Below, one piece after another: positions 1 to 64,000 of a stretch of 64,000 bases of DNA. Within the stretch, counting starts at the first letter, position 1; each line of letters opens with the position of its first letter. A program made the translations under genes and the position numbers. This DNA comes from Escherichia phage vB_EcoM_G50, in the sequence record NC_054917.1; one strand, written 5' to 3'. The notes beneath the pieces were generated by a model, which ran no database searches, had not been told where the DNA came from, and was given only the letters and a program-made list of their open reading frames with translations.

Positions 1-2178
1 TTAGGCCGCAAGGGCCTTCATAGTTTTAGCGATTTGGGAAACTTCATCATCACTTAAAGAGTTGCGATAACCGATGAAGTCGGAAACAATACGGAATTTC
101 TTGGTAAACTCAGCAACCATTTTATCACTGTTTTTTGAAGCATTACGTGATAATTCATCAAAAAGATTAGTTACTGTCCAGATGTCATGACCGATGGTAT
201 CTTTTCCACCGTTGAAATATACACCCTGTAATGAACTAACCATATTAGCGAGTCGTGTATATTCTTCAGAAACTTCATCTACACTGAAGTACTTCATCAT
301 AAAATCTAGTTCAGGATACTTAATAATTTTATCAATATATCGTTTAGCTGAACTTGAATAACCTACATACTTATCATAATCTACATCATCAAAAGCATCT
401 ACATATAAATCACGCAGTGTTTCAAAAATACATTGGCATTGACCAAGTTCTTTTACCTTTTTCTGCAAAAGCGGACGAATAACATAAAATTCATTAATGC
501 CAATAAGATTCGCCATACGAGTCAAAATACTCGTAGATGGATGACAAAGCGATGTAGTACCATCCATAGAGAAAATATCAGAACGATGCATGTATGCTAC
601 ATAACCAGTAATTTCATCTGCTTCTGACGTAAGTGTAAACAATTCCTCTTTTTCCCAGCGACCATCTTTAATTTCAAACTTAAACGCAGTAGCAGCTTTA
701 GGACGAGGAGCTTTACTTTTAACTGTCTTCGGAATATAACTTTTAACTAAATCTTCAATTTCTGACAAATAATGAATGTTAACTTCATCACTTTCAAACA
801 TTGCCATAATATCAGGGAGTAAATCAATCTGCGATTCTACTTCCGGATTAATAAACAGAAGACGCTCATTGTGATGAATATTCAAAGTGTTATTAAATTC
901 ACTATCATCTAATGCACGTGCTAATCCACGGACAATATTAACACGATTTTTAATATTATCAATAACAATATTAATTTTTGTCGTATTAATACCAAACAGA
1001 CGATAACTTGATGCAACGGCTGAAGTTTCATGACTTTGCTTAATGCGTTTCAGTCGAGGGTCAAGATTTACTTCATACACAACTCCTGCATTGCATAACT
1101 TACTATCAGGTTCAAACATGCTTTGCATCTTCTTATATGACAGATTTTTAGTCGTAAATTTGACTGAATTACTAATCATATAATCTCGAGCAGAATATCC
1201 CATCTTCATCAATTCACGGTATGTATGACGAGGAGATGTAGATTCTTTAAATCGTTTTACATCTTCATTGAATGCCTTCTCACTGAGCTCTTTAACACGC
1301 TCAATAATATTTTTACGAGTACGATCATCTAGTGAAAGAGCCTCACGCGATGGAGCAATATCAAGTGAACCCATTGGAAACTTAATATAATTCACTTCAT
1401 TGCGGATGCTTAACCAGTTACGGTCTCTAATAACACCATCAATAGGATAAACAATACCGCCATAGATAGCATACAATCCACCACGATCTGGCCAGTATCT
1501 TTCTGGATTTACGCCGTAATAGTCATCAAAATCCGGAAAATAATCAATTTCACGGTCAAGACCATTAATGATAGCCAAATCTTTGAATGGTCGCATGATA
1601 TAAGAAACTTCATAAGCAAAGTTTCTAAAGTCTTTTTCTTCAACTGGAACTACGATTTCAATACCAGTTTTATCGTTTGGACCCATTTCTTTTACGAATG
1701 TAGGTTTAATCTGTGGACCGTCACCATCCATGTAAGCTACATAACCGCGAATTTCACCTTTATGGTACGAAGTAATACTGAACGTATCAGTATAACTAAA
1801 CGGAGATTTAGAACCTAAACCAAATCCACCAATGAAATCGTTAGATTCAGCCTTAGATGAACTAAAGTATGAATTATACAACCCAGGAGAATTATCATCA
1901 CCCTGAATATCAAAATCGCTCATACCCGGACCAAAGTCTCGACAAACAAATCGTGGGTCTAATCGTCCTGGAACTTGAATGATAAATTTTTCAGGATTTC
2001 CATTGAGAGCATGGGCATCAATCATGTTGGTAATCAATTCACGGACTACTGCACGAATCTTGTTTGTATACAAATCAGATGATAGAATTTTAAATACTTT
2101 AGGATTTGCTGCGATGCTAAATGCTTTTGATTTAGAACCATTACCAAGAATTGTTTCTTTTTCGGTGGTGATAATCAT
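1..2178 (-). CDS. rIIA: rIIA protein (GHKL-type ATPase-like), 725 aa
   Basis: Full-length ORF; length and sequence match T4 rIIA as recalled. Confidence 0.93.
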
Positions 2179-2188
2179 AATTTCCTCA

Positions 2189-2392
2189 TTAATTCATATT
2201 GCGTTTAATAACTTCAGCAACTTCTAGTAGTTCATCTTTAGTTGCGGTGTCGGATTGAATTTTATCTCTAATATCCTTAAAGCGGTTTTTAAACTCTTCG
2301 GCTTCTCCCATATCGAAAAAGCGTTGAATGATTCTATATTCTCGATGAACTGCTTTATCAAAAAGTTCTAAATTTACTCTATATGATTTCAT
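2189..2392 (-). CDS. small hypothetical protein at the rIIA.1 position
   Basis: 67-aa ORF directly upstream of rIIA, same strand. Confidence 0.55.
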
Positions 2393-2417
2393 TTCAATAT
2401 CCTCATTTGCCCAATTA

Positions 2418-2447
2418 ATTATACCACATCCTTGTGGTAAAGTAAAC
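2418..2447 (-). promoter_or_regulatory. T4-type early promoter (GTTTAC -35, TATAAT -10)
   Basis: Minus strand reads GTTTAC-TTTACCACAAGGATGTGG-TATAAT; -35 overlaps the gene 60 stop codon. Confidence 0.6.
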
Positions 2448-2979
2448 TATTGGCTCATCCATTCTTTACGAAGGTCAGCATTATCTCCCATGAGCATTTC
2501 AAAAAGCTCTTTCCAATTCTCAGGAAGTTTAACAACATCATATACTGGGTTTTGAATCATCTCACGATATTCAGATTTTTCCAAAGAGCCAAGTCCCTTA
2601 ATATAACGGATGCTATGTTTAGGTAGAGCATCTTTGGCACTCTCATATTCAGCGACTGTATAAAACCATTCTTGTTTTTTACCGACCTGAGCGATGATTA
2701 CAGGAGTTTTGACAAAGCGAATTCTTCCTTGTTCAAACAGTTCTGGCCAATTACTAAAAAATCCGAGCAGAGAAGGATAAATAGAACCTAATCCAATAAT
2801 CTCTTAATTATGAGGTATTTCTATGGATAGCCCGAAGGCTATCCATCGTGATCTGCGTCTGTCATAATAGCGACATTCGCATAGTTCATTGAAGAGGATT
2901 TAATAGAACGACGAACATTGTTCTGCAATTTATATTTTTTCATATCAACGCTAGAAGAATCAATTTTTACAAATTTCAT
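2447..2979 (-). CDS. 60: DNA topoisomerase II subunit gp60, translated across a 50-nt coding gap (ribosomal bypass)
   Basis: N-terminal 46 codons MKFVKIDSS...DADHDG end in GGA-TAG; translation resumes after landing GGA with LGSIYPSLLGFF...KEWMSQ; matches T4 gp60. Confidence 0.9.
2792..2841 (-). other. gene 60 translational bypass element: stop codon, UUCG hairpin and 50-nt gap ending in landing GGA
   Basis: Minus strand GGA UAG CCUUCGGGCUAUCCAUAGAAAUACCUCAUAAUUAAGAGAUUAUU GGA UUA; take-off GGA at 2842-2844, landing GGA at 2792-2794. Confidence 0.88.
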
Positions 2980-3778
2980 TATACACCTCATAGAACTTTT
3001 CATCAGGAATCCAACCGCGTTTAAATTCATTAAATGCTCGGCCGAATAATTTTGAATTCACAGTTATATTATTAACTGATTTCCATTTAGCAACTCCCGT
3101 TCGTTTATAATGATCGGGGTCATATTTCGTGACGTACCATTCATATAAATTTGGTATTAATTTTACAGCCTCTGGATTTGTCGCTGATTTATTATACCAT
3201 GGTTTCGCTTTTTCAAGTTCAGCTGCTTTTGCAGTAGCAGCAACAGTATTTCCAATACCAACTAATTTTTCAGCTTTAATGCGTGGATCATTAACATGAA
3301 GACGAAAAACTTCGCCCTTTTCATTTTTAAAGCATGTCATGCCTTTAATTCCAGGAAGCTTAACACCTTTATTAACACCGCACCATTCCTTTGGGTTAAA
3401 TGATCCTTTAATTAATAAGGCGCATTTACCCGATTTAATACTTCTCATTAAAACTTTATCTTTCATAAAGTTTTTTGACCATTCAGATACTGCTCTTTGA
3501 TGGTAAATTCTAGCAATTTCATATAATTTACTAGAACGTAAATATTTTTCAGTGTTTAACATTCTATTCATCGCATATGCCATTTCACGATTACGATGAA
3601 TTTTATATAGTAGAAAATGTGCTAAAAAGTGTTCACGAAAAGTCAGTTTCACCAAATTTTCTTTATCATCAGAACCTCCCATTGATCTTGGAAGGATATG
3701 ATGAATTTCACCCTTAAATTTAGAAACGCGGGTTTTACCCCGCACTATTAAGTCATTATAGATTTTTTCGTAATTCAC
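2960..3778 (-). mobile_element. mobA: HNH homing endonuclease (mobA-like) inserted between topoisomerase genes 39 and 60
   Basis: 272-aa ORF with HNH motif (EIHHILPRSMGG...NLV...REHFLAH); GTG start; overlaps end of gene 39 and start of gene 60. Confidence 0.8.
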
Positions 3779-5306
3779 CTACTGTTATCCATTTACCATT
3801 AATCTGTACTTCATCATTTTCATTTACGATAATTGTATCGCCATTTAGTTCGAAAGTAAACCACTCGCCATCTTCTTTTTCTTCAAACGCCTTTTCACCA
3901 AGAACTAATCCAGTGATTGCGCAAATGTCAAACAGTTCTTTGTTTTTAAGCATATCGGCATATGACATACCCCAACTGTTGAGAACTTTACCACGCAATG
4001 GATAACCACCATGAAGTTCTTTATCACGAACATCAATAAGATATCCGATAGCAGAATCACCCTCAGTCAAGAAAAGAGTAGTGTCAGCGTCTTTACCACA
4101 AAGATTCGCTTTAATATGTTTATGAACCTTAGCTTTAGAAGCCTTTTTAGCTGCTTTAGTTTCTGCTGCTTTTTCTGCCGCCAATTTACGAGCCAAGGCA
4201 GCTTCAATAATTGGCATCAGAATTGCTTCATTATTTAGAATAGCGCGTGAAATCTTTTTAGCATCAAGTTGAATATGACTACGGATTTCACCAAATGGAG
4301 AAGTCAAACGCTCTTTAGTTTGAGAATCAAATCGCATGTTTTTCATATCACGAACAAACATAACGATAGTCAAACATTCTTTAACGCGTGCTTTAGTTAC
4401 ATCAATTTTGAACTTGCGTTTGATTTGTGGAATAAGGTCTTCACAAATATCATCCATAACACAGTCAATGTGATGGCCACCATTCTTAGTATGAATGTTA
4501 TTGACGTATGTTAATTGACGAAAACCGTCGGGTGAACGACCAACCGCAATAGAACAATTTTCTTGTTCTTGAACGATAGCATGTTCATCATATTGGCGTG
4601 CATATTTCTTGAAATTACCCTGAACCTTTTTACCATTAAAGGTAAATTGAATATCAGGATAAACTACTGCAAGTGTCTGGAGACGATCTAGTGTAATGTC
4701 AAGATAAACCTGGGACAGCTCATTAGTTTCAAATGACATAAAATCAGGAATGAAAGTAACGCGAGTTCCTTTCCATTTTCCAGGAATATCTTCCCACGAT
4801 TTATTTTCCATGCCATTCGAGCAGCGAACTACAATATTATTTTGACCGTCGCCAGTTTCACCGACAAACATCACAGAAAAAATGTTAGTTAAACTAGAAC
4901 CAACACCGTTCATACCGCCAGTGACGCGTTCTTTATCATCACCGAAGTTACCACCTGCTTTTGGAATAGTCCATGCAGCAACAGGACCAGGAATTTCTTC
5001 ACCAGTAGGTGTTTTAACCATCGCTTGTGGAATACCGCGACCATTATCTTCAACTGTTACTTGATTGTTTTTAATAGTAACATTAATTTTATTCGCGAAT
5101 TTAAACTTAGTACGAATACCTTCATCTACTGAGTTATCGATAATTTCATCAATAAGCTTAACAAGACCAGGTACATACTGAACACTTTCCCATTTACCAA
5201 ACAGAAAGCGCTCATGCATTTCATTAGCAGAAGAGCCAATATACATGCCGCTACGCTTTTTGATATGTTCAATATCGCTCAGAATTTTAATTTCATTCTT
5301 AATCAT
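3756..5306 (-). CDS. 39: DNA topoisomerase II large subunit gp39 (GyrB-like ATPase)
   Basis: 516 codons from ATG at 5306 (track start 5309 is an upstream GTG); GHKL ATPase and toprim-like motifs; matches T4 gp39. Confidence 0.93.
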   Translation of the reverse strand: MIKNEIKILSDIEHIKKRSGMYIGSSANEMHERFLFGKWESVQYVPGLVKLIDEIIDNSVDEGIRTKFKFANKINVTIKNNQVTVEDNGRGIPQAMVKTPTGEEIPGPVAAWTIPKAGGNFGDDKERVTGGMNGVGSSLTNIFSVMFVGETGDGQNNIVVRCSNGMENKSWEDIPGKWKGTRVTFIPDFMSFETNELSQVYLDITLDRLQTLAVVYPDIQFTFNGKKVQGNFKKYARQYDEHAIVQEQENCSIAVGRSPDGFRQLTYVNNIHTKNGGHHIDCVMDDICEDLIPQIKRKFKIDVTKARVKECLTIVMFVRDMKNMRFDSQTKERLTSPFGEIRSHIQLDAKKISRAILNNEAILMPIIEAALARKLAAEKAAETKAAKKASKAKVHKHIKANLCGKDADTTLFLTEGDSAIGYLIDVRDKELHGGYPLRGKVLNSWGMSYADMLKNKELFDICAITGLVLGEKAFEEKEDGEWFTFELNGDTIIVNENDEVQINGKWITVGELRKNL

Positions 5307-5355
5307 CACTTATCCTCGTTTGGTTTCGGGAATATTATACTCCGGTAATCATAAA

Positions 5356-5375
5356 GCTAAAGGCCCGAAGGCCTT
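5356..5375 (-). terminator. C(UUCG)G hairpin directly after the 39.1 stop
   Basis: Plus aaggcccgaaggcctt; minus-strand RNA GGCC-UUCG-GGCC. Confidence 0.5.
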
Positions 5376-5645
5376 TTATTTAAAACGGATAGTCGAATCC
5401 TTGAAGAATAGACCAGAACATACTGTTCCTTCTACTTTCTGCCCGGTAGGTCCAATAGCACGAAATCCAGTATGCTGGAAATCATTTTCAGAGCAACCGA
5501 ACCAATTATATCCAGTGATTTCAATATTAGTAAAACCACTTGAAGACAAAACTTTGGTTGCATTATCAGCATCAGTACATCCTACTAAAGATACTGCTAA
5601 TACTAATGCCGCGATAGAACGATTAACATATTTCATAATTTTCAC
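5376..5645 (-). CDS. small lipoprotein (39.1 position)
   Basis: 89 aa; signal peptide with lipobox LVGC. Confidence 0.55.
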   Translation of the reverse strand: MKIMKYVNRSIAALVLAVSLVGCTDADNATKVLSSSGFTNIEITGYNWFGCSENDFQHTGFRAIGPTGQKVEGTVCSGLFFKDSTIRFK

Positions 5646-6013
5646 TTAAATTTAATGGCTTGAAGGAGACTAATAATTCTCAAGCGACTTCTTTCATCTT
5701 TAACTGTAAAAGAAAGAGGGTCACCAGATTTCATAGTGATAGTGCATTCAAAATCAAAATCTTCAGGAACTTCTTCGAAGAAGTCAAATTCTTCATCATA
5801 AATTAGAACATTACTCTGAAAACTGTGAAGAATTTTTCCATCATTTCCAGATGCTGTACTAATCATTGTAACATTATTACCTTTCATATCTTCAACGATA
5901 AATTCGCTTGTAGATATTACGGCATTAATAGAACCATTCCTATAAATAGAAGAAAGTAGATATTTCTTTTCTTCACCTTCGCGAACACGATATTTCTTAC
6001 CAATTTTAAACAT
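5642..6013 (-). CDS. hypothetical protein (39.2 position)
   Basis: 123-aa ORF, ATGA overlap with downstream gene. Confidence 0.5.
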   Translation of the reverse strand: MFKIGKKYRVREGEEKKYLLSSIYRNGSINAVISTSEFIVEDMKGNNVTMISTASGNDGKILHSFQSNVLIYDEEFDFFEEVPEDFDFECTITMKSGDPLSFTVKDERSRLRIISLLQAIKFK

Positions 6014-6015
6014 AA

Positions 6016-6192
6016 TTACCCTTTAAGTAAGTCGTAAAATCCACCATTCACATGCTTAGGAGCAGAAGGCCGACGAGTAGACAAACGATGACATTTAGGG
6101 CAAACATCATTTTCTCGTTCAGAAATCTTTTTAATTTTTTCATATTCATGCCCACAATCTTCGGATTGGCATTTATAATCATACATTGGCAT
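6016..6192 (-). CDS. FmdB-type zinc-ribbon small protein, 58 aa
   Basis: Hand-translated (below the track size cut-off): MPMYDYKCQSEDCGHEYEK...CPKCHRL; CxxC-x(16)-CxxC; stop 3 nt before next gene start. Confidence 0.55.
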   Translation of the reverse strand: MPMYDYKCQSEDCGHEYEKIKKISERENDVCPKCHRLSTRRPSAPKHVNGGFYDLLKG

Positions 6193-6194
6193 AA

Positions 6195-6620
6195 TTATTC
6201 CTTAAAGTGTGCTTTCAACATCTGATACAAGGACCATGCCTGTTCATTATTTTCAATAGTAACTTTCATGACAGGAAATTCTGTGAAATCTTCTATTTGT
6301 TCTTGCTCTTTCTCTTCCTGCTCTTGCTCTTCAGCTGCCTGATATGGATTTTCCACTTCATCAAAGAACTCGGCTTCGTTAGTAGAGAGCCAGATAAAGT
6401 TTTCGTCAAGGATATCACCGCCGGCACAACGTTTGAGTACACCTATGGATGTCATAATTTTAGTAGGACGCCCAAGATAATCAGCATCTAAAATTTTAAA
6501 AGGCTCCATACCTAAACGCCGCGCATAGATTCCGTTATCAGTATGGTCTTTAATAAAATTTTCTTGAGCTTGTTTATTTTTAAATTGATACCATTTATTA
6601 ACTTCAAATTTAATAGCCAT
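6195..6620 (-). CDS. goF: goF (comC-alpha)-like protein, 141 aa, acidic [10 protein letters not shown] stretch
   Basis: Position after 39.x genes and size agree with T4 goF as recalled. Confidence 0.5.
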
Positions 6621-6835
6621 TAATAAATTTCCTTCCAGTAAGTTGTGCCGTCTTCAGTAATTTCACGAAATACACCGTAAATTGGCTGTTTATCACCGAC
6701 TTTCTCATACACATAAACAGAAGTCAAGTGAGTAAACTTGCTAGTATGTTCCTTTTGAACTACTACCAAATTTGGATCAAATAATACATCTTCAAATTCA
6801 TCATTAGTGCAGTTCTGAACAATTTTACGTTTCAT
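6620..6835 (-). CDS. cef: cef-like small protein, 71 aa
   Basis: Position between goF and motB; size as recalled for T4 cef. Confidence 0.45.
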
Positions 6836-7007
6836 TACAATTTCCTCATTAATTAAACATTGGAGCGATGCGTTTCAGAAGAGTATCAGCACCTTTGGCG
6901 AATTTTCCATTTTATTCTCCAAGTTGTTTTCTGTATCAGTAGTTGATATTGATATAGTACCATAATCAACTACTGATGTATATAGTTTTATGAAAAAAAT
7001 TTAAACT

Positions 7008-7496
7008 TTATGCATAGAGAGCATTGCTATAGTGTTTAATCCAACTTTCAGGAATGACTTTGTATGTTCCTAAAAATACCACATTGTACAGCTTAACACC
7101 ATCTTCTACCCATTGATCGGTAATGTATCCACACATAGCACGAGTATAAACAACCCTTCCATCGTCTTTGATAAAGTTAAATTCACAAGGAGCAACGAAC
7201 TTGATAGCTTGACCGAGTTTCCACTTAAAGTCTACACCTACATGCGAAGTATCAATCGTTTCAATTCCTTTAGCGGGAACAGCTTTCAAAAACGCAGATT
7301 CAAGAAATTTCGCGCGAACATAACCAAACTGAGGTTTAGACTTTCCATCTTTAGGAATGATACGCACTTTTACTTCAGAATCTTCATCTTTAACGCCGTG
7401 TTTAAGCTGAATGCTTACAATTTCGACCAATTTTCCTGCTGCTTTAGAACGGGATTTATCAGACACACGAGCAATTTCACCAATATTAATAATCAT
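7008..7496 (-). CDS. motB: MotB-like protein, 162 aa
   Basis: Size and position match T4 motB; C-terminal domain shared with next ORF. Confidence 0.6.
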   Translation of the reverse strand: MIINIGEIARVSDKSRSKAAGKLVEIVSIQLKHGVKDEDSEVKVRIIPKDGKSKPQFGYVRAKFLESAFLKAVPAKGIETIDTSHVGVDFKWKLGQAIKFVAPCEFNFIKDDGRVVYTRAMCGYITDQWVEDGVKLYNVVFLGTYKVIPESWIKHYSNALYA

Positions 7497-7572
7497 AGTT
7501 ATCTCTCACTTGTTAAAAAGATTTTATACTCCACAGGACCATTATACTCTGGTCCCAAGAGTTTGTAAACTA

Positions 7573-8115
7573 TTAATTCAAAATAGCTACCACTGCACTA
7601 CGAGGTACTACGCTAAAATCACCCGCATGAACAACGTTCAGAAGTTCAACACCATCTTCAATCCATTGGTCTGTTACCCAACCACAGACCGAAATAAATG
7701 GGGTCTTAATAGCTACCGCATGAGTCAAAAGGTCAGTAGGATCAACTTCTTTGAAGAGGATAAGCTCTGCTTCAAAGACTATAGTTTTAATTACTTCATC
7801 ATTATCTAAACGGTGTACTCGAATCACGTAAGCTTTATTCTTATCATACCAGTTACTTTTTGAAAAACTTTTAACCACAAACTCGCCTTCACCAAAAGCA
7901 TTAGTCAATGCTTTATAACCCAAATTTAGTTCAGTAGTTTTAATTTCAGTTTCAACCAGTTTGTAGGTTTTGCCAATTTCGATGGTCCGAGCAGTCATAA
8001 ATGTTTCCTTAATTTCTAATGGTTTAACAAGAGTGCCGTACATGCTTGCTATATCCATATCAAACGGTTTAGCTACCGGATTTGGTATGTATTCAGGATT
8101 ATAATTAAATTTCAT
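7573..8115 (-). CDS. hypothetical protein with MotB-like C-terminal domain (motB.1 position)
   Basis: 180 aa; C-terminus VTDQWIEDGVELLNVV parallels motB ITDQWVEDGVKLYNVV. Confidence 0.5.
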   Translation of the reverse strand: MKFNYNPEYIPNPVAKPFDMDIASMYGTLVKPLEIKETFMTARTIEIGKTYKLVETEIKTTELNLGYKALTNAFGEGEFVVKSFSKSNWYDKNKAYVIRVHRLDNDEVIKTIVFEAELILFKEVDPTDLLTHAVAIKTPFISVCGWVTDQWIEDGVELLNVVHAGDFSVVPRSAVVAILN

Positions 8116-8117
8116 AA

Positions 8118-8660
8118 TTATCTCATTTCAATAAAATCTACGAGTTCAGCATGCGATTTGCGGAACATTACTTGGTGCCCACCAATGATAACTTCATCTT
8201 CAGGAACTTCGTATACAGCGAGATAAAATCCTTTAGAAGATAATTCTTCCCGCTCTTCTCGTGTGAACCATCTCATCATATCATATTCGCTAGCGAAAGC
8301 AAAATGATAAAGAGCTATAAACCATCCAGGAATATAATGATCTACGCCTACATATTCTTCTTTCTCAAAGTTAGTATTAATTGCTATATTAGCATTTTTA
8401 ACTAATAATTTGTCTTCGCGCGGAAGAGGAATTCTTTTGTTATCATTACTATGATGCATAAAATTAGGTCTGTCATAACCTACGTGTAATAACCACTCTT
8501 CGCTCCATGAATCTATTATACTCCTGTACGGCGTTATTTGAACACAAAGATTTCGACGTATTGTTATAGCATCTTCATTATTAAGAATACTAAACGATGA
8601 TTCAACACGATAAATTTTCATTTTATTATCCTCAGTAGCTATGGTGTTATAATACCACAA
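8118..8660 (-). CDS. hypothetical protein (motB.2 position)
   Basis: 180-aa ORF. Confidence 0.45.
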   Translation of the reverse strand: MWYYNTIATEDNKMKIYRVESSFSILNNEDAITIRRNLCVQITPYRSIIDSWSEEWLLHVGYDRPNFMHHSNDNKRIPLPREDKLLVKNANIAINTNFEKEEYVGVDHYIPGWFIALYHFAFASEYDMMRWFTREEREELSSKGFYLAVYEVPEDEVIIGGHQVMFRKSHAELVDFIEMR

Positions 8661-8678
8661 CTAACCGAGGAAGTAAAC
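8649..8678 (-). promoter_or_regulatory. T4-type early promoter
   Basis: Minus strand GTTTAC-18 nt-TATTAT upstream of motB.2. Confidence 0.5.
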
Positions 8679-8684
8679 AACTTT

Positions 8685-9368
8685 TTATCGTTTTGTTGGA
8701 AGAGATAGAGGATCGCATTCTTCCTCTGACGGAGCGTCTTCTAGACCCATAGCGTATCGCAAAGCATACTTCATCATCAGGATGTCTTTCGCACAGTCAT
8801 GAATAGAATCATGCGCAACGAATCCATCTAAAGTTCCCTTTGGAAGAGGACACGTGGTCATATCACGAACAAGCAGAAGTGCTTCAATTCTGGTACGAAT
8901 ATCACGCTGATTCCAAAATTTACAAGGTTCTAACTTAAATGTATCAAGCTCATTCTCGGAAACACCATTAAGACGTTGAATATCGCGAATGAGATCGACT
9001 AAAATTGGAAAATCAAACGACATTCCACGGCACCAACCTTGAGATTTCCAAGGATCGATATTATGTGCATTGATGTAATCATTAAATTTTGCAATACCGT
9101 CAATAGTGCTTACATCTTCATCTGATGGTGCAATATTTTTTCTAGCTTCAGGTGATTGATTTTTCCACCATTCGATAGTGCTTTTAGTAAAAAGACGATG
9201 TCCTTTTTGGCTTTTTAAATCAAATTTGATTTTAATGCCACGTGAAACTAATTCATCAAATGTTTCAACTACTTCTGGGTTAGGGTCAAAAGCAATTACA
9301 GCCAAATCAATAACAGCTGCTTTTTCACCGCTTCCCATTGTTTCAAAATCTATAATAAAATCAAACAT
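8685..9368 (-). CDS. dexA: exonuclease A (DEDD 3'-5' exonuclease)
   Basis: 227 aa, FDFETMG exonuclease motif; matches T4 DexA. Confidence 0.85.
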   Translation of the reverse strand: MFDFIIDFETMGSGEKAAVIDLAVIAFDPNPEVVETFDELVSRGIKIKFDLKSQKGHRLFTKSTIEWWKNQSPEARKNIAPSDEDVSTIDGIAKFNDYINAHNIDPWKSQGWCRGMSFDFPILVDLIRDIQRLNGVSENELDTFKLEPCKFWNQRDIRTRIEALLLVRDMTTCPLPKGTLDGFVAHDSIHDCAKDILMMKYALRYAMGLEDAPSEEECDPLSLPTKR

Positions 9369-9610
9369 TAAATTTTCCTCGCTAAATCACGAATTTGACC
9401 TACAGTATAGTCTTGAATATAAACTTTATTAATAGGCTCATCAATAAATTTTGCCATAGATTCAATATCTTTTTGCATCTCTTCAAGACTGTATATTATC
9501 TTTAAAGCTTTTTCGCGAATAGTAATATTTTCAGGACCCGAATTTTTCTCAATGACAGCTTTAACATTTGTCATAAGAGATTTAAACTGCTGCAAACTTA
9601 ATTCAATCAT
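9368..9610 (-). CDS. hypothetical protein (dexA.1 position)
   Basis: Start moved to internal ATG after the upstream stop; paralog of the next ORF. Confidence 0.45.
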   Translation of the reverse strand: MIELSLQQFKSLMTNVKAVIEKNSGPENITIREKALKIIYSLEEMQKDIESMAKFIDEPINKVYIQDYTVGQIRDLARKI

Positions 9611-9863
9611 TAATAACCGCCTTATAAAGATGGCTAATTTCACCTAAAATGTAATCACTGATTGTAACAGTTTTTACTTCACCACAAAAGAATTCTAACG
9701 CAATCAAATCTCGTTCAATTTCTTCCAATTGAAGCATTAACTTGCCTGATTCAGTTTTCACATTTTTGCGATTTTTGCTATAAGCTATTTCATAAATTTC
9801 GCTTACTTTATCTTGAAGAAGATAAAACTGATCTTTAGTTATTTCCACGAATAGCTTCCTCAA
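9603..9863 (-). CDS. hypothetical protein (dexA.2 position), paralog of dexA.1
   Basis: 86 aa; shares LEE..D..........DY..G.I..L with dexA.1. Confidence 0.45.
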   Translation of the reverse strand: MRKLFVEITKDQFYLLQDKVSEIYEIAYSKNRKNVKTESGKLMLQLEEIERDLIALEFFCGEVKTVTISDYILGEISHLYKAVIND

Positions 9864-9869
9864 ATTTAA

Positions 9870-11189
9870 TCATACATAAAATACATCATAACGACCACGG
9901 GTAACACCAACATAAAGAAGTTGTTGGGCCAATTCAGCATCTGCATAATGAATACAAGGCGTATAAATGAAAGCACGGTCTACAGACATACCCTGAGCTT
10001 TATGGAATGTTGATGCAGGAAGTGCTTTCACTTTACTAAACTGTGATTTAGCATCCCAAAAATCACTCCACGGAGCCTTTCCGCCTTTATTCCAATTTTT
10101 ATAAGTTTCTGCCGTTTTACCTAAAAACAGGTTAAACTTATATAGCTCTTCATCAGATGAAATTATTTTAATCTTTTCACGATAATATTCATCATCGCCG
10201 TAAGTTTCTACTGTTAAATCCCAATGACGAATTAAGTATTCTCCAGGAACACCACGGGCTTTAACAAACGTTGATGTATACTCTGCTTCTATAATACGAA
10301 CTAATTGTCCGTTATTAAAAATAATTTCTGACACAGGCTTTCCATCAATTTTATATGTTTTAATTAATGGTTCCTGCATTACAATAATTTCACCGACAAT
10401 AAAATCTTTATCAGTTTCAAAAATCTTTTTACGAATAATGCTATTTAACTTGTCAACAGATTTATTCGTAAATGCCATTACACGATTTTCAAACAAATCA
10501 TCTAGAGATTTGACGATTGAAAAATAATTTACCATAAAATCGCGTAAAGCGGTATCACCAGTAAATCCACGTACTCCATGCCCGTCAACAACTTTATCAT
10601 AAACCCACTTACCGTTACGAACGTCAGTAGCTACATCAATAATAGGAGCATTACTGCGTTTAACTTCAGTGAGTTCACACTGATAAAAATCTTTATGTGT
10701 AAAGAATGGACTGATATAAGCAGTATTTTCTCCTGGATCAACAGGTCTAATTTGCTTATTATCACCTATTCCAATTATAGTACACCAAGGTGGAATAGTT
10801 GAAAGCAAAATTTTGAAGAGCTTTCTATCATACATTGACACTTCGTCGCAGATTAATACCCTGCATTTAGCTAAATCTGGTACTTCCTTCTGTTCAAAAA
10901 GAACGTTTTCTTCATACGTAACTGGGTTAATTTTAAGAATACTATGAATAGTACTCGCTTCTTTCCCTGATAGTTTTGAAAGAATCTTTTTAGCTGCATG
11001 AGTAGGAGCTGCTAAAATAATACCAGTTTCACCCGTAGATATTAAAGCTTCAATGATGAATTTTGTAAGAGTAGTCTTACCAGTACCAGCAGGTCCATTA
11101 ATAGTTACATGATGTTTCTTTTCTTTAATAGCCCTCATAACGATGTTAAAGGCATTTTTCTGGCCTTCGGTCAAATCATCAAATGTCAT
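9870..11189 (-). CDS. dda: Dda SF1B DNA helicase
   Basis: 439 aa, Walker A GPAGTGKT; matches T4 Dda. Confidence 0.9.
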   Translation of the reverse strand: MTFDDLTEGQKNAFNIVMRAIKEKKHHVTINGPAGTGKTTLTKFIIEALISTGETGIILAAPTHAAKKILSKLSGKEASTIHSILKINPVTYEENVLFEQKEVPDLAKCRVLICDEVSMYDRKLFKILLSTIPPWCTIIGIGDNKQIRPVDPGENTAYISPFFTHKDFYQCELTEVKRSNAPIIDVATDVRNGKWVYDKVVDGHGVRGFTGDTALRDFMVNYFSIVKSLDDLFENRVMAFTNKSVDKLNSIIRKKIFETDKDFIVGEIIVMQEPLIKTYKIDGKPVSEIIFNNGQLVRIIEAEYTSTFVKARGVPGEYLIRHWDLTVETYGDDEYYREKIKIISSDEELYKFNLFLGKTAETYKNWNKGGKAPWSDFWDAKSQFSKVKALPASTFHKAQGMSVDRAFIYTPCIHYADAELAQQLLYVGVTRGRYDVFYV

Positions 11190-11497
11190 CGTAAATTCCC
11201 TGCAATTGGAATACTAACAATACGCCCAGTATCTAGAATTCGCTGATATAATCTTTGTGTGTCTACATCAGGCTTAACATGTTTAACTTCTATTTTATTA
11301 AACCAAAATTTACGTGGAGTCTCAACTAATCTTGGAATTCCCTTGCCTAAAGCTAGTTGATACTGCTCTTTGAGAGTAGTAAAAACTCTATCAGCAATCT
11401 CTCTTTCAAAAAACACAGCAGGACGATGTTCATCAAGTGGAACTGGCGCCGTAAATCCGTCTTTGTCTCGGTAAACTATCGCATATACATAAACCAT
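11186..11497 (-). CDS. hypothetical protein (dda.1 position)
   Basis: 103-aa ORF with ATGA overlap to dda. Confidence 0.5.
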   Translation of the reverse strand: MVYVYAIVYRDKDGFTAPVPLDEHRPAVFFEREIADRVFTTLKEQYQLALGKGIPRLVETPRKFWFNKIEVKHVKPDVDTQRLYQRILDTGRIVSIPIAGNLR

Positions 11498-11498
11498 A

Positions 11499-12245
11499 TT
11501 ATCCTCGGATAAGTTTAAAAATTGAACAATTTAGCGGGTATCCTCTTTTTAATTTGAGTTTATCAATAAATGATAAGTTTTGAAACCGCTCTACACCTTG
11601 AATAATTTTATCACACATATCATATTGCATTTCTGCTTCTGACAACTTTTTCACAATTTTCCAATCCGAGCCTTTAAGAAGAACGTTCAATTTAACAACT
11701 TCAGCGCCTTCTGCTATGCGAGAACCATCAATACGAGCTTTAAGCGCTATAATTCTTAGCTTAATGTCAGAGGTCTGTTTTGATTTAGAAAGCTGAGAAA
11801 TGTGTTCAATTCGGTTTTCACGTTTTTTCTGTATAGCTTTAATTTGATTATAAGTCTTTTTGATTTTAGCCCATTTCTTTTCATCTAAATTTAGTTTATG
11901 AACTTTTTTCGCAGATGAACGACCAATTCGCAAAGCAAATAAATCCCGTTTTTCAATTAACTCTTCTAAAGTATAATCAGAACGAAATGTATTATACTTT
12001 TTCTTTACTGCAATAACATTCCCTTTAATGTATCCAACGTTATTATCAAAACGTTCTAATGATAATTTCTCTCCTTCAATACGATTATCAAAAGGTTCTC
12101 CCGAGTAAGCACAAACTTTTTGATCTAAAATGTTCTTAATGTAATTGAAGTCTAAGTTAAAATCTTTAGAACGTCTTTTTGCAGATGCCTGAGTATGCTC
12201 TAAACGACGTTTAATTTTACGAATTTGATTATTAGACAGTTTCAT
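11499..12245 (-). CDS. srd: Srd-like protein (sigma-70 mimic), 248 aa
   Basis: Position between dda.1 and modA; size as recalled for T4 Srd. Confidence 0.5.
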   Translation of the reverse strand: MKLSNNQIRKIKRRLEHTQASAKRRSKDFNLDFNYIKNILDQKVCAYSGEPFDNRIEGEKLSLERFDNNVGYIKGNVIAVKKKYNTFRSDYTLEELIEKRDLFALRIGRSSAKKVHKLNLDEKKWAKIKKTYNQIKAIQKKRENRIEHISQLSKSKQTSDIKLRIIALKARIDGSRIAEGAEVVKLNVLLKGSDWKIVKKLSEAEMQYDMCDKIIQGVERFQNLSFIDKLKLKRGYPLNCSIFKLIRG

Positions 12246-12282
12246 ATTTTTCTCACATCTTACGGACGGTTGACTACTTATA

Positions 12283-12311
12283 CTATAACATTTTTACTTT
12301 AACTTGTAAAC
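12283..12311 (-). promoter_or_regulatory. T4-type early promoter upstream of srd
   Basis: Minus strand GTTTAC-17/18-TATAGT. Confidence 0.5.
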
Positions 12312-12368
12312 AACTTTATGTAAAAATGCTTTAAAACTTTCGTGGTATAATGAATCTAAGTCCTTCCA

Positions 12369-12971
12369 TTATAGATTAAATCCTTCAAAATCAAGAGTAT
12401 AGATAGTGTATGTTGAATACTTTTTGTACTCATATCTATCTGCAATTCTAAATACACTTCCAGCTGGTATCATTACTTCTTGTTCATCTGAAACTAATTC
12501 CATATTACGATAGCGATGACTATCCGGAAACTTAAAGTTTGGATTGTATTCTTTACACCGTAGAGCTTTTATAGCATACTCCTGGAAATTGAATACCATA
12601 GGAGCTTTGAATTCAAAAATAACTTGTGTGTTATACTCTAAACCAGAAGCAAAATGCAGAGCTATATTTTTATCATATGAAGCTGATACGACTTTATCAA
12701 ATGTAATAATATCAATTCCTTGATTTAATACTTGTTTAGTCTCAGCTGGAACACCTCTCCAAAGAGGTTTATCGTTTGGAACCAAACGAGATTTGATTAT
12801 TTCATTTAACCAAGTATGGTCATCTGGTTTGTTGGTAATACAATGAATTAAAAGTTCAATTTCAGATAAATTAAACCCTTCAGAAAGTAATTCTTCACGA
12901 ATAGAAGCACGCACCGATGCATCCATTGATTTTATTTTAAAATCTTTTAGTTGCATTATTGAGTATTTCAT
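12369..12971 (-). CDS. modA: ADP-ribosyltransferase ModA
   Basis: 200 aa; paralog of adjacent modB; matches T4 arrangement. Confidence 0.75.
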   Translation of the reverse strand: MKYSIMQLKDFKIKSMDASVRASIREELLSEGFNLSEIELLIHCITNKPDDHTWLNEIIKSRLVPNDKPLWRGVPAETKQVLNQGIDIITFDKVVSASYDKNIALHFASGLEYNTQVIFEFKAPMVFNFQEYAIKALRCKEYNPNFKFPDSHRYRNMELVSDEQEVMIPAGSVFRIADRYEYKKYSTYTIYTLDFEGFNL

Positions 12972-13591
12972 TCAACTACCTCAATATCATAAACTTTAAA
13001 TGTTCCAAATGAATCGTGTAATTTTTCTTTTGAAATAGAAGTTATTCTATACTTTCCAATTGGAATCATCCATTCTTGTTCATGTACAATCATCATTAAG
13101 TTATCAGTACGCTCTGAATCTAATCCATCAGTGTCTTCATACGTGTACTTAAACTCAGTATTAGGAGAAGAAAGTATAATATCGCTGATATGGTCAGAGT
13201 AATTAAAAGCTTTATCAGTTTTTAAGCGAAGTATTATTTTAGTAAAATATTCAGCATAAGAAAAAGAACATGCTGTGAGTAAACTAGTAGTAAATGAATC
13301 TACCCTGTTCGTTGAAAACACTTCTCCAACTTGTAAATCTTTAATAAGTTCTTCTGTTGATTTTGATATACCACGATATAACTGATAAGGCGATTTAGTT
13401 AAATGCTTTTTAATGATTTTATTCAACTGCTGATGAAGAGCTTCATTCTTTTTAGCTTCCATACATTGCCAAAGAACAGACTGCTCAAAGTCAGTAAATT
13501 TTTCACAGACCTTTTTATACATATCATATTGAAAATCAACGCTTTCAGCTTTTATAGATAACTGTTCAACATCTGCAAGATTAATAATCAT
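12968..13591 (-). CDS. modB: ADP-ribosyltransferase ModB
   Basis: 207 aa; ATGA overlap with modA. Confidence 0.75.
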   Translation of the reverse strand: MIINLADVEQLSIKAESVDFQYDMYKKVCEKFTDFEQSVLWQCMEAKKNEALHQQLNKIIKKHLTKSPYQLYRGISKSTEELIKDLQVGEVFSTNRVDSFTTSLLTACSFSYAEYFTKIILRLKTDKAFNYSDHISDIILSSPNTEFKYTYEDTDGLDSERTDNLMMIVHEQEWMIPIGKYRITSISKEKLHDSFGTFKVYDIEVVE

Positions 13592-13617
13592 GATAGCCTC
13601 CGTATACTTCAGAAGCT

Positions 13618-13647
13618 ATCATATCATCGTTAGAAAGAAAAGTAAAC
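13618..13647 (-). promoter_or_regulatory. T4-type early promoter upstream of modB
   Basis: Minus strand GTTTAC-18-TATGAT. Confidence 0.5.
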
Positions 13648-13658
13648 AACTTTTTGAA

Positions 13659-13841
13659 TTATTTTGCCCAGGGAGCCCAGGGCGGAGGGTCAAGATGGTA
13701 TGAAGCTAGTTCTTCTAGAAGAGCATCTGGGGCTTCAATTCCATAATTCTGTAATACTATACGGTACTCTTTCTTATAATCACTAGAATCATTCTGGATA
13801 TTCGTAGAATGATTATCTTCTAACATCTCAAATAAATCCAT
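13659..13841 (-). CDS. hypothetical small protein
   Basis: 60-aa ORF. Confidence 0.4.
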   Translation of the reverse strand: MDLFEMLEDNHSTNIQNDSSDYKKEYRIVLQNYGIEAPDALLEELASYHLDPPPWAPWAK

Positions 13842-13849
13842 ATTAATTC

Positions 13850-14320
13850 CTAGCGATAAAAACCAAACCGACGATTAGTTTCAATAATCTTTCTTTCTTC
13901 TTCGGACATTCTCCAGCGTAGTCCAACATCAAAATGAGCCCAGACCATCTTAACAAATGCATTTATATCTTTAATATCTTCAATAATGAATGTTTTACTT
14001 TTAGAAGGTTGACTAGCTAATTTAACTTTATCGTCTTCAAACAGGTCAAAAAGACCATATTCATGAGCTCTTTTATAGCCTTTAATAGTTAAAGCTTCAG
14101 AAGAAGAAAACGGTGAATCAGTATTCTGCAAAATATCTTCAGTATGCTTTATAATTAGAATAACATTTTCTGGATATTTTCTTTCTTTTATATCTTTAAT
14201 TAAAAAATCCGGATTTTCTGCTAAAGGAATAATTAATGAGCATTTTTTATCAAGTGTATTTACTGATTTACCTTCTTTAGACATAAATTCTATTGAATAT
14301 AGTTTTGCTACTTCAATCAT
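13850..14320 (-). CDS. hypothetical protein
   Basis: 156-aa ORF. Confidence 0.45.
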
Positions 14321-14477
14321 GTGATTTCCTTTTGCCTACTAATGGACCGTCAGGAATTTTGTTTTCCTGAATGTATTTCTCATTTTCTTCCATCATTTTA
14401 CTACCAATTTTAAGAAGCAAATCCATTGCTTCATTTGCTTTTGCTTTGGCCTCTTCTAACGTCATATCTTTGCTCAT
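14313..14477 (-). CDS. hypothetical small protein, 54 aa
   Basis: Hand-translated [21 protein letters not shown]...; overlaps start of downstream ORF. Confidence 0.4.
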
Positions 14478-14677
14478 GATTTATCACCGTAAATATCTCT
14501 CATTAATTTAAGAGCTGAGCGCTCTAATTTCTTTTCTTGCTCAGCTTTAATCATAGATTTCATCCATTCTTCCGATTCGTTCTGCATTTCTTTATTTGCC
14601 TGTTCACCCCAACCATCGTCAATATACATTGAGTTTGGTCTATTGAACCATTCAAGCATTTTCTTCAGAACTTTCAT
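14474..14677 (-). CDS. hypothetical small protein
   Basis: 67-aa ORF. Confidence 0.4.
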
Positions 14678-15149
14678 TTGTTTTACCTAAAACAATAGTA
14701 GGAGCATCGTCAAATTCATGAATTTTTAGCAATTTTGGATTTAAATTATTCCATAAAGAGGTAATAAAATATGATAGCGCACTTTCGTCCGTAATTATAA
14801 ATTTATTTCCCTTATCAATTTTCCAGTCATATATTGAATCATATGAATAGAAGGATAACGGTTTATTATTATAGTATGCTTCAGCAACATCAATATAGTT
14901 AGATTTAGTAAATGCTTGAATTGCCATAAATGGAGAATTTTGTACAGTTTCAATAATTCCGATCTTTTTAAGTTTTATTTCAACATCTTCTGGAACTGGC
15001 ATTGAAATAAAATCTTCTACTAGATACATGTCATTGTCATATCTTTTATCAATCATTACTGCTACTGTAATTGGAACATCCTTGACAAACGTCATACTAA
15101 TACTATTGATAGACATTTCAAACAAAATCGCTTCCATAATTTTCCTCAA
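14652..15149 (-). CDS. hypothetical protein
   Basis: 165-aa ORF. Confidence 0.45.
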
Positions 15150-15487
15150 TCACAAGATGTAGATGAACAACTAGAATCACAAGAACTTCCACATGAATCG
15201 CCCGTCCATACATGAACAGGAACATTTGTATCATATGAATCAGAACTAGACTGTGTTTTCTGTGCATTAGATGATGTAGTAGGTGTTGACCAGCGCCAAG
15301 GATTTTTATAATATTCTTGGGCTTCTTCATAAGTCATAGTAACTGCTTCTACTGTTCCATCTCCCATATAAACATACTCAACTACAGTTAAAGGAAGGTA
15401 GTCATTTGAAATAGGAACTACACCTTCTCCGGGAGTTGTAGAGAAAAAATCTGTAAAGAAACTTTTAAACCAATTAAAGATAAACAT
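15146..15487 (-). CDS. hypothetical protein with Cys/Ser-rich C-terminal tail
   Basis: 113 aa ending ...[17 protein letters not shown]. Confidence 0.45.
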
Positions 15488-15693
15488 TACAAAAAGCCTC
15501 TCTTGAATTCGACTTGCTTTTCGCCATAATCATATCGAATTTCTGCATTAAATTCGACAGAACCATCTGCGTACATCATAAATGAATGAACAACAACTTC
15601 TGTAGACCATGGTTGCAGTTCATATTTCTTCATTACATGCCGTGAAATGATAATATCTAAATCTTCATTTGGTTTAATCCAACGATTTAACAT
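15487..15693 (-). CDS. hypothetical small protein
   Basis: 68-aa ORF. Confidence 0.4.
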   Translation of the reverse strand: MLNRWIKPNEDLDIIISRHVMKKYELQPWSTEVVVHSFMMYADGSVEFNAEIRYDYGEKQVEFKRGFL

Positions 15694-15720
15694 AGTGCTC
15701 TCCTCTATAAGATAATTCTA

Positions 15721-15750
15721 TTATACCATACTCATTTTGGAAAGTAAACC
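15721..15750 (-). promoter_or_regulatory. T4-type early promoter
   Basis: Minus strand GTTTAC-18-TATAAT. Confidence 0.55.
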
Positions 15751-15760
15751 GTTTAAATGA

Positions 15761-15784
15761 AAAAAGGACTCCCGAAGGAGTCCT
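15761..15784 (-). terminator. rho-independent terminator after soc
   Basis: GGACUCC-UUCG-GGAGUCC hairpin followed by U6 on the minus-strand transcript. Confidence 0.65.
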
Positions 15785-15789
15785 TGAAT

Positions 15790-16035
15790 TTATTCACCAG
15801 TTACTTTCCACAAATCTTCATTTGCAGCAATCCATTCAGTACGTTGATTTTCTTCATATACTGTAGAATATGCTGCTTTTTCTGAAGGGAATGTCTGGTA
15901 ATGAGCGCCAGAAATTTTGTGAACGTCAGAATAAAGAGGGAAAGCTACAGAAATTTCCTTTCCTTCAATTTTCTTATTTCCATCTAATTTCTGCTCAAAT
16001 GTTTTAATATTAACATAACCGCGAGTACTAGCCAT
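15790..16035 (-). CDS. soc: small outer capsid protein Soc
   Basis: MASTRGYVNIKTFEQKLDG...; matches T4 Soc. Confidence 0.9.
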   Translation of the reverse strand: MASTRGYVNIKTFEQKLDGNKKIEGKEISVAFPLYSDVHKISGAHYQTFPSEKAAYSTVYEENQRTEWIAANEDLWKVTGE

Positions 16036-16065
16036 GTAATTCTCCTTTTATTTAAATTACATGAC

Positions 16066-16073
16066 TATTTATA
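16066..16073 (-). promoter_or_regulatory. T4 late promoter TATAAATA upstream of soc
   Basis: Exact TATAAATA on minus strand, followed by AAGGAG Shine-Dalgarno. Confidence 0.6.
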
Positions 16074-16117
16074 ATAAATTCTCACATCTTTTAAGTCATC
16101 GTTTAATAAACGAACTA

Positions 16118-16636
16118 TTAATAACCTCGATCTTGACGCGCGAAATTTTCAGCATTTTTCAGGTAATACAGTTTAAAGATTTCTTCAGCAGTAAGACCAA
16201 GACCTTGGAACATATTCAGAACGAAATGGAGAATATCAATCATTTCAAATTTAATTTCCAACTGGTCTTGCGGAGACAAATCAGTAATCAGAGTTTCACG
16301 ACGTTCACCATGCTGCGACTTCCAAGGTTTCCATACAGCAGATGCATCTTTTTCACCATTACTCATACCACCGAGAGAAGTCAGAAGTTCACGGAATTCA
16401 TCGTCAATATAATCTTTCTGATTACGCAACCAATCAACAACTTCACCGGCAGTAGCCAAGTCATCAGGATGACGATTATATTCAGGTTTATCTTTAGCTA
16501 AACGAATCTGCAGAGATTTCTGCATGTCAAGCATAACCTGCAGCGGGTCTTTTTCATCACCGAGAATATCCCAATATTCATTTTGAGCTTTATCAGCGCC
16601 TTCGATCAGTTGACTACATTCGTTGAAATGTGGCAT
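16118..16636 (-). CDS. 56: dCTP pyrophosphatase gp56
   Basis: 172-aa ORF matching T4 gp56 as recalled. Confidence 0.88.
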   Translation of the reverse strand: MPHFNECSQLIEGADKAQNEYWDILGDEKDPLQVMLDMQKSLQIRLAKDKPEYNRHPDDLATAGEVVDWLRNQKDYIDDEFRELLTSLGGMSNGEKDASAVWKPWKSQHGERRETLITDLSPQDQLEIKFEMIDILHFVLNMFQGLGLTAEEIFKLYYLKNAENFARQDRGY

Positions 16637-16637
16637 G

Positions 16638-17288
16638 TTATTTTTCCTTTCTTATGAAGTTTTCTATCATATGTCTATAGCAGATATTAGGATAACCTGC
16701 CTTGACAGCTATTTTATTAAATTTTGTGCGCTTAGGTCTATTATTATAAACCCATAATTCATAAAGCGCATCATAACTATTCCATATTTCTCCTCGCCTA
16801 GGATTTGGTAAACCATATCGAGGCGAATTTTTACCGCTAAATCTTCCTTTTCGGGCTTTACTCATATTAGCCTTGGCTTCATCGGATATAATTTTACCTT
16901 TATGAGCTAGACGCATTTTGGCTTTAGTTTCTTCTGGAGTCTTTTTACCTTTAATCCATGACGGCTTGCCATATCTAGGATTATTTTCACCCGAGAAAAG
17001 AACAGAGTTTTGGATTTTAAGGGTTTCTATTAATCTACTTGTTAATTTAACACCTTTATTATATCGCATTAAATTTACAGCATAATGCAATCCTCTCACA
17101 TCTGGATATATTTTAGTTAATAATCTATGAGCTATAAAATGCTCACGCGCAGTTAACTCAACAAGATTGTTTTTGCCATCTGCTCCTCCCATACATCTAG
17201 GAATTATATGATGGCGTTCTTTATATCCGCCAAGATGCCGGCATTTAGCTTTTGTAATTAAAGCCGAGTAAATTTTTTGGTAATTCAC
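16638..17288 (-). mobile_element. HNH homing endonuclease (Mob family), 216 aa
   Basis: HNH motif ERHHIIPRCMGG...NLV...REHFIAH; repeated G.N.PRYG motifs; GTG start; N-terminus paralogous to mobA-like ORF at 2960-3778. Confidence 0.8.
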
Positions 17289-17321
17289 ATATATCCTTTC
17301 AATTCATGGGTTAGTAGATTA

Positions 17322-17346
17322 ATTATACAATAAATATATAAAGCAA
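17322..17346 (-). promoter_or_regulatory. MotA-box middle promoter upstream of the HNH gene
   Basis: Minus strand TTGCTTTA then 11 nt then TATAAT. Confidence 0.45.
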
Positions 17347-17358
17347 TAAGGAGGACAT

Positions 17359-17559
17359 ATGGTACAAAAATTAATGGCACTTGTTAATGCCATAAAAGGT
17401 AATAAAAAACGTATAGCTTTTACTATTTCTGCTATGGTAGGAATTTTACTCTGGAACTTTATTCTATCACCTGTTGCAATTGCGCATGGTATTAATATTC
17501 CAGTAGTTACTCTTGATACATTTGTAGATTTAGCATTTGCTTTAGTTGGGTTGATTTAA
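17359..17559 (+). CDS. small membrane protein, 66 aa, two predicted TM helices
   Basis: Only plus-strand ORF with a strong SD (TAAGGAGG, 4 nt before ATG); hydrophobic segments; convergent with gene 61, stop codons overlap. Confidence 0.5.
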   Translation: MVQKLMALVNAIKGNKKRIAFTISAMVGILLWNFILSPVAIAHGINIPVVTLDTFVDLAFALVGLI

Positions 17560-18584
17560 ATCTTAGCATATTTAGATAGCCGCATTTTAGCCATCAACCC
17601 CTGGGCAATATTATTTTTCATATATTCCATAATTTGTTCAGGGGTTGCACCTTCCTTTCTAATCATATCATTGACATCTTTTGATTTCCAGGGAGATTTA
17701 TCCCAAAACATAACCCTTTCTCCTGCATCAACTAATTTAGTCATTCGCTTAATAGTGTCAGGATGACGAGGTTCATTATCTAAAACCCACACACGTCTAT
17801 CTTTAAATGGAACAACTTCTAGGTCTAATTGACCACCCGTAATAGCTATACCATTTTCAATAAAAAGTGAATCTATAGGTCCTTCTAGAACATATACATC
17901 ACCATCTTTAACTCGTTCTACTCCATAGATTTTTGTTGCCTCAGGATAAGCTTTGATGGTGATATATTTTTGGGGAGCATCTTTCTTTAATGCACGTCCT
18001 TGAAAAGACTCAGCTTTTCCATTAGCATTATAAATTGGAATAACAAGACGAGGCTCAGAAATTTCCTTTTTGTATGTTCCCGGTGCTATGCTATTAACTA
18101 ATTTAGGCCATTCGGTTGTAAACCAAAGATATTTCCATTTATCCTTTGGAATACAACGAGCTTTTACATATTTTATAATTGGATGGTCTTCCGCCAGTTT
18201 ATCTAATCTAACACATGACGGAAGAGATTTAATTATTTTCTTCTCAGGTTGCTTAGGAAGTTCTTTAGGTTTTTCTACTGGACGACTTTTACCTTTTTCT
18301 TTTCTTATTTCAAAGATATACTCACGATATAAATCGGGTTCAAACTCCTTTAAATATATTCCGATTGGTGCATGATAGTTACAGTTATAACAATGAATAT
18401 TTCCTTCATTATTATCACCATAATACCATCCACGAGCTTTATTCTGGTCGGTTTTTGAATCTCCACAAACAGGACATCTAAACCGCAATTTAAAAGTTGA
18501 ACTATTATTTACTTGTGTGAATTTAGGTAAATGAGCTAATGCACGATACGCAAACTCATTATCAATCCAAGGTATTGATGACAT
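17556..18584 (-). CDS. 61: DNA primase gp61
   Basis: 342 aa; zinc ribbon CPVCGD...CYNCNYH; matches T4 gp61. Confidence 0.9.
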   Translation of the reverse strand: MSSIPWIDNEFAYRALAHLPKFTQVNNSSTFKLRFRCPVCGDSKTDQNKARGWYYGDNNEGNIHCYNCNYHAPIGIYLKEFEPDLYREYIFEIRKEKGKSRPVEKPKELPKQPEKKIIKSLPSCVRLDKLAEDHPIIKYVKARCIPKDKWKYLWFTTEWPKLVNSIAPGTYKKEISEPRLVIPIYNANGKAESFQGRALKKDAPQKYITIKAYPEATKIYGVERVKDGDVYVLEGPIDSLFIENGIAITGGQLDLEVVPFKDRRVWVLDNEPRHPDTIKRMTKLVDAGERVMFWDKSPWKSKDVNDMIRKEGATPEQIMEYMKNNIAQGLMAKMRLSKYAKI

Positions 18585-18586
18585 TT

Positions 18587-18751
18587 TTACTCTTCTTTTT
18601 CTTTAGATTCCTCTTTTTTCTTTTTAGGAATCTGTTCAGGACCTTTATTTACTACAGCGCCTGATGTTGTTCCAGTAGAGATATTTTCAGGATTACCACC
18701 TGAATCTCCAGCGACCATATCTTCTTTGATAAATTCTTTATATGTTTTCAT
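18587..18751 (-). CDS. small protein with capsid-targeting-like N-terminus (61.1 position)
   Basis: Hand-translated 54 aa MKTYKEFIKEDMVAGDSGG...; SD AGAGG upstream. Confidence 0.45.
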   Translation of the reverse strand: MKTYKEFIKEDMVAGDSGGNPENISTGTTSGAVVNKGPEQIPKKKKEESKEKEE

Positions 18752-18752
18752 A

Positions 18753-19379
18753 TTAACCTCTATTCATAAAAGAATTAAAAATTTGGTCATCAATAGAAAC
18801 ATTTACTTTAGACTGTTTTTCGGATGGTAATTCATATCCACATATTACAATTTTGTGATCAATATCAAAATACACAGAAGCAATATGATTAATGCTGTTT
18901 TCAGTAAAGTCTAAATCAACATCAATATCTTTTTGACCAAAGCCCAAAGGATAAATAATGCGAGTAATTCGATTATCTTTAACAAAGATTCCACCGACAT
19001 ACTCTGTACTGCGTTTAAAGTCTACACGCCGACGAAATGAAAAATATTCAGGCTCTTTATGAGCTCGGCTCATAGGGCACAACGAATAACTAGAATAAGA
19101 GATGTCAAATCCTACGCCTTCAATATGAACTAAATTGTCATGATTAAACCAATTATAATCATATGCCAAGTCCATTAGATTGTCATATGTGAAAGGCACC
19201 GGATTAACATCATTGGTCACAAGCATATAATTAGCAACTGCTATAATTTCATTATTTTTAACGAATACAAACCGTGATTGGTGCGAATGGCCTGGACCTG
19301 CGTTTTCACGATTAATGATATAACACTGGGCACCTTTATATTTGTACGTGTCTTTACACTTGTGCATTTGATAAAGCAT
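18753..19379 (-). CDS. hypothetical protein (61.2 position)
   Basis: 208-aa ORF. Confidence 0.5.
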   Translation of the reverse strand: MLYQMHKCKDTYKYKGAQCYIINRENAGPGHSHQSRFVFVKNNEIIAVANYMLVTNDVNPVPFTYDNLMDLAYDYNWFNHDNLVHIEGVGFDISYSSYSLCPMSRAHKEPEYFSFRRRVDFKRSTEYVGGIFVKDNRITRIIYPLGFGQKDIDVDLDFTENSINHIASVYFDIDHKIVICGYELPSEKQSKVNVSIDDQIFNSFMNRG

Positions 19380-19672
19380 TATTCACCTACCACTTCAGCG
19401 ATGATATTTTTATTATTAAAGTTTTTATCGCAATACAGAACATAATTATACTGCATTACACCACCAGACTTAAGCTGTTTTTGCACTTCAGCTTTCATTT
19501 CAGGACGATCGCGCTCAACGATATTCATAATATCTGCTTCAATTTGGGTTTCAACTTCAGTCTGATCAGCAGTCATAGACCATTCGCACAAATCTTTATC
19601 ATAACCTGCCATAGCAGGCTGAGCAGCACAAGAAGCTAAAGCAAAAATTGTAGCAAAGATAAATTTTTTCAT
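19379..19672 (-). CDS. sp: Spackle periplasmic protein
   Basis: 97 aa with signal peptide; size and position match T4 sp. Confidence 0.75.
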   Translation of the reverse strand: MKKFIFATIFALASCAAQPAMAGYDKDLCEWSMTADQTEVETQIEADIMNIVERDRPEMKAEVQKQLKSGGVMQYNYVLYCDKNFNNKNIIAEVVGE

Positions 19673-19700
19673 GATAATCTCCTCAGTAGTTTATGTTTAT

Positions 19701-19730
19701 ATAGTATCTCAATTTCCAACAAAAGTAAAC
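19701..19730 (-). promoter_or_regulatory. T4-type early promoter
   Basis: Minus strand GTTTAC-18-TACTAT. Confidence 0.5.
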
Positions 19731-19732
19731 AG

Positions 19733-19990
19733 CTATTTTAAAACTTTTGCATAATCACATGTTACAAACTGTTTCTCTAGCTTGACGATTTTACGAAAGT
19801 ATCTTTTGCATTGGCGAATCTGCCGCTTCGTAGGGCGAACAGCAAACTTAATAAATTCCACTCGACCAAATGGAGGGCTTTCTTCTGCTGGAATATCTAA
19901 CACCAATTCCCACGTATCTGCAATAAGTGCTTTGAATTGCGTATTTTTCCTGACGTTATACGGAGTAGGTTTAAATAAAACAATATGCAT
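19733..19990 (-). CDS. basic small protein (61.4 position)
   Basis: ORF from internal ATG just after dmd stop; Lys/Arg-rich. Confidence 0.45.
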   Translation of the reverse strand: MHIVLFKPTPYNVRKNTQFKALIADTWELVLDIPAEESPPFGRVEFIKFAVRPTKRQIRQCKRYFRKIVKLEKQFVTCDYAKVLK

Positions 19991-19991
19991 A

Positions 19992-20174
19992 TTATCCTCG
20001 GCAATCCACTTCACATACTTTCTTGTCATCAACGAAAGCTTTAACTAATGCTTTATTAACTTCAGCATACTGAGTAGTAGCCCATTGAACGTCATCTTTC
20101 ATCATTGTGGTTTCTTTAGTAAACATGCTTTCATTCTTAAACCACCCCATAAAAACTACCTTTACCAATTCCAT
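19992..20174 (-). CDS. dmd: Dmd (antitoxin against host RnlA/LsoA), 60 aa
   Basis: 60-aa ORF immediately downstream of gene 41, as in T4. Confidence 0.7.
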   Translation of the reverse strand: MELVKVVFMGWFKNESMFTKETTMMKDDVQWATTQYAEVNKALVKAFVDDKKVCEVDCRG

Positions 20175-20203
20175 AACAATCTCCTCATTTAACCAACAAG
20201 ACT

Positions 20204-20233
20204 ACTATACCATAGTCTTGTCAGCTTGTAAAC
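20204..20233 (-). promoter_or_regulatory. early promoter with -10 inside a perfect 8-bp inverted repeat
   Basis: GTTTAC-18-TATAGT; CAAGACTA-8 nt-TAGTCTTG spans the -10. Confidence 0.5.
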
Positions 20234-21660
20234 TAAAATTTTAATTCATTTGCCAAAGCATCTAACTGAGCTCGAGCTGATTCGTTTCTTTGATAGCGAT
20301 TCTGTTCAGCCTGAATCTGTTGTGAACCTGCTACTTCACTCACTTCAGTTGGAGTAGAATCTTGTTCAATTTCTACCCATTTCTGATTTCCTTTTTGAAC
20401 ACCCATCAAAAACTTATTCCATTTATTCTTATCACCATATCGTGATTTGATTTGCTTAATGAGTTGTTGTTCAGCAGCTGCTAACTCCTCGGTTTCAATG
20501 ACCGCAAGCATAAAATCAGCTGTCGCTGGAAGACCAGCAGATTCTGCGATATCACTCATGTTAACATCGGAAGAGTCCCAAGCTTGTTTACCAACCTGTG
20601 CTGCAGTCCAAAGAACAGTTTCGGTTTCAACAGCCAGAGCACGCAATTCCTCTGCAATAGCTTTAACAGTTGTGTAACTATTTTCTGAATAAACTCTGAT
20701 GCGGCAAGATTTACAAATACCTAGATAGTCGACAATAATGATTGTTGGAACAAAATTCTTCTTGAGCTTCAATTCATTCAAGAGAGACCTGAATGTGTTA
20801 GCGTCTGCTCCACCAGTAGGATACTGTTTAACGATTAAACGACCAAGGGTAGATTTCTCACGCCATTTTTCCATTTTTCCTTTATATTCAGCGTAAGAAA
20901 TATGCCCATCATCAATGTCATCAAGAGAAACATCAAGCATGTTAGCGTCAATACGCTTAGCACAGACTTCTTCTGCCATTTCCATGGAAATGTAAAGAAC
21001 ATTATGTCCGAGCTGCAAATAATCTGCTGCCAATGAACACAATCCTAATGACTTACCAACGTTAACGCCAGCCATTAAAACGTTCAGTGTTCCAGTCTCA
21101 GCTCCGCCTTTAGTAATTTTGTTCAGAATTCTGAGTTTAAATGGAACCTTACGAGCTTTATTCATATAAGATAGCCAACGTGCTTCGTAGTCATCCATCC
21201 AATCATGACCAACGTAGCTATCAAATGAAATTGATAATGCTTGACGCATGATGTCAGGAATAGCACCTACATCTGGCATTTTCTTATTTCGTTTTTCCGG
21301 AGGAAGCTCAGCATTAGTTTGAATTTCGATTATTTTAGACGTAGCATTAAACATCGCCCTTTGCTGAACATATTTTTCTGTTTCTTTTACTAACCAGCTG
21401 TGGTCTTCCGGAGAATCAGCCAGTTTTGAAATAAGTGTTTTTACACCAGAATATTCTGTTTCAGTAAATGAACTATTTTCTAATGCAACATTTAACGCAT
21501 TAATAGATGGAACGCTATGATACTCATTGACATGAGATTTAATTAATTTGAATGTATTTTTAGCTGGACCACTTTCAAAATATTCTGAATCCATATATGG
21601 CCAAACTTTTGAAAAATAAGCTTGATCAAATATGAGATGAGAAAGAATAATTTCTACCAC
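20233..21660 (-). CDS. 41: replicative DNA helicase gp41 (DnaB-like)
   Basis: 475 aa, Walker A GVNVGKS; matches T4 gp41. Confidence 0.92.
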   Translation of the reverse strand: MVEIILSHLIFDQAYFSKVWPYMDSEYFESGPAKNTFKLIKSHVNEYHSVPSINALNVALENSSFTETEYSGVKTLISKLADSPEDHSWLVKETEKYVQQRAMFNATSKIIEIQTNAELPPEKRNKKMPDVGAIPDIMRQALSISFDSYVGHDWMDDYEARWLSYMNKARKVPFKLRILNKITKGGAETGTLNVLMAGVNVGKSLGLCSLAADYLQLGHNVLYISMEMAEEVCAKRIDANMLDVSLDDIDDGHISYAEYKGKMEKWREKSTLGRLIVKQYPTGGADANTFRSLLNELKLKKNFVPTIIIVDYLGICKSCRIRVYSENSYTTVKAIAEELRALAVETETVLWTAAQVGKQAWDSSDVNMSDIAESAGLPATADFMLAVIETEELAAAEQQLIKQIKSRYGDKNKWNKFLMGVQKGNQKWVEIEQDSTPTEVSEVAGSQQIQAEQNRYQRNESARAQLDALANELKF

Positions 21661-21669
21661 ACTTACTCC

Positions 21670-22014
21670 TTAAAAGAATTTAAATTTTTTCTTTGACCTT
21701 TTATTAAATGCATCTTGTAGTTGCATTGTAATACATTTTTCTACATGAGGAGCTAACTCAGCTTTTCTTTCTTGGTCAAGAACAGCAAAGTCCATTACAA
21801 CCTTTCCATCAACCCAATCTAATTTTGTCACATACACAATGTGTGTAGAACCATCTTCTAGTTTAATGACAATCTCCTGGATAACATTTTCCATGGCAGA
21901 TTTAATTATCTTAAGAGATTCATTAAAAAGACGTTCTTTTCTTTCTTCTTCCCCCTCCGAAGAGGGGGATTCGTCGATAATTTCTAGATCTAAGTCTAAA
22001 TCATCTTTATTCAT
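21670..22014 (-). CDS. 40: gp40-like head assembly protein
   Basis: Position between uvsX and 41; start taken as ATG just after uvsX stop. Confidence 0.5.
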   Translation of the reverse strand: MNKDDLDLDLEIIDESPSSEGEEERKERLFNESLKIIKSAMENVIQEIVIKLEDGSTHIVYVTKLDWVDGKVVMDFAVLDQERKAELAPHVEKCITMQLQDAFNKRSKKKFKFF

Positions 22015-23188
22015 TAAATTCTTCCATATCACTTAACTGCTCGAGGTCAGTTTCTAAATCAGCAGCTGATTTACTTTTACTTTCTGGAGATTTAAATTTT
22101 TCAACCTTTGAGTTAATCAATTCATCAACTTCAGCTTCAACAATTTCATTACTATCAATAGCACCTAACTGATAAGCACGTTTAATAGCATCTCGGAATG
22201 GTTGATGCTTAAATAAAGGACCCCAGAATGTAGTGCAGTTGGTATCTTTTGCACGCCAAGATTTTTCTTCGCGAATCATCTCGCCGGTTTCTTCGTCAAG
22301 AAATTCACGAGCATACCAGCCATTTTTAGGTTTTACCACGAATCCTAATTCTAGAGCCATATCTAACAATCCAGAATAAGGATCGATACCACCGTCAAAT
22401 TTAACATCAATAAAGAATTTACTTTTTTCTTTAACGGTACGAGATTTTTCTACATTTAGAACAAATTGATACCCCTGAAGATCAGAACCATCTTTAATCT
22501 GACGCTTACCGATAATGAATACAGTATCAGCCGAATACATTACGCCTGTACCACCTGTCATCACGGTTTTACTAAACATTTCAATTGTTTCAATTGTATG
22601 GTTAACCGCAACACATGGAATATTTTTAATGCTAAAGTAAGGAGTAACAATACGGAATAATGACTTCAGTGATTTAGCACGAGTCATATCTGCCACAGAT
22701 TTTTCATTCAAGGCATCTTCCGTTTCTTTCTTAGAAGCCATATTACCGATTGAGTCGATGAATACAATAACCTTTTCACCACGCTCAATAGCTTCAAGCT
22801 GGTTCACCATATCAATTTTCAGTTGTTCAACTGACTGAATCGGCGTATGAATTACTCGTTCCGGGTCAACTCCCATGGATCGCAAATAAGCTGGAGTAAT
22901 ACCAAATTCGCTATCATAGAATAGACAAACCGCGTCAGGATATTTGTTCAAATACGCCGCAACCATAGTCAAAGACATATTTGATTTAAAGTGTTTAGAA
23001 GGCCCTGCGAAAATAGTTAAACCAGACTGCATACCACCATCAATCGCACCAGAAATAGCAATATTAAGCATTGGAATTTTTGTACGAATTACATCCTTTT
23101 CATTAAAGAATTTAGATGTAGTCAGTTCAGCAGTCATTTTAGAAGTGGAAGCTTTAATCAAACGGGATTTTAAATCTGCAATAGACAT
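22007..23188 (-). CDS. uvsX: UvsX recombinase (RecA-like)
   Basis: 393 aa; C-terminal half identical to T4 UvsX as recalled, N-terminal half slightly diverged. Confidence 0.92.
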   Translation of the reverse strand: MSIADLKSRLIKASTSKMTAELTTSKFFNEKDVIRTKIPMLNIAISGAIDGGMQSGLTIFAGPSKHFKSNMSLTMVAAYLNKYPDAVCLFYDSEFGITPAYLRSMGVDPERVIHTPIQSVEQLKIDMVNQLEAIERGEKVIVFIDSIGNMASKKETEDALNEKSVADMTRAKSLKSLFRIVTPYFSIKNIPCVAVNHTIETIEMFSKTVMTGGTGVMYSADTVFIIGKRQIKDGSDLQGYQFVLNVEKSRTVKEKSKFFIDVKFDGGIDPYSGLLDMALELGFVVKPKNGWYAREFLDEETGEMIREEKSWRAKDTNCTTFWGPLFKHQPFRDAIKRAYQLGAIDSNEIVEAEVDELINSKVEKFKSPESKSKSAADLETDLEQLSDMEEFNE

Positions 23189-23265
23189 TCATTTTTTCCA
23201 TAGGCATCATTATATTTTCCTCACTGGTTAAAGATAGAGTAATTATAACACAATAAATTTAGGCA

Positions 23266-24114
23266 TTAATCAACTGCTATTGGATGAATAGCATTAAACT
23301 TATGAAATGCTTCTGATTTTTCTTTACGAGAAACACACATGCGAAGAACCTTTAATGGCTCGTCTTCTTCACCCAACGATTTTCGTTTTTCAATATTAGA
23401 AGTTTTCCAACGAGCTTGCTCTGGAAACTCTCTATTGATTTGCTCAAGCGCTCTATTATGTTTAGAATTACTACGAATTGAACTGCACCCGCCGGGAGCG
23501 TGTGATTTTCCAGATACAACTAGATATTTGAACAAGGCCAAATGCGGATAACCTTGATTAATTAAATTGAGAAATGCATACATATCTTCACATAAATCAA
23601 TTTTTCCATACCCAATTTGTTCTGTCGTAAGTTTTCCGAGGTCATACCATGTATTCGTGAATCCATATGAGTTTTCACGATAATTACCCCAAGATGAAGT
23701 AATTTTAAAAATTGGTAGACGAGCATGACCGTGATAATACCCGCAATCCATAGCATCCTCAACGTATTGAATTAATTCATAGAACTGTTCACGAGTTAAT
23801 TGATTAATTTTATCTACGCGCCGTTTATCGTCTCTCTTTCGTATTGAACTCATACGAATAGTAGTATCATCATCAATCATCCAGATTCGTTGACCTGCAT
23901 ACATATCAGTAATTGCTTTACGAGTACCGGCAATTCCATTAACATCATCAGGAATAGTTACAATTTTAGCTCTAGACCCATAAGCATCATAATAAGCTTT
24001 TTCTTCGTGTTCACGCACTACAATATGTGGTTCATAATCAGTCGGAAACATATCAAGGGCAGAAACTGCCCCTACGCGTTGATAGCTTGGAATTACGAAT
24101 TGAATCATTTCCAC
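23266..24114 (-). CDS. GT-A-fold glycosyltransferase, candidate DNA hmC-glucose modifying enzyme
   Basis: 282 aa with DXD-type motif (WMIDDDTT); sits between uvsX and gene 42, where T4 carries beta-gt. Confidence 0.55.
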   Translation of the reverse strand: MEMIQFVIPSYQRVGAVSALDMFPTDYEPHIVVREHEEKAYYDAYGSRAKIVTIPDDVNGIAGTRKAITDMYAGQRIWMIDDDTTIRMSSIRKRDDKRRVDKINQLTREQFYELIQYVEDAMDCGYYHGHARLPIFKITSSWGNYRENSYGFTNTWYDLGKLTTEQIGYGKIDLCEDMYAFLNLINQGYPHLALFKYLVVSGKSHAPGGCSSIRSNSKHNRALEQINREFPEQARWKTSNIEKRKSLGEEDEPLKVLRMCVSRKEKSEAFHKFNAIHPIAVD

Positions 24115-24845
24115 TCACCGTTATAATCTTTTTTCACAATATGAGTTTCGCCAGTATTCCACCAATGATCAACCAAGTAAAAATGACGAGAATATACATG
24201 AAGACTTCCAACATTCCATATAATAGAACCTGCTTTATACTGACGAGTTGAATCGCCTGCATTCAAATCAGATACTAATTTATCTAATACGTATTTTTGC
24301 CATGCATAATCATTACGGAATCCGAAGACCACGTCATTTGAGCGCATGCTTACTACTGCATTGACTTTCTTATCACGAATCAGGTACTGTACTGTATTCG
24401 TACACATGAAATCTGACATACCATCTTTATTGTAGTCAAATTGCATGGATGGACGAGTATAAATCATGATACCACGTCGAGAATCAGGATTTTGACCAAG
24501 TTCAGCTAAACACATATCATACTGAGCATAGTTATCTTCTGACCAGATAGCCCAACCATAATTCGAGTTAATTTCGCCTTTAGAAGATGCTACCTGCTGC
24601 CAAATCTTCGGTGTTTCACCTGGAATATCTTTAACGAACAAGCTCTTAGATTTATACCATTCAAGTTCACGCTGAATGTATTCATCATTAAGAGCGCCAA
24701 AAATAAACGGTTCATCTGCTACAAATGATGCGCCAATAATTTCAATAGTTTTAACGCCAGTTTTATCAACTACGAAATCTTTTTCCTTTAATGCAAGCCC
24801 CAAATGAAGACGGATTTCTTCAACTGTCATAAAGTCACTAATCAT
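24105..24845 (-). CDS. 42: dCMP hydroxymethylase gp42
   Basis: 246 aa, thymidylate-synthase-like fold; matches T4 gp42. Confidence 0.9.
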   Translation of the reverse strand: MISDFMTVEEIRLHLGLALKEKDFVVDKTGVKTIEIIGASFVADEPFIFGALNDEYIQRELEWYKSKSLFVKDIPGETPKIWQQVASSKGEINSNYGWAIWSEDNYAQYDMCLAELGQNPDSRRGIMIYTRPSMQFDYNKDGMSDFMCTNTVQYLIRDKKVNAVVSMRSNDVVFGFRNDYAWQKYVLDKLVSDLNAGDSTRQYKAGSIIWNVGSLHVYSRHFYLVDHWWNTGETHIVKKDYNGEWK

Positions 24846-24998
24846 TTAAACCTCAATTGATACATTCATATTTAATTTGTAACAGTAATAAACTCCAACC
24901 TAAAATAATAGTTGGAATCATAAGAGGAACCGTTACACTATAGTATATACTTATTATAACCATCAAGATTAAAAGCAACACTGCTATAATTTTGCTTT

Positions 24999-25250
24999 TC
25001 ATTCCTTCTCTCTGATGATAATTACCTGATTTGGCTGCGCAGACTTTTTAGTTTCACCTACAATTGACCAAATAAATGTAATAAACCAACCAATAATTGA
25101 CCAGTTAAACAGTAAAGATGTGAAAAAGATTCCTACTGTCGATTTTGACCCACGCATCAAGGCGATGAACCACGGAAGCATGTATATAATAATAGCCAAC
25201 ACGCCTGAAACTAAAACCATAAAAATTGAACCTGCTACTAAAGTTTCCAT
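24999..25250 (-). CDS. imm: Imm superinfection immunity membrane protein
   Basis: 83 aa, two hydrophobic segments; size and position match T4 imm. Confidence 0.7.
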   Translation of the reverse strand: METLVAGSIFMVLVSGVLAIIIYMLPWFIALMRGSKSTVGIFFTSLLFNWSIIGWFITFIWSIVGETKKSAQPNQVIIIREKE

Positions 25251-25257
25251 GTTTTCC

Positions 25258-25638
25258 TCACTTAGTCAAATTTTTTACGCATGAATTATAAGAATTTACT
25301 ACATACTCCATCGGAGCATTTTTACCGGTACGCCATTGGTAATTATTAGCCCAATTTGCCCAAAGTTCTGCACAGTAATTTTCAATTTTTTCTTCGCGTG
25401 TAATTACATCCGAATTACGATATGCTTGAGCAGATTCATCTGGACGAATAGCTTCGTCAAAATTCGCCTGCATTTGTTCTACTGTCTCTTTTGGAGCTTC
25501 TTTATAACACTTGACATTAGGATTATAAAACTTGCTTGAACAGTTTACAATTTTTCCTACATCAGACTGATTTACTACCGGTCCTTGAGCTACACAACCA
25601 GTAAGACCTAATGCAATAACCAAAATAGCGATTTTCAT
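25258..25638 (-). CDS. lipoprotein (imm.1 position)
   Basis: Start at ATG with GGAG SD; lipobox MKIAILVIALGLTGC. Confidence 0.5.
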   Translation of the reverse strand: MKIAILVIALGLTGCVAQGPVVNQSDVGKIVNCSSKFYNPNVKCYKEAPKETVEQMQANFDEAIRPDESAQAYRNSDVITREEKIENYCAELWANWANNYQWRTGKNAPMEYVVNSYNSCVKNLTK

Positions 25639-25672
25639 TTCATTCTCCAAATCTGTATTGGTTGATAGTTGT

Positions 25673-25702
25673 ATAGTACCACAGAGGAACAGTCTTGTAA
25701 AC
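25673..25702 (-). promoter_or_regulatory. T4-type early promoter (repeat copy A)
   Basis: GTTTAC-18-TACTAT; about 41 nt nearly identical to 50859-50899. Confidence 0.55.
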
Positions 25703-25784
25703 CGTTTTGTGAAAAATTTTTAATGAATTCAAAGGACCCAGAATCATCTATTTTTCCTAAGTATAGATTTATATTACTTGTATG

Positions 25785-25806
25785 AAAAAGGGACCCGGAG
25801 GTCCCT
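25785..25806 (-). terminator. rho-independent terminator after gene 43
   Basis: GGGACC-UCCG-GGUCCC hairpin plus U5. Confidence 0.6.
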
Positions 25807-25818
25807 AGATTTATTCTA

Positions 25819-28515
25819 TCAGCCAAACAGGAAGTCTAACGAAGCTTTTTCCTCATAGTCCATACCTGCCGATTCACACATACCCGCAAGCGGTTTAACA
25901 AACGATTTTTGGAACAAAGTTGAGTAGTCAATCCAAGACAGTACGTCAGAACGAATTTCTTTTGGAAGTTCTGTACCCGACGGCCAAGCAATGCATTTGT
26001 CACCAAATGGATTTCCTTCACGTAATGGAAGAACCATTACTTTATTTCCATCCAAAATTGGAGCTACACCTAAACCGCTAACAGCTCGACGATAAGTTAG
26101 CACACCACGAATATGGAACGGACATTTAAATCCTGGCCAACCTTTATCATCATATTTCGCTATATCGTTCGCAGTTTTTACTTCAGCAATAACTTTATAG
26201 TCAAGTTGACGATATTCTTTCTCGAAGTTCTTGTAATATTCTTGGACAGACTCTTCGCCTTCTTGAAGAATACGACGAATACTTTCTTCGAGAGCTTCTT
26301 GGACCGCTTTAGGCGTTGAACTCTGCTGAGTTTCCATACCCATGATTTTTAGATGCGGTTCAGCAAATCGCTTATCTTCCATATCATAAACGTTCAGAGC
26401 ATAACGCTTTTTCGCTTTCCAAAATCCACCAACGCCCTTTGAACCAAGCGGAGGACAAGAAATAGCTTCACGATCCATATGCATCAGATGCTCGCGGTTA
26501 TTCATATAATCACATAACTCACGATATGCAACATCAATCATAGGTTCCATCTTTTTCTTACCAAACTGATTCATGAATTCAACTAAATCATTTTGTTCTT
26601 TAAAGCGGTCAAGACCTACTTTTTCAATAACTTTATCTACACAGACATATACCGAATCAGTATCACCTGCTGCGATGAAATCTTCACCATCAGTTCCACA
26701 TACTTTATTCAGATATTCATTAATTTTACGAGCAATCCACTGAATACCAACTTGACCAAAAATTGTGATAGCAGTAGCATTTCGCAAATCATAATAGCGG
26801 AAATGAATGTTACCAAGAGCACCATAAAGACTGTTAATAAGAATTTTACGGTTCAGCTGATTTGTGTTAGCAAGTGTAGCTGCTTTTTCACATTCTTCGA
26901 TCAGACTATTAAGAACAGATTCGGTGTAATTTGATAGTTCATTTAAGAAATCATCACTGAACTTAACATATCGTTCAACTTCCGGTTTAGTTGAACAAGA
27001 CCCTGCGCCTTTCATAATAATCTTTTTAATAGCTTCGGCATTCATTTCTTCAGCGAACATTTTCTTTTTCCAATCTTTACGCTGGAAAAATACTTTAGCG
27101 ATTTCCTTTGGAATGATACCTTCTTGGTGCTTATCATACATCCATCCATTCGGAGAACAAGAATATTCATCACTTGGCTTAGGAGCTGTTCCTGCGATGT
27201 ATTCATGAATTGGATGAACTTTAAACTGCCCACGAATAGTCTCAGGACTAATGTTAACCTGACGAATAATGCTAGGATACAGAGACGTCAAGTCAAAACT
27301 CATAATGTATCGACGAGCAATCGGTTTAGGTTCAAACACAAATGCACCTGGAAAACTCTGTTTAACGTGCGAACCTTGTTGAGGAATAACCTTATGTTCA
27401 CCTTTCAGTGAGTTAAAAATAATAGCATCCCAAGTTTTAATAGGACTCATTACACCAGAAAAAGGCATTTTAGCGTAATAAGACATACTTAAAACTAGAT
27501 CGATAAACCCGCGAATTTTATCAATTGCTTGAACTGATTCTACGTCAATGATGTTATAACTAATGTATCGTTGATGATTAGTCTCACGAAGTTTATTAAT
27601 AGGACCATCGTACGGCAATTTACCTTTTTTGGTTTCGTGTTGAGCAACTGATTCCAAAGAGAACGATGGCAAATTAGTAAATGCGAATTTCTTGTACAAA
27701 TCTAAATAATCAAGAATAGATACGCCATCAATAGAATAAATTTCTTTGCTACCGTACATATTTTGAATTAGTTTAGATTTTACTCGACCGATTGGAGAGA
27801 AGCGTTTCATACTACGTTCACCGAGAACCATTTTAACGCGATTCATGATATACGGAACGTCAAATCCCTCAATATTCCAACCGGTAAAAATAGCAGGTCG
27901 TTTCTGTTCCCAGAGATTAATATATTCCATGAGCATATCACGCTCATTATCAAATGGCATATAAATTACTCGGTCAAGAATTTCTTGAGGAACTTCATCA
28001 CCACCTTCACAGTCAAGCTTAGCAGCTAACTTTGCATCCCATTTTGATACTGAACCGTACATTGAATTCAAAAGGTCGAAAACATAAAAACGATCGTCAA
28101 TTGAATCGTAATGAGTGATAGCATCAATTTCATATTCAGCTTTCATTGGGTCAGGAAATTTATCACCAGTAACCTCAATGTCACAGTTAGCTACACGAAC
28201 AAATTTTCGGTCATAAACAATTTCTGAACCGTATGTATCACTGATATAAGCGAGTTTAAAATCGTTCATACCGAGAGCTTCGAGACCGATGTCTTCCATT
28301 CGTTTCATCCAATCTCGAGCATCTTTCATTGATGGAAATTTTTGAGGAGCGCAGTTTTTACCATAGATGTCTTTGTACTTTGACTCTTCCTTACAATGCC
28401 TAAACATAGTTGGAAGATATTCTACTTCACGAGTACGTTCCTTTCCATTTTCATCAATATAACGTTCAACAATATTATTTCCGACTGTTTCAATAGAGAT
28501 ATAAAATTCTTTCAT
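25819..28515 (-). CDS. 43: DNA polymerase gp43 (family B)
   Basis: 898 aa with exonuclease and polymerase motifs; matches T4 gp43. Confidence 0.95.
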   Translation of the reverse strand: MKEFYISIETVGNNIVERYIDENGKERTREVEYLPTMFRHCKEESKYKDIYGKNCAPQKFPSMKDARDWMKRMEDIGLEALGMNDFKLAYISDTYGSEIVYDRKFVRVANCDIEVTGDKFPDPMKAEYEIDAITHYDSIDDRFYVFDLLNSMYGSVSKWDAKLAAKLDCEGGDEVPQEILDRVIYMPFDNERDMLMEYINLWEQKRPAIFTGWNIEGFDVPYIMNRVKMVLGERSMKRFSPIGRVKSKLIQNMYGSKEIYSIDGVSILDYLDLYKKFAFTNLPSFSLESVAQHETKKGKLPYDGPINKLRETNHQRYISYNIIDVESVQAIDKIRGFIDLVLSMSYYAKMPFSGVMSPIKTWDAIIFNSLKGEHKVIPQQGSHVKQSFPGAFVFEPKPIARRYIMSFDLTSLYPSIIRQVNISPETIRGQFKVHPIHEYIAGTAPKPSDEYSCSPNGWMYDKHQEGIIPKEIAKVFFQRKDWKKKMFAEEMNAEAIKKIIMKGAGSCSTKPEVERYVKFSDDFLNELSNYTESVLNSLIEECEKAATLANTNQLNRKILINSLYGALGNIHFRYYDLRNATAITIFGQVGIQWIARKINEYLNKVCGTDGEDFIAAGDTDSVYVCVDKVIEKVGLDRFKEQNDLVEFMNQFGKKKMEPMIDVAYRELCDYMNNREHLMHMDREAISCPPLGSKGVGGFWKAKKRYALNVYDMEDKRFAEPHLKIMGMETQQSSTPKAVQEALEESIRRILQEGEESVQEYYKNFEKEYRQLDYKVIAEVKTANDIAKYDDKGWPGFKCPFHIRGVLTYRRAVSGLGVAPILDGNKVMVLPLREGNPFGDKCIAWPSGTELPKEIRSDVLSWIDYSTLFQKSFVKPLAGMCESAGMDYEEKASLDFLFG

Positions 28516-28552
28516 AGATATTCCTTAGTTTATAGCCCGAGTTATTAGGCTC
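28516..28552 (-). promoter_or_regulatory. gene 43 translational operator hairpin
   Basis: Minus strand GAGCCUAAUAACUCGGGCUAUAAACUAAGGAAUAUCUAUG directly upstream of the 43 start codon, as in T4. Confidence 0.65.
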
Positions 28553-28574
28553 TTGATATATTATACTCCAAATA

Positions 28575-28590
28575 AGGGGCCGAAGCCCCT
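28575..28590 (-). terminator. C(UUCG)G hairpin
   Basis: AGGGGC-UUCG-GCCCCU on minus transcript, followed by UAUUUGG. Confidence 0.5.
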
Positions 28591-28595
28591 TTGCT

Positions 28596-28832
28596 TTAAA
28601 TTTCTATTGTACGACGCGATATAACGGACTTGCCATCTGTATTTGTGGTTTTGATAATCGCATGAAATGCGCGTTGGCGTGGGTAAACTAATCGTTGGAA
28701 TTCTTTTTGGAATTCTATTTGTTTATCTTCCGGGAGGTCAAAAACCAGTTGGGTAGAAGACAGACCATATGTTTGTTTTAGATTTTCGAATATTAGAAAA
28801 GCTTCGGTAAACTGAATCTCTGATTGTGTCAT
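28596..28832 (-). CDS. hypothetical small protein between regA and the gene 43 operator
   Basis: 78 codons from ATG (MTQSEIQFTEAFL...); ends just before the UUCG hairpin. Confidence 0.4.
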   Translation of the reverse strand: MTQSEIQFTEAFLIFENLKQTYGLSSTQLVFDLPEDKQIEFQKEFQRLVYPRQRAFHAIIKTTNTDGKSVISRRTIEI

Positions 28833-28842
28833 ATAATTTACC

Positions 28843-29211
28843 TTAATTACCAATCGTATATTTAGGAACGAGTTTCCATTCATGTTTTTGTTTAAAAGAA
28901 ATAACTCGGAAGTTATTAGTTAAATCTTTCATAAAAGTTCTTTGACCAGGAACGATTTCAATCAGTCCCCAATCTTCTAATAGCCATGCAATCGAATCAC
29001 GACGAACTTCATCTTCTTCTGTCATTTCAACTTGACGGCCATCCATACGAAGCATTTCTTTAAAATGAACGATATAGTATAGTCCTTTTTTCTGAAGAAT
29101 ATGACAGGACTGATACAGAACTTTATCTTTATTATTAGCAATTCCCATACGAGTCAAAGTTTCTTTTACTTTCAGAAAATCTTCAGGTTTTTTAAGAGTA
29201 ATTTCAATCAT
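28843..29211 (-). CDS. regA: translational repressor RegA
   Basis: 122 aa; matches T4 RegA. Confidence 0.85.
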   Translation of the reverse strand: MIEITLKKPEDFLKVKETLTRMGIANNKDKVLYQSCHILQKKGLYYIVHFKEMLRMDGRQVEMTEEDEVRRDSIAWLLEDWGLIEIVPGQRTFMKDLTNNFRVISFKQKHEWKLVPKYTIGN

Positions 29212-29212
29212 T

Positions 29213-29776
29213 TTACCATTCCAATGCTAGTTTTTTGAGTTGTTTCTGTTCTTTTACGTTCTTAGTCACTTCTTTCAAAAAATCATCCGTGACTAATCCT
29301 TTAAGTTCTTTTAATACTAAAGGTAGTTTTCCATTTTTAGTAAGAATTGATTTATAGTTAATTGCATCATTTGTATTAACTTGATACCGCTTAGCAAGTA
29401 ACTTAATAATCAATACTTCGGTGGAATCTTCAACCAGTTTTGCCCATTTACCATATCTTTTACCACGAGGAACTGCAGCCATTAGATAATTAAAATGAGC
29501 TTCATCACTTAAGCCTGATCCAATTAAATTCATAGCATATACAGCTGGCATGCACTCTGGAAATTGTGATAATGCATTTTCGACCATGAATTTTGAATAA
29601 TCTTTTTGAGCAATTGAGCATTTAGTTTTATTATTGATAGCTCCAATTATTTCAAAAAATTCATTTTCAGCTTTTTCTTTAAAAGAATCAGCAGCGGATT
29701 GGACAGCTGTCCAATCTTTTGAATACCAAGCAATTTGATGCTCGTTTAATTGAATATCATCTTCAAATAAGCTCAT
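29213..29776 (-). CDS. 62: clamp loader small subunit gp62
   Basis: 187 aa; position between regA and 44. Confidence 0.88.
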
Positions 29777-29777
29777 A

Positions 29778-30737
29778 TCACTTCCACTGCATTTCGCATG
29801 CTAATTGAATGAAAAGATAAGCTAAATGCAATTCAGTATTAGCTGCAATACCATGATACTGATTATTTTCGCCGACAATTTCGTACATACGAATAATACT
29901 TTGTGGAGTTACACGTGAATAGATTTCTTCGGCAAGTTTACCCACGAACCACGAATAATCGGCTGCATATTTTGGTGCTAAAGCTCTGAGTTGTTTAACA
30001 TCTTTATTTTTGAGAGACTCAAGAACATCATCAATAGCACCACGATCGTTAGTAACCAGTGATAAAATACCAGCATCCAAAACACCTTTAGATGAATAAC
30101 TATCGAGCTCGCCAATAGTTTTACGAAAATCAGGAAAATTCTTTTTAACCAAAGCTGCTACAACTTTCATATCAGCTATAGCAATTCCTTCATGCTTGCA
30201 GATTTCAGTCAATCGACGAATCATCTGCTTCATCATTTCAATTTTATCTTCATCAGTTGGTTGACCGAATGTAATAACTCGGCAGCGTGACTGAAGCGGT
30301 TTAATAATACCATCAATATTGTTAGCAGTAATAATAATACTACAGTTTGAACTATAAGCTTCCATAAAGGAACGAAGATGACGCTGAGACTCTGCTAACC
30401 CTGAGCGGTCAAATTCATCAATAACGATTACTTTTTGACGACCATCAAATGAAGCTGCACTAGCAAAATTAGTCAAAGGACCACGAACGAAATCAATTTT
30501 ACAGTCTGATCCATTCACAAACATCATATCAGCATTTACATCATGACACAATGCTTTTGCTACAGTTGTTTTACCTGTTCCTGGAGAAGGAGAATGAAGA
30601 ATAATATGTGGAATCTTACCTTTACTTGTAATAGATTTAAAGGTTTCTTTATCAAAGGCGGGAAGAATACATTCATCGATAGTAGATGGACGATATTTCT
30701 GTTCAAGAATGTGTTCTTTTTCATTTACGGTAATCAT
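29778..30737 (-). CDS. 44: clamp loader ATPase gp44
   Basis: AAA+ motifs GTGKTT and DEFD; start taken at MITVNEK (319 aa). Confidence 0.9.
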
Positions 30738-30770
30738 AATTTCCTCATTCAAGTTTTAGTGTAAATTATA

Positions 30771-30786
30771 AAGGGCCGAAGCCCTC
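30771..30786 (-). terminator. C(UUCG)G hairpin between genes 45 and 44
   Basis: AGGGC-UUCG-GCCCU. Confidence 0.45.
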
Positions 30787-30788
30787 TA

Positions 30789-31475
30789 TTAAAAATCATG
30801 GGTAGAATCAGCTTCAAGAGCTACTACATAATTCGCATGTTCACCTTCAAATTTAGCAGCGCCTTGTTTACCTTTTGCCCAAAGCAGAAGTTTATAATTT
30901 CCTGGTTGCATTTTCATATTTGCCATATTGATAATGAAATTAAATGTGTTTTCACCATCATAATCACCAAGAGTCAAAGAATATTTAACACGAGTCAAAG
31001 CAGAATCTTCTACTTTATTAAAACCGTTAATTACGATTTTACCTTCTTTTACTGTGATAGCAATTGTATCAATCTGCAGACCGCGAGATACACGCAACAG
31101 CTGTTGAAGGTCTTCAGCTTTAATTTCGGTAACAACAGATGCTACCGGGAATGGAATTGGTTTATTAGGAGCAACTACTGTACTCGGATCGGCTGCTGGC
31201 CAAAAAATTGTTGAACGGGCATCAGCAATTTTAATATTTCCATCTTCTGACTGGGAAATTTCTGCATCATCATTAACTAGAGACAGAATACCGAGAAAAC
31301 CGTTCAAATCGTAAATTGCTACATCAAAATCAATAGTGTCAGAAATATTTGCTTCCGCGTAAGTTGTACCATTAACTGCGCGAGTCATAATAAATTGACC
31401 GGATTTAAGCATAATACCTGAGTTAATAGTAGCGAAATTTTTAAGCAGAGCAGTAGTATCTTTAGACAGTTTCAT
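30789..31475 (-). CDS. 45: sliding clamp gp45
   Basis: 228 aa; matches T4 gp45. Confidence 0.9.
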   Translation of the reverse strand: MKLSKDTTALLKNFATINSGIMLKSGQFIMTRAVNGTTYAEANISDTIDFDVAIYDLNGFLGILSLVNDDAEISQSEDGNIKIADARSTIFWPAADPSTVVAPNKPIPFPVASVVTEIKAEDLQQLLRVSRGLQIDTIAITVKEGKIVINGFNKVEDSALTRVKYSLTLGDYDGENTFNFIINMANMKMQPGNYKLLLWAKGKQGAAKFEGEHANYVVALEADSTHDF

Positions 31476-31530
31476 GTAATTTCCTTCAATTCAAATGAGA
31501 TTTAATTTTATAACTAATTTAATAAAGCAA

Positions 31531-31920
31531 TTAACGATTAAAATCAGCCGCAATTGTTTCCGCAACAATTTGAGCAGCAACAATTAGACGTTCATCTGCA
31601 TTACCACAATAATCATCTTCAAGGCGTTCACCGCATGAAGTCATAATAAATTTAGCACCGGCGTTTAGGGATTCTGTAGTATGTTTGCGCATTAGTTCAA
31701 TCCATTTATTACTTACTTCACGATCGATAGCTTCATAATACGCATGACGAGCAGGTGCAGATTTAATTTTGTTCTGAATAACTTCCATTGCGTTATCAGA
31801 AAGAGACAAAACCCATGCGCGACGAATTTTATTTTGGTTTTGCGGATTTGAGTCAGAACGCACGTGTTTTGGCTGAATATCTTTTACGTCAACAGTATAA
31901 TTCACAGTAATTTTAGTCAT
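31531..31920 (-). CDS. rpbA: RNA polymerase binding protein RpbA
   Basis: 129 aa, position after gene 45. Confidence 0.75.
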
Positions 31921-31929
31921 AATACACCT

Positions 31930-32118
31930 TTAGTCATAATAATCAGTAACAGTCCAAGCTTCATTTCTATTGGACATTATTTTTGTATATTCTGATTTAA
32001 ATGCATTCCTAAGCATAAATTCAGTAACTATATGCTCTTCATTAGAAAAATTATTTCTCAGAATATATCGTTTTATTTCAGGAATAGTTAATAGATGCTG
32101 TCCAGTTGAATATTCCAT
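31930..32118 (-). CDS. hypothetical small protein
   Basis: 62-aa ORF. Confidence 0.4.
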   Translation of the reverse strand: MEYSTGQHLLTIPEIKRYILRNNFSNEEHIVTEFMLRNAFKSEYTKIMSNRNEAWTVTDYYD

Positions 32119-32173
32119 GTTTTTCCTCCATAGAGATTATACTCTAATAAATTAAAGCATAATCTCTTATAAA

Positions 32174-33856
32174 TTAAACCATTACAGTAAATCGACCAAC
32201 TTTCTTCATTTGAAGATGCTGACCGTATGCTTGCGGGTCATGGTCTCTATGTGAAATAACAAAAACGTTAGTATTTTTTAAACTATCTAAAATAGTTGAA
32301 ATAGCTTTTACACCTTCAACGTCGGTCGCTGAATCAAAAACTTCATCAAGAATTAGTGTGTTTATTTTAACACCTGAAACTTTTTCAGCAATATCACGCC
32401 AAGTAAATAAAAGAGCAATATCAATTCGCGCTTTTTCACCTTGACTGAATGAAGCATAACTAAAATCTTCACGACCACGGGATTTAATTGTCTCATTAAA
32501 TTCTTCATCTAATGTAAACACATAATCCGCTTCCATTATTTTAAGATAATGGTTAATCTGCTTATTAAATAATGGAATGTACTTTTTAATAATAGCACCT
32601 TTAATACCAGAATCTTTGAGCATATCAGTCAAAATTCCTCGGTGGTATTTTTCCATTACTAAATTAGTTTTTGTCTTAACAATTTTATCAAGTTCTTCTT
32701 GAAGCAGTGCTATTTCATCAGCATGGTCAATAAACTCAGAAGATGCTTTTTCTATAGCTGCTTTAACTTTTTTAGCTTTATCTACTGTCGTGATTAGAGA
32801 TTGCTTTTTATTGCGAATATCATTTGCCAACGACTGCTGGGTTTTAATATTATCTCGGTATTCATCAACAAGAACTTTTAAATTATCACGATGTGTTGAA
32901 AGCTGTTCAAACGAATGCGTGCATTCAGAAACTTTATCTTTAATTTTAGAAACAACTTTATCACCGGAACTTAATTGTGACAAGCAGGTTGGACATAATC
33001 CACCTTCGTGATACATATTAATGACTTTATTATACGAGTCAATTTTTGATTTAATTAAAACTGCTTCTTGACCGATTTTATTAAATGCATCAGTCGGGTC
33101 TTCATCTAAAACAATATTAACTAATCTTTCATTAGCTTCTTCTATTTCCGATTTTAGCGTTCTAGCTTCTTTTGCCAAATCATCATACATATTTTGAAGA
33201 CGAGTAAGGTTGTCACCCGTTAATTTTTTCTGGCGTTCAACGTTATCATTATATATTTTAATTTGTTGGATAATACTATCTTTTTTAACATCAAGCACTT
33301 GGTTTTGTGAATTTAATTCACGTATTAGTGCTTTATTAAGCTTATCCATTTCAGCTAATGTTCCTACCTCAAGCAGGTCTTCCACAAGCTTTCTTCGTGC
33401 AGGGGTCGACAAACCCATGAAAGGGGTATACCCTGCTGTACCAAGGACAACAATCTGCTTGAAACTGGCATATGACATTCCGATAAGCTGTTCAAATTCT
33501 GCTTGGAAATCTTTACTGCTGGCAGATTCATTAAGACGTGTACCGTTAACGGTGATTTCAAAAACGTTCGGTTTTTGTCCTCTTTTGATATAGTACTTTT
33601 TCTCATCATATTCCATCCACAGTTCAACTAAAAGTTCTTTCTTATTTGTGCTGTTTATTAATTGACCTTTCTTTACATCACGGAATGGCTTGCCAAAAAG
33701 CCCAAATGTGATGGCTTCTAACATAGTAGACTTACCACCGCCATTTCGTCCAGTAATAAGAGTTTTTTGAACCTTATCTAATTGAATGTCAATAGGATTT
33801 CCACCTACTGACATTATATTTTGATACCTAACTCGGTTTAGTTTAAAATTCTTCAC
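32174..33856 (-). CDS. 46: recombination nuclease subunit gp46 (Rad50/SbcC-like)
   Basis: 560 aa, Walker A GRNGGGKST, central coiled coil, C-terminal D-loop. Confidence 0.9.
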   Translation of the reverse strand: MKNFKLNRVRYQNIMSVGGNPIDIQLDKVQKTLITGRNGGGKSTMLEAITFGLFGKPFRDVKKGQLINSTNKKELLVELWMEYDEKKYYIKRGQKPNVFEITVNGTRLNESASSKDFQAEFEQLIGMSYASFKQIVVLGTAGYTPFMGLSTPARRKLVEDLLEVGTLAEMDKLNKALIRELNSQNQVLDVKKDSIIQQIKIYNDNVERQKKLTGDNLTRLQNMYDDLAKEARTLKSEIEEANERLVNIVLDEDPTDAFNKIGQEAVLIKSKIDSYNKVINMYHEGGLCPTCLSQLSSGDKVVSKIKDKVSECTHSFEQLSTHRDNLKVLVDEYRDNIKTQQSLANDIRNKKQSLITTVDKAKKVKAAIEKASSEFIDHADEIALLQEELDKIVKTKTNLVMEKYHRGILTDMLKDSGIKGAIIKKYIPLFNKQINHYLKIMEADYVFTLDEEFNETIKSRGREDFSYASFSQGEKARIDIALLFTWRDIAEKVSGVKINTLILDEVFDSATDVEGVKAISTILDSLKNTNVFVISHRDHDPQAYGQHLQMKKVGRFTVMV

Positions 33857-34116
33857 AAAAGATTCCTTTTAATGTATCTTTTAGACCATTCTATCATATC
33901 ATCATAATCTAAAAAGTATTCATCAAATTCAGCCATGCAAACAACACCTTGTGCTGTTTTTGATGTGATATAAATTATTCCAACATATCTAGAATCTTCT
34001 TCGGTATAATCAATGTTTGCTATGAATTCATCATTAATGTCAAATGTCGAAAACTTCACAGTATGCATCCTTAATACAAGATACAGCCATATCTTGTAAT
34101 GATTTAGGTGTGTCAT
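33853..34116 (-). CDS. hypothetical small protein
   Basis: 87-aa ORF, ATGA overlap with gene 46. Confidence 0.4.
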   Translation of the reverse strand: MTHLNHYKIWLYLVLRMHTVKFSTFDINDEFIANIDYTEEDSRYVGIIYITSKTAQGVVCMAEFDEYFLDYDDMIEWSKRYIKRNLL

Positions 34117-34303
34117 TATCTAAAATGTTGAAGTTAAAAGATACAGCCCAGTCAGTGCAGACTGTAACCTTTTTAATACAATTATCTTCAACCTCTAACG
34201 GTTCAAACCAATATTCAATAATTTCTTTATGCCCAATATTATCTTTTACTTCGCATTCAAAATGCTGACTCATCATAACATTTTTAAATTCATCAAAAGT
34301 CAT
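34040..34303 (-). CDS. hypothetical small protein
   Basis: 87-aa ORF. Confidence 0.4.
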   Translation of the reverse strand: MTFDEFKNVMMSQHFECEVKDNIGHKEIIEYWFEPLEVEDNCIKKVTVCTDWAVSFNFNILDNDTPKSLQDMAVSCIKDAYCEVFDI

Positions 34304-35319
34304 TGTGTTGCCTCTACATATAACTGATTTGCATATTGAATAAGTGCTTCACGGTCAGAATCAGTGATGTCTGGAATTGCATTAATGTATTCTTCCATCA
34401 ACGTCTGAAGAGATTGAACTTCAACTTCTTCACTTTCATCTGACTCGACAGAGTTATCAATTTTTGACACAACTCGTAATGAATGCACAACTTTTTCTAG
34501 TTCAGATTCGAACTTCGTTAGATTTTTGTCTACTTCAGTTACTATAACACGTACTGATAGATTTGTAAAATCTTTATAGTCAATTTTTCCTTTAAATGGA
34601 TAATGAATTCTACGATGCCAGGTAGTATTGTTTGGAATAAATTCCATTCGTTCTGTTTCTGTATCAAACATCCAGAACCCACGAGGGTCATTCTCGTCAC
34701 CTGCAGTTAGTGTCCATGGTGTCCCAATATATCTGACGTTAGCAGCCTCAGAAATAGTATGGAAGTGACCAGACCACACTTCTTTATAAGTCTTAAGGAA
34801 ATCAGGTTCAAGACCGTGAGATTTCATTCCTTTATAAAAATAAAATCCATTCAGTTCCCAGTGACCAACACAAAAAGAAGCAGATGAAGTTTTGATGTGT
34901 TCAAGAATTTCACCAGTATTTTCTTCGCACATCCAAGGAATCAAATCAATCAAACACCCGTCAAAATCTACCGTAGTAGGCTTATCATATACTTTAACAT
35001 TAGGATATTTAGCCAAAAGCTCAGTAGAGGCATTTGGAGTTAAAGTATTTTTAAAGTGCATATCATGGTTTCCTACAACAGTATGTAGGGTAATACCAGC
35101 ATCATCAAGCATTTGAACTATTTCACGAGCGAACTCCATAGTTTTATGCGTGATTGCTTTTCGCACATCAAAAATATCACCGTATTGAATCCATGTAGTA
35201 ATTCCATTTTTCTTAGAATATTCTATTGCTTGTTTAATTCCATCCAACTGAATAGATTGAACCCACTCATCATCAGCTTTAACGCCTAAATGCCAATCAC
35301 CTAAATTTAAAATTTTCAT
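34300..35319 (-). CDS. 47: recombination nuclease subunit gp47 (Mre11/SbcD-like)
   Basis: 339 aa, phosphoesterase motifs DWH, GNHD; matches T4 gp47. Confidence 0.9.
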   Translation of the reverse strand: MKILNLGDWHLGVKADDEWVQSIQLDGIKQAIEYSKKNGITTWIQYGDIFDVRKAITHKTMEFAREIVQMLDDAGITLHTVVGNHDMHFKNTLTPNASTELLAKYPNVKVYDKPTTVDFDGCLIDLIPWMCEENTGEILEHIKTSSASFCVGHWELNGFYFYKGMKSHGLEPDFLKTYKEVWSGHFHTISEAANVRYIGTPWTLTAGDENDPRGFWMFDTETERMEFIPNNTTWHRRIHYPFKGKIDYKDFTNLSVRVIVTEVDKNLTKFESELEKVVHSLRVVSKIDNSVESDESEEVEVQSLQTLMEEYINAIPDITDSDREALIQYANQLYVEATQ

Positions 35320-35480
35320 ATATCAAGAACCGTCATTGAAATGCAAAATAAAATTATTGAAATAAATCCATCTGGAGTGCTAAAGAACCCAATCCAACAT
35401 GCTCTAGTGAATAGATAAAATGCAAGAAAAAGTATCACATATCCAAGAAATATCATTATATCAAACTCCGTATAAAGCTA

Positions 35481-35496
35481 AAGGGCCGAAGCCCTT
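35481..35496 (-). terminator. C(UUCG)G hairpin after alpha-gt
   Basis: AGGGC-UUCG-GCCCU adjacent to stop codon. Confidence 0.5.
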
Positions 35497-36698
35497 TATT
35501 TTGTAATAATGTCAAACTGTTCTTTAAAGCAGAAGCTTGAATCTTGATGCTGATACAAAAATTCATATGCTTTTTCTCGCTCACGGTCATAAAGAGCTCG
35601 GTCAGATGACAGTTCTTTAATACGTTCAAATGTTGATTCCATATCATTTTCATCAAACCAAATGATACCGCTATCATGCGAGGTCAAAGGAGTATTATCA
35701 ACACGGAATTTTAAATTTTCGCCAGTAGATTTCCAAAATACCGGAATTGTTCCACATGCACCAAGCTCGAGATGAGTATATTCTAAAGAACGTTGTAGAT
35801 ATTTTTTATCCAACTTACTCAACTGATAACCAAATCCGGATTTACTCATACGTTCAAGCATTTCGCTATTTACATAACGGTCAAGAATTTGCGTTGGCAA
35901 ATTAGGAGCAATTTTAATTTGGTCTACTTGATGAAGACGATAATATTCATATGGAATTCCCTTTTCTTTAATAGGAATGAACGCTGGAGAACGTTCCAGA
36001 CCTTCCATAATAGTACTTAGTCCTGCAGGTTTAAGATGTTTTTCGTGAAAATCAAACATCTGATAAAAACCTTTCCATGTAGTCGTACGACCAATCCAAC
36101 GGTTGATATTCATGTTAATTTCAGAAACATCTTTCCAGTAGGTTGATCGAACCTTCGCAATATCCATCGGAGGTTGAAAGTTATATACTGTCGGTGCTTC
36201 TTCAATATCATCAAACAGAGAAACAGTTTCTGGATACCATTCTTTCATCAGAACTTTATTAAAATCACCATTATCAGAATGGCTAAAAATAACATCAGCT
36301 CGACGAACAGTTTCTTCTAATCCCAAATTTCGACGCAAAGAAAGAGAAGAATGGTCATGCTGATAAACTATAACACGAACCGAAGGTTTAATGTTATCAA
36401 TAATTTTTTTATAGTTATTAATAGTGTCTTCTTCAACTGAAGTAGCAGGAACTGAATTGATAATTAGAATATCACAATCATTTACCAGCTTAAGTGTTTT
36501 ATCGTATTCTTTTGCCAATAAAACCGGAATTGAAAATGATTTATAATCATGTGCACAGTTACGAGTAAATGATTTATCTTTAGCATAAACCAAAGTTACT
36601 TCATGACCATTTTTAATAAACCAATCACGTTGCTCAAGAGAAAATTTAGTTACACCGCAACCTTCAAGACCTCGAGCCATAAAAATACATACTTTCAT
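35496..36698 (-). CDS. a-gt: DNA alpha-glucosyltransferase
   Basis: 400 aa; matches T4 alpha-gt in size and position. Confidence 0.85.
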   Translation of the reverse strand: MKVCIFMARGLEGCGVTKFSLEQRDWFIKNGHEVTLVYAKDKSFTRNCAHDYKSFSIPVLLAKEYDKTLKLVNDCDILIINSVPATSVEEDTINNYKKIIDNIKPSVRVIVYQHDHSSLSLRRNLGLEETVRRADVIFSHSDNGDFNKVLMKEWYPETVSLFDDIEEAPTVYNFQPPMDIAKVRSTYWKDVSEINMNINRWIGRTTTWKGFYQMFDFHEKHLKPAGLSTIMEGLERSPAFIPIKEKGIPYEYYRLHQVDQIKIAPNLPTQILDRYVNSEMLERMSKSGFGYQLSKLDKKYLQRSLEYTHLELGACGTIPVFWKSTGENLKFRVDNTPLTSHDSGIIWFDENDMESTFERIKELSSDRALYDREREKAYEFLYQHQDSSFCFKEQFDIITK

Positions 36699-36748
36699 TT
36701 AATATCCTCTTTGTTTTGGTTTATTTTACTAAAAATTTATAAAGCAAT

Positions 36749-36770
36749 ATAGGAGCCGAAGCTCCTATCC
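36749..36770 (-). other. GGA-UAG stop fused to an 8-bp C(UUCG)G hairpin (gene-60-like take-off motif)
   Basis: Minus strand GGA UAG GAGC UUCG GCUCCUAU at the end of the 57-aa ORF. Confidence 0.5.
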
Positions 36771-36938
36771 ACATAATACGCCATACAGAGGCTCATTAGA
36801 ACTTTTAAATTTTATGCGCTTATATGTTATAGTTCCTTCTGCTTTAGCTTTATCATGAGACTCTTTAAAGCGTCTCATCATTTCCTCTTTAGAGGAACGA
36901 ATTTTATTATAATCTATTTCAGAAGTCTGGGTGTTCAT
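36765..36938 (-). CDS. hypothetical small protein, 57 aa
   Basis: Hand-translated MNTQTSEIDYNKIRSSKEEMMRRFKESHDKAKAEGTITYKRIKFKSSNEPLYGVLCG. Confidence 0.4.
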   Translation of the reverse strand: MNTQTSEIDYNKIRSSKEEMMRRFKESHDKAKAEGTITYKRIKFKSSNEPLYGVLCG

Positions 36939-36941
36939 CTT

Positions 36942-37148
36942 TCATAACTGCCACCATTTTTTGACTTGATAAGAATCAACCCACACTTTCATATTAGGGT
37001 CTGCTCTTACAATAGGAGGATTAACTTCTTTAATTGAACTATCATGGTATTCTTTTTCAGAAATTTTCACACAAAGATGACCATTCAAAGATTCAGTAAA
37101 TCCTGCATTAATTTTAAGACGCTTGAATTTTACGTGTGTAAGCATCAA
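36942..37148 (-). CDS. hypothetical small protein
   Basis: 68-aa ORF. Confidence 0.4.
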   Translation of the reverse strand: MMLTHVKFKRLKINAGFTESLNGHLCVKISEKEYHDSSIKEVNPPIVRADPNMKVWVDSYQVKKWWQL

Positions 37149-37431
37149 TCATATCCTCAATCTGCGATCTAGTAGTCTTCCAAAGAATACTAATGAGTTC
37201 ATCGTTATATGGCTGTTTTAGAATATCCCGACTTTTCTTGATAGCATATTCGTATTGAGCAAAATTATTGTTTTCAGCTGCAATCTGAGCGTGTTTATAA
37301 AGACGGTTCAGTTCGCGTTTATTTTTAGACAATAACTTATTTGCTTTTCTTTCTGCTTCAAGACGGTTCTTTTCTTCAATAGAAGAAATAAGCTTTTCCA
37401 CTTCATCATTAATTTCGGGTTTATCAGTCAT
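37114..37431 (-). CDS. hypothetical coiled-coil protein
   Basis: 105-aa ORF. Confidence 0.4.
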   Translation of the reverse strand: MTDKPEINDEVEKLISSIEEKNRLEAERKANKLLSKNKRELNRLYKHAQIAAENNNFAQYEYAIKKSRDILKQPYNDELISILWKTTRSQIEDMIDAYTRKIQAS

Positions 37432-37432
37432 A

Positions 37433-37651
37433 TTATTTCTCTAATATAAAATAAAAATCATCATCTGTTAAATGATACCGATAGTTTAATTCTACACCAT
37501 TAGATTTAAAAGCGGTATCATACGGATTTTCTGGATCAATATCAATGTCAAGAGCTAAAACTTCCCTGAGATACATTTTAAGTAAATAGGGAATAGCTTC
37601 AACTTCAGGTATTTCTTCCAAGAATCCGGAGAGGTTAATCGTTAGCCTCAT
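37433..37651 (-). CDS. hypothetical small protein
   Basis: 72-aa ORF. Confidence 0.4.
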
Positions 37652-38192
37652 ATAAAAAATCCAAACTAGGAGAATCGTCTACAACACTTTTCTTTTCAGC
37701 CCCCGGTGTTCTATAGGTTGATTCTTCGTAATGCGTCATTTTATCGTAGATGTCTTGAATAAAAGTTTCATCTACTAACGCAACCATATCGTCGTCACGA
37801 CTGTCATAGACATTGTGAACGAAGTAACTGTATTTCTTTGCAACTTCCTTACGTTCTTTTTTAATACGCTGGACGAATGCATTAAAACAAGCTTGAGTTA
37901 TATACGCATGTGGGTTTTTATATTTCGTTTCATCAAAATTATGAAGCCCCTTAATAGAAGCTTCTATACCATCTGCAATCATTTCTTGTTTCCAAGACTG
38001 GGTGTATCCTGAAAAGTTGAAACGTTTAGATAAGCCTTCTGCAATAAGCATAATGGCTAATCCAATAGTATCATTTTGACGAACTACTTTATTTGGGTCT
38101 TTATTATTTGCTAATTCTGTTTTCCAATCAATAATAGCTTGTAAAAGCTCTTTATTGTTTACGTAATTATATTTAGGCTTAGTTTCTGACAT
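37635..38192 (-). CDS. 55: late sigma factor gp55
   Basis: Start at [21 protein letters not shown] (185 aa); matches T4 gp55. Confidence 0.9.
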
Positions 38193-38270
38193 TTTCACCT
38201 CTTAGCTCAATTCATAGATCTATTATATCATAATATTTGAAGATCTATCTTAAAGCATAGAGGATATCAG

Positions 38271-38540
38271 TTATCTAAGTAAACAGTATGCTTGGAATAC
38301 TTTTTCCATCATCTTTTTAAATTCATGAATATCTATATAATGACTAGTTAAATCAGCATGATATAAAAAGTCTAAAAACTTTTCATGTGTACTAACATAT
38401 TCACTTTCATTTAATTCAGAAACATGACTTTCCCAATATCCAACACCAGTTTTATTTGGGAAAAATGAAATTTTCATGTATTGGTCAACATAGAAAATGC
38501 CATAATTTTCAATAGTAATAGAAATATTAATAAATTTCAT
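38271..38540 (-). CDS. hypothetical small protein
   Basis: 89-aa ORF. Confidence 0.4.
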   Translation of the reverse strand: MKFINISITIENYGIFYVDQYMKISFFPNKTGVGYWESHVSELNESEYVSTHEKFLDFLYHADLTSHYIDIHEFKKMMEKVFQAYCLLR

Positions 38541-38752
38541 ACATTCATCAACTTAGCCGCTTCAAGAGCTGCATCTAGTGAATCAAATTGGTCAACATAT
38601 TCAATCAATTCGCCATAATTGGCATATAACCACCATTGGCTAAATTCATACTCAAGGATGAATCCATTTCCTTCAATTTGAGTTAAACCATTGCCGTTTG
38701 TATTTACTTCATATCCGGCAAGACGCAAATCGTTAATAAGAGCTTCGTTCAT
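38537..38752 (-). CDS. hypothetical small protein
   Basis: 71-aa ORF, ATGA overlap. Confidence 0.4.
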   Translation of the reverse strand: MNEALINDLRLAGYEVNTNGNGLTQIEGNGFILEYEFSQWWLYANYGELIEYVDQFDSLDAALEAAKLMNV

Positions 38753-38754
38753 AA

Positions 38755-39081
38755 TTATACCTTAGTAATTTTCAGGTCTGCAAATTTTTTCTTGCGTTGA
38801 TTTTTCATGCGACGAATAGTTTTATCGGAAATTTCATGCTTTTGATAAGCTTTAGATTCTACACCAAAAGCTTTAACATCAAATTCTGACAAGATATATT
38901 GAACCAACAATTCACGGACAGTATTGCGTCCAATCTTCTGATCATTCTGTTTCATCGTCTGATGAAGCTCTTTTTCCCATTTATCCAAAATTTGAGGAGT
39001 TACAATATCGCCTTTTTCTAGCAAAGAAACTACTTTATCATATGCGTAAGAATTAATGACGTTTTTAATTTGAATAGTCAT
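38755..39081 (-). CDS. hypothetical protein
   Basis: 108-aa ORF. Confidence 0.4.
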   Translation of the reverse strand: MTIQIKNVINSYAYDKVVSLLEKGDIVTPQILDKWEKELHQTMKQNDQKIGRNTVRELLVQYILSEFDVKAFGVESKAYQKHEISDKTIRRMKNQRKKKFADLKITKV

Positions 39082-39119
39082 ACATTATCCTCAATTACGT
39101 TAAAATTTTATTATCCAAA

Positions 39120-39135
39120 AAGGGCCGAAGCCCTT
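39120..39135 (-). terminator. C(UUCG)G hairpin
   Basis: AGGGC-UUCG-GCCCU followed by U4. Confidence 0.5.
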
Positions 39136-39334
39136 AGCTAAACTGTTTGGCACCCTTCCAGCCTTCGTACATCATTGCGACTGATATTAATATTGCTCCT
39201 GCGCATTTTGAATATTTGTGATTCCAAAACCAGTTCAGAAAAACTTCGTCATCAATACCCTGGGCTATCATATTTTCAAAGAACTGGCGACGAGCTTCAG
39301 CAATTCGTTGCGATAATTTAGATTCAGGATTCAT
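39134..39334 (-). CDS. hypothetical small protein
   Basis: 66-aa ORF. Confidence 0.4.
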   Translation of the reverse strand: MNPESKLSQRIAEARRQFFENMIAQGIDDEVFLNWFWNHKYSKCAGAILISVAMMYEGWKGAKQFS

Positions 39335-39466
39335 TTAAATTTTCCAATTACCATTTTCATCAATAAATTTAATCCAGTCATTTACTGACCACTTGGTCGT
39401 ATCGCCTTTTGGAGCAACATTTAAAGTATATAATCCCTGTTTAAAAAGCATGCGTTTGATATTCAT
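39335..39466 (-). CDS. hypothetical small protein
   Basis: ORF from internal ATG after upstream stop. Confidence 0.35.
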   Translation of the reverse strand: MNIKRMLFKQGLYTLNVAPKGDTTKWSVNDWIKFIDENGNWKI

Positions 39467-39473
39467 ATTTTCC

Positions 39474-39767
39474 TCAGCTGTAACGATAGCACTCGTTTGA
39501 TTTACGCTTAGCAACTCGTTGAGAAGTATTGTAATCAAAATCATCGTCAATGTAAACTGATTTTTTCAACTTTCTTACTTCACCACGTAATTGACGATTT
39601 AACTCATCTTTAACTTCTGAATCAATGCCTTTCATTCTACGCCATTTATCTGAGCGAAAAATGTTTTCAACCATATCTTTATGACTTACACCATCAGGAG
39701 CTTTACGCTTTCCGAAATAGTCATAATCACGTACTTTTAAATCTTTACGACGATACGTTTTACCCAT
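39474..39767 (-). CDS. basic hypothetical protein
   Basis: Start at MGKTYRRKDL overlapping stop of upstream small ORF. Confidence 0.4.
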   Translation of the reverse strand: MGKTYRRKDLKVRDYDYFGKRKAPDGVSHKDMVENIFRSDKWRRMKGIDSEVKDELNRQLRGEVRKLKKSVYIDDDFDYNTSQRVAKRKSNECYRYS

Positions 39768-39936
39768 GGAGTTTAATTTCCTTAGCAACTGAACTAAATA
39801 CAGCACGATCGCAAATCATCTGTTTATTCCATTTAAGTACAGTATAATGAACATCTAGATCATCTACTGCTGTAACAATAACAATATGTCCGTTAACACG
39901 ATAATACTGATCCTTTTTAATCTCTTTATCAACCAT
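39760..39936 (-). CDS. hypothetical small protein, 58 aa
   Basis: Hand-translated MVDKEIKKDQYYRVNGHIVIV...; SD GAGGA. Confidence 0.4.
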   Translation of the reverse strand: MVDKEIKKDQYYRVNGHIVIVTAVDDLDVHYTVLKWNKQMICDRAVFSSVAKEIKLHG

Positions 39937-40077
39937 ATCAAATCCTCAAAGGTAATTCATATGTTAATAATACCACGGTTTGAACTTGTTGTAAACAACT
40001 TTGTGAAAATTATTTTAGGGAATGATAAGAAGGGAACGATAGCTTAGAATGGTAATATACAGAATGTAAGAAAGAAA

Positions 40078-40090
40078 GGCCCAGAGGGCC
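40078..40090 (-). terminator. short GC hairpin after nrdH
   Basis: GGCCC-AGA-GGGCC directly after stop codon. Confidence 0.4.
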
Positions 40091-40094
40091 CGTC

Positions 40095-40403
40095 TTAATC
40101 TTCTATGATATCTCTATCATATCCAAGTGAAATGAGAGTTTCTTTGAAGTGTTTAATGTTCTTTTGTCTAGAATCATTAATGAAAATGACTGGATAACGA
40201 ATGTTAAGAGATGTGAATCCAGCGCGTTTGGCAAGAGATACAATCAGTGGACGATCATACTCAATCTTACCATTATTTGTAAGAACTTTATAGAAAGTAA
40301 AAGGAGCATTGAGCTCCTTTAGAAGTTTTGTAACTGATTGACATCCAGGACAACGACCTACTTCATCTGGAATTCCATAGACTTCAATCTTATTTTGTTT
40401 CAC
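40095..40403 (-). CDS. nrdH: glutaredoxin-like NrdH
   Basis: 102 aa with CPGC redox motif, upstream of nrdG/nrdD. Confidence 0.7.
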   Translation of the reverse strand: MKQNKIEVYGIPDEVGRCPGCQSVTKLLKELNAPFTFYKVLTNNGKIEYDRPLIVSLAKRAGFTSLNIRYPVIFINDSRQKNIKHFKETLISLGYDRDIIED

Positions 40404-40405
40404 AA

Positions 40406-40642
40406 CTATTCCTTACTAAGAGCAGCATTCAGCTTGTTAGTAATTTTATCCAGACGCTCATTGAACTCACTAGAAGATAAGCCCTTTTCTGGAGAAATTA
40501 AACTAATCACGAAAAATACAACAATAAAAGGAATAAGGAAAATAGCTCCAACTGCCATAAACAGAAAGAATGTTACAGTTGTAAGAAAATCAGCTAAACC
40601 TTTACGAAATTTATACATATTTACCCTTAATTGATTAACCAA
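40406..40642 (-). CDS. small membrane protein
   Basis: 78 aa with one long hydrophobic segment. Confidence 0.45.
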   Translation of the reverse strand: MVNQLRVNMYKFRKGLADFLTTVTFFLFMAVGAIFLIPFIVVFFVISLISPEKGLSSSEFNERLDKITNKLNAALSKE

Positions 40643-40732
40643 GCATTGATAAGCACTAAACTATACTGCGAATAAAATTCTGGACCAAAATGAAAAATCA
40701 TATCATTTATAGTATCCATAATATAATTCAAT

Positions 40733-41203
40733 TTAATCATGTTTCCACACCCCATCGGTATTTGACCAAAGTCGCTGATTATCTGATCCTCGCCACAGCT
40801 TTTTGGTCGGAAGATTTTTCTCATACTTCCCATCAATAATAACATCAACATATTTAAGCATTTCTAGTTGTTTAATATCTTCAAATTTATATCCTGTCCA
40901 CAACCAAATGCTTTTATTGGGATAAAGATTTTTTACTGTTTGAACAATGCAATGAACAACATCTCGGTTATCAGGATAGAGAGGGTCTCCTCCAGTTATA
41001 GTTAATCCTTCTATATAATCATTATTCAAACATTCAATTAATTGTTCTAGTGTTTCACCAGTGAATGGAACGCCATTTCTAGCGTTCCATGTTGATTTAT
41101 TATAACACCCTTCACATTTATGCAAACAACCTGTAACGAAAAGAACGACCCTGCATCCAGGGCCATTCACAAAATCGCAAGGATAAAATCTATCATAATT
41201 CAT
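40733..41203 (-). CDS. nrdG: anaerobic ribonucleotide reductase activase NrdG (radical SAM)
   Basis: 156 aa with CxxxCxxC (CLHKCEGC); ATGA overlap with nrdD. Confidence 0.9.
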   Translation of the reverse strand: MNYDRFYPCDFVNGPGCRVVLFVTGCLHKCEGCYNKSTWNARNGVPFTGETLEQLIECLNNDYIEGLTITGGDPLYPDNRDVVHCIVQTVKNLYPNKSIWLWTGYKFEDIKQLEMLKYVDVIIDGKYEKNLPTKKLWRGSDNQRLWSNTDGVWKHD

Positions 41204-43017
41204 TGGTGTTTAACCCTATGCATGATTTCTTTATTTTTGCCGAGATTAAATCCACGTTCGTTCGGATTTCCCAAATAACCACAAGTTCTTCTTATTGTGT
41301 TCATCTTTTTAGGATCAGTTTCTCCACAAATAGAACAAACAAACCCGTTTTCAGTAGGAGTCATTTCATGGGTACTTCCACACGTAAAACATTTATCTAC
41401 TGGCATGTTAACACCAAAATAATCTAAATGTTGTGCAGCATAATCCCATACAGCCTCAAGACCTTTTAGGTTATTTTTCATATCAGGAAGTTCAACATAA
41501 GAAATGTGACCGCCTGTCGCAATGAAATGATATGGGGCTTCGCGAGAAATCTTTTCAAACGGAGTAATATTTTCTTCTACTGAAACGTGGAAACTGTTAG
41601 TGTACCAGCCTTTATCAGTAACATCCTTTACACTTCCATATTTCTCAGTATCAAGTTTACAGAAGCGATAACAAAGGTTTTCAGCAGGTGTAGAATACAA
41701 GCTAAAAGCAAAACCAGTTCTTTCAGTCCACTGCTTAAGACGAGCATTCATTTTAGTTAAAATTTCCTGTCCAATATCACGACCGACAAGAATATTCAAT
41801 TCGTGAATACCAATATATCCTAAGGACACTGAACTTCTACCGTTTTTAAATAACTCAATTATATCATCATCGGGTTTAAGACGAACCCCGAATGCACCTT
41901 CTTGGTAAAGAATAGGAGCAACAGTAGCTTTAACTCCTTTTAATGAACTAATTCTACACATCAATGCTTCAAAACACAAATCCATTCGTTCATTGAACAA
42001 TTCGGCAAATTTCTGTTCATTGAACTGTGTTCCAATATAAGAATCTAATGCAATACGAGGAAGATTCAGTGTTACAACGCCAAGATTATTACGTCCATCA
42101 AGAATTTCATTACCAGTCGAATCTTTCCATACGCTCAAGAAACTACGACAACCCATTGGAGAAACAGGAATAGATGAACCTGTGATAGCTTTATTATTCT
42201 TAGCTGAAATAATATCAGGATACATTCTTTTACTTGCACACTCTAGAGCAAGCTGCTTAATATCATAGTTCGGATCGTCTTTATAAAGATTGACACCCTC
42301 TTCAACGAACATAACAAGCTTAGGAAAAATAGGAGTTATCCCATCACGACCAAGGCCTTTAATACGATTTTTCAGAATTGCTTTCTGAATCATTCGTTCA
42401 GTCCAGTCAGTTCCCGTGCCAAATGTAATTGTTACAAAAGGCGTTTGTCCGTTTGAACTAAAGAGAGTATTTACTTCATATTCATAAGCTTGGAATGCAT
42501 CGTATACGTCTTTTTCTGTTTTAGATTGGGCATAATTCAATGCATCTGCGATTTGCCATTTTTCCGCGTCCTCAATATGTTTTGCATAGGTGCGTTTAAC
42601 ATAAGGAGAAAGTACTTTATCTACATTCGCAAAAGTTGTTCCGCCATATTGATGAGAAGCAACCTGCGCAGTAATTTGTGCCATAATTGCAGTAGCAACG
42701 CCAATTGATTTAGGAGTTTCAATCTGTGCATTACCGAGCTTAAATCCGTTCTCAAGCATTCCTTTTAAATCTACTAAACAACAATTAGTAAATGGAAGAG
42801 CAGGGGAATAATCAATATCGTGGAAATGGATAATTCCGCTTTCATGCGCTTTCATAATAAAAGACGGGACCATATTTTTGGCAATGTGTTTAGACACAAT
42901 ACCAGCCATAAGGTCCCGTTGAGTTGGAAAAACACGAGAATCTTTATTAGCATTCTCGTTCAAAAGGTCTTTATTAGTTTTATGAATTAATCCTTCAATT
43001 TCTTTTTCAATTGTCAT
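41200..43017 (-). CDS. nrdD: anaerobic ribonucleotide reductase NrdD, uninterrupted
   Basis: 605-aa continuous ORF with C-terminal zinc-ribbon and glycyl-radical region; no intron. Confidence 0.92.
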   Translation of the reverse strand: MTIEKEIEGLIHKTNKDLLNENANKDSRVFPTQRDLMAGIVSKHIAKNMVPSFIMKAHESGIIHFHDIDYSPALPFTNCCLVDLKGMLENGFKLGNAQIETPKSIGVATAIMAQITAQVASHQYGGTTFANVDKVLSPYVKRTYAKHIEDAEKWQIADALNYAQSKTEKDVYDAFQAYEYEVNTLFSSNGQTPFVTITFGTGTDWTERMIQKAILKNRIKGLGRDGITPIFPKLVMFVEEGVNLYKDDPNYDIKQLALECASKRMYPDIISAKNNKAITGSSIPVSPMGCRSFLSVWKDSTGNEILDGRNNLGVVTLNLPRIALDSYIGTQFNEQKFAELFNERMDLCFEALMCRISSLKGVKATVAPILYQEGAFGVRLKPDDDIIELFKNGRSSVSLGYIGIHELNILVGRDIGQEILTKMNARLKQWTERTGFAFSLYSTPAENLCYRFCKLDTEKYGSVKDVTDKGWYTNSFHVSVEENITPFEKISREAPYHFIATGGHISYVELPDMKNNLKGLEAVWDYAAQHLDYFGVNMPVDKCFTCGSTHEMTPTENGFVCSICGETDPKKMNTIRRTCGYLGNPNERGFNLGKNKEIMHRVKHQ

Positions 43018-43487
43018 TTTAAACTCTTTCTAAGCTGCTTCTTAAATGAAGCTATTAATTGTGTTTTAGTGTCAGATTCATTATATTCAAATCCTCTTTG
43101 AAGCATCTCAGCCATCATTTCCTCTTTTCCTAAACGAGAAAATTCCTTTGATTTATCTCCAACGAAGTTAGGGTGAATATTATTTTGGGTGTAATCGGAT
43201 TTTAAATAAGTAAGTAAATTTTCTAACCATTCAAGATAATCAACGCCTTGTCCCTTTAAGCCGGAACGATTAAATTTGTGCTTCATTTGACCTTCCGCTG
43301 CATTGCAGAGATTACAGAGCAATCCACGTACCTTTCCTGCTTTTGGTCCATTTAATTCATGATCATGGTCAAGGTGATTAGCTTGAACATCATGATTTAG
43401 TTCTCGTTGGCAAATTAAGCATTTACCGTTTTGTGCATTATAAAATTTCTGTTTTTCTTCTTTATATAATTTGCCAGTCAATAACAT
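43014..43487 (-). CDS. 49: endonuclease VII (Holliday junction resolvase) gp49
   Basis: 157 aa; matches T4 EndoVII. Confidence 0.9.
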   Translation of the reverse strand: MLLTGKLYKEEKQKFYNAQNGKCLICQRELNHDVQANHLDHDHELNGPKAGKVRGLLCNLCNAAEGQMKHKFNRSGLKGQGVDYLEWLENLLTYLKSDYTQNNIHPNFVGDKSKEFSRLGKEEMMAEMLQRGFEYNESDTKTQLIASFKKQLRKSLK

Positions 43488-43529
43488 AATAAAACCCTTA
43501 CCTTAAATAGATAAGGGTATTTATTATTT

Positions 43530-43706
43530 TCAAGTATTGTAAAACATTCGATGCAATCGCTTATATTGTCGAATCATCTTTTTAGTAGGACGAGAATAAG
43601 TTCCTATACAAGTGGTCATATTAGGGTCAGTAGGACTTCCTTTAATAAAAAGTTTCCAAACCTTACCACCATTTAACTTTTCAGTATAAATTAATTCGGT
43701 TTTCAT
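43530..43706 (-). CDS. hypothetical small protein, 58 aa
   Basis: Hand-translated MKTELIYTEKLNGGKVWKLF... Confidence 0.4.
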   Translation of the reverse strand: MKTELIYTEKLNGGKVWKLFIKGSPTDPNMTTCIGTYSRPTKKMIRQYKRLHRMFYNT

Positions 43707-44170
43707 TAAAACGCTCGGTCAGAAAAAGAAATTTGAGTTTCAAGCCATTCAATATATTCTGCCGCGGCTTGCATTAAATTTCCTTCGTAATCATCAATAT
43801 CTTTTTTCAACGCCGATTTAGATAATGCATATGAAATGCGTTCACCCTGAAATCCAGCTTTAGGTTTATGAATAACTTGATCAATTCGTTCTACGACTTC
43901 TTCAATTTCGCCATTTTCTGCGGATTCAGTATTCCACAAGCACCAATATGTAATTGGCTTATCATAGATGTTAATAATCTTTCCATCAGAAAGTTCAATT
44001 TCAATAATTCCAGTATCAGGTTCTATATCATCTTCGCATTCTTTTGCAAGTTCACGAACTTTAAAGACAGTACCTGCACTAAGTTCCGGCCAGTAATTAC
44101 ACAGCCCTTTATCAGCACGATTAATTCTAAACCACTTATCTACTGCAATCATACCCCATCTCCATATCAA
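43706..44170 (-). CDS. hypothetical protein
   Basis: 154-aa ORF. Confidence 0.45.
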   Translation of the reverse strand: MIWRWGMIAVDKWFRINRADKGLCNYWPELSAGTVFKVRELAKECEDDIEPDTGIIEIELSDGKIINIYDKPITYWCLWNTESAENGEIEEVVERIDQVIHKPKAGFQGERISYALSKSALKKDIDDYEGNLMQAAAEYIEWLETQISFSDRAF

Positions 44171-44275
44171 TTAAGTCATTTATCGTCGGTTCATTATATA
44201 CTGTTTCTTCATCAGTGTAAACCGGTTCTTCCGGCTCTGGCTCTACTGTTTCCCATCTAGCCGCCCACCAAGGTT

Positions 44276-44596
44276 TTATAGCGTAATCCATTCTCGTACT
44301 GTCTGAGTTACTACACGTTCACGGGGCTCGACTAGTTCAACAGTCGGAACTGCATAATACCAGTCAGAATGGTAAGAACCTGAGCGAGATTCATTTACAG
44401 ACACATGAACGTTATGTTTTGGACTAAAATAAACACACTGACGATATTGGCATTTACCATCTTGCACCCAGTCTTCTATTTCGATAGGTTTAAGATAATC
44501 CGAAAAATCGAAATCATAATTTTCTGAAAATGCATCATGGTCTTCGATGATTTCGCTCAGAACTGCATCAACATCTAATTTATTTTCAATATTCAT
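44276..44596 (-). CDS. hypothetical protein
   Basis: 106-aa ORF. Confidence 0.4.
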   Translation of the reverse strand: MNIENKLDVDAVLSEIIEDHDAFSENYDFDFSDYLKPIEIEDWVQDGKCQYRQCVYFSPKHNVHVSVNESRSGSYHSDWYYAVPTVELVEPRERVVTQTVREWITL

Positions 44597-44606
44597 TTTT
44601 CACCAA

Positions 44607-44816
44607 TTAATTTCGCAATTTATTAAGTTCTTCATAATCAATCCAGGATTCTAGTCCTGATGGCAAATCAGATTCAATTTCCCAAAGAAGCTCTTCAATT
44701 TTCTGAAGACGATCTAATTCTTCGGCTGGAATAGTAACCATTGACGGAGTTCTTGATACACTAATATCGTAAATCATATTTACCCCAGTTTGACCATGCA
44801 ATCGCCATATTTCCAT
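44607..44816 (-). CDS. hypothetical small protein
   Basis: 69-aa ORF. Confidence 0.4.
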   Translation of the reverse strand: MEIWRLHGQTGVNMIYDISVSRTPSMVTIPAEELDRLQKIEELLWEIESDLPSGLESWIDYEELNKLRN

Positions 44817-44995
44817 TTAGAAATAGACTTTTCACCGTTAGAATAATAAACTTCGAGTTTAGCACGATTATTTTTAATTTGAATAACCTTTGCTGTCATC
44901 AAAGTTCCATACCCGTAATAAACTGCAACCTCATCACCTACATATACCGCGCTTCCGCGGTAGTCATGGATATAATCAGTTCCTTCGAGCATCAT
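44780..44995 (-). CDS. hypothetical small protein
   Basis: 71-aa ORF. Confidence 0.4.
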   Translation of the reverse strand: MMLEGTDYIHDYRGSAVYVGDEVAVYYGYGTLMTAKVIQIKNNRAKLEVYYSNGEKSISKWKYGDCMVKLG

Positions 44996-45255
44996 TTAAA
45001 GTATTCCCGCAATTGGTCAAATCCACCAATATGACTTCCATCAGGAGCAAATACTTGTGGCATTGTCAAACCAATTTGAGTATCACGACCTAGTTTCGTC
45101 AGAAGCTCAGCGATTTTCTCATCATCAAAAACACCTTTTTCCGGCATAATGTTGATAAATTCAAATGGCTGTTTCTTCACAGTCAAGAGACGTTTTGCAT
45201 TATCGCAATACACACATTTATGGATGTTGCTATCATAACCATATACTTTAAACAT
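44992..45255 (-). CDS. nrdC: thioredoxin/glutaredoxin NrdC
   Basis: 87 aa with CVYC active site; matches T4 thioredoxin. Confidence 0.85.
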   Translation of the reverse strand: MFKVYGYDSNIHKCVYCDNAKRLLTVKKQPFEFINIMPEKGVFDDEKIAELLTKLGRDTQIGLTMPQVFAPDGSHIGGFDQLREYFK

Positions 45256-45256
45256 A

Positions 45257-45499
45257 TTATTCCTTAATTCCTAGTACTTGTTTAAAAGTCTCGTCGTAAT
45301 CAAGACTTTGACCTGTTTGTTCTTTATGTTTGTATATAATATCACTTACTTCTGATAGCATATTTTTATATGAACGAGTTAAAGCAGATTTAAGCACGCT
45401 ATATCTATCAGGAAATTTACCATGTTCATTATAATACGCTATTGCTAATTCACGGACTGCCTTTTCAGCAGTCTCCATATATTCTTTACGCTTTGTCAT
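45257..45499 (-). CDS. hypothetical small protein
   Basis: Start at internal ATG after upstream stop. Confidence 0.4.
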
Positions 45500-45500
45500 T

Positions 45501-45890
45501 TTAATCCAAAATATTATTAGGCATTGGTTGAACACTCGCAAGTTCTTTAAAGAACTCAGTAGAGTCAGGTAATTTAACCATTTCCGGAGCATGCTTACTA
45601 AATTTATGTTTGCAATGACGGCATTTATATTCAAGTTCCGGTTTACGCCAGTTAATCAATTGAACTTGTTCAGTACCGCATTCAGGACAATTAGGAACGT
45701 TTTTAGAAGCCCTTTCGCGACGTTCAACCATAACCATAATAGCATCCCAGGCTGGAGGTTTAAAATCTAAATCATCACAACCATGAATCTTTCCGCGCAT
45801 TTCCAGATCGTCTTCTTCACCAGCCATAATAATTTTAATTAGACTGGAATTACTTGAAGCTGCAATATCTTCTAATAGACGCTTTTTCAT
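45501..45890 (-). CDS. zinc-ribbon protein
   Basis: 129 aa with CPECG...CRHCKH. Confidence 0.45.
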
Positions 45891-46816
45891 TTCAATACCT
45901 CAATAGCATTACGTAAACCATTTGCTTTTGCATTAAGAGCTTTTAACAATTTAGTGTGTTCGGCAATCTGAGCTTCAACTTCAACTAGTCGAGATTTGAG
46001 GTATTCACGTTCTTCGCTCAAGTTATCAATCTTTTCTACTTTAGGCTCTTTTACAACTGTCTTATATGTATTAGGGTTCTTCAGTTTAATTAAAATGCGT
46101 GAACTGTATAACATTGAACCATTATCTTCGGTTTCGTCATACATTTCTACTACGTCCATGATTTTTAACATCATGCGGAGTTTATAAGATAACGAACGAA
46201 TAGTTTTGTTGTGCTTATTAATTTCTCTAGAGTTCATGGTGCCGAGATTACGTGAGTAATAATAAGGAACCTGGATATTAATTAATACTGATGAACCACC
46301 TGGCTTGTGTGTTACTTCATCAGCAATAACCCAATCCTTAACATGAACTGTATTTGTACGGTCATCGCCCGCGGTAAATAGTTTGCGAGCATGCTTAAAA
46401 AGCATATTCACTTGGTCATTGAATTGACAAGCAAATTTATCAGCAAATTTAGTTTCAGGAATGGTAGATAACCAATCAGCCAAATGGGTCTTTTTAACAT
46501 CGTTAACAATAGTAAATTCAACCAAATCAGTTATAGATGTCTCAGATTTAATAAAGCTCGGCTTCATAAAGTTTTTAATGTTATCGCGAGCTACAGTAGA
46601 AGATAACATACGAGAACGTTTAAACCATTGAAGCAAATTGCCCAACGAATGAGAATAAGCGTTTTGAGTATCTTTACAGATATGATTTTCCTGGCCAACA
46701 TATTGAAGGAAATCACGAAGAATATTATTGATTACTGCTCTGTGTCCGATCTGATAATTACGGTGTTTAGTAATAAGACTGTCAAAATAATCAATATAAT
46801 GTTTACGAGTTTTCAT
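45887..46816 (-). CDS. paralog family member 1 with C-terminal coiled coil
   Basis: 309 aa; conserved mid-region and C-terminal heptad tail shared with the next three ORFs. Confidence 0.5.
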   Translation of the reverse strand: MKTRKHYIDYFDSLITKHRNYQIGHRAVINNILRDFLQYVGQENHICKDTQNAYSHSLGNLLQWFKRSRMLSSTVARDNIKNFMKPSFIKSETSITDLVEFTIVNDVKKTHLADWLSTIPETKFADKFACQFNDQVNMLFKHARKLFTAGDDRTNTVHVKDWVIADEVTHKPGGSSVLINIQVPYYYSRNLGTMNSREINKHNKTIRSLSYKLRMMLKIMDVVEMYDETEDNGSMLYSSRILIKLKNPNTYKTVVKEPKVEKIDNLSEEREYLKSRLVEVEAQIAEHTKLLKALNAKANGLRNAIEVLK

Positions 46817-46868
46817 GTTCTTCTCACTTGGTTAATGATTTATACTCCGAGCCATCCTTGGCTTTAAA

Positions 46869-47870
46869 TTACTTAATTAACTGTAAAGCTTGTTCCAAAC
46901 GATCAAGGCGATTAACAGATTCTTCCCAAATCCTTTTAGCCTTCTCATATTCTTTCTGCGCTTTATTAGAAATTTCTAGAACTTCTTTATAAGCTTTTTC
47001 TAGTGCAATAACTTCTGGACGAATTTCTATCGGTTCAGGCGAATCGTCAAGACATTCCATTAGTTCTTCAAGGGTAGTTTCTTCTTTAGGAGTATTCACA
47101 ATTTCATCACATTTTTGTTGGTAAATTTCTTTATCAGTCGGTGAGTACGTACGTTTCACTTCACGAAGGCTAATTATAATTTTATATCCTTCCCAACCAC
47201 ACATATTTTTGAAAGGATATGTATGAATACTTTTTACAGTTTCCATACAGCCCAAAACCGCCTCTAATTGATAAGTTATAGTGCTAGCAATTGAGAAAAA
47301 TTTATTAATATTCTTTTGGTTAGCGTTTGGTGTAAAAAATCCATAATTCACAAAAATAGCTACTTTATTTTCATCAAGCTCATATTCTTTTACGATAATC
47401 ATATCAGAAGCCAAAGGATGAATTTGACGATAATCGCCATAACATAATTTAGAAGCTGATTTTAGAATTTGTCCTTTGAAAAGTCTGAAATTACTAATCC
47501 AACGACGAGTAAAAATATTCTCAGGATCTTCTTTATTATTAAGATGATAAGAATTAACATCACCGAACCAATTATATCCTACTACATCTTTAGTTCGTTT
47601 AATTTCTTTCCCAAATTTACTAAGAATATCTCTGTTGACTAAGTATGAAAGAAGACGAGACCCTTTAAAGGTTTTCTTAATGTCATCTTTATCTGTACGA
47701 CTAGAAATTTCACGAACTTCATGAATAAATTTGCCGGAAGAAACAATACTTGCATCAGTATTATTGAGCCATTGATTGATAATAGAAATCACACTATTCT
47801 GACTAGACATAGGTTTAACTTTATCATCAATAACGCTGTTGAACGATTTAATATATTCGTTGCGAGTCAT
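46869..47870 (-). CDS. paralog family member 2 with C-terminal coiled coil
   Basis: Start at MTRNEY with GAGGAG SD; family tail ...LEQALQLIK. Confidence 0.5.
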   Translation of the reverse strand: MTRNEYIKSFNSVIDDKVKPMSSQNSVISIINQWLNNTDASIVSSGKFIHEVREISSRTDKDDIKKTFKGSRLLSYLVNRDILSKFGKEIKRTKDVVGYNWFGDVNSYHLNNKEDPENIFTRRWISNFRLFKGQILKSASKLCYGDYRQIHPLASDMIIVKEYELDENKVAIFVNYGFFTPNANQKNINKFFSIASTITYQLEAVLGCMETVKSIHTYPFKNMCGWEGYKIIISLREVKRTYSPTDKEIYQQKCDEIVNTPKEETTLEELMECLDDSPEPIEIRPEVIALEKAYKEVLEISNKAQKEYEKAKRIWEESVNRLDRLEQALQLIK

Positions 47871-47898
47871 ATTAATCTCCTCAGTAGAAAGTAAGAAC

Positions 47899-47928
47899 AT
47901 TATACCACATCCTTGTGGCGAAGTAAAC
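47899..47928 (-). promoter_or_regulatory. T4-type early promoter
   Basis: GTTTAC-TTCGCCACAAGGATGTGG-TATAAT; -10-proximal sequence shared with 2418-2447. Confidence 0.55.
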
Positions 47929-48947
47929 TAGTTTAGTGCATTTAGTGCGTTGTTCAATTTAGAACGTTGCTTCGTGAGATTTTTTACTTTTTCTTGAGCT
48001 TTTTCTAGCATCTTTTCAGCTTCTAACACTTCATTAGTTGCTTTAACGAGTTCATCATCTACTGCCTTGATAGACTTTTCAATCGCATCCGCGTGCCATT
48101 TTTCAACAGGTTTAAGACTCGGATTTTCAACAGGAAGAAAATTCACTTTATTGAATTTCCATGCATCATTATTACCTGAACTATACATCCAAAATTTAGG
48201 ATCGTTTGATGAGTAATTAGATAAATTTAAGTTATCTTGCACTTCCTGCTTTTTCTCTTGCGGGACTTCATCTTTTCTCAAAAATTCATATTTAAATGAA
48301 ACGATCATATCAAGTTCATATGATGTTGTATCTAACTTAAATCGTTCAAAACGAGGTAAAATCTTAGATTGAACAGCAGCAACAACATCCATATACTTAA
48401 ATGCTTCTGTCAACTGCGATTTAAGGCATTCGCAAATTGAAAGAGAATTTTTTGTATTAGGTTTAAAGCTAATTCGTGCAGTTCTATTATTTTCTTTTAA
48501 TGGTCTTACTTCCATCTGAAGAGTATAACCATCAAATTTCAGGTTCTTTAAGTTAATATCAGAACCTTTTAATCGACTCGCAGTTGATAAAATTTGCTTT
48601 AATTGTCTACGGAATAGAGCAATAAATCTCCATTCAATACGATAATGATTTGGATTGAAAAATCCAGATGATAAATCGACCTTACTTTGACCAACGCCTT
48701 GAACAAATAGAGGATTTTTATAATCAATAGTTTTACAGAAATCGGTGAGCTGCTCACGAGCAGTCATTTGTGTAATATACCCCGCTTTACTAAAATGACG
48801 TAACCATTCACTGCTATTCATATATTTAAAGTGAATATCACGATTAACTTTATCAGGGTCTAAATTATTTTGGCACAAAAATGTCATAACATCACGAGTA
48901 TAGCTGGCATTACGAATCATATCTTCAATTTGAGAACGAGTTTTCAT
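47928..48947 (-). CDS. paralog family member 3 with C-terminal coiled coil
   Basis: 339-aa ORF. Confidence 0.5.
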   Translation of the reverse strand: MKTRSQIEDMIRNASYTRDVMTFLCQNNLDPDKVNRDIHFKYMNSSEWLRHFSKAGYITQMTAREQLTDFCKTIDYKNPLFVQGVGQSKVDLSSGFFNPNHYRIEWRFIALFRRQLKQILSTASRLKGSDINLKNLKFDGYTLQMEVRPLKENNRTARISFKPNTKNSLSICECLKSQLTEAFKYMDVVAAVQSKILPRFERFKLDTTSYELDMIVSFKYEFLRKDEVPQEKKQEVQDNLNLSNYSSNDPKFWMYSSGNNDAWKFNKVNFLPVENPSLKPVEKWHADAIEKSIKAVDDELVKATNEVLEAEKMLEKAQEKVKNLTKQRSKLNNALNALN

Positions 48948-48955
48948 GGTGTTCC

Positions 48956-49858
48956 TTAAGATTTAAGTAAATCAACAATTTTAATTAACTTTTCACGCTC
49001 AGATTTAGCTTTACTACTCAATCCAGATAGTCTAAAAATTTCATCATCATATTGTTGAATAGAAATATTCAGCTCTTCAATCTGTTTATTAAAATAATCA
49101 ATTTGTTCAGAATGTTTTTCGTTACTACGAACTGGTACAGGTTTTGTAGGCAATTTAGTTGAACTGGATTCATCCGGGCGATAAATTAAAATACAACTTG
49201 AACCAATAGGGCATTTTGCACCAGATGAATATTCTAATGTTCCAGCTTCTTTTAAAACTTCAAAAGCTAAACAGAGATGATGCCCCATATTAACATAATC
49301 TGTAGAGTGAGCTCTGATGTAATAATCATCGCCGCGAATACTAAATTTAAAGCATTTAAGGTCTTCTGTATTATTGGTCTTAAAAATCATTTGTTTATCT
49401 AGACCTTTAGCTAATCGAGCGCCTAATGCTAATAATCGTCGTTGATTTTCCCACAAATCCGCAATCATTTGATCGAATGATAATTTTGGCATTAGTCGAC
49501 CATAAAGGTCATATCCTTTATTATAATTACGAAGGATTTCACTCGCATTAATACGAGACAACGCTCCAATTTTATTAAGGGCTTTCATGATGCGATTAGA
49601 TAAACCCATTCCAGACCCGTTTGTTCGTTGTAAATGTTTATCTAATCCAAACCCAATATCAACTTTAAATTTATCTAAAATTTCAGCATGAACATCTCTG
49701 TCAATAACATTCAAATCCAAAGTTGGGTTAAATCTATGAAAAAATTTATCTGGCTCTCCACGACGAAGTACAGTCCATTCATTCAATTTTTTATTAACTA
49801 AAGATTTAATTACTGCATTGACATTATTAATTACTACTGACATATTTTCCTCACTCAA
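48956..49858 (-). CDS. paralog family member 4 with C-terminal coiled coil
   Basis: 300-aa ORF. Confidence 0.5.
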   Translation of the reverse strand: MSEENMSVVINNVNAVIKSLVNKKLNEWTVLRRGEPDKFFHRFNPTLDLNVIDRDVHAEILDKFKVDIGFGLDKHLQRTNGSGMGLSNRIMKALNKIGALSRINASEILRNYNKGYDLYGRLMPKLSFDQMIADLWENQRRLLALGARLAKGLDKQMIFKTNNTEDLKCFKFSIRGDDYYIRAHSTDYVNMGHHLCLAFEVLKEAGTLEYSSGAKCPIGSSCILIYRPDESSSTKLPTKPVPVRSNEKHSEQIDYFNKQIEELNISIQQYDDEIFRLSGLSSKAKSEREKLIKIVDLLKS

Positions 49859-50258
49859 TTTTCAATTTTACTAATACGCAGAATATGATGGAAAAGACTA
49901 TATAAGCACCACACACAGATTGAACTAATACCATTCCAAAGAACCAAACAATATTATCAAACAGTGTCTGTTTTACGTCGAAAGGACGTAAACTTACAGT
50001 AATATTATCACCTTTTTCTATTGAAGAATACATCTCTGGGGAAATATATTCACTAAATCTATAACCGTCTTTGAGTTCATATACAGCAATAAACGATAAA
50101 CTAGACCCCTTTCCTTGAGTTCCTGTAAGGGTATTAACTACAGTAACATCATAATCTTTATAGTGCATATAATCATTAATTGCGTAATAACCATATGCAA
50201 CTACTACACATAAACAACATATCAATAAATTCAATCTTTTAATTATCAACTGTTTCAT
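49851..50258 (-). CDS. membrane protein, N- and C-terminal TM segments
   Basis: 135-aa ORF. Confidence 0.45.
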   Translation of the reverse strand: MKQLIIKRLNLLICCLCVVVAYGYYAINDYMHYKDYDVTVVNTLTGTQGKGSSLSFIAVYELKDGYRFSEYISPEMYSSIEKGDNITVSLRPFDVKQTLFDNIVWFFGMVLVQSVCGAYIVFSIIFCVLVKLKIE

Positions 50259-50313
50259 AATAATCTCAATTAAAAGGGCTTAGAACCATTATACCATCCT
50301 TGGTATAAAGCGG

Positions 50314-50841
50314 TTATGCGAGTACCGTCTTTAACCGTTCTTCAAACTTCCGAAGAGTATTTTGGCGTTCAGCTCTTTGCTTTTTGTAAGTTTCAATACG
50401 CTCTGAAATGAGAGTGTATCGTTCATTTACTGATTCTTTCATAAAATCAGGAATTTCACGAGAAGCTTTAATCTCGTCAAATTTATCAATAACAGCTTGC
50501 TCTTCAGCAATTAAGTTATCATACATCAAAATATCTTTCTTGATGAACTCAATATCTTCTTGAGTTACACGAGATAATTTAGATGCTTTATCCTTTTTGT
50601 ACTGTTCGTTAGTATCACGAGACCAGTGTAATGTACGATTTTTATTCGTATTTTTGTAAATTTCTACAATACCAATCTCATCGATAATAACGATCCAATT
50701 CCAACGAGATTTGTAAATTTGTCCTCCATCAACCGTGATTTCACCTCCAATTGAGATGTCATTAAAGAACTTGCTTTGAGCTTCAGATTTAAATTTACCA
50801 TCATTGTAGTTTACCAAGTTGAAAATATCTTTAGCATTCAT
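50314..50841 (-). CDS. hypothetical coiled-coil protein
   Basis: Start at MNAKDIF with GGAGGAA SD; upstream part of track ORF is promoter read-through. Confidence 0.45.
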   Translation of the reverse strand: MNAKDIFNLVNYNDGKFKSEAQSKFFNDISIGGEITVDGGQIYKSRWNWIVIIDEIGIVEIYKNTNKNRTLHWSRDTNEQYKKDKASKLSRVTQEDIEFIKKDILMYDNLIAEEQAVIDKFDEIKASREIPDFMKESVNERYTLISERIETYKKQRAERQNTLRKFEERLKTVLA

Positions 50842-50869
50842 TTTCTGTTCCTCCGTAGTTGATAGTTGT

Positions 50870-50899
50870 ATAGTACCACAGAGGAACGGTCTTGTAAAC
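50870..50899 (-). promoter_or_regulatory. T4-type early promoter (repeat copy B)
   Basis: GTTTAC-18-TACTAT. Confidence 0.55.
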
Positions 50900-50901
50900 A
50901 A

Positions 50902-51216
50902 CTAAAAGAAACTTCTTTCACAATTTTTTCCACTGAACCACGCGCTCACTGCTTTCTTAGTCTCAGGAGCAGTGTTATCCATAAACCATTCAAAGGCAGC
51001 CTTTTTATGATTCTGGAGGGCTTCTCGGGCTTTAATCTGCTCACGGTCTATTAACACTAACATATGAGCCTTTCTTGTCACCATGGGCTTCTTATGATTT
51101 TTTGAATACTCCCAGTCATTTGTCCATCGCATTGTCGTTGCGAATTGAAATACAGCTTCTTTAATTTTAGTTTCGTAAATTTCACGAGCCTTTGAGTATA
51201 ACATCATTACCTCCAT
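50902..51216 (-). CDS. hypothetical protein
   Basis: 104-aa ORF. Confidence 0.4.
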   Translation of the reverse strand: MEVMMLYSKAREIYETKIKEAVFQFATTMRWTNDWEYSKNHKKPMVTRKAHMLVLIDREQIKAREALQNHKKAAFEWFMDNTAPETKKAVSAWFSGKNCERSFF

Positions 51217-51305
51217 TTACCAGTTTAATTCTAGTCATCTTTTTGATGGCAGTCCATATAATCTATTTCTGAACTGCCTTTTTATCTTAGAAGTCCTCTT
51301 ATGAA

Positions 51306-52274
51306 TTATTTCAGAAGAGTAACCTCAGCAATTTCTTCCCAACCGTTTTTGTCTGTCATAATAAAGTCAGCAAGATAAAGAGCAGTACGCAGTGAAACAT
51401 TACGTAAACGATTAACATTGACTTTCATCCATGATAATGCTTTATAAGTTTCTTCATCAGAAAGACCGCGCTTTTGCATCATGTCAGTTGAAAGAATAAC
51501 ATCTTCAACCCTGACCATAATTTCTTCATTAGTGTGAACACCCAAATCCAAATAAACTGAGCGGGACACTAATGCTTGTAAATGTGGAGCAAGTTTAGTA
51601 CCACGGTCTAATTCGCGGTCAATGTCAACGTTTGTGATAAAAACAATCGTTCCTTTAAATTCAAACTCACGCTCAATGCCTTTTTCTTCTAAGTAAGAAG
51701 ATGCGGTGCTCCAGCAGACTTTACGGGTCTCTCCAGTGTCCAGAGCAGCTTTCAGAAGATTAAGAATGTCCATATCAGAGAAAACATCCACATCATCAAT
51801 CAAAAGGACAGAATTCTCTTCACGATTATTCCAAAGCTGCTCATAAAGACCAATACCAGAGATTTTACCATTAATGCTTTTATATTCAATGTATCCAATA
51901 TCATTTGCTTTATTTAAAGCTTTATCTAAAGAATACGTTTTACCAATACCTGCTGCTCCCGAGATAATTAATGAACGAATGTTTCCGTTAATAATACCAT
52001 TCGTCATCATTCCCATAACATTAAATCTTTTATTAATGCGGGTTTTCATATCTTCATACGATTCTTTAACTTCTTCAACTTTTACACCATCATATGAAAT
52101 GTCTGATTTGTAAACCCAAACACCGCGACGTTTACCGTCAATTTCAACAAAAACTTTACCATCTCCTTGTGCATCTACCGGAGCATTATCTGGGAACCAT
52201 TCGCCTAAGAGCTCAAAAGTTCCAGAAATTTCTTTACCGAAGTAGATACCCTTATTGATAGTTACAGTTTTCAT
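51306..52274 (-). CDS. P-loop ATPase (AAA-like)
   Basis: 322 aa; Walker A GAAGIGKT, Walker B VLLIDDVD. Confidence 0.6.
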   Translation of the reverse strand: MKTVTINKGIYFGKEISGTFELLGEWFPDNAPVDAQGDGKVFVEIDGKRRGVWVYKSDISYDGVKVEEVKESYEDMKTRINKRFNVMGMMTNGIINGNIRSLIISGAAGIGKTYSLDKALNKANDIGYIEYKSINGKISGIGLYEQLWNNREENSVLLIDDVDVFSDMDILNLLKAALDTGETRKVCWSTASSYLEEKGIEREFEFKGTIVFITNVDIDRELDRGTKLAPHLQALVSRSVYLDLGVHTNEEIMVRVEDVILSTDMMQKRGLSDEETYKALSWMKVNVNRLRNVSLRTALYLADFIMTDKNGWEEIAEVTLLK

Positions 52275-52331
52275 TTTATTCTCCTTTGATTTGATAGGAC
52301 TACTATAACATAGTCCTATCAGTTTGTATAC

Positions 52332-52532
52332 TTATTTTGACATTTCTTCGATGTCACGACGATACCCGTCACGAACTTCACGAAGAGCTTCAAGGCCACA
52401 CATAGGCTCGATACCTGTAATGTGAACTTGATTAATCTGATACTCTACATCTTCTAACTGAGCGAAAACATAACGACGTTCAGCTGCACAACCAGATTTA
52501 GCTTTACCGAAACGTTTATTCAAAGTAGTCAT
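52332..52532 (-). CDS. hypothetical small protein
   Basis: 66-aa ORF. Confidence 0.4.
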   Translation of the reverse strand: MTTLNKRFGKAKSGCAAERRYVFAQLEDVEYQINQVHITGIEPMCGLEALREVRDGYRRDIEEMSK

Positions 52533-52570
52533 TTTGTATCTCCAATTTACTCATTTGTTTTGATAAATCT

Positions 52571-52600
52571 ATAGTATCAACAACTACAGACCATGTAAAC
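52571..52600 (-). promoter_or_regulatory. T4-type early promoter
   Basis: GTTTAC-18-TACTAT. Confidence 0.5.
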
Positions 52601-52630
52601 CGTTTTATGAAAAATTTTTGAAATAAAAAA

Positions 52631-52648
52631 GGGAGCCCGAAGGCTCCC
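52631..52648 (-). terminator. rho-independent terminator after the nucleotidyltransferase gene
   Basis: GGGAGCC-UUCG-GGCUCCC hairpin then U6AUUU. Confidence 0.65.
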
Positions 52649-52650
52649 TA

Positions 52651-53664
52651 TCATTTATAATAACTTCGGTGGTTTTCAAGATAGACCTTCTCAAGGAAGT
52701 CATCCCAGAAACTCATGTCTACTGTTTTAGGCATACCGTTCTTAGAAGCTTCAGTAGATGCTGCTTCTACTTGATCGACCACATCTTCCAAAAACTCTTG
52801 AACTGTTTTAAATGGATGTTTACCCAACTTCACGTCGAGAATAAATGGAGCATCTTGAAGTGGATAGACTAAGTCACCAGTTTTGTAAATTTCCAATAGT
52901 TGGAGTCCACCACGACAAGCATGACTCAAAGCTTTCCAGTCAATACCTTCATTGGCTTCAGCCTTACGAGCACGTTCACCGTATTCAGCATCTAATTTGT
53001 TCAGTGACTGCTTAAGCTCAATAAGAGAAAGCGTTGTCTGATATTTACGACCCAACACTGTGTAAAACGTCTGTGGGCCTGTTTTCTCATGATTATGGAA
53101 CACCCATTCACAGAATTCGTTTTCTGGAAGACGATGCTTAATATCTTCAACTTTAGTACGACGCTGCTTAATGGAACCGTCTTCTTGGTAATCAACCCAT
53201 TGCTCAGGGATTTGATTAACTACTTTCAATACATCGCGTAATGCAGCCAAACGAGAACCCTTGACACCGTATTTAGAAGCTTGCTTGCGGACATATCCTA
53301 AATAGGATTTCATGTTAGTCGTATAAAAACGAGAACGGTTGTCTTGAATAAACTTCCACACATCAGGCAAATCAGATTTAACCACTAGTTCAGGTGGAGT
53401 ATGAAGCATATCCAATGCTACAGTTTCACCATCTGCTGCTAATTTAAAGAAATATTTAAGACTGTATAGTTCATGGTCAATATCATCTTTAGTGTTTTTA
53501 GATGATGTATTGTTAGTGTTTTTACTCATGTGCTCTTTGACATTTCCGATAAGAATATCGCGAGCAGGAGGAACAAAGATTTCTTTAAAATCTACATCAG
53601 ATTCTGGGGTAGAAGTTCCATAAAGATGACTACCAAAATAGCTTTTCATTACTGTTTTCATCAT
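52651..53664 (-). CDS. Pol-beta-superfamily nucleotidyltransferase-fold protein, 337 aa
   Basis: N-terminal GS-x(10)-DVD motif (YFGSHLYGTSTPESDVDF) and downstream VALDML; large C-terminal helical region. Confidence 0.55.
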   Translation of the reverse strand: MMKTVMKSYFGSHLYGTSTPESDVDFKEIFVPPARDILIGNVKEHMSKNTNNTSSKNTKDDIDHELYSLKYFFKLAADGETVALDMLHTPPELVVKSDLPDVWKFIQDNRSRFYTTNMKSYLGYVRKQASKYGVKGSRLAALRDVLKVVNQIPEQWVDYQEDGSIKQRRTKVEDIKHRLPENEFCEWVFHNHEKTGPQTFYTVLGRKYQTTLSLIELKQSLNKLDAEYGERARKAEANEGIDWKALSHACRGGLQLLEIYKTGDLVYPLQDAPFILDVKLGKHPFKTVQEFLEDVVDQVEAASTEASKNGMPKTVDMSFWDDFLEKVYLENHRSYYK

Positions 53665-54122
53665 TCAGCCTTATATTCAATAACAGGACATACTTTAGCT
53701 TTACGAGCTTTTAAAAATTCGACGATAATCGATTTCTTGGGTTGAATAGGAGGTAAACCTTTATACGCTCTATCAATATTTTCTACGTGTAAAGCATAAT
53801 CCTTTTTCCATTTATAATCTTTATATTTTTCACGCAAATGTGCAGGAATAACAAATGAACCGATAATAAGTAAAACAACCAAAAGTGCAAGTATAAATGC
53901 TGATGGAATAAGAGTCCATAAACTACCAAAAATAAGCCATTTCTGCATGATTTCTGCGCAGATAATAGTTAGACCTGCGAGTATAGTACATCCGAAAAAA
54001 GAAACGAAAAATGTAGGAATAACAATAGACCAAAAATACGCGCACAGTGTCTTAGGTCGTTGCCATTCATCGTTAAACAATTTGAATAATTTATAGTGCC
54101 AAGAGTTTTCATTAATAATCAT
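53661..54122 (-). CDS. membrane protein (2-3 TM helices) translationally coupled to the nucleotidyltransferase
   Basis: 153 aa; ATGA overlap with downstream gene. Confidence 0.5.
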   Translation of the reverse strand: MIINENSWHYKLFKLFNDEWQRPKTLCAYFWSIVIPTFFVSFFGCTILAGLTIICAEIMQKWLIFGSLWTLIPSAFILALLVVLLIIGSFVIPAHLREKYKDYKWKKDYALHVENIDRAYKGLPPIQPKKSIIVEFLKARKAKVCPVIEYKAE

Positions 54123-54124
54123 AA

Positions 54125-54646
54125 TTATCCTTTCATTGAAGGTGTAACAGTTGTTAAATACTTAATCATAGCTTCAGCTTCTGATTTTGATAATGAAATT
54201 TCTCCATTGTTTTGACGAATAGAAATAAAATCCGGATGACGGTCACCACCAGCTTTTAAAACACACATATAAGTATCAACTTCATCTTCAATATTTGAAA
54301 TGATTGAAGCAGTTCCACATGAATGCGGTTTTTGATAAATCAATACAGCTTTTCTTCCACCGTTTGACTGTTCATAAACTTTTAACACATCAAACAAATC
54401 ACTTCTTTTATCAATAGCTAAAATGTTGTTTTCATCTTCAATGTTAAATCCTTCGGATACTTCATAAAGTGTCACCCATAAATCACCTATATCGATAGTA
54501 GCATTTTCCTTTCCATGACTTTCAAGAGCATGACAAATTTTCTTGATTTCGTCATAACTCATTTTAATAATATCATCTCCTTGACTAAGGAAGATGTCAT
54601 TTTTAAATTCAACACGAATTAAACCACTTTCACTTGAAATAAACAT
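54125..54646 (-). CDS. hypothetical protein, paralog of next ORF
   Basis: 173 aa; shares GFNIE and C-terminal motif with 54653-55186. Confidence 0.45.
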   Translation of the reverse strand: MFISSESGLIRVEFKNDIFLSQGDDIIKMSYDEIKKICHALESHGKENATIDIGDLWVTLYEVSEGFNIEDENNILAIDKRSDLFDVLKVYEQSNGGRKAVLIYQKPHSCGTASIISNIEDEVDTYMCVLKAGGDRHPDFISIRQNNGEISLSKSEAEAMIKYLTTVTPSMKG

Positions 54647-54652
54647 ATTTCC

Positions 54653-55186
54653 TCACTTTGAAATCATAGTTGGAATAACAGAATCAAGATAAGTCTTTAG
54701 TGCAATAGCTTCGTCTTTGGTAAATGTGACAATATGTGCTCGAAAATCGTCAATTTGACGAATAGTTAAGACGTCTCCATCTTCATAGCATTTTGAAACA
54801 TTTAAAATAGTTTCATCATTATGATTACAGGAGTTAGTAATAATAGCATTGCAATTTTTAAGCCATTTTAAACTATGTTTTCTTTCATTAGAATAATAAA
54901 AATATTTAATCTTAGTTATAAAATTATCCCAATTGTTAATTGATAAGCATATTGACTCGCTTTCAATATTAAATCCTGGGCATAAAGAATAGAAATGAAT
55001 TTTATGCTCATCATTAATGCTTACAATTTTATCAGTATAAGGTTTTTCAATTTGGGTTAAATGAATAATTTCGCTAGGCGTAAAATATAGCATATCGTCT
55101 TCTTGCGTCAAACGATACATATTATTTACTTTTTCTATAGCCAATTCACCAAAAAGTGAACTAACTTCTAATACTAATCGTTTCAT
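54653..55186 (-). CDS. hypothetical protein, paralog of previous ORF
   Basis: Start at MKRLVLEV after upstream stop. Confidence 0.45.
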   Translation of the reverse strand: MKRLVLEVSSLFGELAIEKVNNMYRLTQEDDMLYFTPSEIIHLTQIEKPYTDKIVSINDEHKIHFYSLCPGFNIESESICLSINNWDNFITKIKYFYYSNERKHSLKWLKNCNAIITNSCNHNDETILNVSKCYEDGDVLTIRQIDDFRAHIVTFTKDEAIALKTYLDSVIPTMISK

Positions 55187-55187
55187 A

Positions 55188-55466
55188 TTAATCCTTTTTA
55201 TTGGCACGAATTTGTTCTAAAATTTTAGAATATTCCTTTGTATCAGATTTACGTACAATTGATACACTATAAGGCATACTATCGGTGTCTTTTATAAAGC
55301 GTTCCAAATGACACTCTAACAAAATTTCTGGATTATAAATCGTGTACATCAAATTACCTGTTGCTCCACGATATTGGCAGATTTCTACTGATTGAACACC
55401 ATTCCATAATTTTGTTAAAACTAAATCACCTACTTCTAATTTAGGAAAGCCCATGTTATTCACCAA
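55188..55466 (-). CDS. hypothetical small protein
   Basis: 92-aa ORF. Confidence 0.4.
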   Translation of the reverse strand: MVNNMGFPKLEVGDLVLTKLWNGVQSVEICQYRGATGNLMYTIYNPEILLECHLERFIKDTDSMPYSVSIVRKSDTKEYSKILEQIRANKKD

Positions 55467-55641
55467 TTAAAGTTTCAATATAAGAATCAAGATTTACTTT
55501 AGCTTCTTCCATAAGAGTTTTGTATTTAATCTTGTTAGCATGTCCGGAGAAAGCTGATTCATCAATAATTGTTGATGTATGAACAGCTTTACTATACGTC
55601 TCAATTAATTCTCTTAATTTAAAAGCCTGCTCACTTGTCAT
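55456..55641 (-). CDS. hypothetical small protein
   Basis: 61-aa ORF. Confidence 0.4.
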   Translation of the reverse strand: MTSEQAFKLRELIETYSKAVHTSTIIDESAFSGHANKIKYKTLMEEAKVNLDSYIETLIGE

Positions 55642-55772
55642 TACATACTCCTTTGAATAATATCAATAATGTTGTTCACCAGATTATAAGTAAACATTGG
55701 GTAATTATATTGAATCATCACATACACAACAAACAAAACTTTCATTCTCTTCTCCTTGGCAGTTGACAAGAT

Positions 55773-55802
55773 TACTATACCATAACCTTGTCAACTTGTA
55801 AA
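55773..55802 (-). promoter_or_regulatory. early promoter with -10 inside a perfect 9-bp inverted repeat
   Basis: GTTTAC-18-TATAGT; GTTGACAAG-16 nt-CTTGTCAAC. Confidence 0.5.
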
Positions 55803-55968
55803 CCATTAAATGGCGTTTTCAATAAAATTCTGAAGCTTTGTGTGAGCATCAACCATGATTTTCATTTCTTCTTTTGCGAAAGCTGTACCTCTTTCCCGAG
55901 CAGAATACTCATAGTCAGAAACTGCATTAGCATATTCTTCAATTAGCTTCATTAAAAACATCTGCTTT

Positions 55969-56163
55969 TCAGTTTTCATTATTCCACCTAATCATTTCAA
56001 GATATTGAACTAACTTAGCTTTAGATTTATCCAAATCTCTTTTAGCTGCTTCTATACCGTCGTATGAATATCCTTCACAATGCTCAACTGCTAATTGATA
56101 TGAATCTATTTCAATATCACGTGCTAATTTAATGATTTTTTCAAACTGTTCGCGTGTTAGCAT
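55969..56163 (-). CDS. hypothetical small protein
   Basis: 64-aa ORF. Confidence 0.4.
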   Translation of the reverse strand: MLTREQFEKIIKLARDIEIDSYQLAVEHCEGYSYDGIEAAKRDLDKSKAKLVQYLEMIRWNNEN

Positions 56164-56165
56164 AC

Positions 56166-56405
56166 TTAAACTCTCGTATTATGATCGATAATTTCATCAA
56201 GAAACATATCTAACGCTTCTAAAGCATTATCCACTTTAGTTTCAAAGTCTTTAATGCCTTTATTCGAAATACCCGATGAATACCAAGCAAAGTTAATGCG
56301 CTCCTCGTCTGCTTTACGAATTAAAGCTACCAATTCCTTAATTTTATCAGCTTGTTCGATACTAATCATTATTCCACCACATATGAAAGAGAGAATATAG
56401 CACAC
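56166..56405 (-). CDS. hypothetical small protein
   Basis: 79-aa ORF. Confidence 0.4.
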
Positions 56406-56557
56406 GCCATGTGAGTTGCAGCTTCATCACACATATTATAACGTTTCTTAAGAAATTCTACAAGTTCTTCACTAGTAACTTCATCCATGTCGACGAAAAA
56501 ATCACCATTAATGATGACGTAGATATTTCCTTCTTGATTGAGTGCTTCAATTTTCAT
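56369..56557 (-). CDS. hypothetical small protein
   Basis: Start at MKIEAL with AAAGAGGAG SD. Confidence 0.4.
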
Positions 56558-56585
56558 GATGTTCTCCTCTTTATCCGATAGTTGT

Positions 56586-56615
56586 ATAGTACCACAGCTC
56601 AAACGGAAAGTAAAC
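56586..56615 (-). promoter_or_regulatory. T4-type early promoter (repeat copy C)
   Basis: GTTTAC-18-TACTAT with shared leader ACAACUAUC. Confidence 0.55.
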
Positions 56616-56630
56616 CGGTAAAATGAAAAA

Positions 56631-56648
56631 AGTCTCCCGAAGGAGACT
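56631..56648 (-). terminator. rho-independent terminator
   Basis: GUCUCC-UUCG-GGAGAC hairpin then U6. Confidence 0.65.
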
Positions 56649-56652
56649 AATG

Positions 56653-57039
56653 TTATTCGAGGGAAAGAAGATATTTACTCTGGTAAAACATTCCAGTAAT
56701 ATCATCTATCGTGCTTTGAATGGCTGGAGGCATTTCTTTATAAATGCTGTTAGATTGGTCTAGTATGCGATCAATCATTTTAATTGTGTCGGTAGGAAGT
56801 TTACTAGCATCTGGAATTGAAGGTGTGTATTTTCTACCAGAATACCCCAAATATTGCTCACCAAATTTATCAATCAAATCTGGCAACTCGGAGAAAATAA
56901 AATCGTATGCTTTGTGTCTAGCATAACTTTTAGTTTCAAAATGTGCAGAATGAAAATAAGCTTGTGCAGCCATTAATAAACCTAAGTATTCATCTGCCTT
57001 TGAAGGTTTTCCACTTTGTGAAAAGTCGCTGAATTTCAT
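56653..57039 (-). CDS. hypothetical protein (rI.-1 position)
   Basis: 128-aa ORF, ATGA overlap with rI. Confidence 0.5.
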
Positions 57040-57329
57040 TCAGTCTCCAATTTAATGTTCATAATTCTAGCGTATGATTGTGCCATCTCCGCGCCTCGTT
57101 CTATACATTCAAAATCAGAAGAGCACGGGTCATTTTTATAGGTCGTTCTCATAAAACTATAGAATTGTTCAGACGATTCTACGCTTTTATTTTCAAAAAG
57201 CATATAAACGTGCCTAATACCAGATTCCATAAATTTATCAAAATGAGGATCGACATTCGCTTCAATCGATGGAGATAAAACAAATGACAATCCTAGCATG
57301 GCAAAAAGTGCCGTTGCTTTTAAGGCCAT
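57036..57329 (-). CDS. rI: lysis inhibition regulator RI
   Basis: 97 aa with N-terminal signal/anchor; matches T4 RI. Confidence 0.8.
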   Translation of the reverse strand: MALKATALFAMLGLSFVLSPSIEANVDPHFDKFMESGIRHVYMLFENKSVESSEQFYSFMRTTYKNDPCSSDFECIERGAEMAQSYARIMNIKLETE

Positions 57330-57341
57330 AAAGGCCTCCTA

Positions 57342-57554
57342 TCATTTTTGTCCTGTATTTACTTTATGCCGATGCACGGCCTTAACTTTATCAAGGTATT
57401 TTTCAAAATTTCGCAATCTAGTATAGTCTGCCGGAGATTGGTTGAGTGATACTTCTCGACGCAAAGCTGAAATGATATTTCCAACTTCCCTACGAATTTC
57501 ATCTAATTGAAGAACAGTAAGATTGCGAAGTTGCTTTTCAGTTAATTGTAGCAT
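57342..57554 (-). CDS. hypothetical small protein (rI.1 position)
   Basis: 70-aa ORF. Confidence 0.45.
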
Positions 57555-57596
57555 ATATACCCCTTTAGTTAGATAAACCTATTTATAACTTTTGCA

Positions 57597-58178
57597 CTAA
57601 CCGAGCTTTTTGGTTAATTCATTCCAATGTTTTCTACACAAAGAAACATAAATTTCATCACCAATACAGATTTGATTACCTTCTTTAACTGGTGTTCCAT
57701 CTTCCATTAATCGAGCTGTCATAATCGCTTTTTTACCGCAATGACAAACTGCTTTTAGTTCAATAAGTTTATCTGCAATCGCTAAAAGTTCTTTAGAACC
57801 TTCAAACAATTTTCCAGCGAAATCAGTCCTTAATCCATAAGCCATAACAGGAACATTATATGTATCAACAATTCGGCTCAATTGATGCACTTGTTCAGTT
57901 TTTAAAAACTGAGCTTCATCTACAAATACGCAATGAATATCTTTTTGTGCTTCAGCCCATTTATAGAACTCAAAAATATCCATATCATCCGTAATAATAT
58001 TCGCTTCCTGCTTAATTCCAATGCGAGAAACGACTTCACAGACAGAATCACGAGTATCAATAGCAGGCTTAAGAACTAATACACCCATTCCGCGTTCTTT
58101 ATAATTATGCGCAGCAGTCAAAAGAGAAGCAGATTTTCCAGCATTCATTGCTGCATAAGTAAAAATTAAACTCGCCAT
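57597..58178 (-). CDS. tk: thymidine kinase
   Basis: 193 aa, P-loop GKS and C-terminal zinc-binding CHCG motif; matches T4 Tk. Confidence 0.9.
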   Translation of the reverse strand: MASLIFTYAAMNAGKSASLLTAAHNYKERGMGVLVLKPAIDTRDSVCEVVSRIGIKQEANIITDDMDIFEFYKWAEAQKDIHCVFVDEAQFLKTEQVHQLSRIVDTYNVPVMAYGLRTDFAGKLFEGSKELLAIADKLIELKAVCHCGKKAIMTARLMEDGTPVKEGNQICIGDEIYVSLCRKHWNELTKKLG

Positions 58179-58187
58179 ATCACCTTC

Positions 58188-58394
58188 TTAAAGCGTATTC
58201 ACATAAGCTATTAATTCGTTTTCTTTCTTATCAAACCGGTCAGCAAATTCTTCCTGTTGTTCGGGAGATAGCGGGCCGTATTCATCATAAAAGGTGTTTG
58301 CTTCTATATGCTCATCTAGAAGTTCATGGATAAGCTCAAATAATTTATCTTTTTGTTCTTTACTCAGACTCATAGCCATGTAACCTTTAAGCAA
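58188..58394 (-). CDS. hypothetical small protein
   Basis: 68-aa ORF. Confidence 0.4.
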   Translation of the reverse strand: MLKGYMAMSLSKEQKDKLFELIHELLDEHIEANTFYDEYGPLSPEQQEEFADRFDKKENELIAYVNTL

Positions 58395-58582
58395 TATTCT
58401 TCTACATGTTGTTTACGACCTTTCCTATCAATAAAGGTATATTCAACGAATGTTCCAATATAGTCTTTATCTACATCATGAGGACTATTAATTGGGCATT
58501 TAGTACGGCAAATGCGTTCCCATTGACGAATAATTTCTGCTTTGTTTTTAGGATCAAACGGATGCGGGTAATGTACTTTCAT
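58370..58582 (-). CDS. hypothetical small protein
   Basis: 70-aa ORF. Confidence 0.4.
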   Translation of the reverse strand: MKVHYPHPFDPKNKAEIIRQWERICRTKCPINSPHDVDKDYIGTFVEYTFIDRKGRKQHVEEYCLKVTWL

Positions 58583-59033
58583 AATCCACCACTATTAAAT
58601 CAATATCAGGAGTAAACATGTCGATTAATTTAGAAACCTTATCCCAATCACCGCCAGCAATACCACAACCTATTCGTGGAATGTAAATTACTGGTTTAAA
58701 CAAAAGGGTCTCTGCCTGTAGATTTAATTCTATCATGCAGTTTACTAAAGCACCATAATCAAGATTAGGACCCGGTTCGTATTGCGTATACAGGTTATAG
58801 CATATACCAAATCCCGTAGGACTATGTTTAAAAACAATAGACATATCGCCTAATTTATCACGAGAACCGTACTCGGTAGTGGTTTTATCTATTTCTAAAA
58901 TTTTGGGATAGGCCCTCGCTAATTGACCCGCTACACCTGAACTCATAGTATGAAAGCAGTTGCACCCGTGCGCAATAATATTGCCTTGAAGAAATAGGGC
59001 GACAATATCGCCCTTGATATATTTTACAATCAT
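58554..59033 (-). CDS. TARG1/DarG-type macrodomain protein (putative ADP-ribose hydrolase)
   Basis: 159 aa; KGDIVALF...IIAHGCNC...SSGVAGQLA and PRIGCGIAGGDWDKV parallel the TARG1 motifs GDLFAC...LAHCIS...MGAGIA and PRIGCGLDRLQWENV. Confidence 0.6.
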   Translation of the reverse strand: MIVKYIKGDIVALFLQGNIIAHGCNCFHTMSSGVAGQLARAYPKILEIDKTTTEYGSRDKLGDMSIVFKHSPTGFGICYNLYTQYEPGPNLDYGALVNCMIELNLQAETLLFKPVIYIPRIGCGIAGGDWDKVSKLIDMFTPDIDLIVVDYESTLPASV

Positions 59034-59371
59034 CTAGTACTCAATCCTCGATTATAAGAATCTACCAAACGGTCAACCATTGAATGACAAGCGGCTTTAT
59101 CTTTCTCCTCCGCAACTGAACATTCTAAGGTATTCCACTTTTTAGCATATCGTTTTAATAAAGTATCATTTTTGTATCTGCTTGATTTATCTCTTTCTCC
59201 GTCTTTATATGCATATATTAATTTCTGCGCAAATTCAGCTTGGCATGCTTTATTTTTCCCGCAATAATCCGCGGCAGTACGGTTTACATACTCTCTAATT
59301 TCAGTATATGATGTATTTGCTAACGCAGAAAATGAAATTAATCCTATACATAAAACCAAAATTTTAGTCAT
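59030..59371 (-). CDS. secreted protein with signal peptide and four Cys
   Basis: 113 aa; MTKILVLCIGLISFSALA signal. Confidence 0.45.
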   Translation of the reverse strand: MTKILVLCIGLISFSALANTSYTEIREYVNRTAADYCGKNKACQAEFAQKLIYAYKDGERDKSSRYKNDTLLKRYAKKWNTLECSVAEEKDKAACHSMVDRLVDSYNRGLSTR

Positions 59372-59909
59372 TTACTATTTCCAAAAGTTTATTATTTTTA
59401 AGGTAGTTAGCCTTTTCTAGGACTTCAGAAGCATATTTAGAACCTGCTTTAACATTCCATCCCGAATTATAAGAGGATATTGCCTTTCTTATATCACCCT
59501 TATGTATATTTAACCAATAAGAAAGTTCAATGTACGCCCAGGAAGCTGAATTGGACCGTTTATTCAACATTCTTTTTATTTCGGCATCGGTCATATTATA
59601 ACCAAGTTCCTTAATTCTTGCTCGCATAGTCGGCAAATAATTTTGGAACATTCCGTAGGCATGATGCTTTGGTTTAGATTTTAAATTAACTCCGGCAGAG
59701 CTTTCTTGCCATAAAATAGCAGCCATTATATGACCCAATCCGCTCTTGTGGATATTTTTGTGTGTTTTATATTTTCCATCCTTAGAAAATTGTTCCCCGA
59801 ATTGATACGCGTAACGCATGTTATCGAGTTGGACATTACTGAAAGTATGCTCGGAGCTATGTGCCATCATTGAAATTGCCAATAGACCAGCGAGTAGTGC
59901 TTTTCTCAT
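59364..59909 (-). CDS. secreted lytic transglycosylase (SLT domain)
   Basis: 181 aa; signal peptide; ES (ILWQESS), GMFQ and YNSG motifs. Confidence 0.6.
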   Translation of the reverse strand: MRKALLAGLLAISMMAHSSEHTFSNVQLDNMRYAYQFGEQFSKDGKYKTHKNIHKSGLGHIMAAILWQESSAGVNLKSKPKHHAYGMFQNYLPTMRARIKELGYNMTDAEIKRMLNKRSNSASWAYIELSYWLNIHKGDIRKAISSYNSGWNVKAGSKYASEVLEKANYLKNNKLLEIVND

Positions 59910-59916
59910 GCTTACC

Positions 59917-60378
59917 TCATTGAGTTTTAATTACTGCTTTAGAAGCCTTTCCTGGTAAACGACGACTGTTGATAATTGCCATCCTACATTGAAGCGACGG
60001 GTCTTTGAACTTCGCATTAGGTTTACAAACTGTAAATCCAAGCCAAAGATTTCCATCTGTGATTTCTAAACGTCCAGGGCGATATTCAACCCCATCAATA
60101 AAATCCTCGTCAATGTCAGGACGCGGAGGCATACTCAGGAATTCATTAACTTCTAAAACATGGTCTTTTATTTTGTGGAATAATTCAAAAACATATGTCT
60201 CATCAATCTCCCGTTGAATTGCACGATCAAGAAGATGCTGAGAATATTTTAGATGAAACGATGAGACCCCTGCTGCTTTTGATGCCTCACGAATCTCATT
60301 GTTAATTTGACGAAACTCCGACTCAAAGTGACGACGGAGCTTATTTCGACGGATAAAAACTTCTGTGTTGATAGTCAT
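59917..60378 (-). CDS. regB: endoribonuclease RegB
   Basis: 153 aa; matches T4 RegB. Confidence 0.85.
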   Translation of the reverse strand: MTINTEVFIRRNKLRRHFESEFRQINNEIREASKAAGVSSFHLKYSQHLLDRAIQREIDETYVFELFHKIKDHVLEVNEFLSMPPRPDIDEDFIDGVEYRPGRLEITDGNLWLGFTVCKPNAKFKDPSLQCRMAIINSRRLPGKASKAVIKTQ

Positions 60379-60405
60379 GTTATTCTCCTCTTAACTGATA
60401 GAAAA

Positions 60406-60435
60406 ATTATACCACAGTCAAGAGGAAAAGTAAAC
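60406..60435 (-). promoter_or_regulatory. early promoter upstream of regB with -10 inside a 9/10 inverted repeat
   Basis: GTTTAC-18-TATAAT; CTCTTGACTG...CAGTTAAGAG. Confidence 0.55.
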
Positions 60436-60437
60436 AG

Positions 60438-60716
60438 TTATTCTTTAAATCTAATCAATTTATTCATAGACTTTGAAACTTCTGCACGAACCTCATGTAG
60501 GTTTTTGAGTTGCTCAAGACGCTGCTCATAGTAAGCAATTTCATCTTCTTCGAGACAGTCCTGTGAATCTTCTTTAAGATAGCGTGCATAATCCTGGAAA
60601 GCGTTACGGACTACTTCCTGGAAGTCATCAAGACTTTGAATTTTCTTAGGAGCAACAGATACACGACGAGGGGCAGTATAATACTCATAACCAAACCCTG
60701 CGCTTAATTGAGCCAT
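60438..60716 (-). CDS. hypothetical protein (vs.3 position)
   Basis: Start at internal ATG overlapping upstream stop. Confidence 0.4.
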
Positions 60717-60982
60717 TAATATTTTTCCTCTGGTTGGAACACAGCACGACAAGCCCACATACTGGCTTCTTTGAGTTTCGTTTTAGCAATAGTTAACTGA
60801 TCGAGGCTTTCAGCATAATTCTTCGCGAATTCACAGTCTTCACAATTATCTAGTGCTTCCCAAAATTCATCGTATAAAGCATCAAAGATAAGTCCTAAAC
60901 GAACTTCAGCATCTTTAATAGCATTCACTTTACCGATTTTCTCTTCAGTATGTGGCTTATAACCCTTAATATCTTCAATCAT
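60716..60982 (-). CDS. small acidic helical protein (vs.4 position; possible Acb2-like nucleotide sponge)
   Basis: 88-aa ORF, fourth gene downstream of regB; functional label from position only. Confidence 0.35.
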
Positions 60983-61196
60983 ATTTTACTTCCTCACCAG
61001 TACCTAAATCATATTCAACTAAACGAATAGGCTCATGAATTCCATATCCCTGAACAGAAATTTCTGTCGTAGGATAAATTCCATCAATATCACCCATATT
61101 CCATGCTTCATTAAATTGCTGTTCGCCTGAATTACTAAACCACTCGGCGAAAGCATTTAGCACATCTTTAGAACCTTCAATAATTATCTTTGCCAT
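60975..61196 (-). CDS. hypothetical small protein
   Basis: 73-aa ORF. Confidence 0.4.
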   Translation of the reverse strand: MAKIIIEGSKDVLNAFAEWFSNSGEQQFNEAWNMGDIDGIYPTTEISVQGYGIHEPIRLVEYDLGTGEEVKYD

Positions 61197-61558
61197 TACA
61201 GACTCTCGGTAAAGGTACGAGCGATAACGTCGCGCTGCTGTTCCGGAGTCAGAGAGTTAAAGCGAACTGCATAACCGGATACACGGATGGTCAGCTGCGG
61301 ATATTTTTCCGGATGCTTAACTGCATCTTCCAGAGTTTCACGACGCAGAACGTTAACGTTCAGGTGTTGACCACCTTCAATTTTAACTGTAGGCTGTTGC
61401 TCAATTTCAATTTCACGGGCATGCAAACCGTAGAAAATTTCTGGGTCTACAAAAGAGTCCTCTTTAAAGGTTTTAGAAACAATAATTCGTGCTTGAATAC
61501 CATCTTCAAAATAAATAGTACCTTTGTGTGTGCCTTCAAGAATTTGATATGCTTTCAT
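61196..61558 (-). CDS. autonomous glycyl-radical cofactor (GrcA/YfiD-like)
   Basis: 120 aa; C-terminal about 60 aa ([59 protein letters not shown]) identical to E. coli GrcA as recalled; GC-rich host-like codons in that half. Confidence 0.8.
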
Positions 61559-61565
61559 ATAAACC

Positions 61566-61892
61566 TCAATTAGAAAATAAATTTATCCAAGATTGTTCTT
61601 TAATTAAAAATGGCTCAGAATCATATGCCATTAAACTCTGTGTGATTAGTCCTTTAAAAGGCCCATCAATAAATTCCATAGTAAAATATGGAATTTTATT
61701 CATTAGCCGTGCATTAGGAGCCGTGCACAAAACTCTGCATCCTTTGAATACGCCTTTTTGTAATTTGTATTGCTTAGGATAAAATTCGCTCAAAATGTTA
61801 TTTTTTGCTAAAATTTCAAAATGATTCACCAATTTATTTTTAATAGTTTTTGGCGAAAAATAGAGATATTCGAAAAGCTGAGTGTCTGTCAT
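61566..61892 (-). CDS. hypothetical protein
   Basis: ORF from ATG overlapping upstream stop (ATGA). Confidence 0.4.
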
Positions 61893-62431
61893 CATTGCAT
61901 TCCGATTACGAAAAACTGTGGACGAGTAATACCACCAATGCAACATTTAATATTACAGCAGCAGTGTACAGTGTCAATATGGACACTATAAATCTTATCC
62001 ATATCAGGAGATTTGACAGGCTCATCAATTATATATAAAATTCGCGAAAGCTTTAAACCTCTGAACTTGCTTCCTTTATTACCGATAAAACTGCGCACAG
62101 AATCAGTAAATAAACGAAAACGTATATCATCATTAGAATAACGCGAAAATTCCTTTTTAATGTTATTTGCAGAAATTTTAGCGTAAGCTGAAGTATTAGA
62201 AAGAACAATAACTGTTCCGCCATCATACAACCAATTAGCAGCAAAGTTAGTCACAGCAATTGATTTACCGGATTGACGTCCACCGTCTAGTCGAAGTGTG
62301 CAATACTGTTTAAGTAATTCTTCAAATGGCGGGATATATTCGTTTTTACAAATTTCTTCTACTCTAGCATCAGAATGGTGTGTAAAAGCATTCATCAGGG
62401 ATAGATAAGGACCAGTTAAAAATGTTCTCAT
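61892..62431 (-). CDS. small P-loop NTPase
   Basis: 179 aa; Walker A GGRQSGKS, Walker B ILYIIDE; C-terminal Cys cluster. Confidence 0.5.
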   Translation of the reverse strand: MRTFLTGPYLSLMNAFTHHSDARVEEICKNEYIPPFEELLKQYCTLRLDGGRQSGKSIAVTNFAANWLYDGGTVIVLSNTSAYAKISANNIKKEFSRYSNDDIRFRLFTDSVRSFIGNKGSKFRGLKLSRILYIIDEPVKSPDMDKIYSVHIDTVHCCCNIKCCIGGITRPQFFVIGMQ

Positions 62432-62571
62432 TTCTTCTCTCTAAATTTGGGCCATTCCGTGGCGCATGAATTGTCCATTTCTGTATTTACCCATTACCGC
62501 ACTTGGGCTCGACCTTATTACAGGTTGGCGGGAATCCCTCACAGAATCATGAGGTCCAGGTTGTTCCCATA

Positions 62572-63045
62572 TTATTTGAACGATTTAACGTACTGAATAG
62601 AACCTTTACTATTCACGAAAGCGATTTTACCATTTTTATTATACATGGTAGCAGTACGCTGATAGCCATAAGTTTGCTTACCAGATTGATAACCAACTAA
62701 TGCAAAATTATCTTCACCCATTTTATTCTGTTTAGCGCGAATGCGTTCATGACCATGTGCCATAAGAACCTTAGCATCACCAGTTGCAATGGATCGACGA
62801 GTTTTTTCATCTTCAACTGTATTAACAAAGTCGTCAAATGAATCAAATTTAGCATGAGATTTATTATACAGTTTTCCATCTACTGCATAATTATATCCCT
62901 GTACATCCATCTCAACTTCTGTACCATCATCCAATACAGCAGTGATTTTCTGTCCTTTTTTAAATTTCAAAAGATCAGTAAAAGATTCAGCAATAATTTG
63001 AGAATTAATAGCTGCTTCAGTAATAAATTCTTGATATGTTTTCAT
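62572..63045 (-). CDS. internal head protein with capsid targeting sequence
   Basis: 157 aa starting MKTYQEFITE (CTS consensus). Confidence 0.65.
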   Translation of the reverse strand: MKTYQEFITEAAINSQIIAESFTDLLKFKKGQKITAVLDDGTEVEMDVQGYNYAVDGKLYNKSHAKFDSFDDFVNTVEDEKTRRSIATGDAKVLMAHGHERIRAKQNKMGEDNFALVGYQSGKQTYGYQRTATMYNKNGKIAFVNSKGSIQYVKSFK

Positions 63046-63061
63046 GTGTATCCTTTAATTT

Positions 63062-63379
63062 TTATTCTTTAGGGAAGTTTTTAGAATATGCATCATAAAG
63101 CTTATTTCCAATACGGCGGAAAACTCTAGCCGCAAAACGATTTTCTGGGTTTTTAATCATGATTTGCATCATATAAGTACCCGCGTCAGAAAGAGCTTCT
63201 TCATAGTACCCGTTAATTTCTTTAAGAGTCCTACGTTTACCACCAGGACCATCAACAGTGATTTTCCATTTACCTGTAGAAGTGCGACTTGGCGGCTCAA
63301 CTTGTTCAATCCAGATATAACCGCCTTCTACACGTTGTCCTTGGGCAGATTCTGCAATAAATTCTTTAAACGTTTTCAT
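63062..63379 (-). CDS. internal head protein with capsid targeting sequence
   Basis: 105 aa starting MKTFKEFIAE. Confidence 0.65.
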   Translation of the reverse strand: MKTFKEFIAESAQGQRVEGGYIWIEQVEPPSRTSTGKWKITVDGPGGKRRTLKEINGYYEEALSDAGTYMMQIMIKNPENRFAARVFRRIGNKLYDAYSKNFPKE

Positions 63380-63416
63380 ATGGTTCCTTTAAATATTTTA
63401 ATTAGTAACTATGAAT

Positions 63417-63446
63417 ATACTATCACAGTTCTAGGAGAAAGTAAAC
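63417..63446 (-). promoter_or_regulatory. T4-type early promoter upstream of internal protein genes
   Basis: GTTTAC-18-TAGTAT. Confidence 0.55.
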
Positions 63447-63450
63447 AACT

Positions 63451-63996
<546 letters not shown>

Positions 63997-64000
63997 TCAT

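Follow-up and report, generated by a model that had tools for sequence, protein, structure and literature searches.

The 64,000 nt of Escherichia phage vB_EcoM_G50 that we analysed (sequence record NC_054917.1; referred to here as the window) carry on the minus strand a region that is, judging from its sequence, very probably a functional T4-type gene 60 bypass cassette, located at the 3′ end of an intact MobA element in the gene for the large subunit of topoisomerase II. The cassette is a textbook system whose related copies had been catalogued by 2022, and as such it is already known; the 50-nt bypass of T4 gene 60 was reportedly described by Huang et al. 1988, Weiss et al. 1990, Samatova 2014 and Agirrezabala 2017. 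What we add here is the intact mobA gene, a C at position 2825 that preserves base pairing, a weaker predicted downstream stem-loop, and the refutation of a lineage inference that had been drawn from the cassette. The initial annotation of this DNA overlooked the intact mobA, as opposed to that of laboratory T4, as well as the single-base variant of the take-off stem.

When we read the minus strand directly over window positions 2400-3300, we found the sequence ...GAU CAC GAU GGA UAG CCUUCGGGCUAUCCAUAGAAAUACCUCAUAAUUAAGAGAUUAUU GGA UUA GGU..., in which the cassette is organized as follows.

2842-2979, minus strand: gene 60 ORF1, codons 1-46, from translation; MKFVKIDSSSVDMKKYKLQNNVRRSIKSSSMNYANVAIMTDADHDG; its last codon is the take-off glycine
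2890-2940, minus strand: nascent-peptide bypass signal, codons 14-30; KKYKLQNNVRRSIKSSS; identical to T4
2842-2844, minus strand: take-off codon GGA, Gly46, from the minus-strand reading with the layout recomputed
2839-2841, minus strand: UAG, in frame after the take-off GGA, from the same reading and recomputed layout
2792-2841, minus strand: untranslated coding gap of exactly 50 nt; UAGCCUUCGGGCUAUCCAUAGAAAUACCUCAUAAUUAAGAGAUUAUUGGA; corresponds to the T4 misc_feature 2803-2852
2801-2803, minus strand: GAG, Shine-Dalgarno-like, 6 nt 5′ of the landing codon
2792-2794, minus strand: landing codon GGA, the only GGA of the gap, layout recomputed
2447-2791, minus strand: gene 60 ORF2, codons 47-160 and stop, from translation; resume codon UUA at 2791-2789, stop codon at 2449-2447

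The coordinates that the initial annotation gave, among them those of the take-off and landing codons, were all correct on recomputation, and the nascent-peptide signal, the in-frame UAG, the UUCG hairpin containing the stop, the gap of exactly 50 nt and the landing GGA followed by UUA, which it had also listed, were each found. The 6-nt spacing of the GAG is inside the 5-7 nt expected for a mini Shine-Dalgarno in AU-rich sequence. ORF2 lies in a different frame from ORF1 and the gap holds stop codons in frames 0, 1 and 2; because all three frames are closed in this way, neither read-through of the UAG nor a +/-1 frameshift can join the two ORFs. The ORF1 peptide, which is the same as that of T4, has the signal residues KKYK, Y16, Q19, V22, R24, Y33, M39, T40 and H44, of which KKYK is a key part of the signal while Y16, Q19, V22 and R24 are conserved or implicated (bypass literature). 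It also matches chain C of PDB entry 5NP6 (E = 9e-26), the nascent chain in the cryo-EM take-off complex.

An alignment with T4 gene 60, which the initial annotation had proposed as a check, showed 98.9% identity to T4 (NC_000866.4, E = 0) over the 561 nt from position 3000 to 2440, with one change in the gap. In the T4 record, gene 60 occupies the matching stretch and a "non-coding translational bypass region" is marked within it. From 3000 to 2826 the window is the same as T4 for 175 nt, a stretch that takes in ORF1 with its take-off codon and reaches 16 nt into the gap. With 98.9% identity, an E value of 0 and these 175 identical nucleotides, a chance resemblance to the T4 element is excluded. 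Six nucleotide differences were observed in the alignment, one in the gap and five in or at the end of ORF2, and the latter are synonymous in five cases out of five. The joined protein of 160 amino acids is 100% identical to T4 gp60, so that the downstream frame does give the expected gp60 C-terminus, and it was assigned to Pfam TOPRIM_C and to PHROG 7229 (E = 2.4e-81). In it, the Toprim-domain sequence of the topoisomerase II large subunit is uninterrupted again.

The two loci share the gene and its position, a 46-codon ORF1, the gp60 product and 49 of the 50 gap bases, as well as the take-off and landing GGA, the UAG, the UUCG hairpin, the GAG spacing and the 5′ stem-loop. They differ at position 2825, where the window has C and T4 has U, giving a G-C in place of a G.U at the base of the stem; in three synonymous changes of the window located 52-67 nt past the landing codon; and in mobA, which is intact in the window and a pseudogene with 11 inserted bases in laboratory T4. 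A more distant parallel is found in the mitochondrial "byp" inserts of Magnusiomyces capitatus, which are likewise short non-coding inserts skipped between matched codons. However, these have an unrelated sequence, occur many times per genome and show no dependence on a nascent peptide or a UUCG hairpin, so the likeness is one of analogy only.

We infer how bypass would proceed in this phage from its near-identity with T4, in which the steps are experimental (PMC5462505, PMC6551183, PMC5009743). Ribosomes would first translate codons 1-46, and the nascent peptide (KKYK...SSS) in the exit tunnel would slow the ribosome and inactivate the peptidyl-transferase centre. Once GGA-46 occupies the P site and the UAG the A site, the apical CC-UUCG-GG hairpin would form in the latter and block both RF1 and read-through. 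Pseudotranslocation would then be driven by EF-G, the peptidyl-tRNA(Gly) would unpair, and the ribosome would slide with consumption of GTP, its first forward steps presumably aided by the folding of the 5′ stem-loop. The tRNA would re-pair at the landing GGA and decoding would resume at UUA in the other frame, resulting in the 160-aa gp60. In T4, about 50% of the ribosomes complete the hop (bypass literature).

The RNA structures on which such a process would depend, together with the gap variant that falls within one of them, were located as follows.

2823-2846, minus strand: take-off stem-loop by MFE folding, 10 bp with a UUCG loop, holding the take-off GGA and the UAG
2854-2881, minus strand: 5′ stem-loop upstream of the take-off stem, predicted at -10.1 kcal/mol (z = -3.2), same as in T4
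2825, minus strand: the single gap difference from T4, C here and U in T4, from the alignments
2730-2769, minus strand: candidate 3′ stem-loop ("forward slippage barrier"), predicted, weakened by a G to A change at 2732

Compared with shuffled sequence, folding is significantly better for the take-off hairpin and for the 5′ stem-loop. The take-off stem-loop has an energy of -17.0 kcal/mol (z = -6.0), and none of 200 shuffles folded as well; the MFE of the T4 take-off stem is -14.7 kcal/mol, which makes the stem of the window 2.3 kcal/mol more stable. C2825 pairs with G2844, the first base of the take-off GGA, and converts a wobble G.U into a G-C. The A-site hairpin in the cryo-EM structure consists of the apical three G-C pairs (PMC5462505, PMC6551183, PMC5009743), and little effect of C2825 is expected because it lies outside these pairs and the P-site tRNA holds the base opposite it at take-off. 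We expect a substitution that keeps and strengthens the pairing at the base of the stem to be neutral or mildly favourable. That the sole natural substitution in the gap preserves pairing also gives a small comparative support to the take-off stem itself.

The changes at 2740, 2732 and 2725, which lie 52-67 nt past that codon, jointly weaken the predicted 3′ stem-loop, the G to A change at 2732 turning a predicted C-G pair into a C.A mismatch. Over the same 75 nt, the predicted energy is -11.5 kcal/mol here vs -15.9 kcal/mol in T4, and the fold is no better than that of shuffles. The same three changes occur in PD112, and the forward slippage barrier is described as host-phage-encoded and poorly conserved, even within clades (literature). 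In the folding model, the weakening could lower the fidelity or efficiency of landing. The initial annotation had called the bypass element intact; this holds at the level of sequence for the parts that it named, but the gap is one base off T4 and the predicted 3′ stem-loop is weaker.

We consider it possible, albeit doubtful, that C2825 and the weaker downstream stem-loop together make this locus a natural efficiency variant in which completion of the hop is measurably altered. If so, it would belong to a natural allelic series that could be used to dissect the timing of full refolding of the take-off stem during sliding, and the C2825 variant is in any case a ready-made construct for bypass-efficiency assays. 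It is distinctly less probable, and on the whole unlikely, that these changes shift bypass efficiency substantially, to well below or well above the T4 value of about 50%. Such a shift would be in line with the 2.3 kcal/mol gained by the take-off stem and the 4.4 kcal/mol lost by the predicted 3′ stem-loop, and the literature reports that hairpin stability affects efficiency and that gap deletions can raise it. However, C2825 is outside the apical three G-C pairs of the A-site hairpin and the same C is found in three other viable isolates, while the downstream changes are shared with PD112 and affect a stem-loop reported as non-conserved even within clades. Were the shift real, it would mean a different dose of gp60 or a dependence on compensation.

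The reading of the locus as a working bypass cassette can also be approached, independently of T4, from the parental gene. The initial annotation held that the topoisomerase gene of T2 and T6 is unsplit, and we indeed found it as a single CDS of 605 amino acids (2447-4264) in AP018813 and AP018814. The flanking gene sequence is 95-98% identical to that of the window, and gp39 joined to gp60 aligns collinearly with the 605-aa protein, whereas T2 and T6 are without the MobA element, the split or the bypass. The unsplit protein reads ...NIAIMTDADHDGLGSIYPSLLGFF..., and the end of ORF1 (TDADHDG) and the start of ORF2 (LGSIYPSLL) abut on it exactly, the G46|L47 junction being collinear with the uninterrupted ...TDADHDGLGSIYPSLL... 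of T2/T6 gp39. Since the unsplit gene matches both ORF ends, the parental comparison predicts the very junction expected from bypassing.

This collinearity weighs heavily against the notion that no bypass occurs and that the locus instead yields a separate 46-aa peptide and a C-terminal fragment with its own internal initiation, which we regard as very improbable. Phages F26, 215Ecol030PP, LH2, GRNsp7, Manna and PD112 have been auto-annotated in just this way, with two CDSs, but the internal starts (2740, or a TTG at 2770 in some phages) would lose residues that are contiguous and conserved in T2/T6 gp39. Moreover, the substitutions between the landing codon and these internal starts are all synonymous in the ORF2 frame, and in T4, where the sequence is the same, bypass has been demonstrated by experiment (bypass literature). 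Across nine aligned phages the variation in ORF2 is likewise entirely synonymous, including at sites 7-9 codons past the landing codon. Independent initiation of ORF2 was rejected on the T2/T6 collinearity and because only synonymous changes precede the supposed starts, and the two-CDS annotation is a gene-caller artefact.

Weakest of all, and in our view exceedingly improbable, is the suggestion that the UUCG hairpin is mainly a transcription terminator or RNA-stability element rather than a recoding signal: its tip CCUUCGGG occurs five times in the window, always on the transcribed strand, vs 0.43 expected by chance, and it is a known recurrent motif of T4 hairpins (literature), but this hairpin has no following U-tract and is placed within a reading frame, precisely where the take-off codon and the stop lie. 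A terminator scan of window 2300-4000 found no terminator. The gene 60 hairpin was thus rejected as a terminator on the missing U-tract and the negative scan.

Turning to the element that carries the cassette, we identified the following features on the same strand.

2783-3891, minus strand: whole MobA mobile element, 1109 nt, delimited by blastn against T2 and T6
2960-3778, minus strand: mobA, intact ORF for a 272-aa HNH homing endonuclease, GTG start
3756-5306, minus strand: gene 39, 516 aa, N-terminal part of the topoisomerase II large subunit, ATG at 5306

In blastn comparisons with T2 and T6, homology ended at window position 3892 and picked up at 2782, and therefore 1109 nt stand in place of 67 nt of the unsplit T2/T6 gene, at the conserved Topo2L insertion site. 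This insert encodes a C-terminal extension of gp39, MobA and an N-terminal extension of gp60, and it continues through the 50-nt cassette for 9 more nt. Its homR stretch, from 2877 to 2843, has 80-83% identity to the deleted parental T2/T6 sequence. Published values for the clade 1 MobA element are a length of 1097-1106 nt, a MobA of 269-279 aa, a deletion of 55-75 nt and 9 nt of homR past the cassette (Manning & Atkins, bioRxiv 10.1101/2022.08.31.505936). In size and layout, the element of the window fits the published clade 1 element closely. It shares with clade 1 in E. coli T4-like phages such as HY01 the gene overlaps, the 67-nt replacement, the homR and the 9-nt extension, and differs only by its rarer C2825 allele. 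Clade 1 was reportedly studied by Bonocora et al. 2011.

The mobA gene overlaps, out of frame, 23 nt of the end of gene 39 and 20 nt of the start of gene 60, and we thus found the HNH gene splitting gene 39 from gene 60 that the initial annotation had described. The ORF matches PHROG 655 "homing endonuclease" (E = 2.5e-57), whereas the Pfam HNH match is weak, at 20.1 bits and below the cut-off of 21.4. It is uninterrupted in the window, in PD112 and in the other natural isolates compared; in contrast, the mobA of laboratory T4 has 11 extra bases at 10 sites and about eight substitutions, and is annotated as defective. These T4 changes (record NC_000866.4, 2971-3767) fall within about 600 nt while the rest of the element is nearly unchanged. 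They set laboratory T4 apart from every natural isolate compared, and for a pseudogene such close packing of small insertions is unusual. In gene 39, the last 44 codons or so (3759-3891) are the element-encoded C-terminal extension, the boundary being taken from the T2/T6 blastn. The gp39 protein contains the Pfam domains HATPase_c and DNA_gyraseB and differs from T4 gp39 at 7 amino acids, none of them in the C-terminal extension, which is identical.

Intact MobA of related phages nicks targets that lack the interruption and transfers the element to T2, and the 50-nt insert shields its carrier from self-cleavage (Manning & Atkins 2022, citing Bonocora et al. 2011). In this phage, the role of the insert in the DNA would be to guard the element-bearing genome against its own MobA, the target of which would be the uninterrupted sequence, for example that of T2.

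The initial annotation had concluded from the cassette, together with the mobA-like gene, that the phage belongs to the T4 lineage rather than to that of T2 and T6. This conclusion does not stand, as the backbone is equidistant, the T4-type genes looked for are missing, the glucosyltransferase is of the T2/T6 type and the element is mobile. Over 48 kb, identity is 95.4% with T4, 96.0% with T2 and 95.5% with T6, and for rIIA and the N-terminal part of gene 39 it is 95.2-96.1% with T4, 95.4-95.8% with T2 and 95.4-96.1% with T6. Among the best database matches over 25 kb, at about 94-96%, some phages carry the cassette (ELT1, LH2, GRNsp7) and others do not (vB_Eco-B1.1, G4498 and the Yersinia PYps phages). 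The homing element has been found to convert T2 in mixed infection and to have entered several phage clades by independent insertions (Manning & Atkins, bioRxiv 10.1101/2022.08.31.505936).

As for gene content, blastn of T4 beta-gt, segA, segF, mobB, mobC and I-TevII against the window gave no match. We found instead a beta-glucosyl-HMC-alpha-glucosyltransferase gene of the T2/T6 type at 23266-24108 on the minus strand (PHROG 842, E = 4e-88), in the position occupied in T4 by segA and beta-gt. With this transferase present and beta-gt absent, the DNA glucosylation gene set is T2/T6-like. Only the two exon parts of T4 nrdD align with the nrdD of the window (41200-43017, minus strand), and an Rfam scan of the window returned no match at the gathering threshold, group I intron included. 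Because nrdD matches in its exons only and neither I-TevII, mobC nor an intron was found, the phage seems to be without the T4 nrdD intron and the neighbouring homing endonuclease. A tRNA scan of the window detected no tRNA genes. The cassette is best read as a mobile trait on a mosaic Tequatrovirus backbone, and a T4 placement is not supported.

The part of the first 48 kb that diverges most is window 46000-48000, of which T4 covers 33% (79% identity) and T2/T6 about 85% (87-89% identity). On the minus strand at 16638-17288, a second Mob-like HNH endonuclease ORF starts with GTG and encodes 216 aa, of which residues 1-92 show 49% identity to MobA (E = 8e-23). Its neighbours are gene 56 (16118-16636) and gene 61 (17556-18584), and dam is found at this place in T4 and T2; blastn detected no dam in the window.

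To see how widely the cassette occurs, we searched 50,697 phage records and found the bypass region in 40 of them; the variant survey is based on these 40 GenBank phages. A total of 496 records match part of the 561-nt query, and 456 of these are without the cassette. The C2825 allele is present in three of the 40 cassette-bearing records, namely vB_Eco_F26, 215Ecol030PP and LH2. Over the 188 nt of ORF1 and gap, nine aligned sequences have only two variable places, the U/C at 2825 and an extra U in GRNsp7. When we compared the whole 1109-nt element with seven natural isolates, we found 2-4 substitutions (99.6-99.8% identity, plus a 1-base indel in GRNsp7), while the adjacent 1212 nt on the gene 60/rIIA side showed 26-47 differences (2.1-3.9%) in six of the seven; in the seventh, CJY920, 329 nt of the flank align at 87% identity. 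This roughly tenfold contrast in divergence between element and flank is the mark of recent horizontal spread. The cassette is unfit as a lineage marker, since it belongs to a homing element, is about tenfold less diverged than its flank and occurs in only 40 of the 496 matching phages.

IMG/VR viral contigs gave no match, either to the full gap pattern or to a shorter one for the take-off site. A scan of JGI metagenomes returned one contig, Ga0079226_10034289, which has the U allele and a mobA without T4-type indels.

In most GenBank records of related phages, gene 60 has been broken up by gene callers into two spurious CDSs. In those of PD112, F26, 215Ecol030PP, LH2, GRNsp7 and Manna, the gene is listed as a 46-aa ORF and an internally started fragment, and the bypass is unannotated. 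The proper annotation of the locus is one joined CDS with a 50-nt bypass, along with an intact mobA.

In Salmonella phage GRNsp7 (ON720975.1, about position 1272), an extra T is located between the GAG and the landing GGA, which gives a gap of 51 nt and a GAG-to-GGA spacing of 7 nt. The frame of resumption would be unaffected, since landing is set by codon re-pairing. The extra T could also be a homopolymer sequencing error.

The five CCUUCGGG hairpin tips of the window are all on the minus strand, at 2831-2838, 5364-5371, 15771-15778, 52636-52643 and 56636-56643. Besides the gene 60 copy, one lies directly upstream of gene 39 and another directly downstream of soc. Their repetition fits with the known recurrent stable UUCG hairpins of T4 transcripts.

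Follow-up and report, generated by a model that had tools for sequence, protein, structure and literature searches.

Two probably independent elements, an HNH endonuclease cassette and a conserved small membrane-protein gene, between phage genes 56 and 61

What lies between gene 56 and the primase gene 61 in this phage, and did it arrive there as one piece? The window, i.e. the whole stretch of 64,000 nucleotides of Escherichia phage vB_EcoM_G50 (NC_054917.1) analysed here, carries an HNH endonuclease gene and a small plus-strand ORF in this interval, and the original prediction took the two for a mobile insertion with the membrane peptide as passenger. The region shares about 97% identity with genomes of Tequatrovirus, among them vB_EcoM_G4498, whose RefSeq record lists soc, gene 56 (nucleoside triphosphate pyrophosphohydrolase) and a 'homing endonuclease' on the minus strand, a plus-strand 'hypothetical protein', and the DNA primase. 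In the window we find soc as an ORF at 15790-16035 (minus strand, as in vB_EcoM_G4498), gene 56 (dCTPase/dUTPase) at 16118-16636 (minus), the HNH gene at 16638-17288 (minus), an ORF of 66 aa, the small membrane-protein gene, at 17359-17559 (plus), and gene 61 (DNA primase) at 17556-18584 (minus), convergent with the ORF, the two stop codons overlapping by 4 nt.

Two expected absences were borne out. The spacer between soc and gene 56, put at about 80 bp without a segF-like gene, measures 82 bp, and T4 SegF gave no tblastn match in the window. The interval had also been named as the place where T-even phages carry dam; T4 indeed has dam between genes 56 and 61, and in the window T4 Dam had no tblastn match and the interval holds no Dam ORF. 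As developed below, we hold it likely, with good confidence, that the interval is made of two independent elements, a mobile HNH cassette and a resident conserved gene.

The HNH cassette upstream of gene 56

The 216-aa HNH ORF with a GTG start, predicted to lie directly upstream of gene 56, is confirmed at 16638-17288 on the minus strand. The GTG stands 7 nt downstream of a GAAAGGA motif, and the gene is intergenic, following the leader of gene 56 and preceding its ATG, with gene 56 intact. Its product matches phrog_655 ('homing endonuclease', E 3.7e-59) and phrog_12434 ('HNH endonuclease', E 1.8e-12). In Pfam, only NUMOD3 (PF07460) scores above threshold (29.4 bits for a cut-off of 20.4, E 7.4e-7), and no Pfam HNH model reaches it. 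Six residues, E24, H26, H27, N41, H50 and H54, are invariant across 41 aligned homologues, and the catalytic residues are all intact. The AlphaFold2 model (pLDDT 84) shows strands at 24-27 and 42-45 and then a helix at 47-60, forming an N-terminal beta-hairpin plus helix, followed by NUMOD3 repeats, which are helical, and a well-predicted domain of three helices at the C-terminus. The predicted layout is thus an N-terminal HNH nuclease, central NUMOD3 repeats and a C-terminal three-helix DNA-binding domain. The top Foldseek matches of this model in the PDB are HNH domains, but with E values of about 0.8, which are not significant, and a sequence search of the PDB matched no homing endonuclease. 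The N-terminal two-thirds are shared with 3028 database proteins whose C-termini are varied. Judged from its sequence, the protein would be a free-standing homing endonuclease of the T4 Mob type, with a predicted activity. The gene is a new uncharacterised member of its family; dozens of records already label it 'homing endonuclease', and several GenBank records name it 'MobE' or 'MobD'.

The HNH gene is present in 57 of 50,697 phage records, in single copy each time, whereas the 56-61 interval is present in about 577-730. It always lies directly upstream of gene 56, be it in Tequatrovirus, Mosigvirus, Jiaodavirus or VR5-like phages. When compared with Mosigvirus SSE1, the window shows a near-identical block at 16599-17306 (minus strand) with 2 differences in 708 nt, and dense mismatches beyond it; identity in a sliding window is 1.00 within the block and 0.37-0.80 outside. 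Identity to SSE1 is 60-80% in the flanks towards gene 56 and gene 61, and 37-58% over the 66-aa ORF. Besides the cassette, the block takes in about 38 nt from the 5' end of gene 56, which would have been co-converted, and a bit of leader at 17301-17306, a stretch conserved in the backbone anyway. The nucleotide identity of the HNH gene between genera reaches 99.8%, which argues for recent mobility, and on this evidence the cassette appears to have moved recently between phage genera. The copies of the Klebsiella Jiaodavirus phages are 91% identical overall and mosaic, nearly identical at their ends and diverged in the middle. As side observations, SSE1 carries a frameshift-type fusion, and a metagenome scan with the HNH protein returned three distant loci only, which is uninformative on linkage.

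The left boundary of the cassette is the same in the alignment of three genera: in each of them the resident, genus-specific leader extends to AATTGAAAGGA and the cassette starts directly after it with TATATGTGAATTACC. The GAAAGGA at 17294-17300 (minus strand), right after which the cassette begins, is the resident Shine-Dalgarno of gene 56 and would now serve the HNH gene. A second GAAAGGA, at 16645-16651 (minus), is the Shine-Dalgarno of gene 56 in the present arrangement and overlaps the last codons and the stop of the HNH gene (AGA AAG GAA AAA TAA). On the right side, donor sequence covers the first 34-38 nt of gene 56, and resident sequence resumes thereafter. We propose that the cassette is promoter-less and lodged between the resident middle promoter and Shine-Dalgarno of gene 56, on one side, and the gene 56 start codon, on the other. 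The HNH gene would owe its transcription to the resident MotA-dependent promoter and the translation from its GTG to the resident GAAAGGA, and its final codons would rebuild a Shine-Dalgarno for gene 56.

The MotA box reads (a/t)(a/t)TGCTT(t/c)A and stands about 12 bp upstream of a TAnnnT -10 element, as also annotated in record X01416. This pattern class occurs 22 times in the window, for 4.0 expected. One predicted middle promoter of this type lies at 17322-17346 (minus strand; TTGCTTTA-N11-TATAAT, with the core GCTTTA-N11-TATAAT at 17322-17344). The original prediction had assigned a MotA-box promoter to the HNH gene; such a site does exist, but it is not part of the insertion, being identical in the HNH-free phages AR1 and RB32, where it precedes gene 56. 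It would be the resident gene 56 promoter, captured by the cassette and now driving the HNH gene as well as gene 56. Its T4 analogue is the mot-box promoter that record X01416 lists as P(M)16.53, ahead of gene 56 (which bears the name gene 69 there). A second MotA-like site, GCTTTA-N13-TATAAT, is found at 16743-16767 (minus) in the 3' part of the HNH gene, about 100 nt upstream of the gene 56 ATG; every HNH copy that we examined retains it, even the diverged ones of Klebsiella phages and VR5. This site is a candidate replacement promoter for gene 56 and would probably restore a promoter near it. A promoter inside the cassette fits the seg/mob habit of carrying promoters for the displaced downstream gene; seven T4 seg and mob genes are promoter-less cassettes, some of which embed promoters for downstream genes (PMC2988022).

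Where would the enzyme cut? The first 34 nt of gene 56 (16603-16636, minus strand) form an HNH-linked allele, ATGCCACATTTCAACGAATGTAGTCAACTGATCG, which is identical in the HNH-carrying Tequatrovirus, Mosigvirus and Jiaodavirus phages, whereas HNH-free genomes of all genera have, with few exceptions, ATGGCNYAYTTT at the gene 56 start. On the gene 56 flank, the window differs from AR1 only at 16604-16637, and elsewhere outside the insertion hardly at all. Within this start region, AATTGAAAGGAAAAATAATGGCNCAYTTTAAYGAATGT is strongly conserved across the subfamily. From the limits of the block, which runs from just after GAAAGGA to about 34-38 nt into gene 56, we infer the start region of gene 56 to be the target. 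A cut near the insertion point is indicated by the short tracts in three independent transfers, together with the conservation of AATTGAAAGGAAAAATAATGGCNCAYTTTAAYGAATGT, and on balance we favour it. The ATGCCACATTTCAACGAATGTAGTCAACTGATCG allele would then be an altered, cleavage-resistant version of the homing target. A cut this near would be unusual, and later recombination could have trimmed the tracts.

The proposed sequence of events is as follows. During a mixed infection, the enzyme would nick or cut the HNH-free allele at the insertion point or within about 35 nt of it, the conserved AATTGAAAGGAAAAATAATGGCNCAYTTTAAYGAATGT at the gene 56 start being its target stretch. Recombinational repair would copy the cassette together with 34-38 nt of donor gene 56, and the donor allele (ATGCCACATTTC..., plus a 2-nt insertion ahead of the ATG) would be resistant. 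Codon 8 of gene 56 (AGT vs TCA) was considered as the key resistance change and dropped, as many HNH-free genomes also have AGT. The linkage of the allele to the HNH gene is not absolute, a few HNH-free genomes having it too: in the genomes L018 and L033, and in part in L034 and L030, it directly follows the resident leader. This arrangement would be expected either after a deletion between the two GAAAGGA copies or from a resistant allele, and the 'footprint' alleles of L018 and L033 count among the evidence for mobility.

The characterised free-standing T-even enzymes cut far from their own genes, hundreds to thousands of bp away (PMC2988022), and for this reason we retain, as an unlikely alternative, that the HNH homing enzyme has a remote cleavage site, in another part of gene 56 or in gene 61, in the manner of SegF, SegG and others, or else that it is inactive and kept by linkage. 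However, a distant cut would drag long donor tracts along, and in three independent genera the limits of the shared tract are GAAAGGA on one side and a point 34-38 nt inside gene 56 on the other. As for inactivity, a gene with a weak GTG start and no promoter of its own may well be poorly expressed, and the SSE1 fusion would fit with an inactive enzyme, but the intact catalytic residues and the near-identity of the copies between genera speak for an enzyme that has been mobile recently. We thus continue to prefer a cut close to the insertion point.

The 66-aa plus-strand ORF

The 66-aa ORF had been presented as the sole credible plus-strand gene of the 64 kb, with a near-perfect Shine-Dalgarno and a stop overlapping that of gene 61, and this description holds: among the plus-strand ORFs of 40 aa or more that fall between minus-strand ORFs in the 64-kb window, no other combines an ATG with a Shine-Dalgarno. 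It is detected by tblastn in 691 phage records. Its orthologues RB69ORF029w, RB32ORF030w and phrog_2024 are hypothetical proteins, encoded at the same convergent position. The T4 copy (NC_000866, 17738-17938) lies within the 309-bp gap between dam and gene 61 and is identical to that of the window at 64 of 66 residues. It is annotated in none of NC_000866, AF158101 and the 1984 records, and the exact T4 protein has no NCBI accession. The family is already known as a conserved hypothetical; what we add is that T4 carries it unannotated. Pfam, NCBIfam and PADLOC gave no match for the ORF, a word-seeded protein search found close relatives only, and an exhaustive profile (HMMER) search added three 50%-identity clusters and placed the family nowhere else. 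The same HMMER search also gave spurious matches to repetitive proteins (P0032, for example). Literature searches on the names of the ORF, T4 ribosome profiling and start-site maps yielded nothing relevant.

When would this ORF be expressed? Its Shine-Dalgarno, TAAGGAGG, lies at 17347-17354 (plus strand), and almost all family members have AGGAGG or GGAGG. Upstream, at 17329-17336 (plus), a late-promoter-like AATAAATA matches the T4 late consensus TATAAATA (-13 to -6) at 7 of 8 positions; it is an A(-13) variant, for which transcription is predicted to start near 17342. All Tequatrovirus, Mosigvirus and Gaprivervirus examples, and most of the others, have an xATAAATA motif whose distance upstream of the ATG is 16-22 nt, set in surrounding DNA that is unrelated, and both upstream contexts met in Tequatrovirus, with and without dam, retain it. 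Among listed T4 late promoters, 9 of 50 have A(-13) (PMC2988020), and position -13 is poorly conserved in T4 relatives. Because the motif is conserved, the A(-13) variant documented and position -13 so variable, we propose a late, gp55-dependent transcription: the ORF would be read from the xATAAATA promoter with a 17-nt leader, and late expression seems to us somewhat the likelier outcome. The T4 motif begins with G, a rarer deviation. Nolan et al. (2006) predicted no late promoter ahead of RB69ORF029w, and the 1984 T4 record places a putative early promoter at the same spot as xATAAATA, on the opposite strand.

The product had been described as a two-TM protein, and this part of the original prediction is not supported. 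Hydropathy shows one clear hydrophobic span (residues 19-42), the AlphaFold2 model (pLDDT 82) has helices at 2-12, 16-42 and 52-63, and a single TM (21-41) was predicted for the RB69 orthologue by Nolan et al. (2006). The C-terminal helix, with its 12 residues, is too short in the model to cross the membrane, and a two-TM hairpin is rejected by the model as well as by the 2006 prediction. Since the three sources agree on one spanning helix (about 16-42), the product would be a single-pass inner-membrane protein, probably with its N-terminus in the cytoplasm. The N-terminal helix is short, basic and amphipathic, and a conserved loop, HG.N.P, follows the TM helix. The family shares the motif WN(F/Y/L)...P.A...G..(L/I/V)P.V..(D/E), and the conserved polar and proline residues in and just past the TM helix suggest a specific membrane-protein partner.

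Could it act in lysis, in a holin-like way or otherwise? Its small size and membrane location, a probable late promoter and the name 'Holin' borne by one UniRef entry of a close relative (P0025) would speak for this, all other records reading 'hypothetical'. We took as criteria for a holin at least one TM with a charged hydrophilic C-terminus, late expression and linkage to lysis genes. The protein lacks such hallmarks: it has a single TM helix and a C-terminus that is hydrophobic (...AFALVGLI) instead of charged; its gene is distant from the lysis genes, with replication and nucleotide-metabolism genes as neighbours, and it matches no family profile, Pfam, NCBIfam and PADLOC being silent. T4, moreover, already possesses holin T, antiholin RI and spanins. 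A holin is thus improbable.

With low confidence, we would guess at a late function at the envelope, for instance in lysis timing or exclusion, and to any one specific function we would give at most a tentative hearing. A possible but doubtful fuller reading is that of an overlooked late gene of the T4 family, whose single-pass inner-membrane micro-protein would bind a host or phage membrane protein through WN...P...G...P and control a late envelope event. Within this equally tentative reading, the candidate events would be lysis timing or inhibition, late superinfection exclusion, membrane-bound prohead initiation or the evasion of a membrane-acting host defence.

That the ORF is no gene at all, its conservation reflecting non-coding signals (a gene 61 terminator, dam or gene 56 promoters, origin-related sequence), is very improbable. 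This reading can call on a minus-strand hairpin followed by a T-run within the 5' part of the ORF (17374-17393), a candidate terminator of the gene 61 transcript picked up by a consensus scan, on the overlap of the promoter region with the sequence upstream of the ORF, and on the missing annotation in the T4 reference records. Yet the changes within Tequatrovirus are mostly synonymous, with a dN/dS of 0.1-0.2, and towards Mosigvirus and Gaprivervirus, at 44-57% aa identity, dS is saturated. Down to 30-57% aa identity, where the DNA can no longer be aligned, the family keeps its frame, length, ATG and AGGAGG, and an orthologue of 63-74 aa, convergent with gene 61, is present in the majority of 42 loci that were anchored at gp56. 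W32, N33, P38, G44 and P48 are invariant, Gaprivervirus has two tandem paralogues, and no Rfam family matches anywhere in the 56-61 interval. Selection, conserved convergent orthologues, invariant residues and the lack of an Rfam match together point to a real gene under purifying selection.

Two elements in one interval

The 66-aa ORF occurs regardless of the HNH gene or dam, as T4, AR1, RB32 and ELT1 illustrate. AR1 and RB32 have the order 56, ORF, 61; T4 has 56, dam, ORF, 61; the window has 56, HNH, ORF, 61; and ELT1 has 56, HNH, dam, ORF, 61, so that dam separates the HNH gene from the ORF in the last. Dam is carried by 184 phage records. Taken with the counts of 691 for the ORF and 57 for the HNH gene, these four states of the interval lead us to read the ORF as backbone and the HNH gene and dam as separate variable cassettes. 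The shared block with SSE1 stops at 17306, short of the ORF, and beside the HNH gene, SSE1 and the Klebsiella phages each have their own resident version of the ORF, specific to the genus.

The mobile insertion originally proposed thus survives for the HNH gene and fails for the membrane ORF as its passenger; of the gene pair, standard T4 has the ORF at this position and lacks the HNH gene. A joint entry of both genes in place of dam, with the peptide as passenger toxin, holin or exclusion factor, could draw on their adjacency, divergent around a shared promoter region, and on a dam missing here and present in T4, but the distribution already refutes it, the ORF being far commoner in the records, standing beside dam in T4 and without either cassette in AR1 and RB32, lying apart from the HNH gene in ELT1 and outside the transferred block, and belonging to the resident genus in SSE1 and the Klebsiella phages.

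Comparison with known systems

Neither result overturns current understanding. For the HNH gene, natural data delimit the mobile unit to the nucleotide, predict a target of 35-40 nt at the translation start of an essential gene, and point to very recent gene flow among Tequatrovirus, Mosigvirus and the Klebsiella-infecting Jiaodavirus; if the target proves true, its confirmation would provide a further characterised member of the Mob group, which has been little studied. The one noteworthy point about the 66-aa ORF is its absence for 40 years from the T4 reference annotation. Being absent from NC_000866 and AF158101, the gene is invisible to transcriptomes, proteomes and screens based on that annotation, and annotating it could give a function to a family present in about 700 sequenced phages.

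In its domain order (HNH, NUMOD3 repeats, C-terminal three-helix domain) the HNH protein resembles the modular phage homing endonucleases of the I-HmuI and I-TevI type, which join a nuclease to a NUMOD3-type linker and a helix-turn-helix. Unlike them, it is not intron-encoded, and no homing endonuclease of solved structure matches it significantly, by sequence or by Foldseek. Closer at hand, the N-terminus had been recognised as paralogous to the mobA-like gene at 2960-3778, and rightly so: the first 92 aa are 49% identical (E 8e-23), with a common start GTG-MNY(Q/E)KIY. The C-terminal 180 aa of the mobA-like protein are unrelated to the HNH protein, and its gene adjoins gene 39, the position of mobA in T4.

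T4 SegF is likewise free-standing, flanks gene 56 and targets it (PMC2988022, Table 1), and gene 56 alleles are strongly polymorphic, those of the window and T4 sharing 74% identity. SegF, however, belongs to the GIY-YIG family and sits between soc and gene 56, on the opposite side of gene 56, where it is absent here.

A close parallel is T4 MobE, a free-standing HNH homing endonuclease encoded between nrdA and nrdB, which has the same N-terminal HNH module; the best T4-type matches, at the nrdA/nrdB position, cover 76% of the query with about 45% identity. MobE has no promoter of its own and nicks its downstream gene in the 5' region (PMC2790892). Both MobE and the HNH cassette would rely on upstream transcription, and each directly precedes the gene that is attacked in its 5' region or, in the case of the HNH enzyme, would be. 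The differences are the locus (56/61), the predicted target within about 35 nt of the insertion point, and the C-terminal half, only the N-terminal two-thirds of the two proteins being alignable. With a different C-terminal half, the HNH protein would differ from MobE in its DNA specificity.

Gene 56 alleles beside and without the HNH gene

Identity between the gene 56 product (gp56) of the window (16118-16636, minus strand) and that of T4 (L004) is only 74%, and mosaic gene 56 alleles were seen in some contigs when the window gene was compared with loci L004, L009 and L011. These mosaic alleles are consistent with repeated exchange at gene 56 driven by endonucleases. Four IMG/VR loci (L018, L033, L034 and L030) lack the HNH gene, yet carry the HNH-linked allele, GAAAGGAAAAATAA(C/T)ATGCCACATTTC, at the start of gene 56, where it sits right behind each locus's own leader. 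It is possible that these alleles are footprints of cassette loss via recombination between the two GAAAGGA copies, or alternatively resistant alleles.

The two genes are joined in frame (...FIRKENNMPHFNEC...) in Shigella phage SSE1 (L061, MK639187, 1219-2391), because a 1-nt deletion in an A-run, at the position equivalent to window 16641, removes the HNH stop codon. The MK639187 annotation has a single 1173-nt CDS at this place, named 'homing endonuclease'. This could be a genuine fusion or a sequencing error.

Other genes of the 56-61 interval

A distinct HNH endonuclease (36% identity) has inserted in phage DK-13 (L006, 2172-2921), with the small membrane ORF on one side and gene 61 on the other, so that endonuclease genes have landed in the gene 56-61 interval repeatedly. 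One Tequatrovirus contig (L017, 1101-1661; contig shared with L012) has an additional 186-aa ORF that separates dam from the small ORF. Many non-Tequatrovirus relatives (L024, L027, L037, L040-L046 and L050) have a 93-101-aa ORF (MN..QHA.LKL.EECNEV...) between gene 61 and gene 56, which we read as MazG-like, judging from its sequence alone; the small membrane ORF was not found in L040-L046, where this ORF is present. In the Gaprivervirus-like loci L023, L025 and L048 (about 2012-2418), the small membrane ORF family occurs as two tandem paralogues, one of the MLKLSSLIQAIKG type and one of the MGTLFYQIWKL type, the second being devoid of its own promoter motif.

Candidate promoter and terminator signals

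The motif GCTTTA-N11-13-TANNNT has 22 matches in the window, where 4.0 would be expected, and 15 of these 22 are on the minus strand. One MotA-type promoter-like site (16743-16767, minus strand) falls within the coding sequence of the HNH gene and is kept in all HNH copies examined. A minus-strand hairpin followed by a T-run (17374-17393), within codons 6-12 of the 66-aa ORF, is a candidate terminator of gene 61 transcripts, just ahead of the middle promoter. The original annotation of the 1984 T4 record (X01416, L063) has a putative early promoter for dam, P(E)17.40, at 613-641, on the strand opposite the predicted promoter and Shine-Dalgarno region of the small ORF. If both are real, they would be overlapping divergent signals.

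The HNH gene at the mobA position

The HNH gene at the mobA position of the window (2960-3778, minus strand) is intact, with a GTG start and 272 aa, and overlaps the start of the adjoining 517-aa ORF (3756-5309) by 23 nt. This is the same overlap length as the one given for T4 mobA in the Edgell review.

Follow-up and report, generated by a model that had tools for sequence, protein, structure and literature searches.

The window analysed here is a 64,000-nucleotide stretch of Escherichia phage vB_EcoM_G50 (sequence record NC_054917.1). Its minus strand carries a small ORF between the anti-DarT gene adfA and the primase gene. The features of this locus are as follows.

18587..18751, minus strand: gene 61.1 ORF, 54 codons, ATG start, TAA stop at 18587-18589 (ORF list and translation)
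18757..18760, minus strand: Shine-Dalgarno GAGG of 61.1, 5 nt ahead of the ATG (read from the sequence)
18753..19379, minus strand: upstream neighbour adfA (61.2), 208-aa anti-DarT factor (Pfam PF23813 AdfA, E 7.6e-138; T4T annotation)
17556..18584, minus strand: downstream neighbour, gene 61 DNA primase (ORF list and T4T annotation)

The ORF is translated as MKTYKEFIKEDMVAGDSGGNPENISTGTTSGAVVNKGPEQIPKKKKEESKEKEE. The three genes are tightly packed. The GAGG of 61.1 overlaps the end of adfA, whose stop codon (18753-18755) ends 1 base before the 61.1 ATG, and only 2 bases separate the 61.1 stop from the primase ATG. A sequence-only reading had pointed to a 54-codon ORF here with a good Shine-Dalgarno sequence and the start MKTYKEFIKE, and both were found at these positions. 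It had also described the ORF as missed by the track; in public records the ORF is annotated. Megablast gave about 98.5% identity of the region to phage T4 and close relatives, and T4 public records list the ORF as gene 61.1 ('hypothetical protein gp61.1', HM137666 18952-19116). Because T4 records carry the gene, the public annotation leaves no new gene to be claimed at this locus. The window and T4T copies of 61.1 differ by 1 nt, which gives Tyr4 in the window and Phe4 in T4T; this allele difference mirrors the Y/F variation seen among internal proteins.

The profile of a short-form family, phrog_1823, matched gp61.1 over its full length (E 7e-34). That of a long-form family, phrog_2086, matched gp61.1 residues 8-53 at profile positions 109-154 (E 2.6e-16). 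Pfam and NCBIfam gave nothing for either form, and RNA family and terminator scans around the ORF gave nothing relevant. A 41-aa ORF on the plus strand at 18539-18664 was discarded as a poly-T translation artefact.

The first ten codons of 61.1 resemble the capsid-targeting sequence (CTS) of internal-protein genes, two of which lie in the same window and were used for comparison.

18722..18751, minus strand: CTS-like leader of gp61.1, MKTYKEFIKE, residues 1-10, equivalent to gp23 residues 56-65 (AQAFGSFLTE), with a predicted gp21 site IKE/D at its end (the slash marks the cut)
63062-63379, minus strand: internal-protein gene, 105 aa, MKTFKEFIAES... (ORF list)
62572-63045, minus strand: internal-protein gene, 157 aa, MKTYQEFITEAA... 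(ORF list)

Both comparison genes belong to DUF7412 / phrog_3155 'internal virion protein'. The 61.1 leader was identical at 8/10 positions to each of their starts (MKTFKEFIAE at 63379(-) and MKTYQEFITE at 63045(-)), and also at 8/10 to the canonical T4 CTS, MKTYQEFIAE. We compared it with the start of every ATG-started ORF that reached 30 aa in any of the window's six frames, 837 in all. Only 61.1 and the two internal-protein genes (3/837) exceeded 4/10 identity, and the same three starts were the only ones with the pattern Y/F4, F7, I/L8 and E10. The resemblance to a CTS was thus confirmed to be far beyond chance, and the earlier description of the start as a near copy of the window's internal-protein CTS was borne out.

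The residues that matter in a CTS are known from IPIII. Its first 10 residues suffice for packaging (Black laboratory work reviewed in PMC9026906), and mutagenesis indicated that targeting acts mainly via residues 4 and 7 and processing via residues 8 and 10 (PMC9026906). At each of these four positions gp61.1 is identical to IPIII (Y4, F7, I8, E10). The gp21 protease cuts after the Glu of L/I-x-E, and very few other determinants are known. I8-K9-E10 is the sole L/I-x-E site within gp61.1; the check for such a protease site had been suggested earlier. The residue after the predicted cut is Asp in gp61.1 and Asp or Glu in most family members. Proven gp21 substrates carry Ala or Ser at this position.

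Cleavage after Glu10 would release a product of 44 aa, computed at 4.6 kDa and pI 5.0 with 7 Lys/Arg vs 9 Asp/Glu, in agreement with the peptide of about 44 aa that had been anticipated. The rest of the protein also had the composition described from the sequence, with a Gly/Ser/Thr-rich middle and a Lys/Glu-rich tail. An AlphaFold2 model showed a short helix at residues 4-13 and coil elsewhere (mean pLDDT 59.5). Compared with the CTS of T4 IPI, IPII and IPIII (Mullaney & Black 1996, summarised in PMC9026906), the 61.1 leader shares the 10-residue N-terminal form MKT(Y/F)xEFIxE, and cleavage is likewise predicted after Glu10. The cargo is different: theirs is basic, folded and anti-restriction, whereas that of 61.1 would be an acidic, disordered 44-mer that copies the gp23 N-fist. 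The mature T4 internal proteins are basic and DNA-associated, a property that the predicted acidic 44-mer does not share. Moreover, 61.1 is located in the primase / anti-toxin region, and its leader goes back to a helix inside a longer protein, as described below.

The likeness to gp23 concerns the parts of gp61.1 on both sides of the predicted cut. The two segments that follow the leader are as follows.

18638..18721, minus strand: conserved core (DMVAGDSGGNPENISTGTTSGAVVNKGP, residues 11-38), corresponding to gp23* residues 66-93, which take in the N-fist (66-91) and the first part of the N-arm
18590..18637, minus strand: tail, residues 39-54, EQIPKKKKEESKEKEE, Lys/Glu-rich (alignments)

BLASTP aligned gp61.1 residues 2-38 with T4 gp23 residues 57-93, ungapped, with 43% identity over 37 aa (E 1e-8). 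Across the cut, FIKE/DMVAGDSGGNPENISTGTTSGAVVNKGP of gp61.1 stood against FLTE/AEIGGDHGYNATNIAAGQTSGAVTQIGP of gp23, and the predicted cut after Glu10 coincided exactly with the gp23 maturation site Glu65/Ala66. CTS determinant positions 4, 7, 8 and 10 aligned with gp23 F59, F62, L63 and E65. The similarity extended 28 residues beyond the cleavage site, into the N-fist. Residues common to both proteins were G70, D71, I79, A80, G82, G86, A87, G92 and P93 in gp23 numbering; A14, G15, D16, I24, G27, T29 and G31 of the gp61.1 core were invariant in the family. When a profile of 17 family members was searched against 177,635 PDB sequences, T4 gp23 was the sole match (E 1.7e-8), and mature gp23* gave E 4e-6. 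With hhalign, the comparison with a gp23 N-terminal alignment reached 97.6% probability and E 4e-12 over 47 columns, covering gp23 residues 52-102. The Gol peptide of Lit/Gol exclusion lies just downstream of this aligned gp23 region, so a link to that exclusion was set aside.

The N-fist consists of gp23* residues 66-91 (PMC7136217, PMC9958956). Before the head expands, this element lies inside and is disordered; after expansion it is found in ordered form on the outside, touching four subunits and contributing to the Soc site (PMC9546572, PMC7136217, PMC9958956). In the unexpanded head, gp23 residues 66-105 are disordered (PMC9546572). The head-length mutations A66D, A94V and G97S fall in this N-terminal region of gp23 (PMC9546572, PMC7136217, PMC9958956). 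The gp23-like segment of gp61.1 was predicted to be disordered by itself. Thus gp61.1 and gp23 (PDB 5VF3, 6UZC, 7VS5) have in common the sequence of the junction and N-fist, and both segments are disordered alone. The HK97-fold body of gp23 (P, A and I domains, E-loop) is absent from the 54-aa gp61.1, and the rest of the N-arm is replaced by the charged tail. As it has no HK97-fold body, gp61.1 is not a capsid protein; as its core is equivalent to the N-fist, cleaved gp61.1 would in essence be an N-fist on its own, followed by a charged tail. Some homologues are automatically named 'major capsid domain-containing protein'. This name could not be reproduced with Pfam, in which no capsid family matches gp61.1, and it overstates the kinship to gp23. 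The copy of the gp23 N-fist is a more informative feature of gp61.1 than the CTS-like tag.

The core of gp61.1 was found by tblastn in 1,484 phage records, in a short or a longer form, which answered the earlier question of whether the ORF is conserved in T4-like genomes. Close homologues have 51-62 aa and an almost unchanged core. The long form, found in RB16, Aeromonas phage 65, Vibrio phage VH7D, RB69, phiR1-RT and phiM12, has 120-165 aa and consists of an N-domain of about 105 aa, a hydrophobic-x-Glu site, the Gly/Ser/Thr-rich core and a basic tail. In the long-form family (phrog_2086 / phrog_18642, with RB16 gp61.1, phiR1-RT Gp036, Aeromonas phage 65 gp61.1 and phiM12 gene 456), core and tail are homologous to gp61.1 and the hydrophobic-x-Glu site precedes the core as in gp61.1; the window protein differs in having no N-domain of about 105 aa. 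The 17 members aligned, of both forms, all carry the site immediately ahead of the invariant core; this holds for every aligned member from Straboviridae, and phiM12 has the site too. Two pelagiphage-type proteins had no hydrophobic residue three before the cut (QQED, KTED). These alignments indicate that T4 gene 61.1 is a shortened representative of a family that occurs across the whole T4 superfamily.

Leaders of close homologues varied (MKTYKEF..., MKSFKEVMNE, MTILQQYLDSLNE). Short-form relatives in several genera nevertheless kept the aromatic-4, Phe-7, hydrophobic-8 and Glu-10 pattern; tag and cut site are thus conserved in the short forms. The tail was also variable. It is Lys/Glu-rich in gp61.1 and strongly basic in most relatives, and a 1-nt deletion in its A-run, at about 18611-18625, gives the T6-type 62-aa variant (P0002, P0004).

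The N-domain is widespread. Among 1.8 billion representative proteins, searched with a profile, 1,789 clusters matched, many of which combine the N-domain with other C-terminal modules. One N-domain protein (P0237) had been thought by eye to carry a C-terminal 2H-phosphoesterase domain, and Pfam gave no support for this. The long-form N-domain is helical, and AlphaFold2 modelled it with pLDDT 81-90 over residues 11-70. The domain had no Pfam or NCBIfam match; Foldseek found nothing in the PDB, and its BFVD matches were uncharacterised phage proteins only.

Gene order around the family was compared as well. The 61.1-family gene is directly upstream of the primase gene in the window, T4T, Aeromonas phage 65, VH7D and RB69; in Aeromonas phage 65 it is flanked by helicase 41 and primase 61. 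In RB16, Krischvirus and phiM12 the family gene and the primase gene are set apart by one or a few small ORFs. The family gene is also upstream of the primase in phiR1-RT, and in HTVC008M it is about 3 kb upstream.

The origin of the short form could be read from a DNA alignment of the window with RB69. The Shine-Dalgarno sequence and ATG of 61.1 correspond to the Shine-Dalgarno sequence and start of RB69 ORF033c. The alignment places codons 2-10 of 61.1 (KTYKEFIKE) in frame against EIFKELPLFE, which lies inside the RB69 protein just before DMVAGD. The T4 short form therefore arose via a deletion of about 510 bp that removed ORF033c and the N-domain. This descent indicates that the CTS-like leader of 61.1 used to be the helix ahead of the cleavage site in an ancestral protein of about 120-165 aa. 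Borrowing of the leader from an internal-protein gene was excluded: the first 30 nt of 61.1 share 25-26/30 with the window's internal-protein genes, yet the DNA upstream is unrelated and the RB69 alignment shows in-frame descent.

The substitution pattern indicates that the 61.1 ORF encodes a genuine small protein, maintained by purifying selection. The dN/dS of the core was 0.09-0.25 against RB69, RB16 and a Krischvirus, with purifying selection in both short and long forms; the value against RB69 was 0.09, with synonymous sites near saturation. The ORF was intact across hundreds of Tequatrovirus genomes. These observations bear on the idea that the 54-codon ORF is a decaying, functionless leftover of the long gene whose CTS likeness is an accident of descent. 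The short form did arise by deletion of ORF033c and the N-domain, its tail is unstable, as the frameshifted T6-type variant shows, and the protein was given no class in proteomics. The low dN/dS, the core that is invariant among short forms of several genera and the intact ORFs all argue against a remnant, which we regard as highly improbable.

The gp23-like motif was then compared between lineages. In three deep lineages the gp23 N-terminus is short and divergent, and the 61.1-family motif is likewise. The junctions of the two proteins in these phages are as follows.

HTVC008M: gp23 ...FLGE/IANVTGSAVANWDP; 61.1-family protein ...QQED/IANVAGDGAVSMPP
Melnitz: gp23 ...FLSE/AAPTNSTGSAVDNWDP; 61.1-family protein ...KTED/APANASGSAVAG
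phiM12: gp23 ...LLQE/AAPTTNTGNIATYDPVL; 61.1-family protein ...VEVEGS/AVPSTNTGNIPDTVAKKSPVL

The family motif of phiM12, AVPSTNTGNI, resembled AAPTTNTGNI of its own gp23, which was the top BLASTP match (E 0.008). In HTVC008M the two motifs were IANVAGDGAV and IANVTGSAV, and in Melnitz APANASGSAV and APTNSTGSAV, respectively. The match began at the predicted mature gp23 N-terminus in all three phages. We built a 5x5 matrix of local alignment scores from five lineages only, with motif boundaries set by eye and with T4 and Vibrio pairs that are not independent; in it the own-phage pairing had the highest total among 120 permutations, and 4/5 proteins scored best against their own gp23. The Vibrio pair combined 61.1 from VH7D with gp23 from VH1_2019, which belongs to the same genus and a different species. 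Within Straboviridae no preference for the own gp23 was found, with a core-gp23 identity of 14-21/36 under any pairing. The 61.1 core and gp23 are too conserved in this family for such tracking to show.

One ancient duplication followed by independent drift predicts equal distances, so the excess of own pairs points to concerted evolution or co-adaptation. Between these deep lineages the 61.1-family motif thus tracks each phage's own gp23, probably by concerted evolution or by co-adaptation to a shared, lineage-specific partner. Candidates for this partner are protease-read residues just after the cut, the scaffold, or the capsomer socket.

Published data on expression and particles were examined for gp61.1 and its relatives. 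Time-resolved omics of T4 classed 61.1 RNA as early and gave the protein no class; ipII and ipIII also have early RNA, yet their proteins are late (PMC9697503 supplement). No late promoter of the type TATAAATA was found on the 61.1 strand between 17 and 23 kb. The text and accessible supplements of one T4 head mass-spectrometry study, which give no full protein list, do not mention 61.1. For phiR1-RT, LC-MS/MS of purified particles detected Gp036, a 160-aa 'gp61.1 conserved hypothetical protein' (PMC6893735), with a score of 44, 61.9% coverage and 9 unique peptides (PMC6893735 supplement). Many baseplate proteins rank below it, and carried-over enzymes far below (PMC6893735). Carry-over of Gp036 is possible because the abundant soluble proteins gp32, lysozyme and gp57B were present at similar levels (PMC6893735). 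By sequence, Gp036 is a long-form member (...KELPVLE/SMVAGN...NIASGTTTGAVVNKGP...).

A relation to the head is the best-supported reading of gp61.1. Head targeting and gp21 cleavage are favoured because the junction copy matches each phage's own gp23, the leader follows the CTS rules and a relative is particle-associated. The L/I-x-E site is followed by Asp and is in register with that of gp23; for the segment that holds it, disorder or helix is predicted. In the proposed sequence of events, the leader or the gp23-like segment would bind the scaffolding core as the end of the gp23 propeptide and the CTS do, and gp61.1 would then be enclosed in the prohead. The protease gp21 would cut after Glu10, and the remaining 44 residues would form an intrinsically disordered peptide, a 'free N-fist' that ends in a charged tail. 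We put forward gp61.1 as such a prohead-targeted gp21 substrate tentatively, and judge its chances to be somewhat short of even. The earlier proposal of a CTS-tagged internal protein survives in part: the CTS determinants and the site are real, but the leader has another origin, the body is an N-fist copy and the mature peptide would be acidic.

Several observations count against a head role. The RNA is early, the protein is unclassed and no late promoter was found on the strand between 17 and 23 kb. The gene lies in a replication / anti-defence cluster and not in a head cluster. Asp or Glu follows the cut, and the predicted product is acidic. The two pelagiphage-type genomes lack a hydrophobic residue at the third position before the cut. 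Finally, own-gp23 preference is absent within Straboviridae, and carry-over may account for the phiR1-RT detection.

If gp61.1 stayed in the cytoplasm, its copy of the junction could act as a decoy. The early protein would occupy stray gp21, or a host sensor of gp21 activity or of the gp23 N-terminal region, in an anti-defence role like that of its neighbours. The early RNA class agrees with this, as does the position of 61.1 directly downstream of adfA in the dmd-tifA-adfA 'anti-TA island', where other genes have been flagged as anti-toxin candidates. Like 61.1, the genes dmd, tifA (61.4) and adfA are small, early, non-essential and part of one transcription unit; they have no sequence kinship to 61.1, which is older than the island. 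A CBASS CD-NTase is reportedly switched on when gp21 cleaves an exposed loop with an LPE motif (PMC12991175, 2026 preprint), and a competing substrate made by the phage is therefore plausible. The predicted disorder of gp61.1 and its likeness to a substrate also agree with a decoy, and a mimic that is bound to follow its own protease or capsid suits the own-gp23 tracking. Set against this, the gene is ancient and adjoins the primase in phages that have no island (Aeromonas phage 65, phiM12), the long form is present in particle preparations, and no match was obtained in the libraries searched, Pfam and NCBIfam among them. On balance we consider a decoy unlikely.

The neighbourhood of the primase invites a different explanation, in which 61.1 serves the replisome, primase expression or translational coupling to gene 61, and the capsid-like segment is kept by occasional gene conversion with no head role. 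The family gene is near the primase in Straboviridae, in Kyanoviridae-like pelagiphages and in phiM12, and its place between genes 41 and 61 in Aeromonas phage 65, the 2-nt spacing between the 61.1 stop and the gene 61 ATG and the early expression are in line with such a role. The basic tail of most relatives could bind DNA. Nevertheless, no similarity to any replication protein or domain was found in the libraries searched, T4 retained the capsid-like part alone and under strong purifying selection, and a relative is particle-associated. Gene conversion alone also leaves unexplained why the converted segment starts at the capsid cleavage site. A replication role with no part in the head is improbable, and we give it little weight.

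Returning to the prohead substrate, the fate of the released peptide can be sketched. A free-standing copy of the N-fist/N-arm, kept matched to the phage's own gp23, might, after cleavage, dock in N-fist sockets left without a neighbouring arm, on capsomers that face the portal or gp24 vertices, or compete with gp23 N-arms for the scaffold, and thereby tune expansion, head length or vertex stability. This step is speculative, and we think it improbable. As a corollary, the CTS of the internal proteins may be a small-scale version of the end of the gp23 propeptide, its last ten residues, with Y4, F7, I8 and E10 standing for F59, F62, L63 and E65.

Gene 61.1 itself is known and annotated. It has been without an assigned function since the genome was sequenced, despite T4 head assembly being among the best-studied pathways. 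In the open literature we found no paper on a function for 61.1, and none that discusses its CTS-like leader, the homology to the gp23 junction, the deletion origin or the own-gp23 tracking. If gp61.1 is targeted and processed as predicted, it would be a new component of the T4 prohead, the CTS and the gp23 propeptide junction would be versions of one recognition element, and a gene spread across the T4 superfamily would be kept matched to the mature capsid N-terminus. If it is a cytoplasmic decoy instead, it would be a phage answer to recently described host sensors of the prohead protease or capsid protein. The result also has a bearing on the use of CTS-type tags for loading cargo into T4 vectors.

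The tail of the 54-codon ORF 61.1 was compared with proteins P0002 and P0004, two T6-type relatives, at one site.

window 18611-18625, run of A in the tail of 61.1

The AAAAAGAAAAAAG run carries a 1-nt deletion in both relatives. After the deletion, the T6-type tail reads KKKKRNLKKKKSKNVINTLD and is strongly basic, and the ORF, now 62 aa long, extends over the start of the primase gene. Basic tails elsewhere in the gp61.1 family are closer to this T6-type frame than to the T4-type Lys/Glu tail.

The N-domain of long-form gp61.1 (~105 aa; phrog_2086 / phrog_18642) was found in ~1,800 protein clusters, among them P0099-P0246, where an unrelated C-terminal module of 100-400 aa is often attached to it. 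Neither a Pfam family nor a known fold matches the N-domain, which appears to be an uncharacterised module widespread among T4-like phages. Pelagiphage-type genomes encode the N-domain in one gene and the capsid-like motif in a separate gene next to it.

HTVC008M (L010) 5591-5962 and 5965-7044, adjoining genes with the N-domain and the capsid-like motif
Melnitz (L021) 3600-4118 and 4120-4569, adjoining genes with the N-domain and the capsid-like motif

Several such genes in these two phages have N-termini resembling the capsid targeting sequence (CTS): MRTYRAF..., MKTFTDF... and LKTFLQF....

The long-form gene is broken by a frameshift in the RB69 reference genome, leaving two ORFs, ORF032c of 63 aa and '61.1' of 92 aa.

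RB69 (L009, NC_004928) 1818-2284, minus strand, long-form 61.1 broken by a frameshift

Long-form 61.1 matches were unbroken in other Mosigvirus genomes. The RB69 split comes from a sequencing error or marks a pseudogene.

The phiR1-RT protein homologous to T4 gp57B was identified in purified particles by 9 peptides at 65% coverage, and its level equals that of gp61.1 (PMC6893735 Table S3). The two proteins are either both packaged or both carried over in abundance.

The CTS was also compared with residues 56-65 of T4 gp23, the major capsid protein (L003 4925-6490). F59, F62, L63, and E65 of gp23 aligned with the experimentally defined CTS determinants 4, 7, 8, and 10, respectively. The internal-protein CTS may be a miniature of the gp23 propeptide end.

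Internal-protein cargo turns over rapidly, while the CTS ahead of it stays constant. The genes at the ipII/ipIII position of the window differ from the T4 alleles; they encode a 157-aa DUF7412 / phrog_3155 protein and a 105-aa protein.

window 62572-63379, minus strand, the two genes for internal proteins at the ipII/ipIII position

These non-T4 alleles are consistent with rapid cargo turnover behind a constant CTS.

The window also differs from T4 at the dam position. In T4, the dam methyltransferase gene lies in the interval from gene 56 to dam.1; the window phage has a 216-aa ORF there instead.

window 16638-17288, minus strand, 216-aa ORF carrying HNH-like sequence and a NUMOD3 motif (Pfam E 7e-7)

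This ORF is probably a homing endonuclease in place of dam.

Follow-up and report, generated by a model that had tools for sequence, protein, structure and literature searches.

The closest described counterparts of the hairpins reported here are the PeSLs, composite elements in which an early promoter is fused to a stem-loop. In the passages drawn on here, Arbiol et al. 2010 (PMC2839356) distinguish five positions of the stem-loop, including an overlap with the -10 element, show terminator activity for one RB49/phi1 stem-loop and describe the T-even elements as AT-rich, located on T4 early promoters and without polyG/polyC stems. Comeau et al. 2014 (PMC4122927), again in the passages cited here, extend the PeSLs to the PST/T4 pair and quote TTTACW-N17-TAYWAT as the PST/T4 early consensus. 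A second related system consists of inhibitory hairpins that sequester the SD; a T4 review (PMC3014915) describes them for genes e, soc, 49 and I-TevI alone, all with late promoters, and states that RegB is blocked by secondary structure at its GGAG motif. RegB cuts efficiently at a GGAG motif of motB mRNA (PMC1702504). Exploring 64,000 nucleotides of Escherichia phage vB_EcoM_G50 (NC_054917.1; hereafter the window), we found that the hairpins bracketing its early promoters belong to a known kind, the PeSL cassettes, and at four promoters also to the gene-e type in which the promoter lies in a hairpin. The initial annotation of this DNA had missed that the composite element is already known as PeSL and that three of its sites (2, 3 and 4) are paralogous.

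The window is Tequatrovirus DNA with ~96-98% identity to T4 and carries its early genes on the minus strand. The 3-kb piece around the focal repeat is 97.5-98.2% identical to T4 and close relatives, and a 301-nt piece is 100% identical to Escherichia phage vB_EcoM_11B_SA_NWU; the genes in this part of the window are without exception on the minus strand. Alignment to T4 yields 20 blocks with several indels, reaching from T4 position 12 to ~67,000; the window is without the nrdD intron and its I-TevII (42479-42482), and its segA/beta-glucosyltransferase and segF/56/dam segments differ from those of T4 (23176-24123 and 16073-17348, respectively). Early promoters here read gTTTACa-N17-TGGTAtAgT, and the form found at the hairpin sites, TTTAC(A/T)-N17-(TGG)TAnnnT, agrees at every one of them with the sigma-70-type PST/T4 consensus. 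The T4 RefSeq record holds no promoter annotation and the literature yielded no usable T4 transcript-end maps. We worked with two lists, 29 promoter-like sites found by an algorithm (site 1 added by hand) and 20 curated early promoters, and took transcription to start ~7 nt past the -10, as predicted from sigma-70 geometry. Rfam covariance models gave 0 matches to the whole window at the gathering threshold.

The focal repeat (20197-20220; site 2) lies in the 58 nt that separate the stop codon of the helicase gene, gene 41, from the start codon of dmd, and reads tagTTTACAagctgacaagactaTGGTATAGTagtcttgttggttaaatGAGGAGattgttATG on the minus strand. Its loop falls inside the extended -10 of the dmd promoter, whose predicted start is at ~20197, and the stem has G·U here where T4 has G-C. 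Inverted repeats with arms of 8-10 bp had been claimed around the -10 of at least five early promoters. All five are present, with coordinates right to within 1-2 nt; their stems are usually longer than claimed, reaching 13 bp at site 1 and 11 bp at site 3, and the arms quoted for site 5 make 10 bp including one G·U. The figure of five stands as a minimum and is an undercount, for outlier complementarity between spacer and leader was found at 8 of the 20 curated early promoters, namely the five listed sites and those of motB.2, motB and nrdC.8. The promoter of modB is a ninth, related case in which the -10 itself forms the start of the 5' arm, and the other 12 curated promoters have no such hairpin. 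Predicted folding energies of the eight hairpins range from -16 to -23 kcal/mol, with z scores of -3.7 to -6.7, and all hairpin promoters are intergenic, with a stop codon before them and an SD and start codon after them (Table 1). Downstream of the site 1 promoter come a strong SD, GGAGAATAAAATG, the same as that of nrdC.10, and an 11-codon ORF ahead of cef (6875-6920, minus strand), which may encode a leader peptide or be a mini-ORF that escaped annotation.

Table 1. Hairpins around early promoters of the window, and the promoter and ribosome-binding elements of dmd (dG in kcal/mol).
Feature	Positions	Strand	Pairing and stability	-10 element and other particulars
Site 1 hairpin, motB/cef	6935-6977	-	13 perfect pairs plus inner 5-bp helix; dG -19.4, z -6.1	TACTAT (6954-6959) in loop; hairpin identical in T4
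motB promoter hairpin	7528-7562	-	7-bp helix around -10; dG -16.4, z -3.7	TATAAT (7541-7546), bracketed in the same register as at site 2
motB.2 upstream hairpin	8629-8671	-	17 pairs; dG -22.9, z -6.7	TATTAT (8649-8654), last five bases in loop, first base closing the stem; SD GAGG in 3' arm
modB upstream hairpin	13589-13623	-	14 bp	5' arm opens with -10 TATGAT; 3' arm is SD plus AUG
dmd SD and start codon	20172-20188	-		SD GAGGAG; 3-5 nt past the hairpin and unpaired with it
Site 2 hairpin, gene 41/dmd	20191-20226	-	14 pairs including 4 G·U (9 bp perfect at 20196-20221; 14 bp counting G·U at 20192-20225); dG -18.0, z -5.2	loop GGUAUA
dmd -10	20204-20209	-		TATAGT preceded by TGG (extended -10); loop plus first base of 3' arm
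dmd early promoter -35	20227-20232	-		TTTACA; abuts the gene 41 stop codon (20233-20235)
nrdC.8 upstream hairpin	50847-50887	-	13 pairs; dG -17.9, z -6.2	TACTAT (50870-50875) in loop; SD GGAGG in 3' arm
Site 3 hairpin, upstream of nrdC.10	52292-52321	-	12 pairs (11 bp perfect); dG -16.7, z -5.4	TATAGT (52302-52307); register as in site 2
Site 4 hairpin, upstream of mobD.2	55757-55805	-	15-bp core plus 4-bp outer helix; core 55761-55796 with 10 bp perfect, 14-15 bp with one G·U; dG -21.4, z -5.8	TATAGT (55774-55779); G·U where T4 has A-U
Site 5 hairpin, upstream of regB	60378-60436	-	~18-22 pairs (minimum-free-energy fold); dG -22.3	TATAAT (60406-60411) in loop; 5' arm is the spacer right after -35; 3' arm holds SD GAGGAG (60387-60390)

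The initial annotation had proposed that only read-through RNA folds these repeats, promoter-initiated RNA being without the 5' arm, and that they share the logic of the gene e leader hairpin. The first proposal agrees with the geometry of the spacer: with the 5' arm placed in the spacer or at the -10, the transcript from the predicted start would be without it and, at the compact sites, without most of the 3' arm too. For the second, we compared how much free energy it takes to open the stretch from SD to AUG in read-through RNA and in a transcript from the predicted start. The cost was higher in read-through RNA at regB (+9.3 kcal/mol), motB.2 (+8.4), nrdC.8 (+11.9) and modB (+11.1), whereas the difference was near zero at dmd (about 0.2; 2.4 vs 2.3 kcal/mol for opening its ribosome-binding site), site 1 (0.3) and site 3 (0.4), and was reversed at site 4 (-4.8 kcal/mol). 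Gene-e logic thus fits regB among the five sites originally listed, together with the unlisted motB.2, nrdC.8 and modB, and does not extend to dmd or to sites 1, 3 and 4.

The SD-masking design recurs in related phages with other sequences. At regB, a 5' arm right after the -35, a -10 in the loop and a GGAG in the 3' arm were found in clades whose RegB is 100%, 77% and 68% identical, with inner arms of CUUGACUG/CAGUUAAG, CUAGUUG/CAACUAG and UGUAAG/CUUACA, respectively. The motB.2 design is kept with different arms in the 70-77% clade, the SD-sequestering design of nrdC.8 with different arms in the 68-70% clade, and within-clade variants of both keep the pairing (G·U to A-U, G-C to G·U). Single-sequence folds are the better evidence here, as the MAFFT/RNAalifold alignment of regB leaders sets the T4 row one base off and so understates covariation. 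At motB, an outer 5-bp helix in read-through RNA joins the leader GGAG, just past the hairpin core, to ACUCU of the spacer. Judged by sequence context, the GGAG that RegB cuts in motB mRNA is probably this leader GGAG, and pairing with ACUCU would protect the leader GGAG in read-through RNA.

Together, these features lead us to consider it probable that the hairpins are RNA elements of composite promoter/stem-loop cassettes, of two classes, and not DNA operators. The arms would occupy the spacer (17 nt) and the stretch between -10 and SD, the sole free parts of a packed promoter, with the -10 left in the loop. A polymerase coming from the upstream gene would transcribe both arms and its read-through RNA would fold the hairpin, while the promoter's own RNA would start in or beyond the 3' arm and have none. 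In class B (regB, motB.2, nrdC.8 and modB) the SD lies in the 3' arm, and read-through RNA would be poorly translated and shielded from RegB at GGAG, the immediate-early RNA from the promoter itself being open; this would be the gene-e logic transferred from a late to an early promoter. In class A (dmd, nrdC.10, mobD.2, motB and site 1) the hairpin is compact and the SD free. Given that the SD is free and that no U-tract is present, no function follows from the anatomy of class A; most likely its hairpin marks where the upstream cistron ends, acting as an attenuator or a block to 3' exonucleases or else as a structural insulator; a block could matter most once RegB or RNase E has cut in the adjoining A-rich SD region. 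We prefer to read class A as a cistron-boundary RNA element. We infer the transcription starts, the occurrence of read-through and all functional consequences in this scheme. It is a more tentative suggestion that at the SD-sequestering early promoters the origin of an mRNA decides its fate, the promoter's own RNA being translatable and RegB-sensitive, and read-through RNA silent or translated by coupling only, and RegB-resistant.

The position of the -10 in the loop is related to packing. At 7 of the 8 hairpin promoters the -35 follows the upstream stop codon by 0-7 nt (25 nt at site 1), and the intergenic gaps are 57-63 nt long at six of them, 76 nt at motB and 97 nt at site 1. A gap this tight leaves unconstrained bases only in the spacer and in the segment from -10 to SD, and hence the -10 falls in the loop. 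In roomier promoters, where the -35 lies 38-117 nt from the stop codon, a separate terminator hairpin with a UUCG tetraloop and a U-run stands upstream of the -35, and three other promoters have a small hairpin inside the spacer. The UUCG terminators resemble the hairpins under study in being intergenic, on the same strand and often beside early promoters; they have a G/C-rich stem, a 4-nt loop, a U-run and a position upstream of the -35, all of which the hairpins under study are without.

UUCG hairpins (seen as 'cgaa' on the plus strand) were noted on the minus strand at 2823-2846, 15764-15785, 21950-21969, 35479-35498, 36749-36768 and 52630-52649. The first overlaps the translational bypass region of gene 60. 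U-runs follow those at 15764-15785 and 52630-52649, which lie just upstream of an early-promoter -35. The same layout of terminator then promoter is seen at a CUCC-loop hairpin (25789-25806) and at a UUCG hairpin near 56630. At 30745-30800 (minus strand), ahead of an ORF of 319 aa mapping to T4 gene 44, a promoter-like TTTAAT-N17-TATAAT holds an AGGGC-UUCG-GCCCU hairpin wholly inside its spacer. The early promoters at 47880-47925 and 2400-2445 (minus strand) have a spacer hairpin in common, CCACAaggaUGUGG; the TGG of the extended -10 comes from its 3' arm.

A rival account is the PeSL scheme as published, in which the stem-loop would be a terminator or attenuator, promoter plus stem-loop a linker for recombination, and the position of the -10 without translational meaning. 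In favor of this scheme, the cited passages of Arbiol et al. 2010 report both the -10 overlap and terminator activity, and those of Comeau et al. 2014 report PeSLs in PST/T4. In addition, sites 2, 3 and 4 are paralogous, and the place of site 3 coincides exactly with the boundary of an indel between the window and T4, whose junctions fall at the -35 and the SD. A 309-bp segment with a 66-aa ORF (52285-52593) is absent from T4; it is flanked by site 3 and by a second early promoter (-10 at 52576), which the segment itself carries. T4 homology breaks off at the -35 TTTACA and is picked up again at the SD GGAGAATAAAATG, and T4 has at this place a different promoter cassette with a 14-nt palindrome, CATAAAGCTTTATG, in its spacer. 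Site 3 is, however, the one clean indel case, and only 2 of 38 alignment breakpoints to T4 lie within 40 nt of a promoter, where ~1 is expected. A U-tract after the hairpin is absent at 8 of 8 sites, the tails being A-rich, and the stems are AU-rich, unlike the G/C-rich RB49 stem-loop for which the cited passages report the activity. In a consensus terminator scan of 15000-26000, a stretch that contains just the focal hairpin out of the eight, this hairpin was not called. A canonical intrinsic terminator, with G/C-rich stem and U-run, is therefore unlikely, and the terminator function of the RB49/phi1 element is not to be assumed for AU-rich stems without a U-tract. Recombination, moreover, would explain neither the sense-strand bias of G·U pairs described below nor the SD-sequestering arms that covary across clades. 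We regard the published scheme as an unlikely account of these hairpins.

It had been argued that the arms differ between sites, making a single shared repressor unlikely. The focal locus is too uniform among orthologues for an analysis of covariation: over the gene 41/dmd intergenic region the phages of the collection share at least 91% identity, beyond Tequatrovirus the gene 41 part alone aligns, and a Dmd search in viral contigs gave just 5 loci, near-identical. We therefore used paralogous and cross-genus cassettes gathered by promoter pattern. One cassette has paralogous copies at sites 2, 3 and 4, all with a common register in which, with TTTACA numbered 1-6, paired positions sum to 49 (i+j=49); the register is set by the promoter hexamers, not by structure. 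Viral contigs were scanned for TTTACA-N14-TGGTATAGT, a pattern blind to the arms. The scan gave 150 distinct sequences with a bimodal distribution, ~20 having at least 10 of 12 pairs in the i+j=49 register and the rest no more than 9 of 12, typically 3-7. All but one of the ~20 paired sequences precede an SD and start codon, and those checked lie on contigs of T4 size. A gap-free alignment of the paired set showed two-sided changes at 10 of 14 pairs (63 cells), a covariation matched by 0 of 500 shuffles. Sliding the register reduced pairing from 87% to 26-56%; as the aligned sequences were picked for pairing, the percentage paired is circular, and covariation and wobble bias alone count.

The wobble bias concerns the strand. 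Every one-sided change in the alignment produced a G·U pair on the transcribed-sense strand, and core pairs 11-17 had no unpaired cells. Folds of the full hairpins were more stable for the sense than for the antisense strand in 8 of 8 cases, and spacer/leader duplexes preferred the sense strand by a mean of -5.1 kcal/mol vs a compositional baseline of -1.2 +/- 2.5, the bias being partly compositional since 67% of chimeras (the spacer of one promoter joined to the leader of another) favor sense too. These results show the pairing to be under selection and favor an RNA, or at least sense-strand, structure, and the earlier view of the repeats as RNA-level elements, as well as that of arms that differ and yet stay complementary, is upheld.

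A further reading is a DNA-level element. It could be a cruciform or single-strand hairpin that eases or impedes melting at the -10, or an operator palindrome bound by a dimeric regulator, one candidate being the factor responsible for early-promoter shut-off. In its favor, the repeat has its centre on the -10 in the fixed i+j=49 register in several genera, and phage N4 provides a precedent for promoters in hairpin form. The 5' arm (~-16 to -28), however, is double-stranded in the sigma-70 open complex, and loops of 6-17 nt disfavor extrusion. How early promoters are shut off is unknown according to PMC2988021, but no more than 8 of the 20 early promoters have the repeat, its arms vary from site to site and covary with no shared half-site, and each sense G·U corresponds to an A·C mismatch in the complementary strand, so that neither the symmetry of a duplex nor a cruciform is preserved. 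Covariation and sense-only G·U thus favor an RNA hairpin in read-through transcripts over operator or cruciform; on these grounds the shared repressor/operator and the cruciform are rejected, and we consider any DNA-level role very improbable.

Among other Tevenvirinae, many early promoters have the leader ACTCCTACAC(C/A)AAC after TATAGT with a spacer that is not complementary (12 such leader-only loci were noted); its complement is present in about eight relatives. This leader may be kept for a reason of its own, or the loci may be recombinant 'half' cassettes. The lack of the hairpin at 12 of 20 promoters of the window, together with the many Tevenvirinae leaders without a complementary spacer, indicates that the element is dispensable.

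It had been suggested that the palindromes be counted against a shuffled control. Over the whole window we counted 51 perfect stems of 8 bp or more (loop 3-20) vs 27.6 +/- 5.2 expected, with 0 of 200 dinucleotide shuffles reaching 51; the repeats are thus commoner than chance, and tests of position agree. The decisive test of the excess is the position of stems around the -10. At least 9 Watson-Crick pairs bracket the -10 at 4 of the 29 promoter-like sites, where 0.14 are expected from the cross-promoter chimeras and ~0.08 from random genome positions; without the hand-added site 1 the count is 3 of 28 (estimated Poisson P ~5e-4). The duplex of a spacer with its own leader has a mean energy of -12.3 kcal/mol vs -7.9 for mismatched pairs, and 0 of 20000 permutations were as good. 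Dinucleotide shuffles, cross-promoter chimeras and permutation together lead us to reject chance palindromes. That the repeats have no function, being either chance products of AT-rich DNA, in which 27.6 such stems per window are after all expected, or the outcome of templated (quasi-palindrome) mutation or gene conversion among promoter copies, as the recent paralogy of some cassettes and the many related promoters without a 5' arm might suggest, is hardly credible against an excess at promoters of 30-fold or more, two-sided changes at 10 of 14 pairs, wobble on the sense strand only where templated correction would yield perfect Watson-Crick repeats, and an SD-masking design rebuilt with different sequences in three clades and for three genes.

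If the hairpins do function in the manner suggested above, the free nucleotides of a promoter label transcripts by their origin, confining RegB and other products to the first minutes of infection and shielding read-through messages from RegB. This could help to explain the abrupt stop of some early proteins and the RegB resistance of GGAG in read-through RNA of the middle period. The focal dmd site would be a conserved RNA hairpin at a cistron boundary, of smaller practical value, and the label 'terminator' given to PeSLs should not be assumed for T-even phages.

Two systems outside the T-even phages offer partial likenesses. REP-like intercistronic stabiliser hairpins of bacterial operons lie after a stop codon, are without a U-tract and may block 3'-5' exonucleases; the possible role of class A is likened to theirs by analogy, with no relationship in sequence. 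In phage N4, the virion RNA polymerase, a phage enzyme, recognises promoters that take the form of DNA hairpins, and like the present sites they are inverted repeats at phage early promoters; here, in contrast, the host sigma-70 holoenzyme reads a duplex and the G·U pairs point to RNA.

The likeness to PeSLs, as described in the cited passages, is much closer. In both, an early sigma-70-type promoter and a stem-loop share a short intergenic gap that leads directly into an SD and ORF, both are cassettes repeated within a genome, the -10 overlap is among the listed PeSL positions, and the positions of hairpins around promoters in the window match the PeSL position subclasses. They differ in that the RB49/phi1 stem-loop tested there is G/C-rich, whereas the stems here are AU-rich and have no U-tract. 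The legend of the PST figure places PeSL stem-loops 'just upstream' of the promoter, which suits the UUCG hairpins of the window better than the stems that bracket the -10. SD masking and the strand bias of G·U, both described here, are not discussed in the cited passages of the PeSL papers.

The hairpins of genes e, soc, 49 and I-TevI resemble those of regB, motB.2, nrdC.8 and modB in having the promoter inside or just after the 5' arm, and in both groups the promoter's own transcript is translatable and longer transcripts mask the SD or AUG, as predicted for the sites here. Gene e-type hairpins hold the SD or AUG in the helix; dmd and sites 1, 3 and 4 differ in having the SD outside. The promoter of the gene e type is the late TATAAATA, whereas all those here are early sigma-70 promoters, and with an early instead of a late internal promoter the timing would be inverted, expression being predicted to be confined to the immediate-early burst. 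The newest element is the conserved early-promoter form of SD masking at regB, motB.2 and nrdC.8.

Follow-up and report, generated by a model that had tools for sequence, protein, structure and literature searches.

The closest described systems are those of phages T2 and T6, in which a beta-glucosyl-HMC-alpha-glucosyltransferase (ba-gt, ggt or TAGT) adds a second glucose to the alpha-glucosylated 5-hydroxymethylcytosine (hmC) of phage DNA. The original cloning paper is reportedly that of Winkler and Rueger in Nucleic Acids Res, 1993. The classical chemistry, as it is cited in PMC13216743, is that of Lehman and Pratt (1960), Kornberg et al. (1961) and Kuno and Lehman (1962). Gentiobiosyl-hmC accounts for ~5% in T2 and 72% in T6, and the DNA of both phages contains about 25% bare hmC and no beta-glucosyl-hmC (PMC11078745; bioRxiv 10.64898/2026.02.25.707755). 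A T6 delta-ba-gt mutant contains only alpha-glucosyl-hmC and is more sensitive to the Brig1 glycosylase, which in vitro degrades the mutant DNA but not wild-type T6 DNA (PMC11078745). Likewise, the BapA glucosidase frees glucose from T6 delta-g-gt DNA and not from that of the wild type (bioRxiv 10.64898/2026.02.25.707755). HPLC/MS of the DNA of phages Geo, EL and BGP yielded a 5-hmdC : alpha-glucosyl : alpha-gentiobiosyl ratio of ~1:2:2 with no beta-glucosyl form, and the authors stated that the TAGT position is syntenic with that of the T4 beta-GT (PMC13390438).

Gene identity and genomic slot

The stretch of DNA analyzed here in its entirety (64 kb, hereafter the window) carries on its minus strand a gene that almost certainly encodes a T2/T6-type beta-glucosyl-HMC-alpha-glucosyltransferase, the enzyme adding the second glucose. 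Its product is identical to the T2 protein at 271 of 280 positions (97%) and to the T6 protein at 269 of 280 (96%), in full-length comparisons with no gap or one gap. The only Pfam match is PF20691, 'TET-associated glycosyltransferase' (TAGT), which scores 39.1 bits against a gathering score of 27.5 and pairs residues 5-209 of the 282-aa open frame with profile positions 2-205 of 205. PHROGs assigns the protein to phrog_842, 'beta-glucosyl-HMC-alpha-glucosyltransferase' (1.4e-88), and no NCBIfam model matches it. An earlier note on this DNA had proposed that the protein corresponds to the T2/T6 beta-alpha glucosyl-HMC transferase, and the 96-97% identity, the synteny, PF20691 and PHROG 842 all bear this out. 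The alignment spans the full length of the T2/T6 enzymes; none of full length exists with the T4 beta-gt, for which BLASTP returned no match (best E 4.1). A tblastn search with T4 beta-gt over the whole window gave a best E of 1.3, and no beta-gt was found elsewhere in it.

The slot is defined downstream by the uvsX recombinase gene (22007..23188, minus strand; Pfam T4_UVSX_C and RecA). Upstream lie gene 42 (24105..24845, minus strand; Pfam Thymidylat_synt and tblastn), whose dCMP hydroxymethylase supplies hmC, and then imm, imm.1 and the DNA polymerase gene. The gene order is uvsX - segA - b-gt (351 aa) - 42 in the T4 record, as the earlier note had it in placing b-gt between uvsX and gene 42, and uvsX - 280/279-aa gene - 42 in the T2 and T6 records. 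By blastn, DNA homology to T4 ends at 23176 and restarts at 24123, and T2 and T6 are colinear with the window across the whole slot. From these breakpoints, a 946-bp cassette without DNA homology to T4 (23177..24122) replaces the 1941-bp segA + b-gt of T4. No remnant of b-gt or segA was detected in the 77-bp spacer or elsewhere in the window, where the only segA-like signal (16656-16913) is part of a different homing-endonuclease ORF.

The six-frame ORF list places the open frame at 23266..24114 on the minus strand, with 282 aa counted from a GTG. Read directly, the DNA has an ATG at 24108 as the third codon of this frame, with the purine-rich GGTGAGTGGAA ahead of it. In the T2, Geo, EL, NR1 and Lutter records, the annotated homologous coding sequence begins at that ATG and has 843 nt / 280 aa, and therefore the gene is best given as 23266..24108 (minus strand, 280 aa), an assignment that combines the open frame and ATG with the T2/T6 identity, PF20691 and PHROG 842. 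The two extra codons GTG GAA (24109..24114, minus strand), which stem from the mechanical ORF call, are probably not translated, to judge from where the homologous coding sequences begin. The earlier description of a 282-aa protein with a DXD-type motif thus stands for the motif, which is D79-D80-D81, and is amended for the length, as the start lies 6 nt further in and leaves 280 aa. In the sequence, the start ATG overlaps the gene 42 stop TGA as ATGA (24105..24108, minus strand); co-transcription with gene 42 is probable, as is translational coupling of the two genes by way of this overlap.

With a GC content of 0.35-0.36, the gene does not differ from its neighbors. A sigma-70 promoter scan around the gene returned 11 sites against 11.7 expected, which is background, and the Lutter record has annotated promoters upstream of both gene 42 and uvsX. 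The terminator scan of the same region returned one hairpin (24074-24054, minus strand) against 1.2 expected by chance. This hairpin (24054-24074) has a 9-bp stem followed by a T-rich tail, lies within the first 20 codons of the gene and is probably meaningless.

Conserved motifs

The window protein was aligned with nine homologues of 31-97% identity (alignment A1). Residues that are invariant in this alignment include I6-P7-S8-Y9, R11, G58, T62-R63, D79-D80-D81, D121, D175, G206-G207, S209 and R212. The window allele keeps every family-invariant residue and its reading frame is intact. The segment I6-P-S-Y-Q-R11 (24076..24093, minus strand), in which I6, P7, S8, Y9 and R11 are invariant, resembles the strand-1 nucleotide-binding motif of GT2 enzymes and aligns with IPTYNR of the GT2 enzyme 9jma. 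The DXD motif, predicted to bind metal and the UDP diphosphate, is encoded by GATGATGAT (23866..23874, minus strand) within W-M-I-D-D-D-T. Its aspartates, residues 79-81 in the 280-aa numbering and 81-83 in the 282-aa numbering, are invariant down to 31% identity and align with DDDD of 9jma. The third motif, C173-E174-D175 (23584..23592, minus strand), contains the invariant D175; we take it to be the counterpart of the (T)ED motif of GT2 enzymes, which would make D175 the candidate catalytic base.

Proposed modification pathway and allelic variation

The modification set of the window, comprising gp56, gp42, alpha-gt and TAGT, is the T2/T6 set. The gene 56 dCTPase (16118..16636, minus strand), which keeps C out of phage DNA, is a divergent allele with tblastn identities of 74% to T4 gp56 and 72% to Geo gp56. 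The gp42 protein is 96.7% identical to that of T4 (tblastn) and 99.6% to that of T2. The 400-aa alpha-glucosyltransferase (35496..36698, minus strand), which makes the alpha-glucosyl-hmC acceptor for TAGT, is 91% identical to the T4 enzyme and 99.25% identical to the T2 enzyme. In the proposed pathway, gp56 and gp42 would provide 5-hydroxymethyl-dCTP in place of dCTP, and alpha-gt would place an alpha-linked glucose on hmC in DNA after replication. By analogy with T2 and T6, TAGT would then use UDP-glucose to add a second glucose, beta-1,6 to the first, to give gentiobiosyl-hmC. The enzyme is presumably inverting, with an alpha-linked donor and a beta-linked product. The aspartates DDD (79-81) and a divalent metal probably hold the UDP diphosphate of UDP-glucose, the IPSYQR and NGIAGTR motifs probably bind the nucleotide, and D175, on the GT2 analogy, likely serves as the catalytic base that activates the 6-OH of the DNA-bound alpha-glucose. 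The resulting DNA would contain unmodified hmC, alpha-glucosyl-hmC and gentiobiosyl-hmC without beta-glucosyl-hmC, and the conversion of alpha-glucosyl-hmC to gentiobiosyl-hmC would hide the single alpha-glucose from the Brig1 glycosylase and the BapA glucosidase. The identity and synteny of the gene, its motifs and predicted fold, and the existence of its partner genes in the window come from this analysis; the gentiobiosyl-hmC product in phages with the identical protein, the T6 deletion phenotypes and the protection from Brig1 and BapA come from the work of others.

The alpha-gt proteins fall into two allele classes of ~91% mutual identity, the T2 type (T2 and the window, 99.25% identical) and the T4/T6 type (T4, T6 and Geo, ~99%), with the differences between classes concentrated in residues 47-118 and 221-298. 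In the window, an alpha-gt of T2 type is accompanied by a TAGT of Geo type. Because the alpha-gt of Geo is of T4/T6 type (91.5% identical to that of the window), any exact sugar ratio assumed for the window phage is uncertain.

The TAGT gene itself also varies. Comparison of alleles showed that all T2 records (T2 gene at L002:4283-5125 and L007:3286-4128) have His in place of the invariant Arg11 and Ser in place of the nearly invariant Pro251. IMG/VR pattern scans for His11 and for DD variants were uninformative, as only five contigs contained the stretch, and 41-nt megablast probes against the phage collection were used instead; these located the His11-containing 28-mer in 8 records, all of T2 or its twin SV76. 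His11, which lies in the IPSYQR motif, together with Ser251 could explain the ~5% gentiobiosyl-hmC of T2. Two different lesions occur in T6 records. In AP018814 (L003:4135-4974) and its RefSeq copy NC_054907, one GAT is lost in frame and DDD becomes DD, whereas in MH550421 (L008:3138-3980) codon 10 is changed from CAA to the ochre TAA and the coding sequence is annotated from Met20. As T6 is the classic high-gentiobiosyl phage, either the DD form retains activity or drift has occurred in laboratory stocks. The NC_054907 (DD) protein was the query for the published AF3 model. The same GAT loss is seen in phage HP3.2 (OP978391, 98356-98396), and HP3 and HP3.1 are intact at 843 nt. The loss in HP3.2 and its absence from HP3 and HP3.1 point to in-frame slippage in (GAT)3 at the catalytic motif, at least twice independently; no paper on the HP3.2 loss was found in the literature.

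These alleles bear on whether the window TAGT might be weakly active or inactive, with DNA consisting mostly of alpha-glucosyl-hmC and hmC as in T2. This is unlikely. The alpha-gt and gp42 of the window are indeed of T2 type, T2 is low in gentiobiose, and deposited genomes do carry lesions (the ochre in T6 MH550421 and DDD to DD in T6 AP018814 and HP3.2). However, the window frame is intact with all family-invariant residues kept, position 11 is Arg and not the T2-specific His, and in Geo and EL, whose TAGT is identical, about half of the alpha-glucosyl-hmC is converted. Ratio tuning and stock drift are both hypotheses for the T2, T6 and HP3.2 alleles, and the verdict of a T2/T6-type enzyme in the window is unchanged by them, its allele being intact.

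It is conceivable, though doubtful, that the alpha-glucosyl : gentiobiosyl ratio of T-even DNA depends on which TAGT allele a phage carries and not on whether it has the gene at all. If so, the ~5% gentiobiosyl of T2 would be due to the lineage-specific His11 (plus P251S), and the GATGATGAT tract would be a recurrent site of in-frame slippage (T6 AP018814 and HP3.2). The window, with a T2-type alpha-gt and a TAGT with Arg11 and intact DDD, would then be a natural test of the TAGT allele against the alpha-gt allele.

Distribution of TAGT genes

A tblastn search found TAGT in 687 of 50,697 phage records. Identity is at least 90% in 473 records, nearly all of Tequatrovirus phages of Escherichia, Shigella and Yersinia, and 60-80% in ~200 more, from T4-like phages of Klebsiella, Enterobacter and Citrobacter. 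The T4-type beta-gt occurs at 90% identity or more in 29 phage records, versus ~473 for TAGT. Alpha-GT and beta-GT are encoded together in only 6/753 GT-encoding phage genomes, T4 included (PMC13216743). The combination of alpha-gt and TAGT is the ordinary arrangement in T4-like coliphages and T4 is the exception. The idea of a T4/T2-type mosaic for DNA modification finds no support, as the window holds no T4-specific modification gene and its alpha-gt + TAGT is the T2/T6 configuration.

In phages CC31 (GU323318, 22120-24026), Merlin, CF1, KM16 and STP4-a, a beta-gt (~49% identical to T4) and a TAGT (~65% identical to the window) lie side by side. This CC31-like pair is located between uvsX and gene 42, which suggests that the ancestral slot held both genes, that T4 kept beta-gt and that the T2/T6 lineage kept TAGT. 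Annotation of beta-gt and TAGT genes is confused in some records. RB55 (KM607002) has a true beta-gt, 100% identical to that of T4, mislabelled 'beta-glucosyl-HMC-alpha-glucosyl-transferase', and the TAGT genes of RB27 (KM607000) and AR1 (NC_027983) carry the gene name 'b-gt'. The annotation of AP018813 (T2) and AP018814 (T6) is largely nonsensical, with alpha-gt labelled 'N-acetylmuramoyl-L-alanine amidase'.

A rival reading makes the window protein a TAGT-family transferase of other specificity, for instance one that attaches a different sugar, forms a different linkage or acts directly on hmC. Members of the family are heterogeneous; homologues of 48-66% identity adjoin beta-gt in CC31-like phages, others have no alpha- or beta-GT partner, and there may be distinct TAGT kinds (PMC13216743). 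Another specificity is suspected for such solitary or beta-gt-associated homologues of other phages. For the window copy it is very improbable, given 96-97% identity to the T2 and T6 enzymes, an identical protein in Geo and EL, for which hmC-linked gentiobiose has been measured directly, and an alpha-gt as genome partner, as in T2 and T6.

Predicted fold

An AlphaFold2 model computed on alignment A1 is of moderate quality, with a mean pLDDT of 68.9 and a pTM of 0.71. The pLDDT is 83-95 over the N-terminal 80 residues and below 50 in two loops, 126-151 and 194-211. As modeled, the protein has a GT-A fold that is GT2-like. PDB sequence searches with the single protein and with a family profile gave no significant match, the best profile E being 0.24 (9jma); no family member thus has a solved structure by this search, and the fold rests on prediction. 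Pfam Glycos_transf_2 does not match at E <= 1. The window protein is GT2-like in fold and motifs, yet it is not filed as a GT2 member. Published analysis places TAGT as a sister group to GT2, outside GT2 proper (PMC13216743).

A divergent T4-type beta-glucosyltransferase of GT-B fold making beta-glucosyl-hmC in the same slot has next to no probability, as only the position between uvsX and gene 42 and the name 'b-gt' given to TAGT genes in some GenBank records (RB27, AR1) speak for it, and it was rejected since the protein lacks both sequence similarity to T4 beta-gt (BLASTP and tblastn, above) and the two-Rossmann-domain fold of GT-B enzymes. The T2/T6 TAGT assignment agrees with everything tested, that is, homology, PF20691, slot, alpha-gt and gp42 partners, invariant residues and the predicted GT-A fold.

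The wider window

Beginning at rIIA, the window runs colinear with T4 from position 12 to ~67,000, with the exception of 13 short replaced segments. An ORF at 16638-17291 resembles the homing endonuclease MobD, with 34% identity to T4 MobD over residues 1-246 and a NUMOD3 motif, and lies where T4 and Geo have dam. No Dam homologue was found in the 64 kb (tblastn E <= 1e-3), so the phage may lack GATC adenine methylation. Gene 56 (16118-16636) is 72-74% identical to the T4 and Geo alleles and its flanking genes ~96%; it adjoins the homing-endonuclease ORF, which fits the localized divergence seen around homing sites. At the sites where T4 has mobB, mobC, mobD, segA and the nrdD intron with I-TevII, the window lacks them.

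Internal proteins are known to inhibit glucose-dependent restriction (GmrSD). In place of T4 denV, ipII and ipIII, the window has two ORFs at 62572-63379, one of 157 aa (Pfam DUF7412) and one of 105 aa. Each begins with MKT(Y/F)(Q/K)EFI.E, the capsid-targeting N-terminus of T-even internal proteins. The match to ipII is weak (E 1.7e-4), and no denV or ipIII homologue was found in the window. These replacement ORFs may matter for gentiobiosylated DNA. Nine further segments without T4 DNA homology (5639-6010, 7686-8129, 28597-28841, 38266-38525, 43578-43714, 44604-44990, 52285-52593, 53666-54627 and 55185-55629) hold small ORFs of the usual T-even accessory kind, among them a MotB-like C-terminus, the RB18 ORF43.1 family, DUF7200, a y05I-like putative transcription factor and a phage tudor domain.

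Implications and comparison with known systems

The literature already describes the enzyme, the slot it occupies, the class of its fold and its counter-defense role, and hence the importance of this locus is modest. The annotation nevertheless predicts the DNA chemistry, namely hmC, alpha-glucosyl-hmC and gentiobiosyl-hmC with no beta-glucosyl-hmC. Brig1 and BapA need a single alpha-glucose, and the window phage should have partial protection from both but stay sensitive to GmrSD/BrxU-type enzymes. The 5hmC glycosylase Brig3 should still act through the hmC that stays bare, about a quarter to a third of it. Such predicted defense behavior is useful in choosing or engineering T4-like phages for therapy.

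The window TAGT shares its length, slot, conserved motifs and partner alpha-gt with the TAGTs of T2 and T6, at 96-97% identity. It differs from the T2 protein by nine substitutions, including Arg11 and Pro251 where T2 has His and Ser. Together with Geo and EL it belongs to allele class V50/I89/K95/R97/I101/S202/H203, whereas T2, T6 and NR1 have I/M/R/C/V/A/Q at these positions. Geo and EL have exactly the same protein (100% identity). At the nucleotide level the gene is 99.4-99.8% identical to the TAGT genes of the Durham-collection phages Geo, EL and BGP and of Lutter and slur03/08/14, with 99.8% to Geo and BGP and 99.4% to EL. Geo differs in having a T4/T6-type alpha-gt, a dam gene and a different gene 56 allele, whereas the window has a T2-type alpha-gt and no dam homologue.

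The T4 beta-gt (GT-B, PDB 1JG7) occupies the same slot, uses the same UDP-glucose donor, serves the same purpose of hmC hypermodification and forms a beta-linked product. However, its sequence and fold are unrelated, and it acts on bare hmC and not, as TAGT does, on alpha-glucosyl-hmC. The GT2 enzymes of GT-A fold (TarP 6H1J, RmlT 8BZ4, BcsA, SpsA and AvpGT 9JMA) show no significant sequence match to TAGT, and their acceptors are lipid-, protein- or polysaccharide-linked sugars, whereas that of TAGT is a sugar on duplex DNA. The TAGT homologues of CC31, Klebsiella and Enterobacter phages belong to the same Pfam family and lie next to gene 42 with 64-66% identity, but they sit beside a beta-gt homologue (49% identical to T4), whereas the window TAGT is paired with an alpha-gt.
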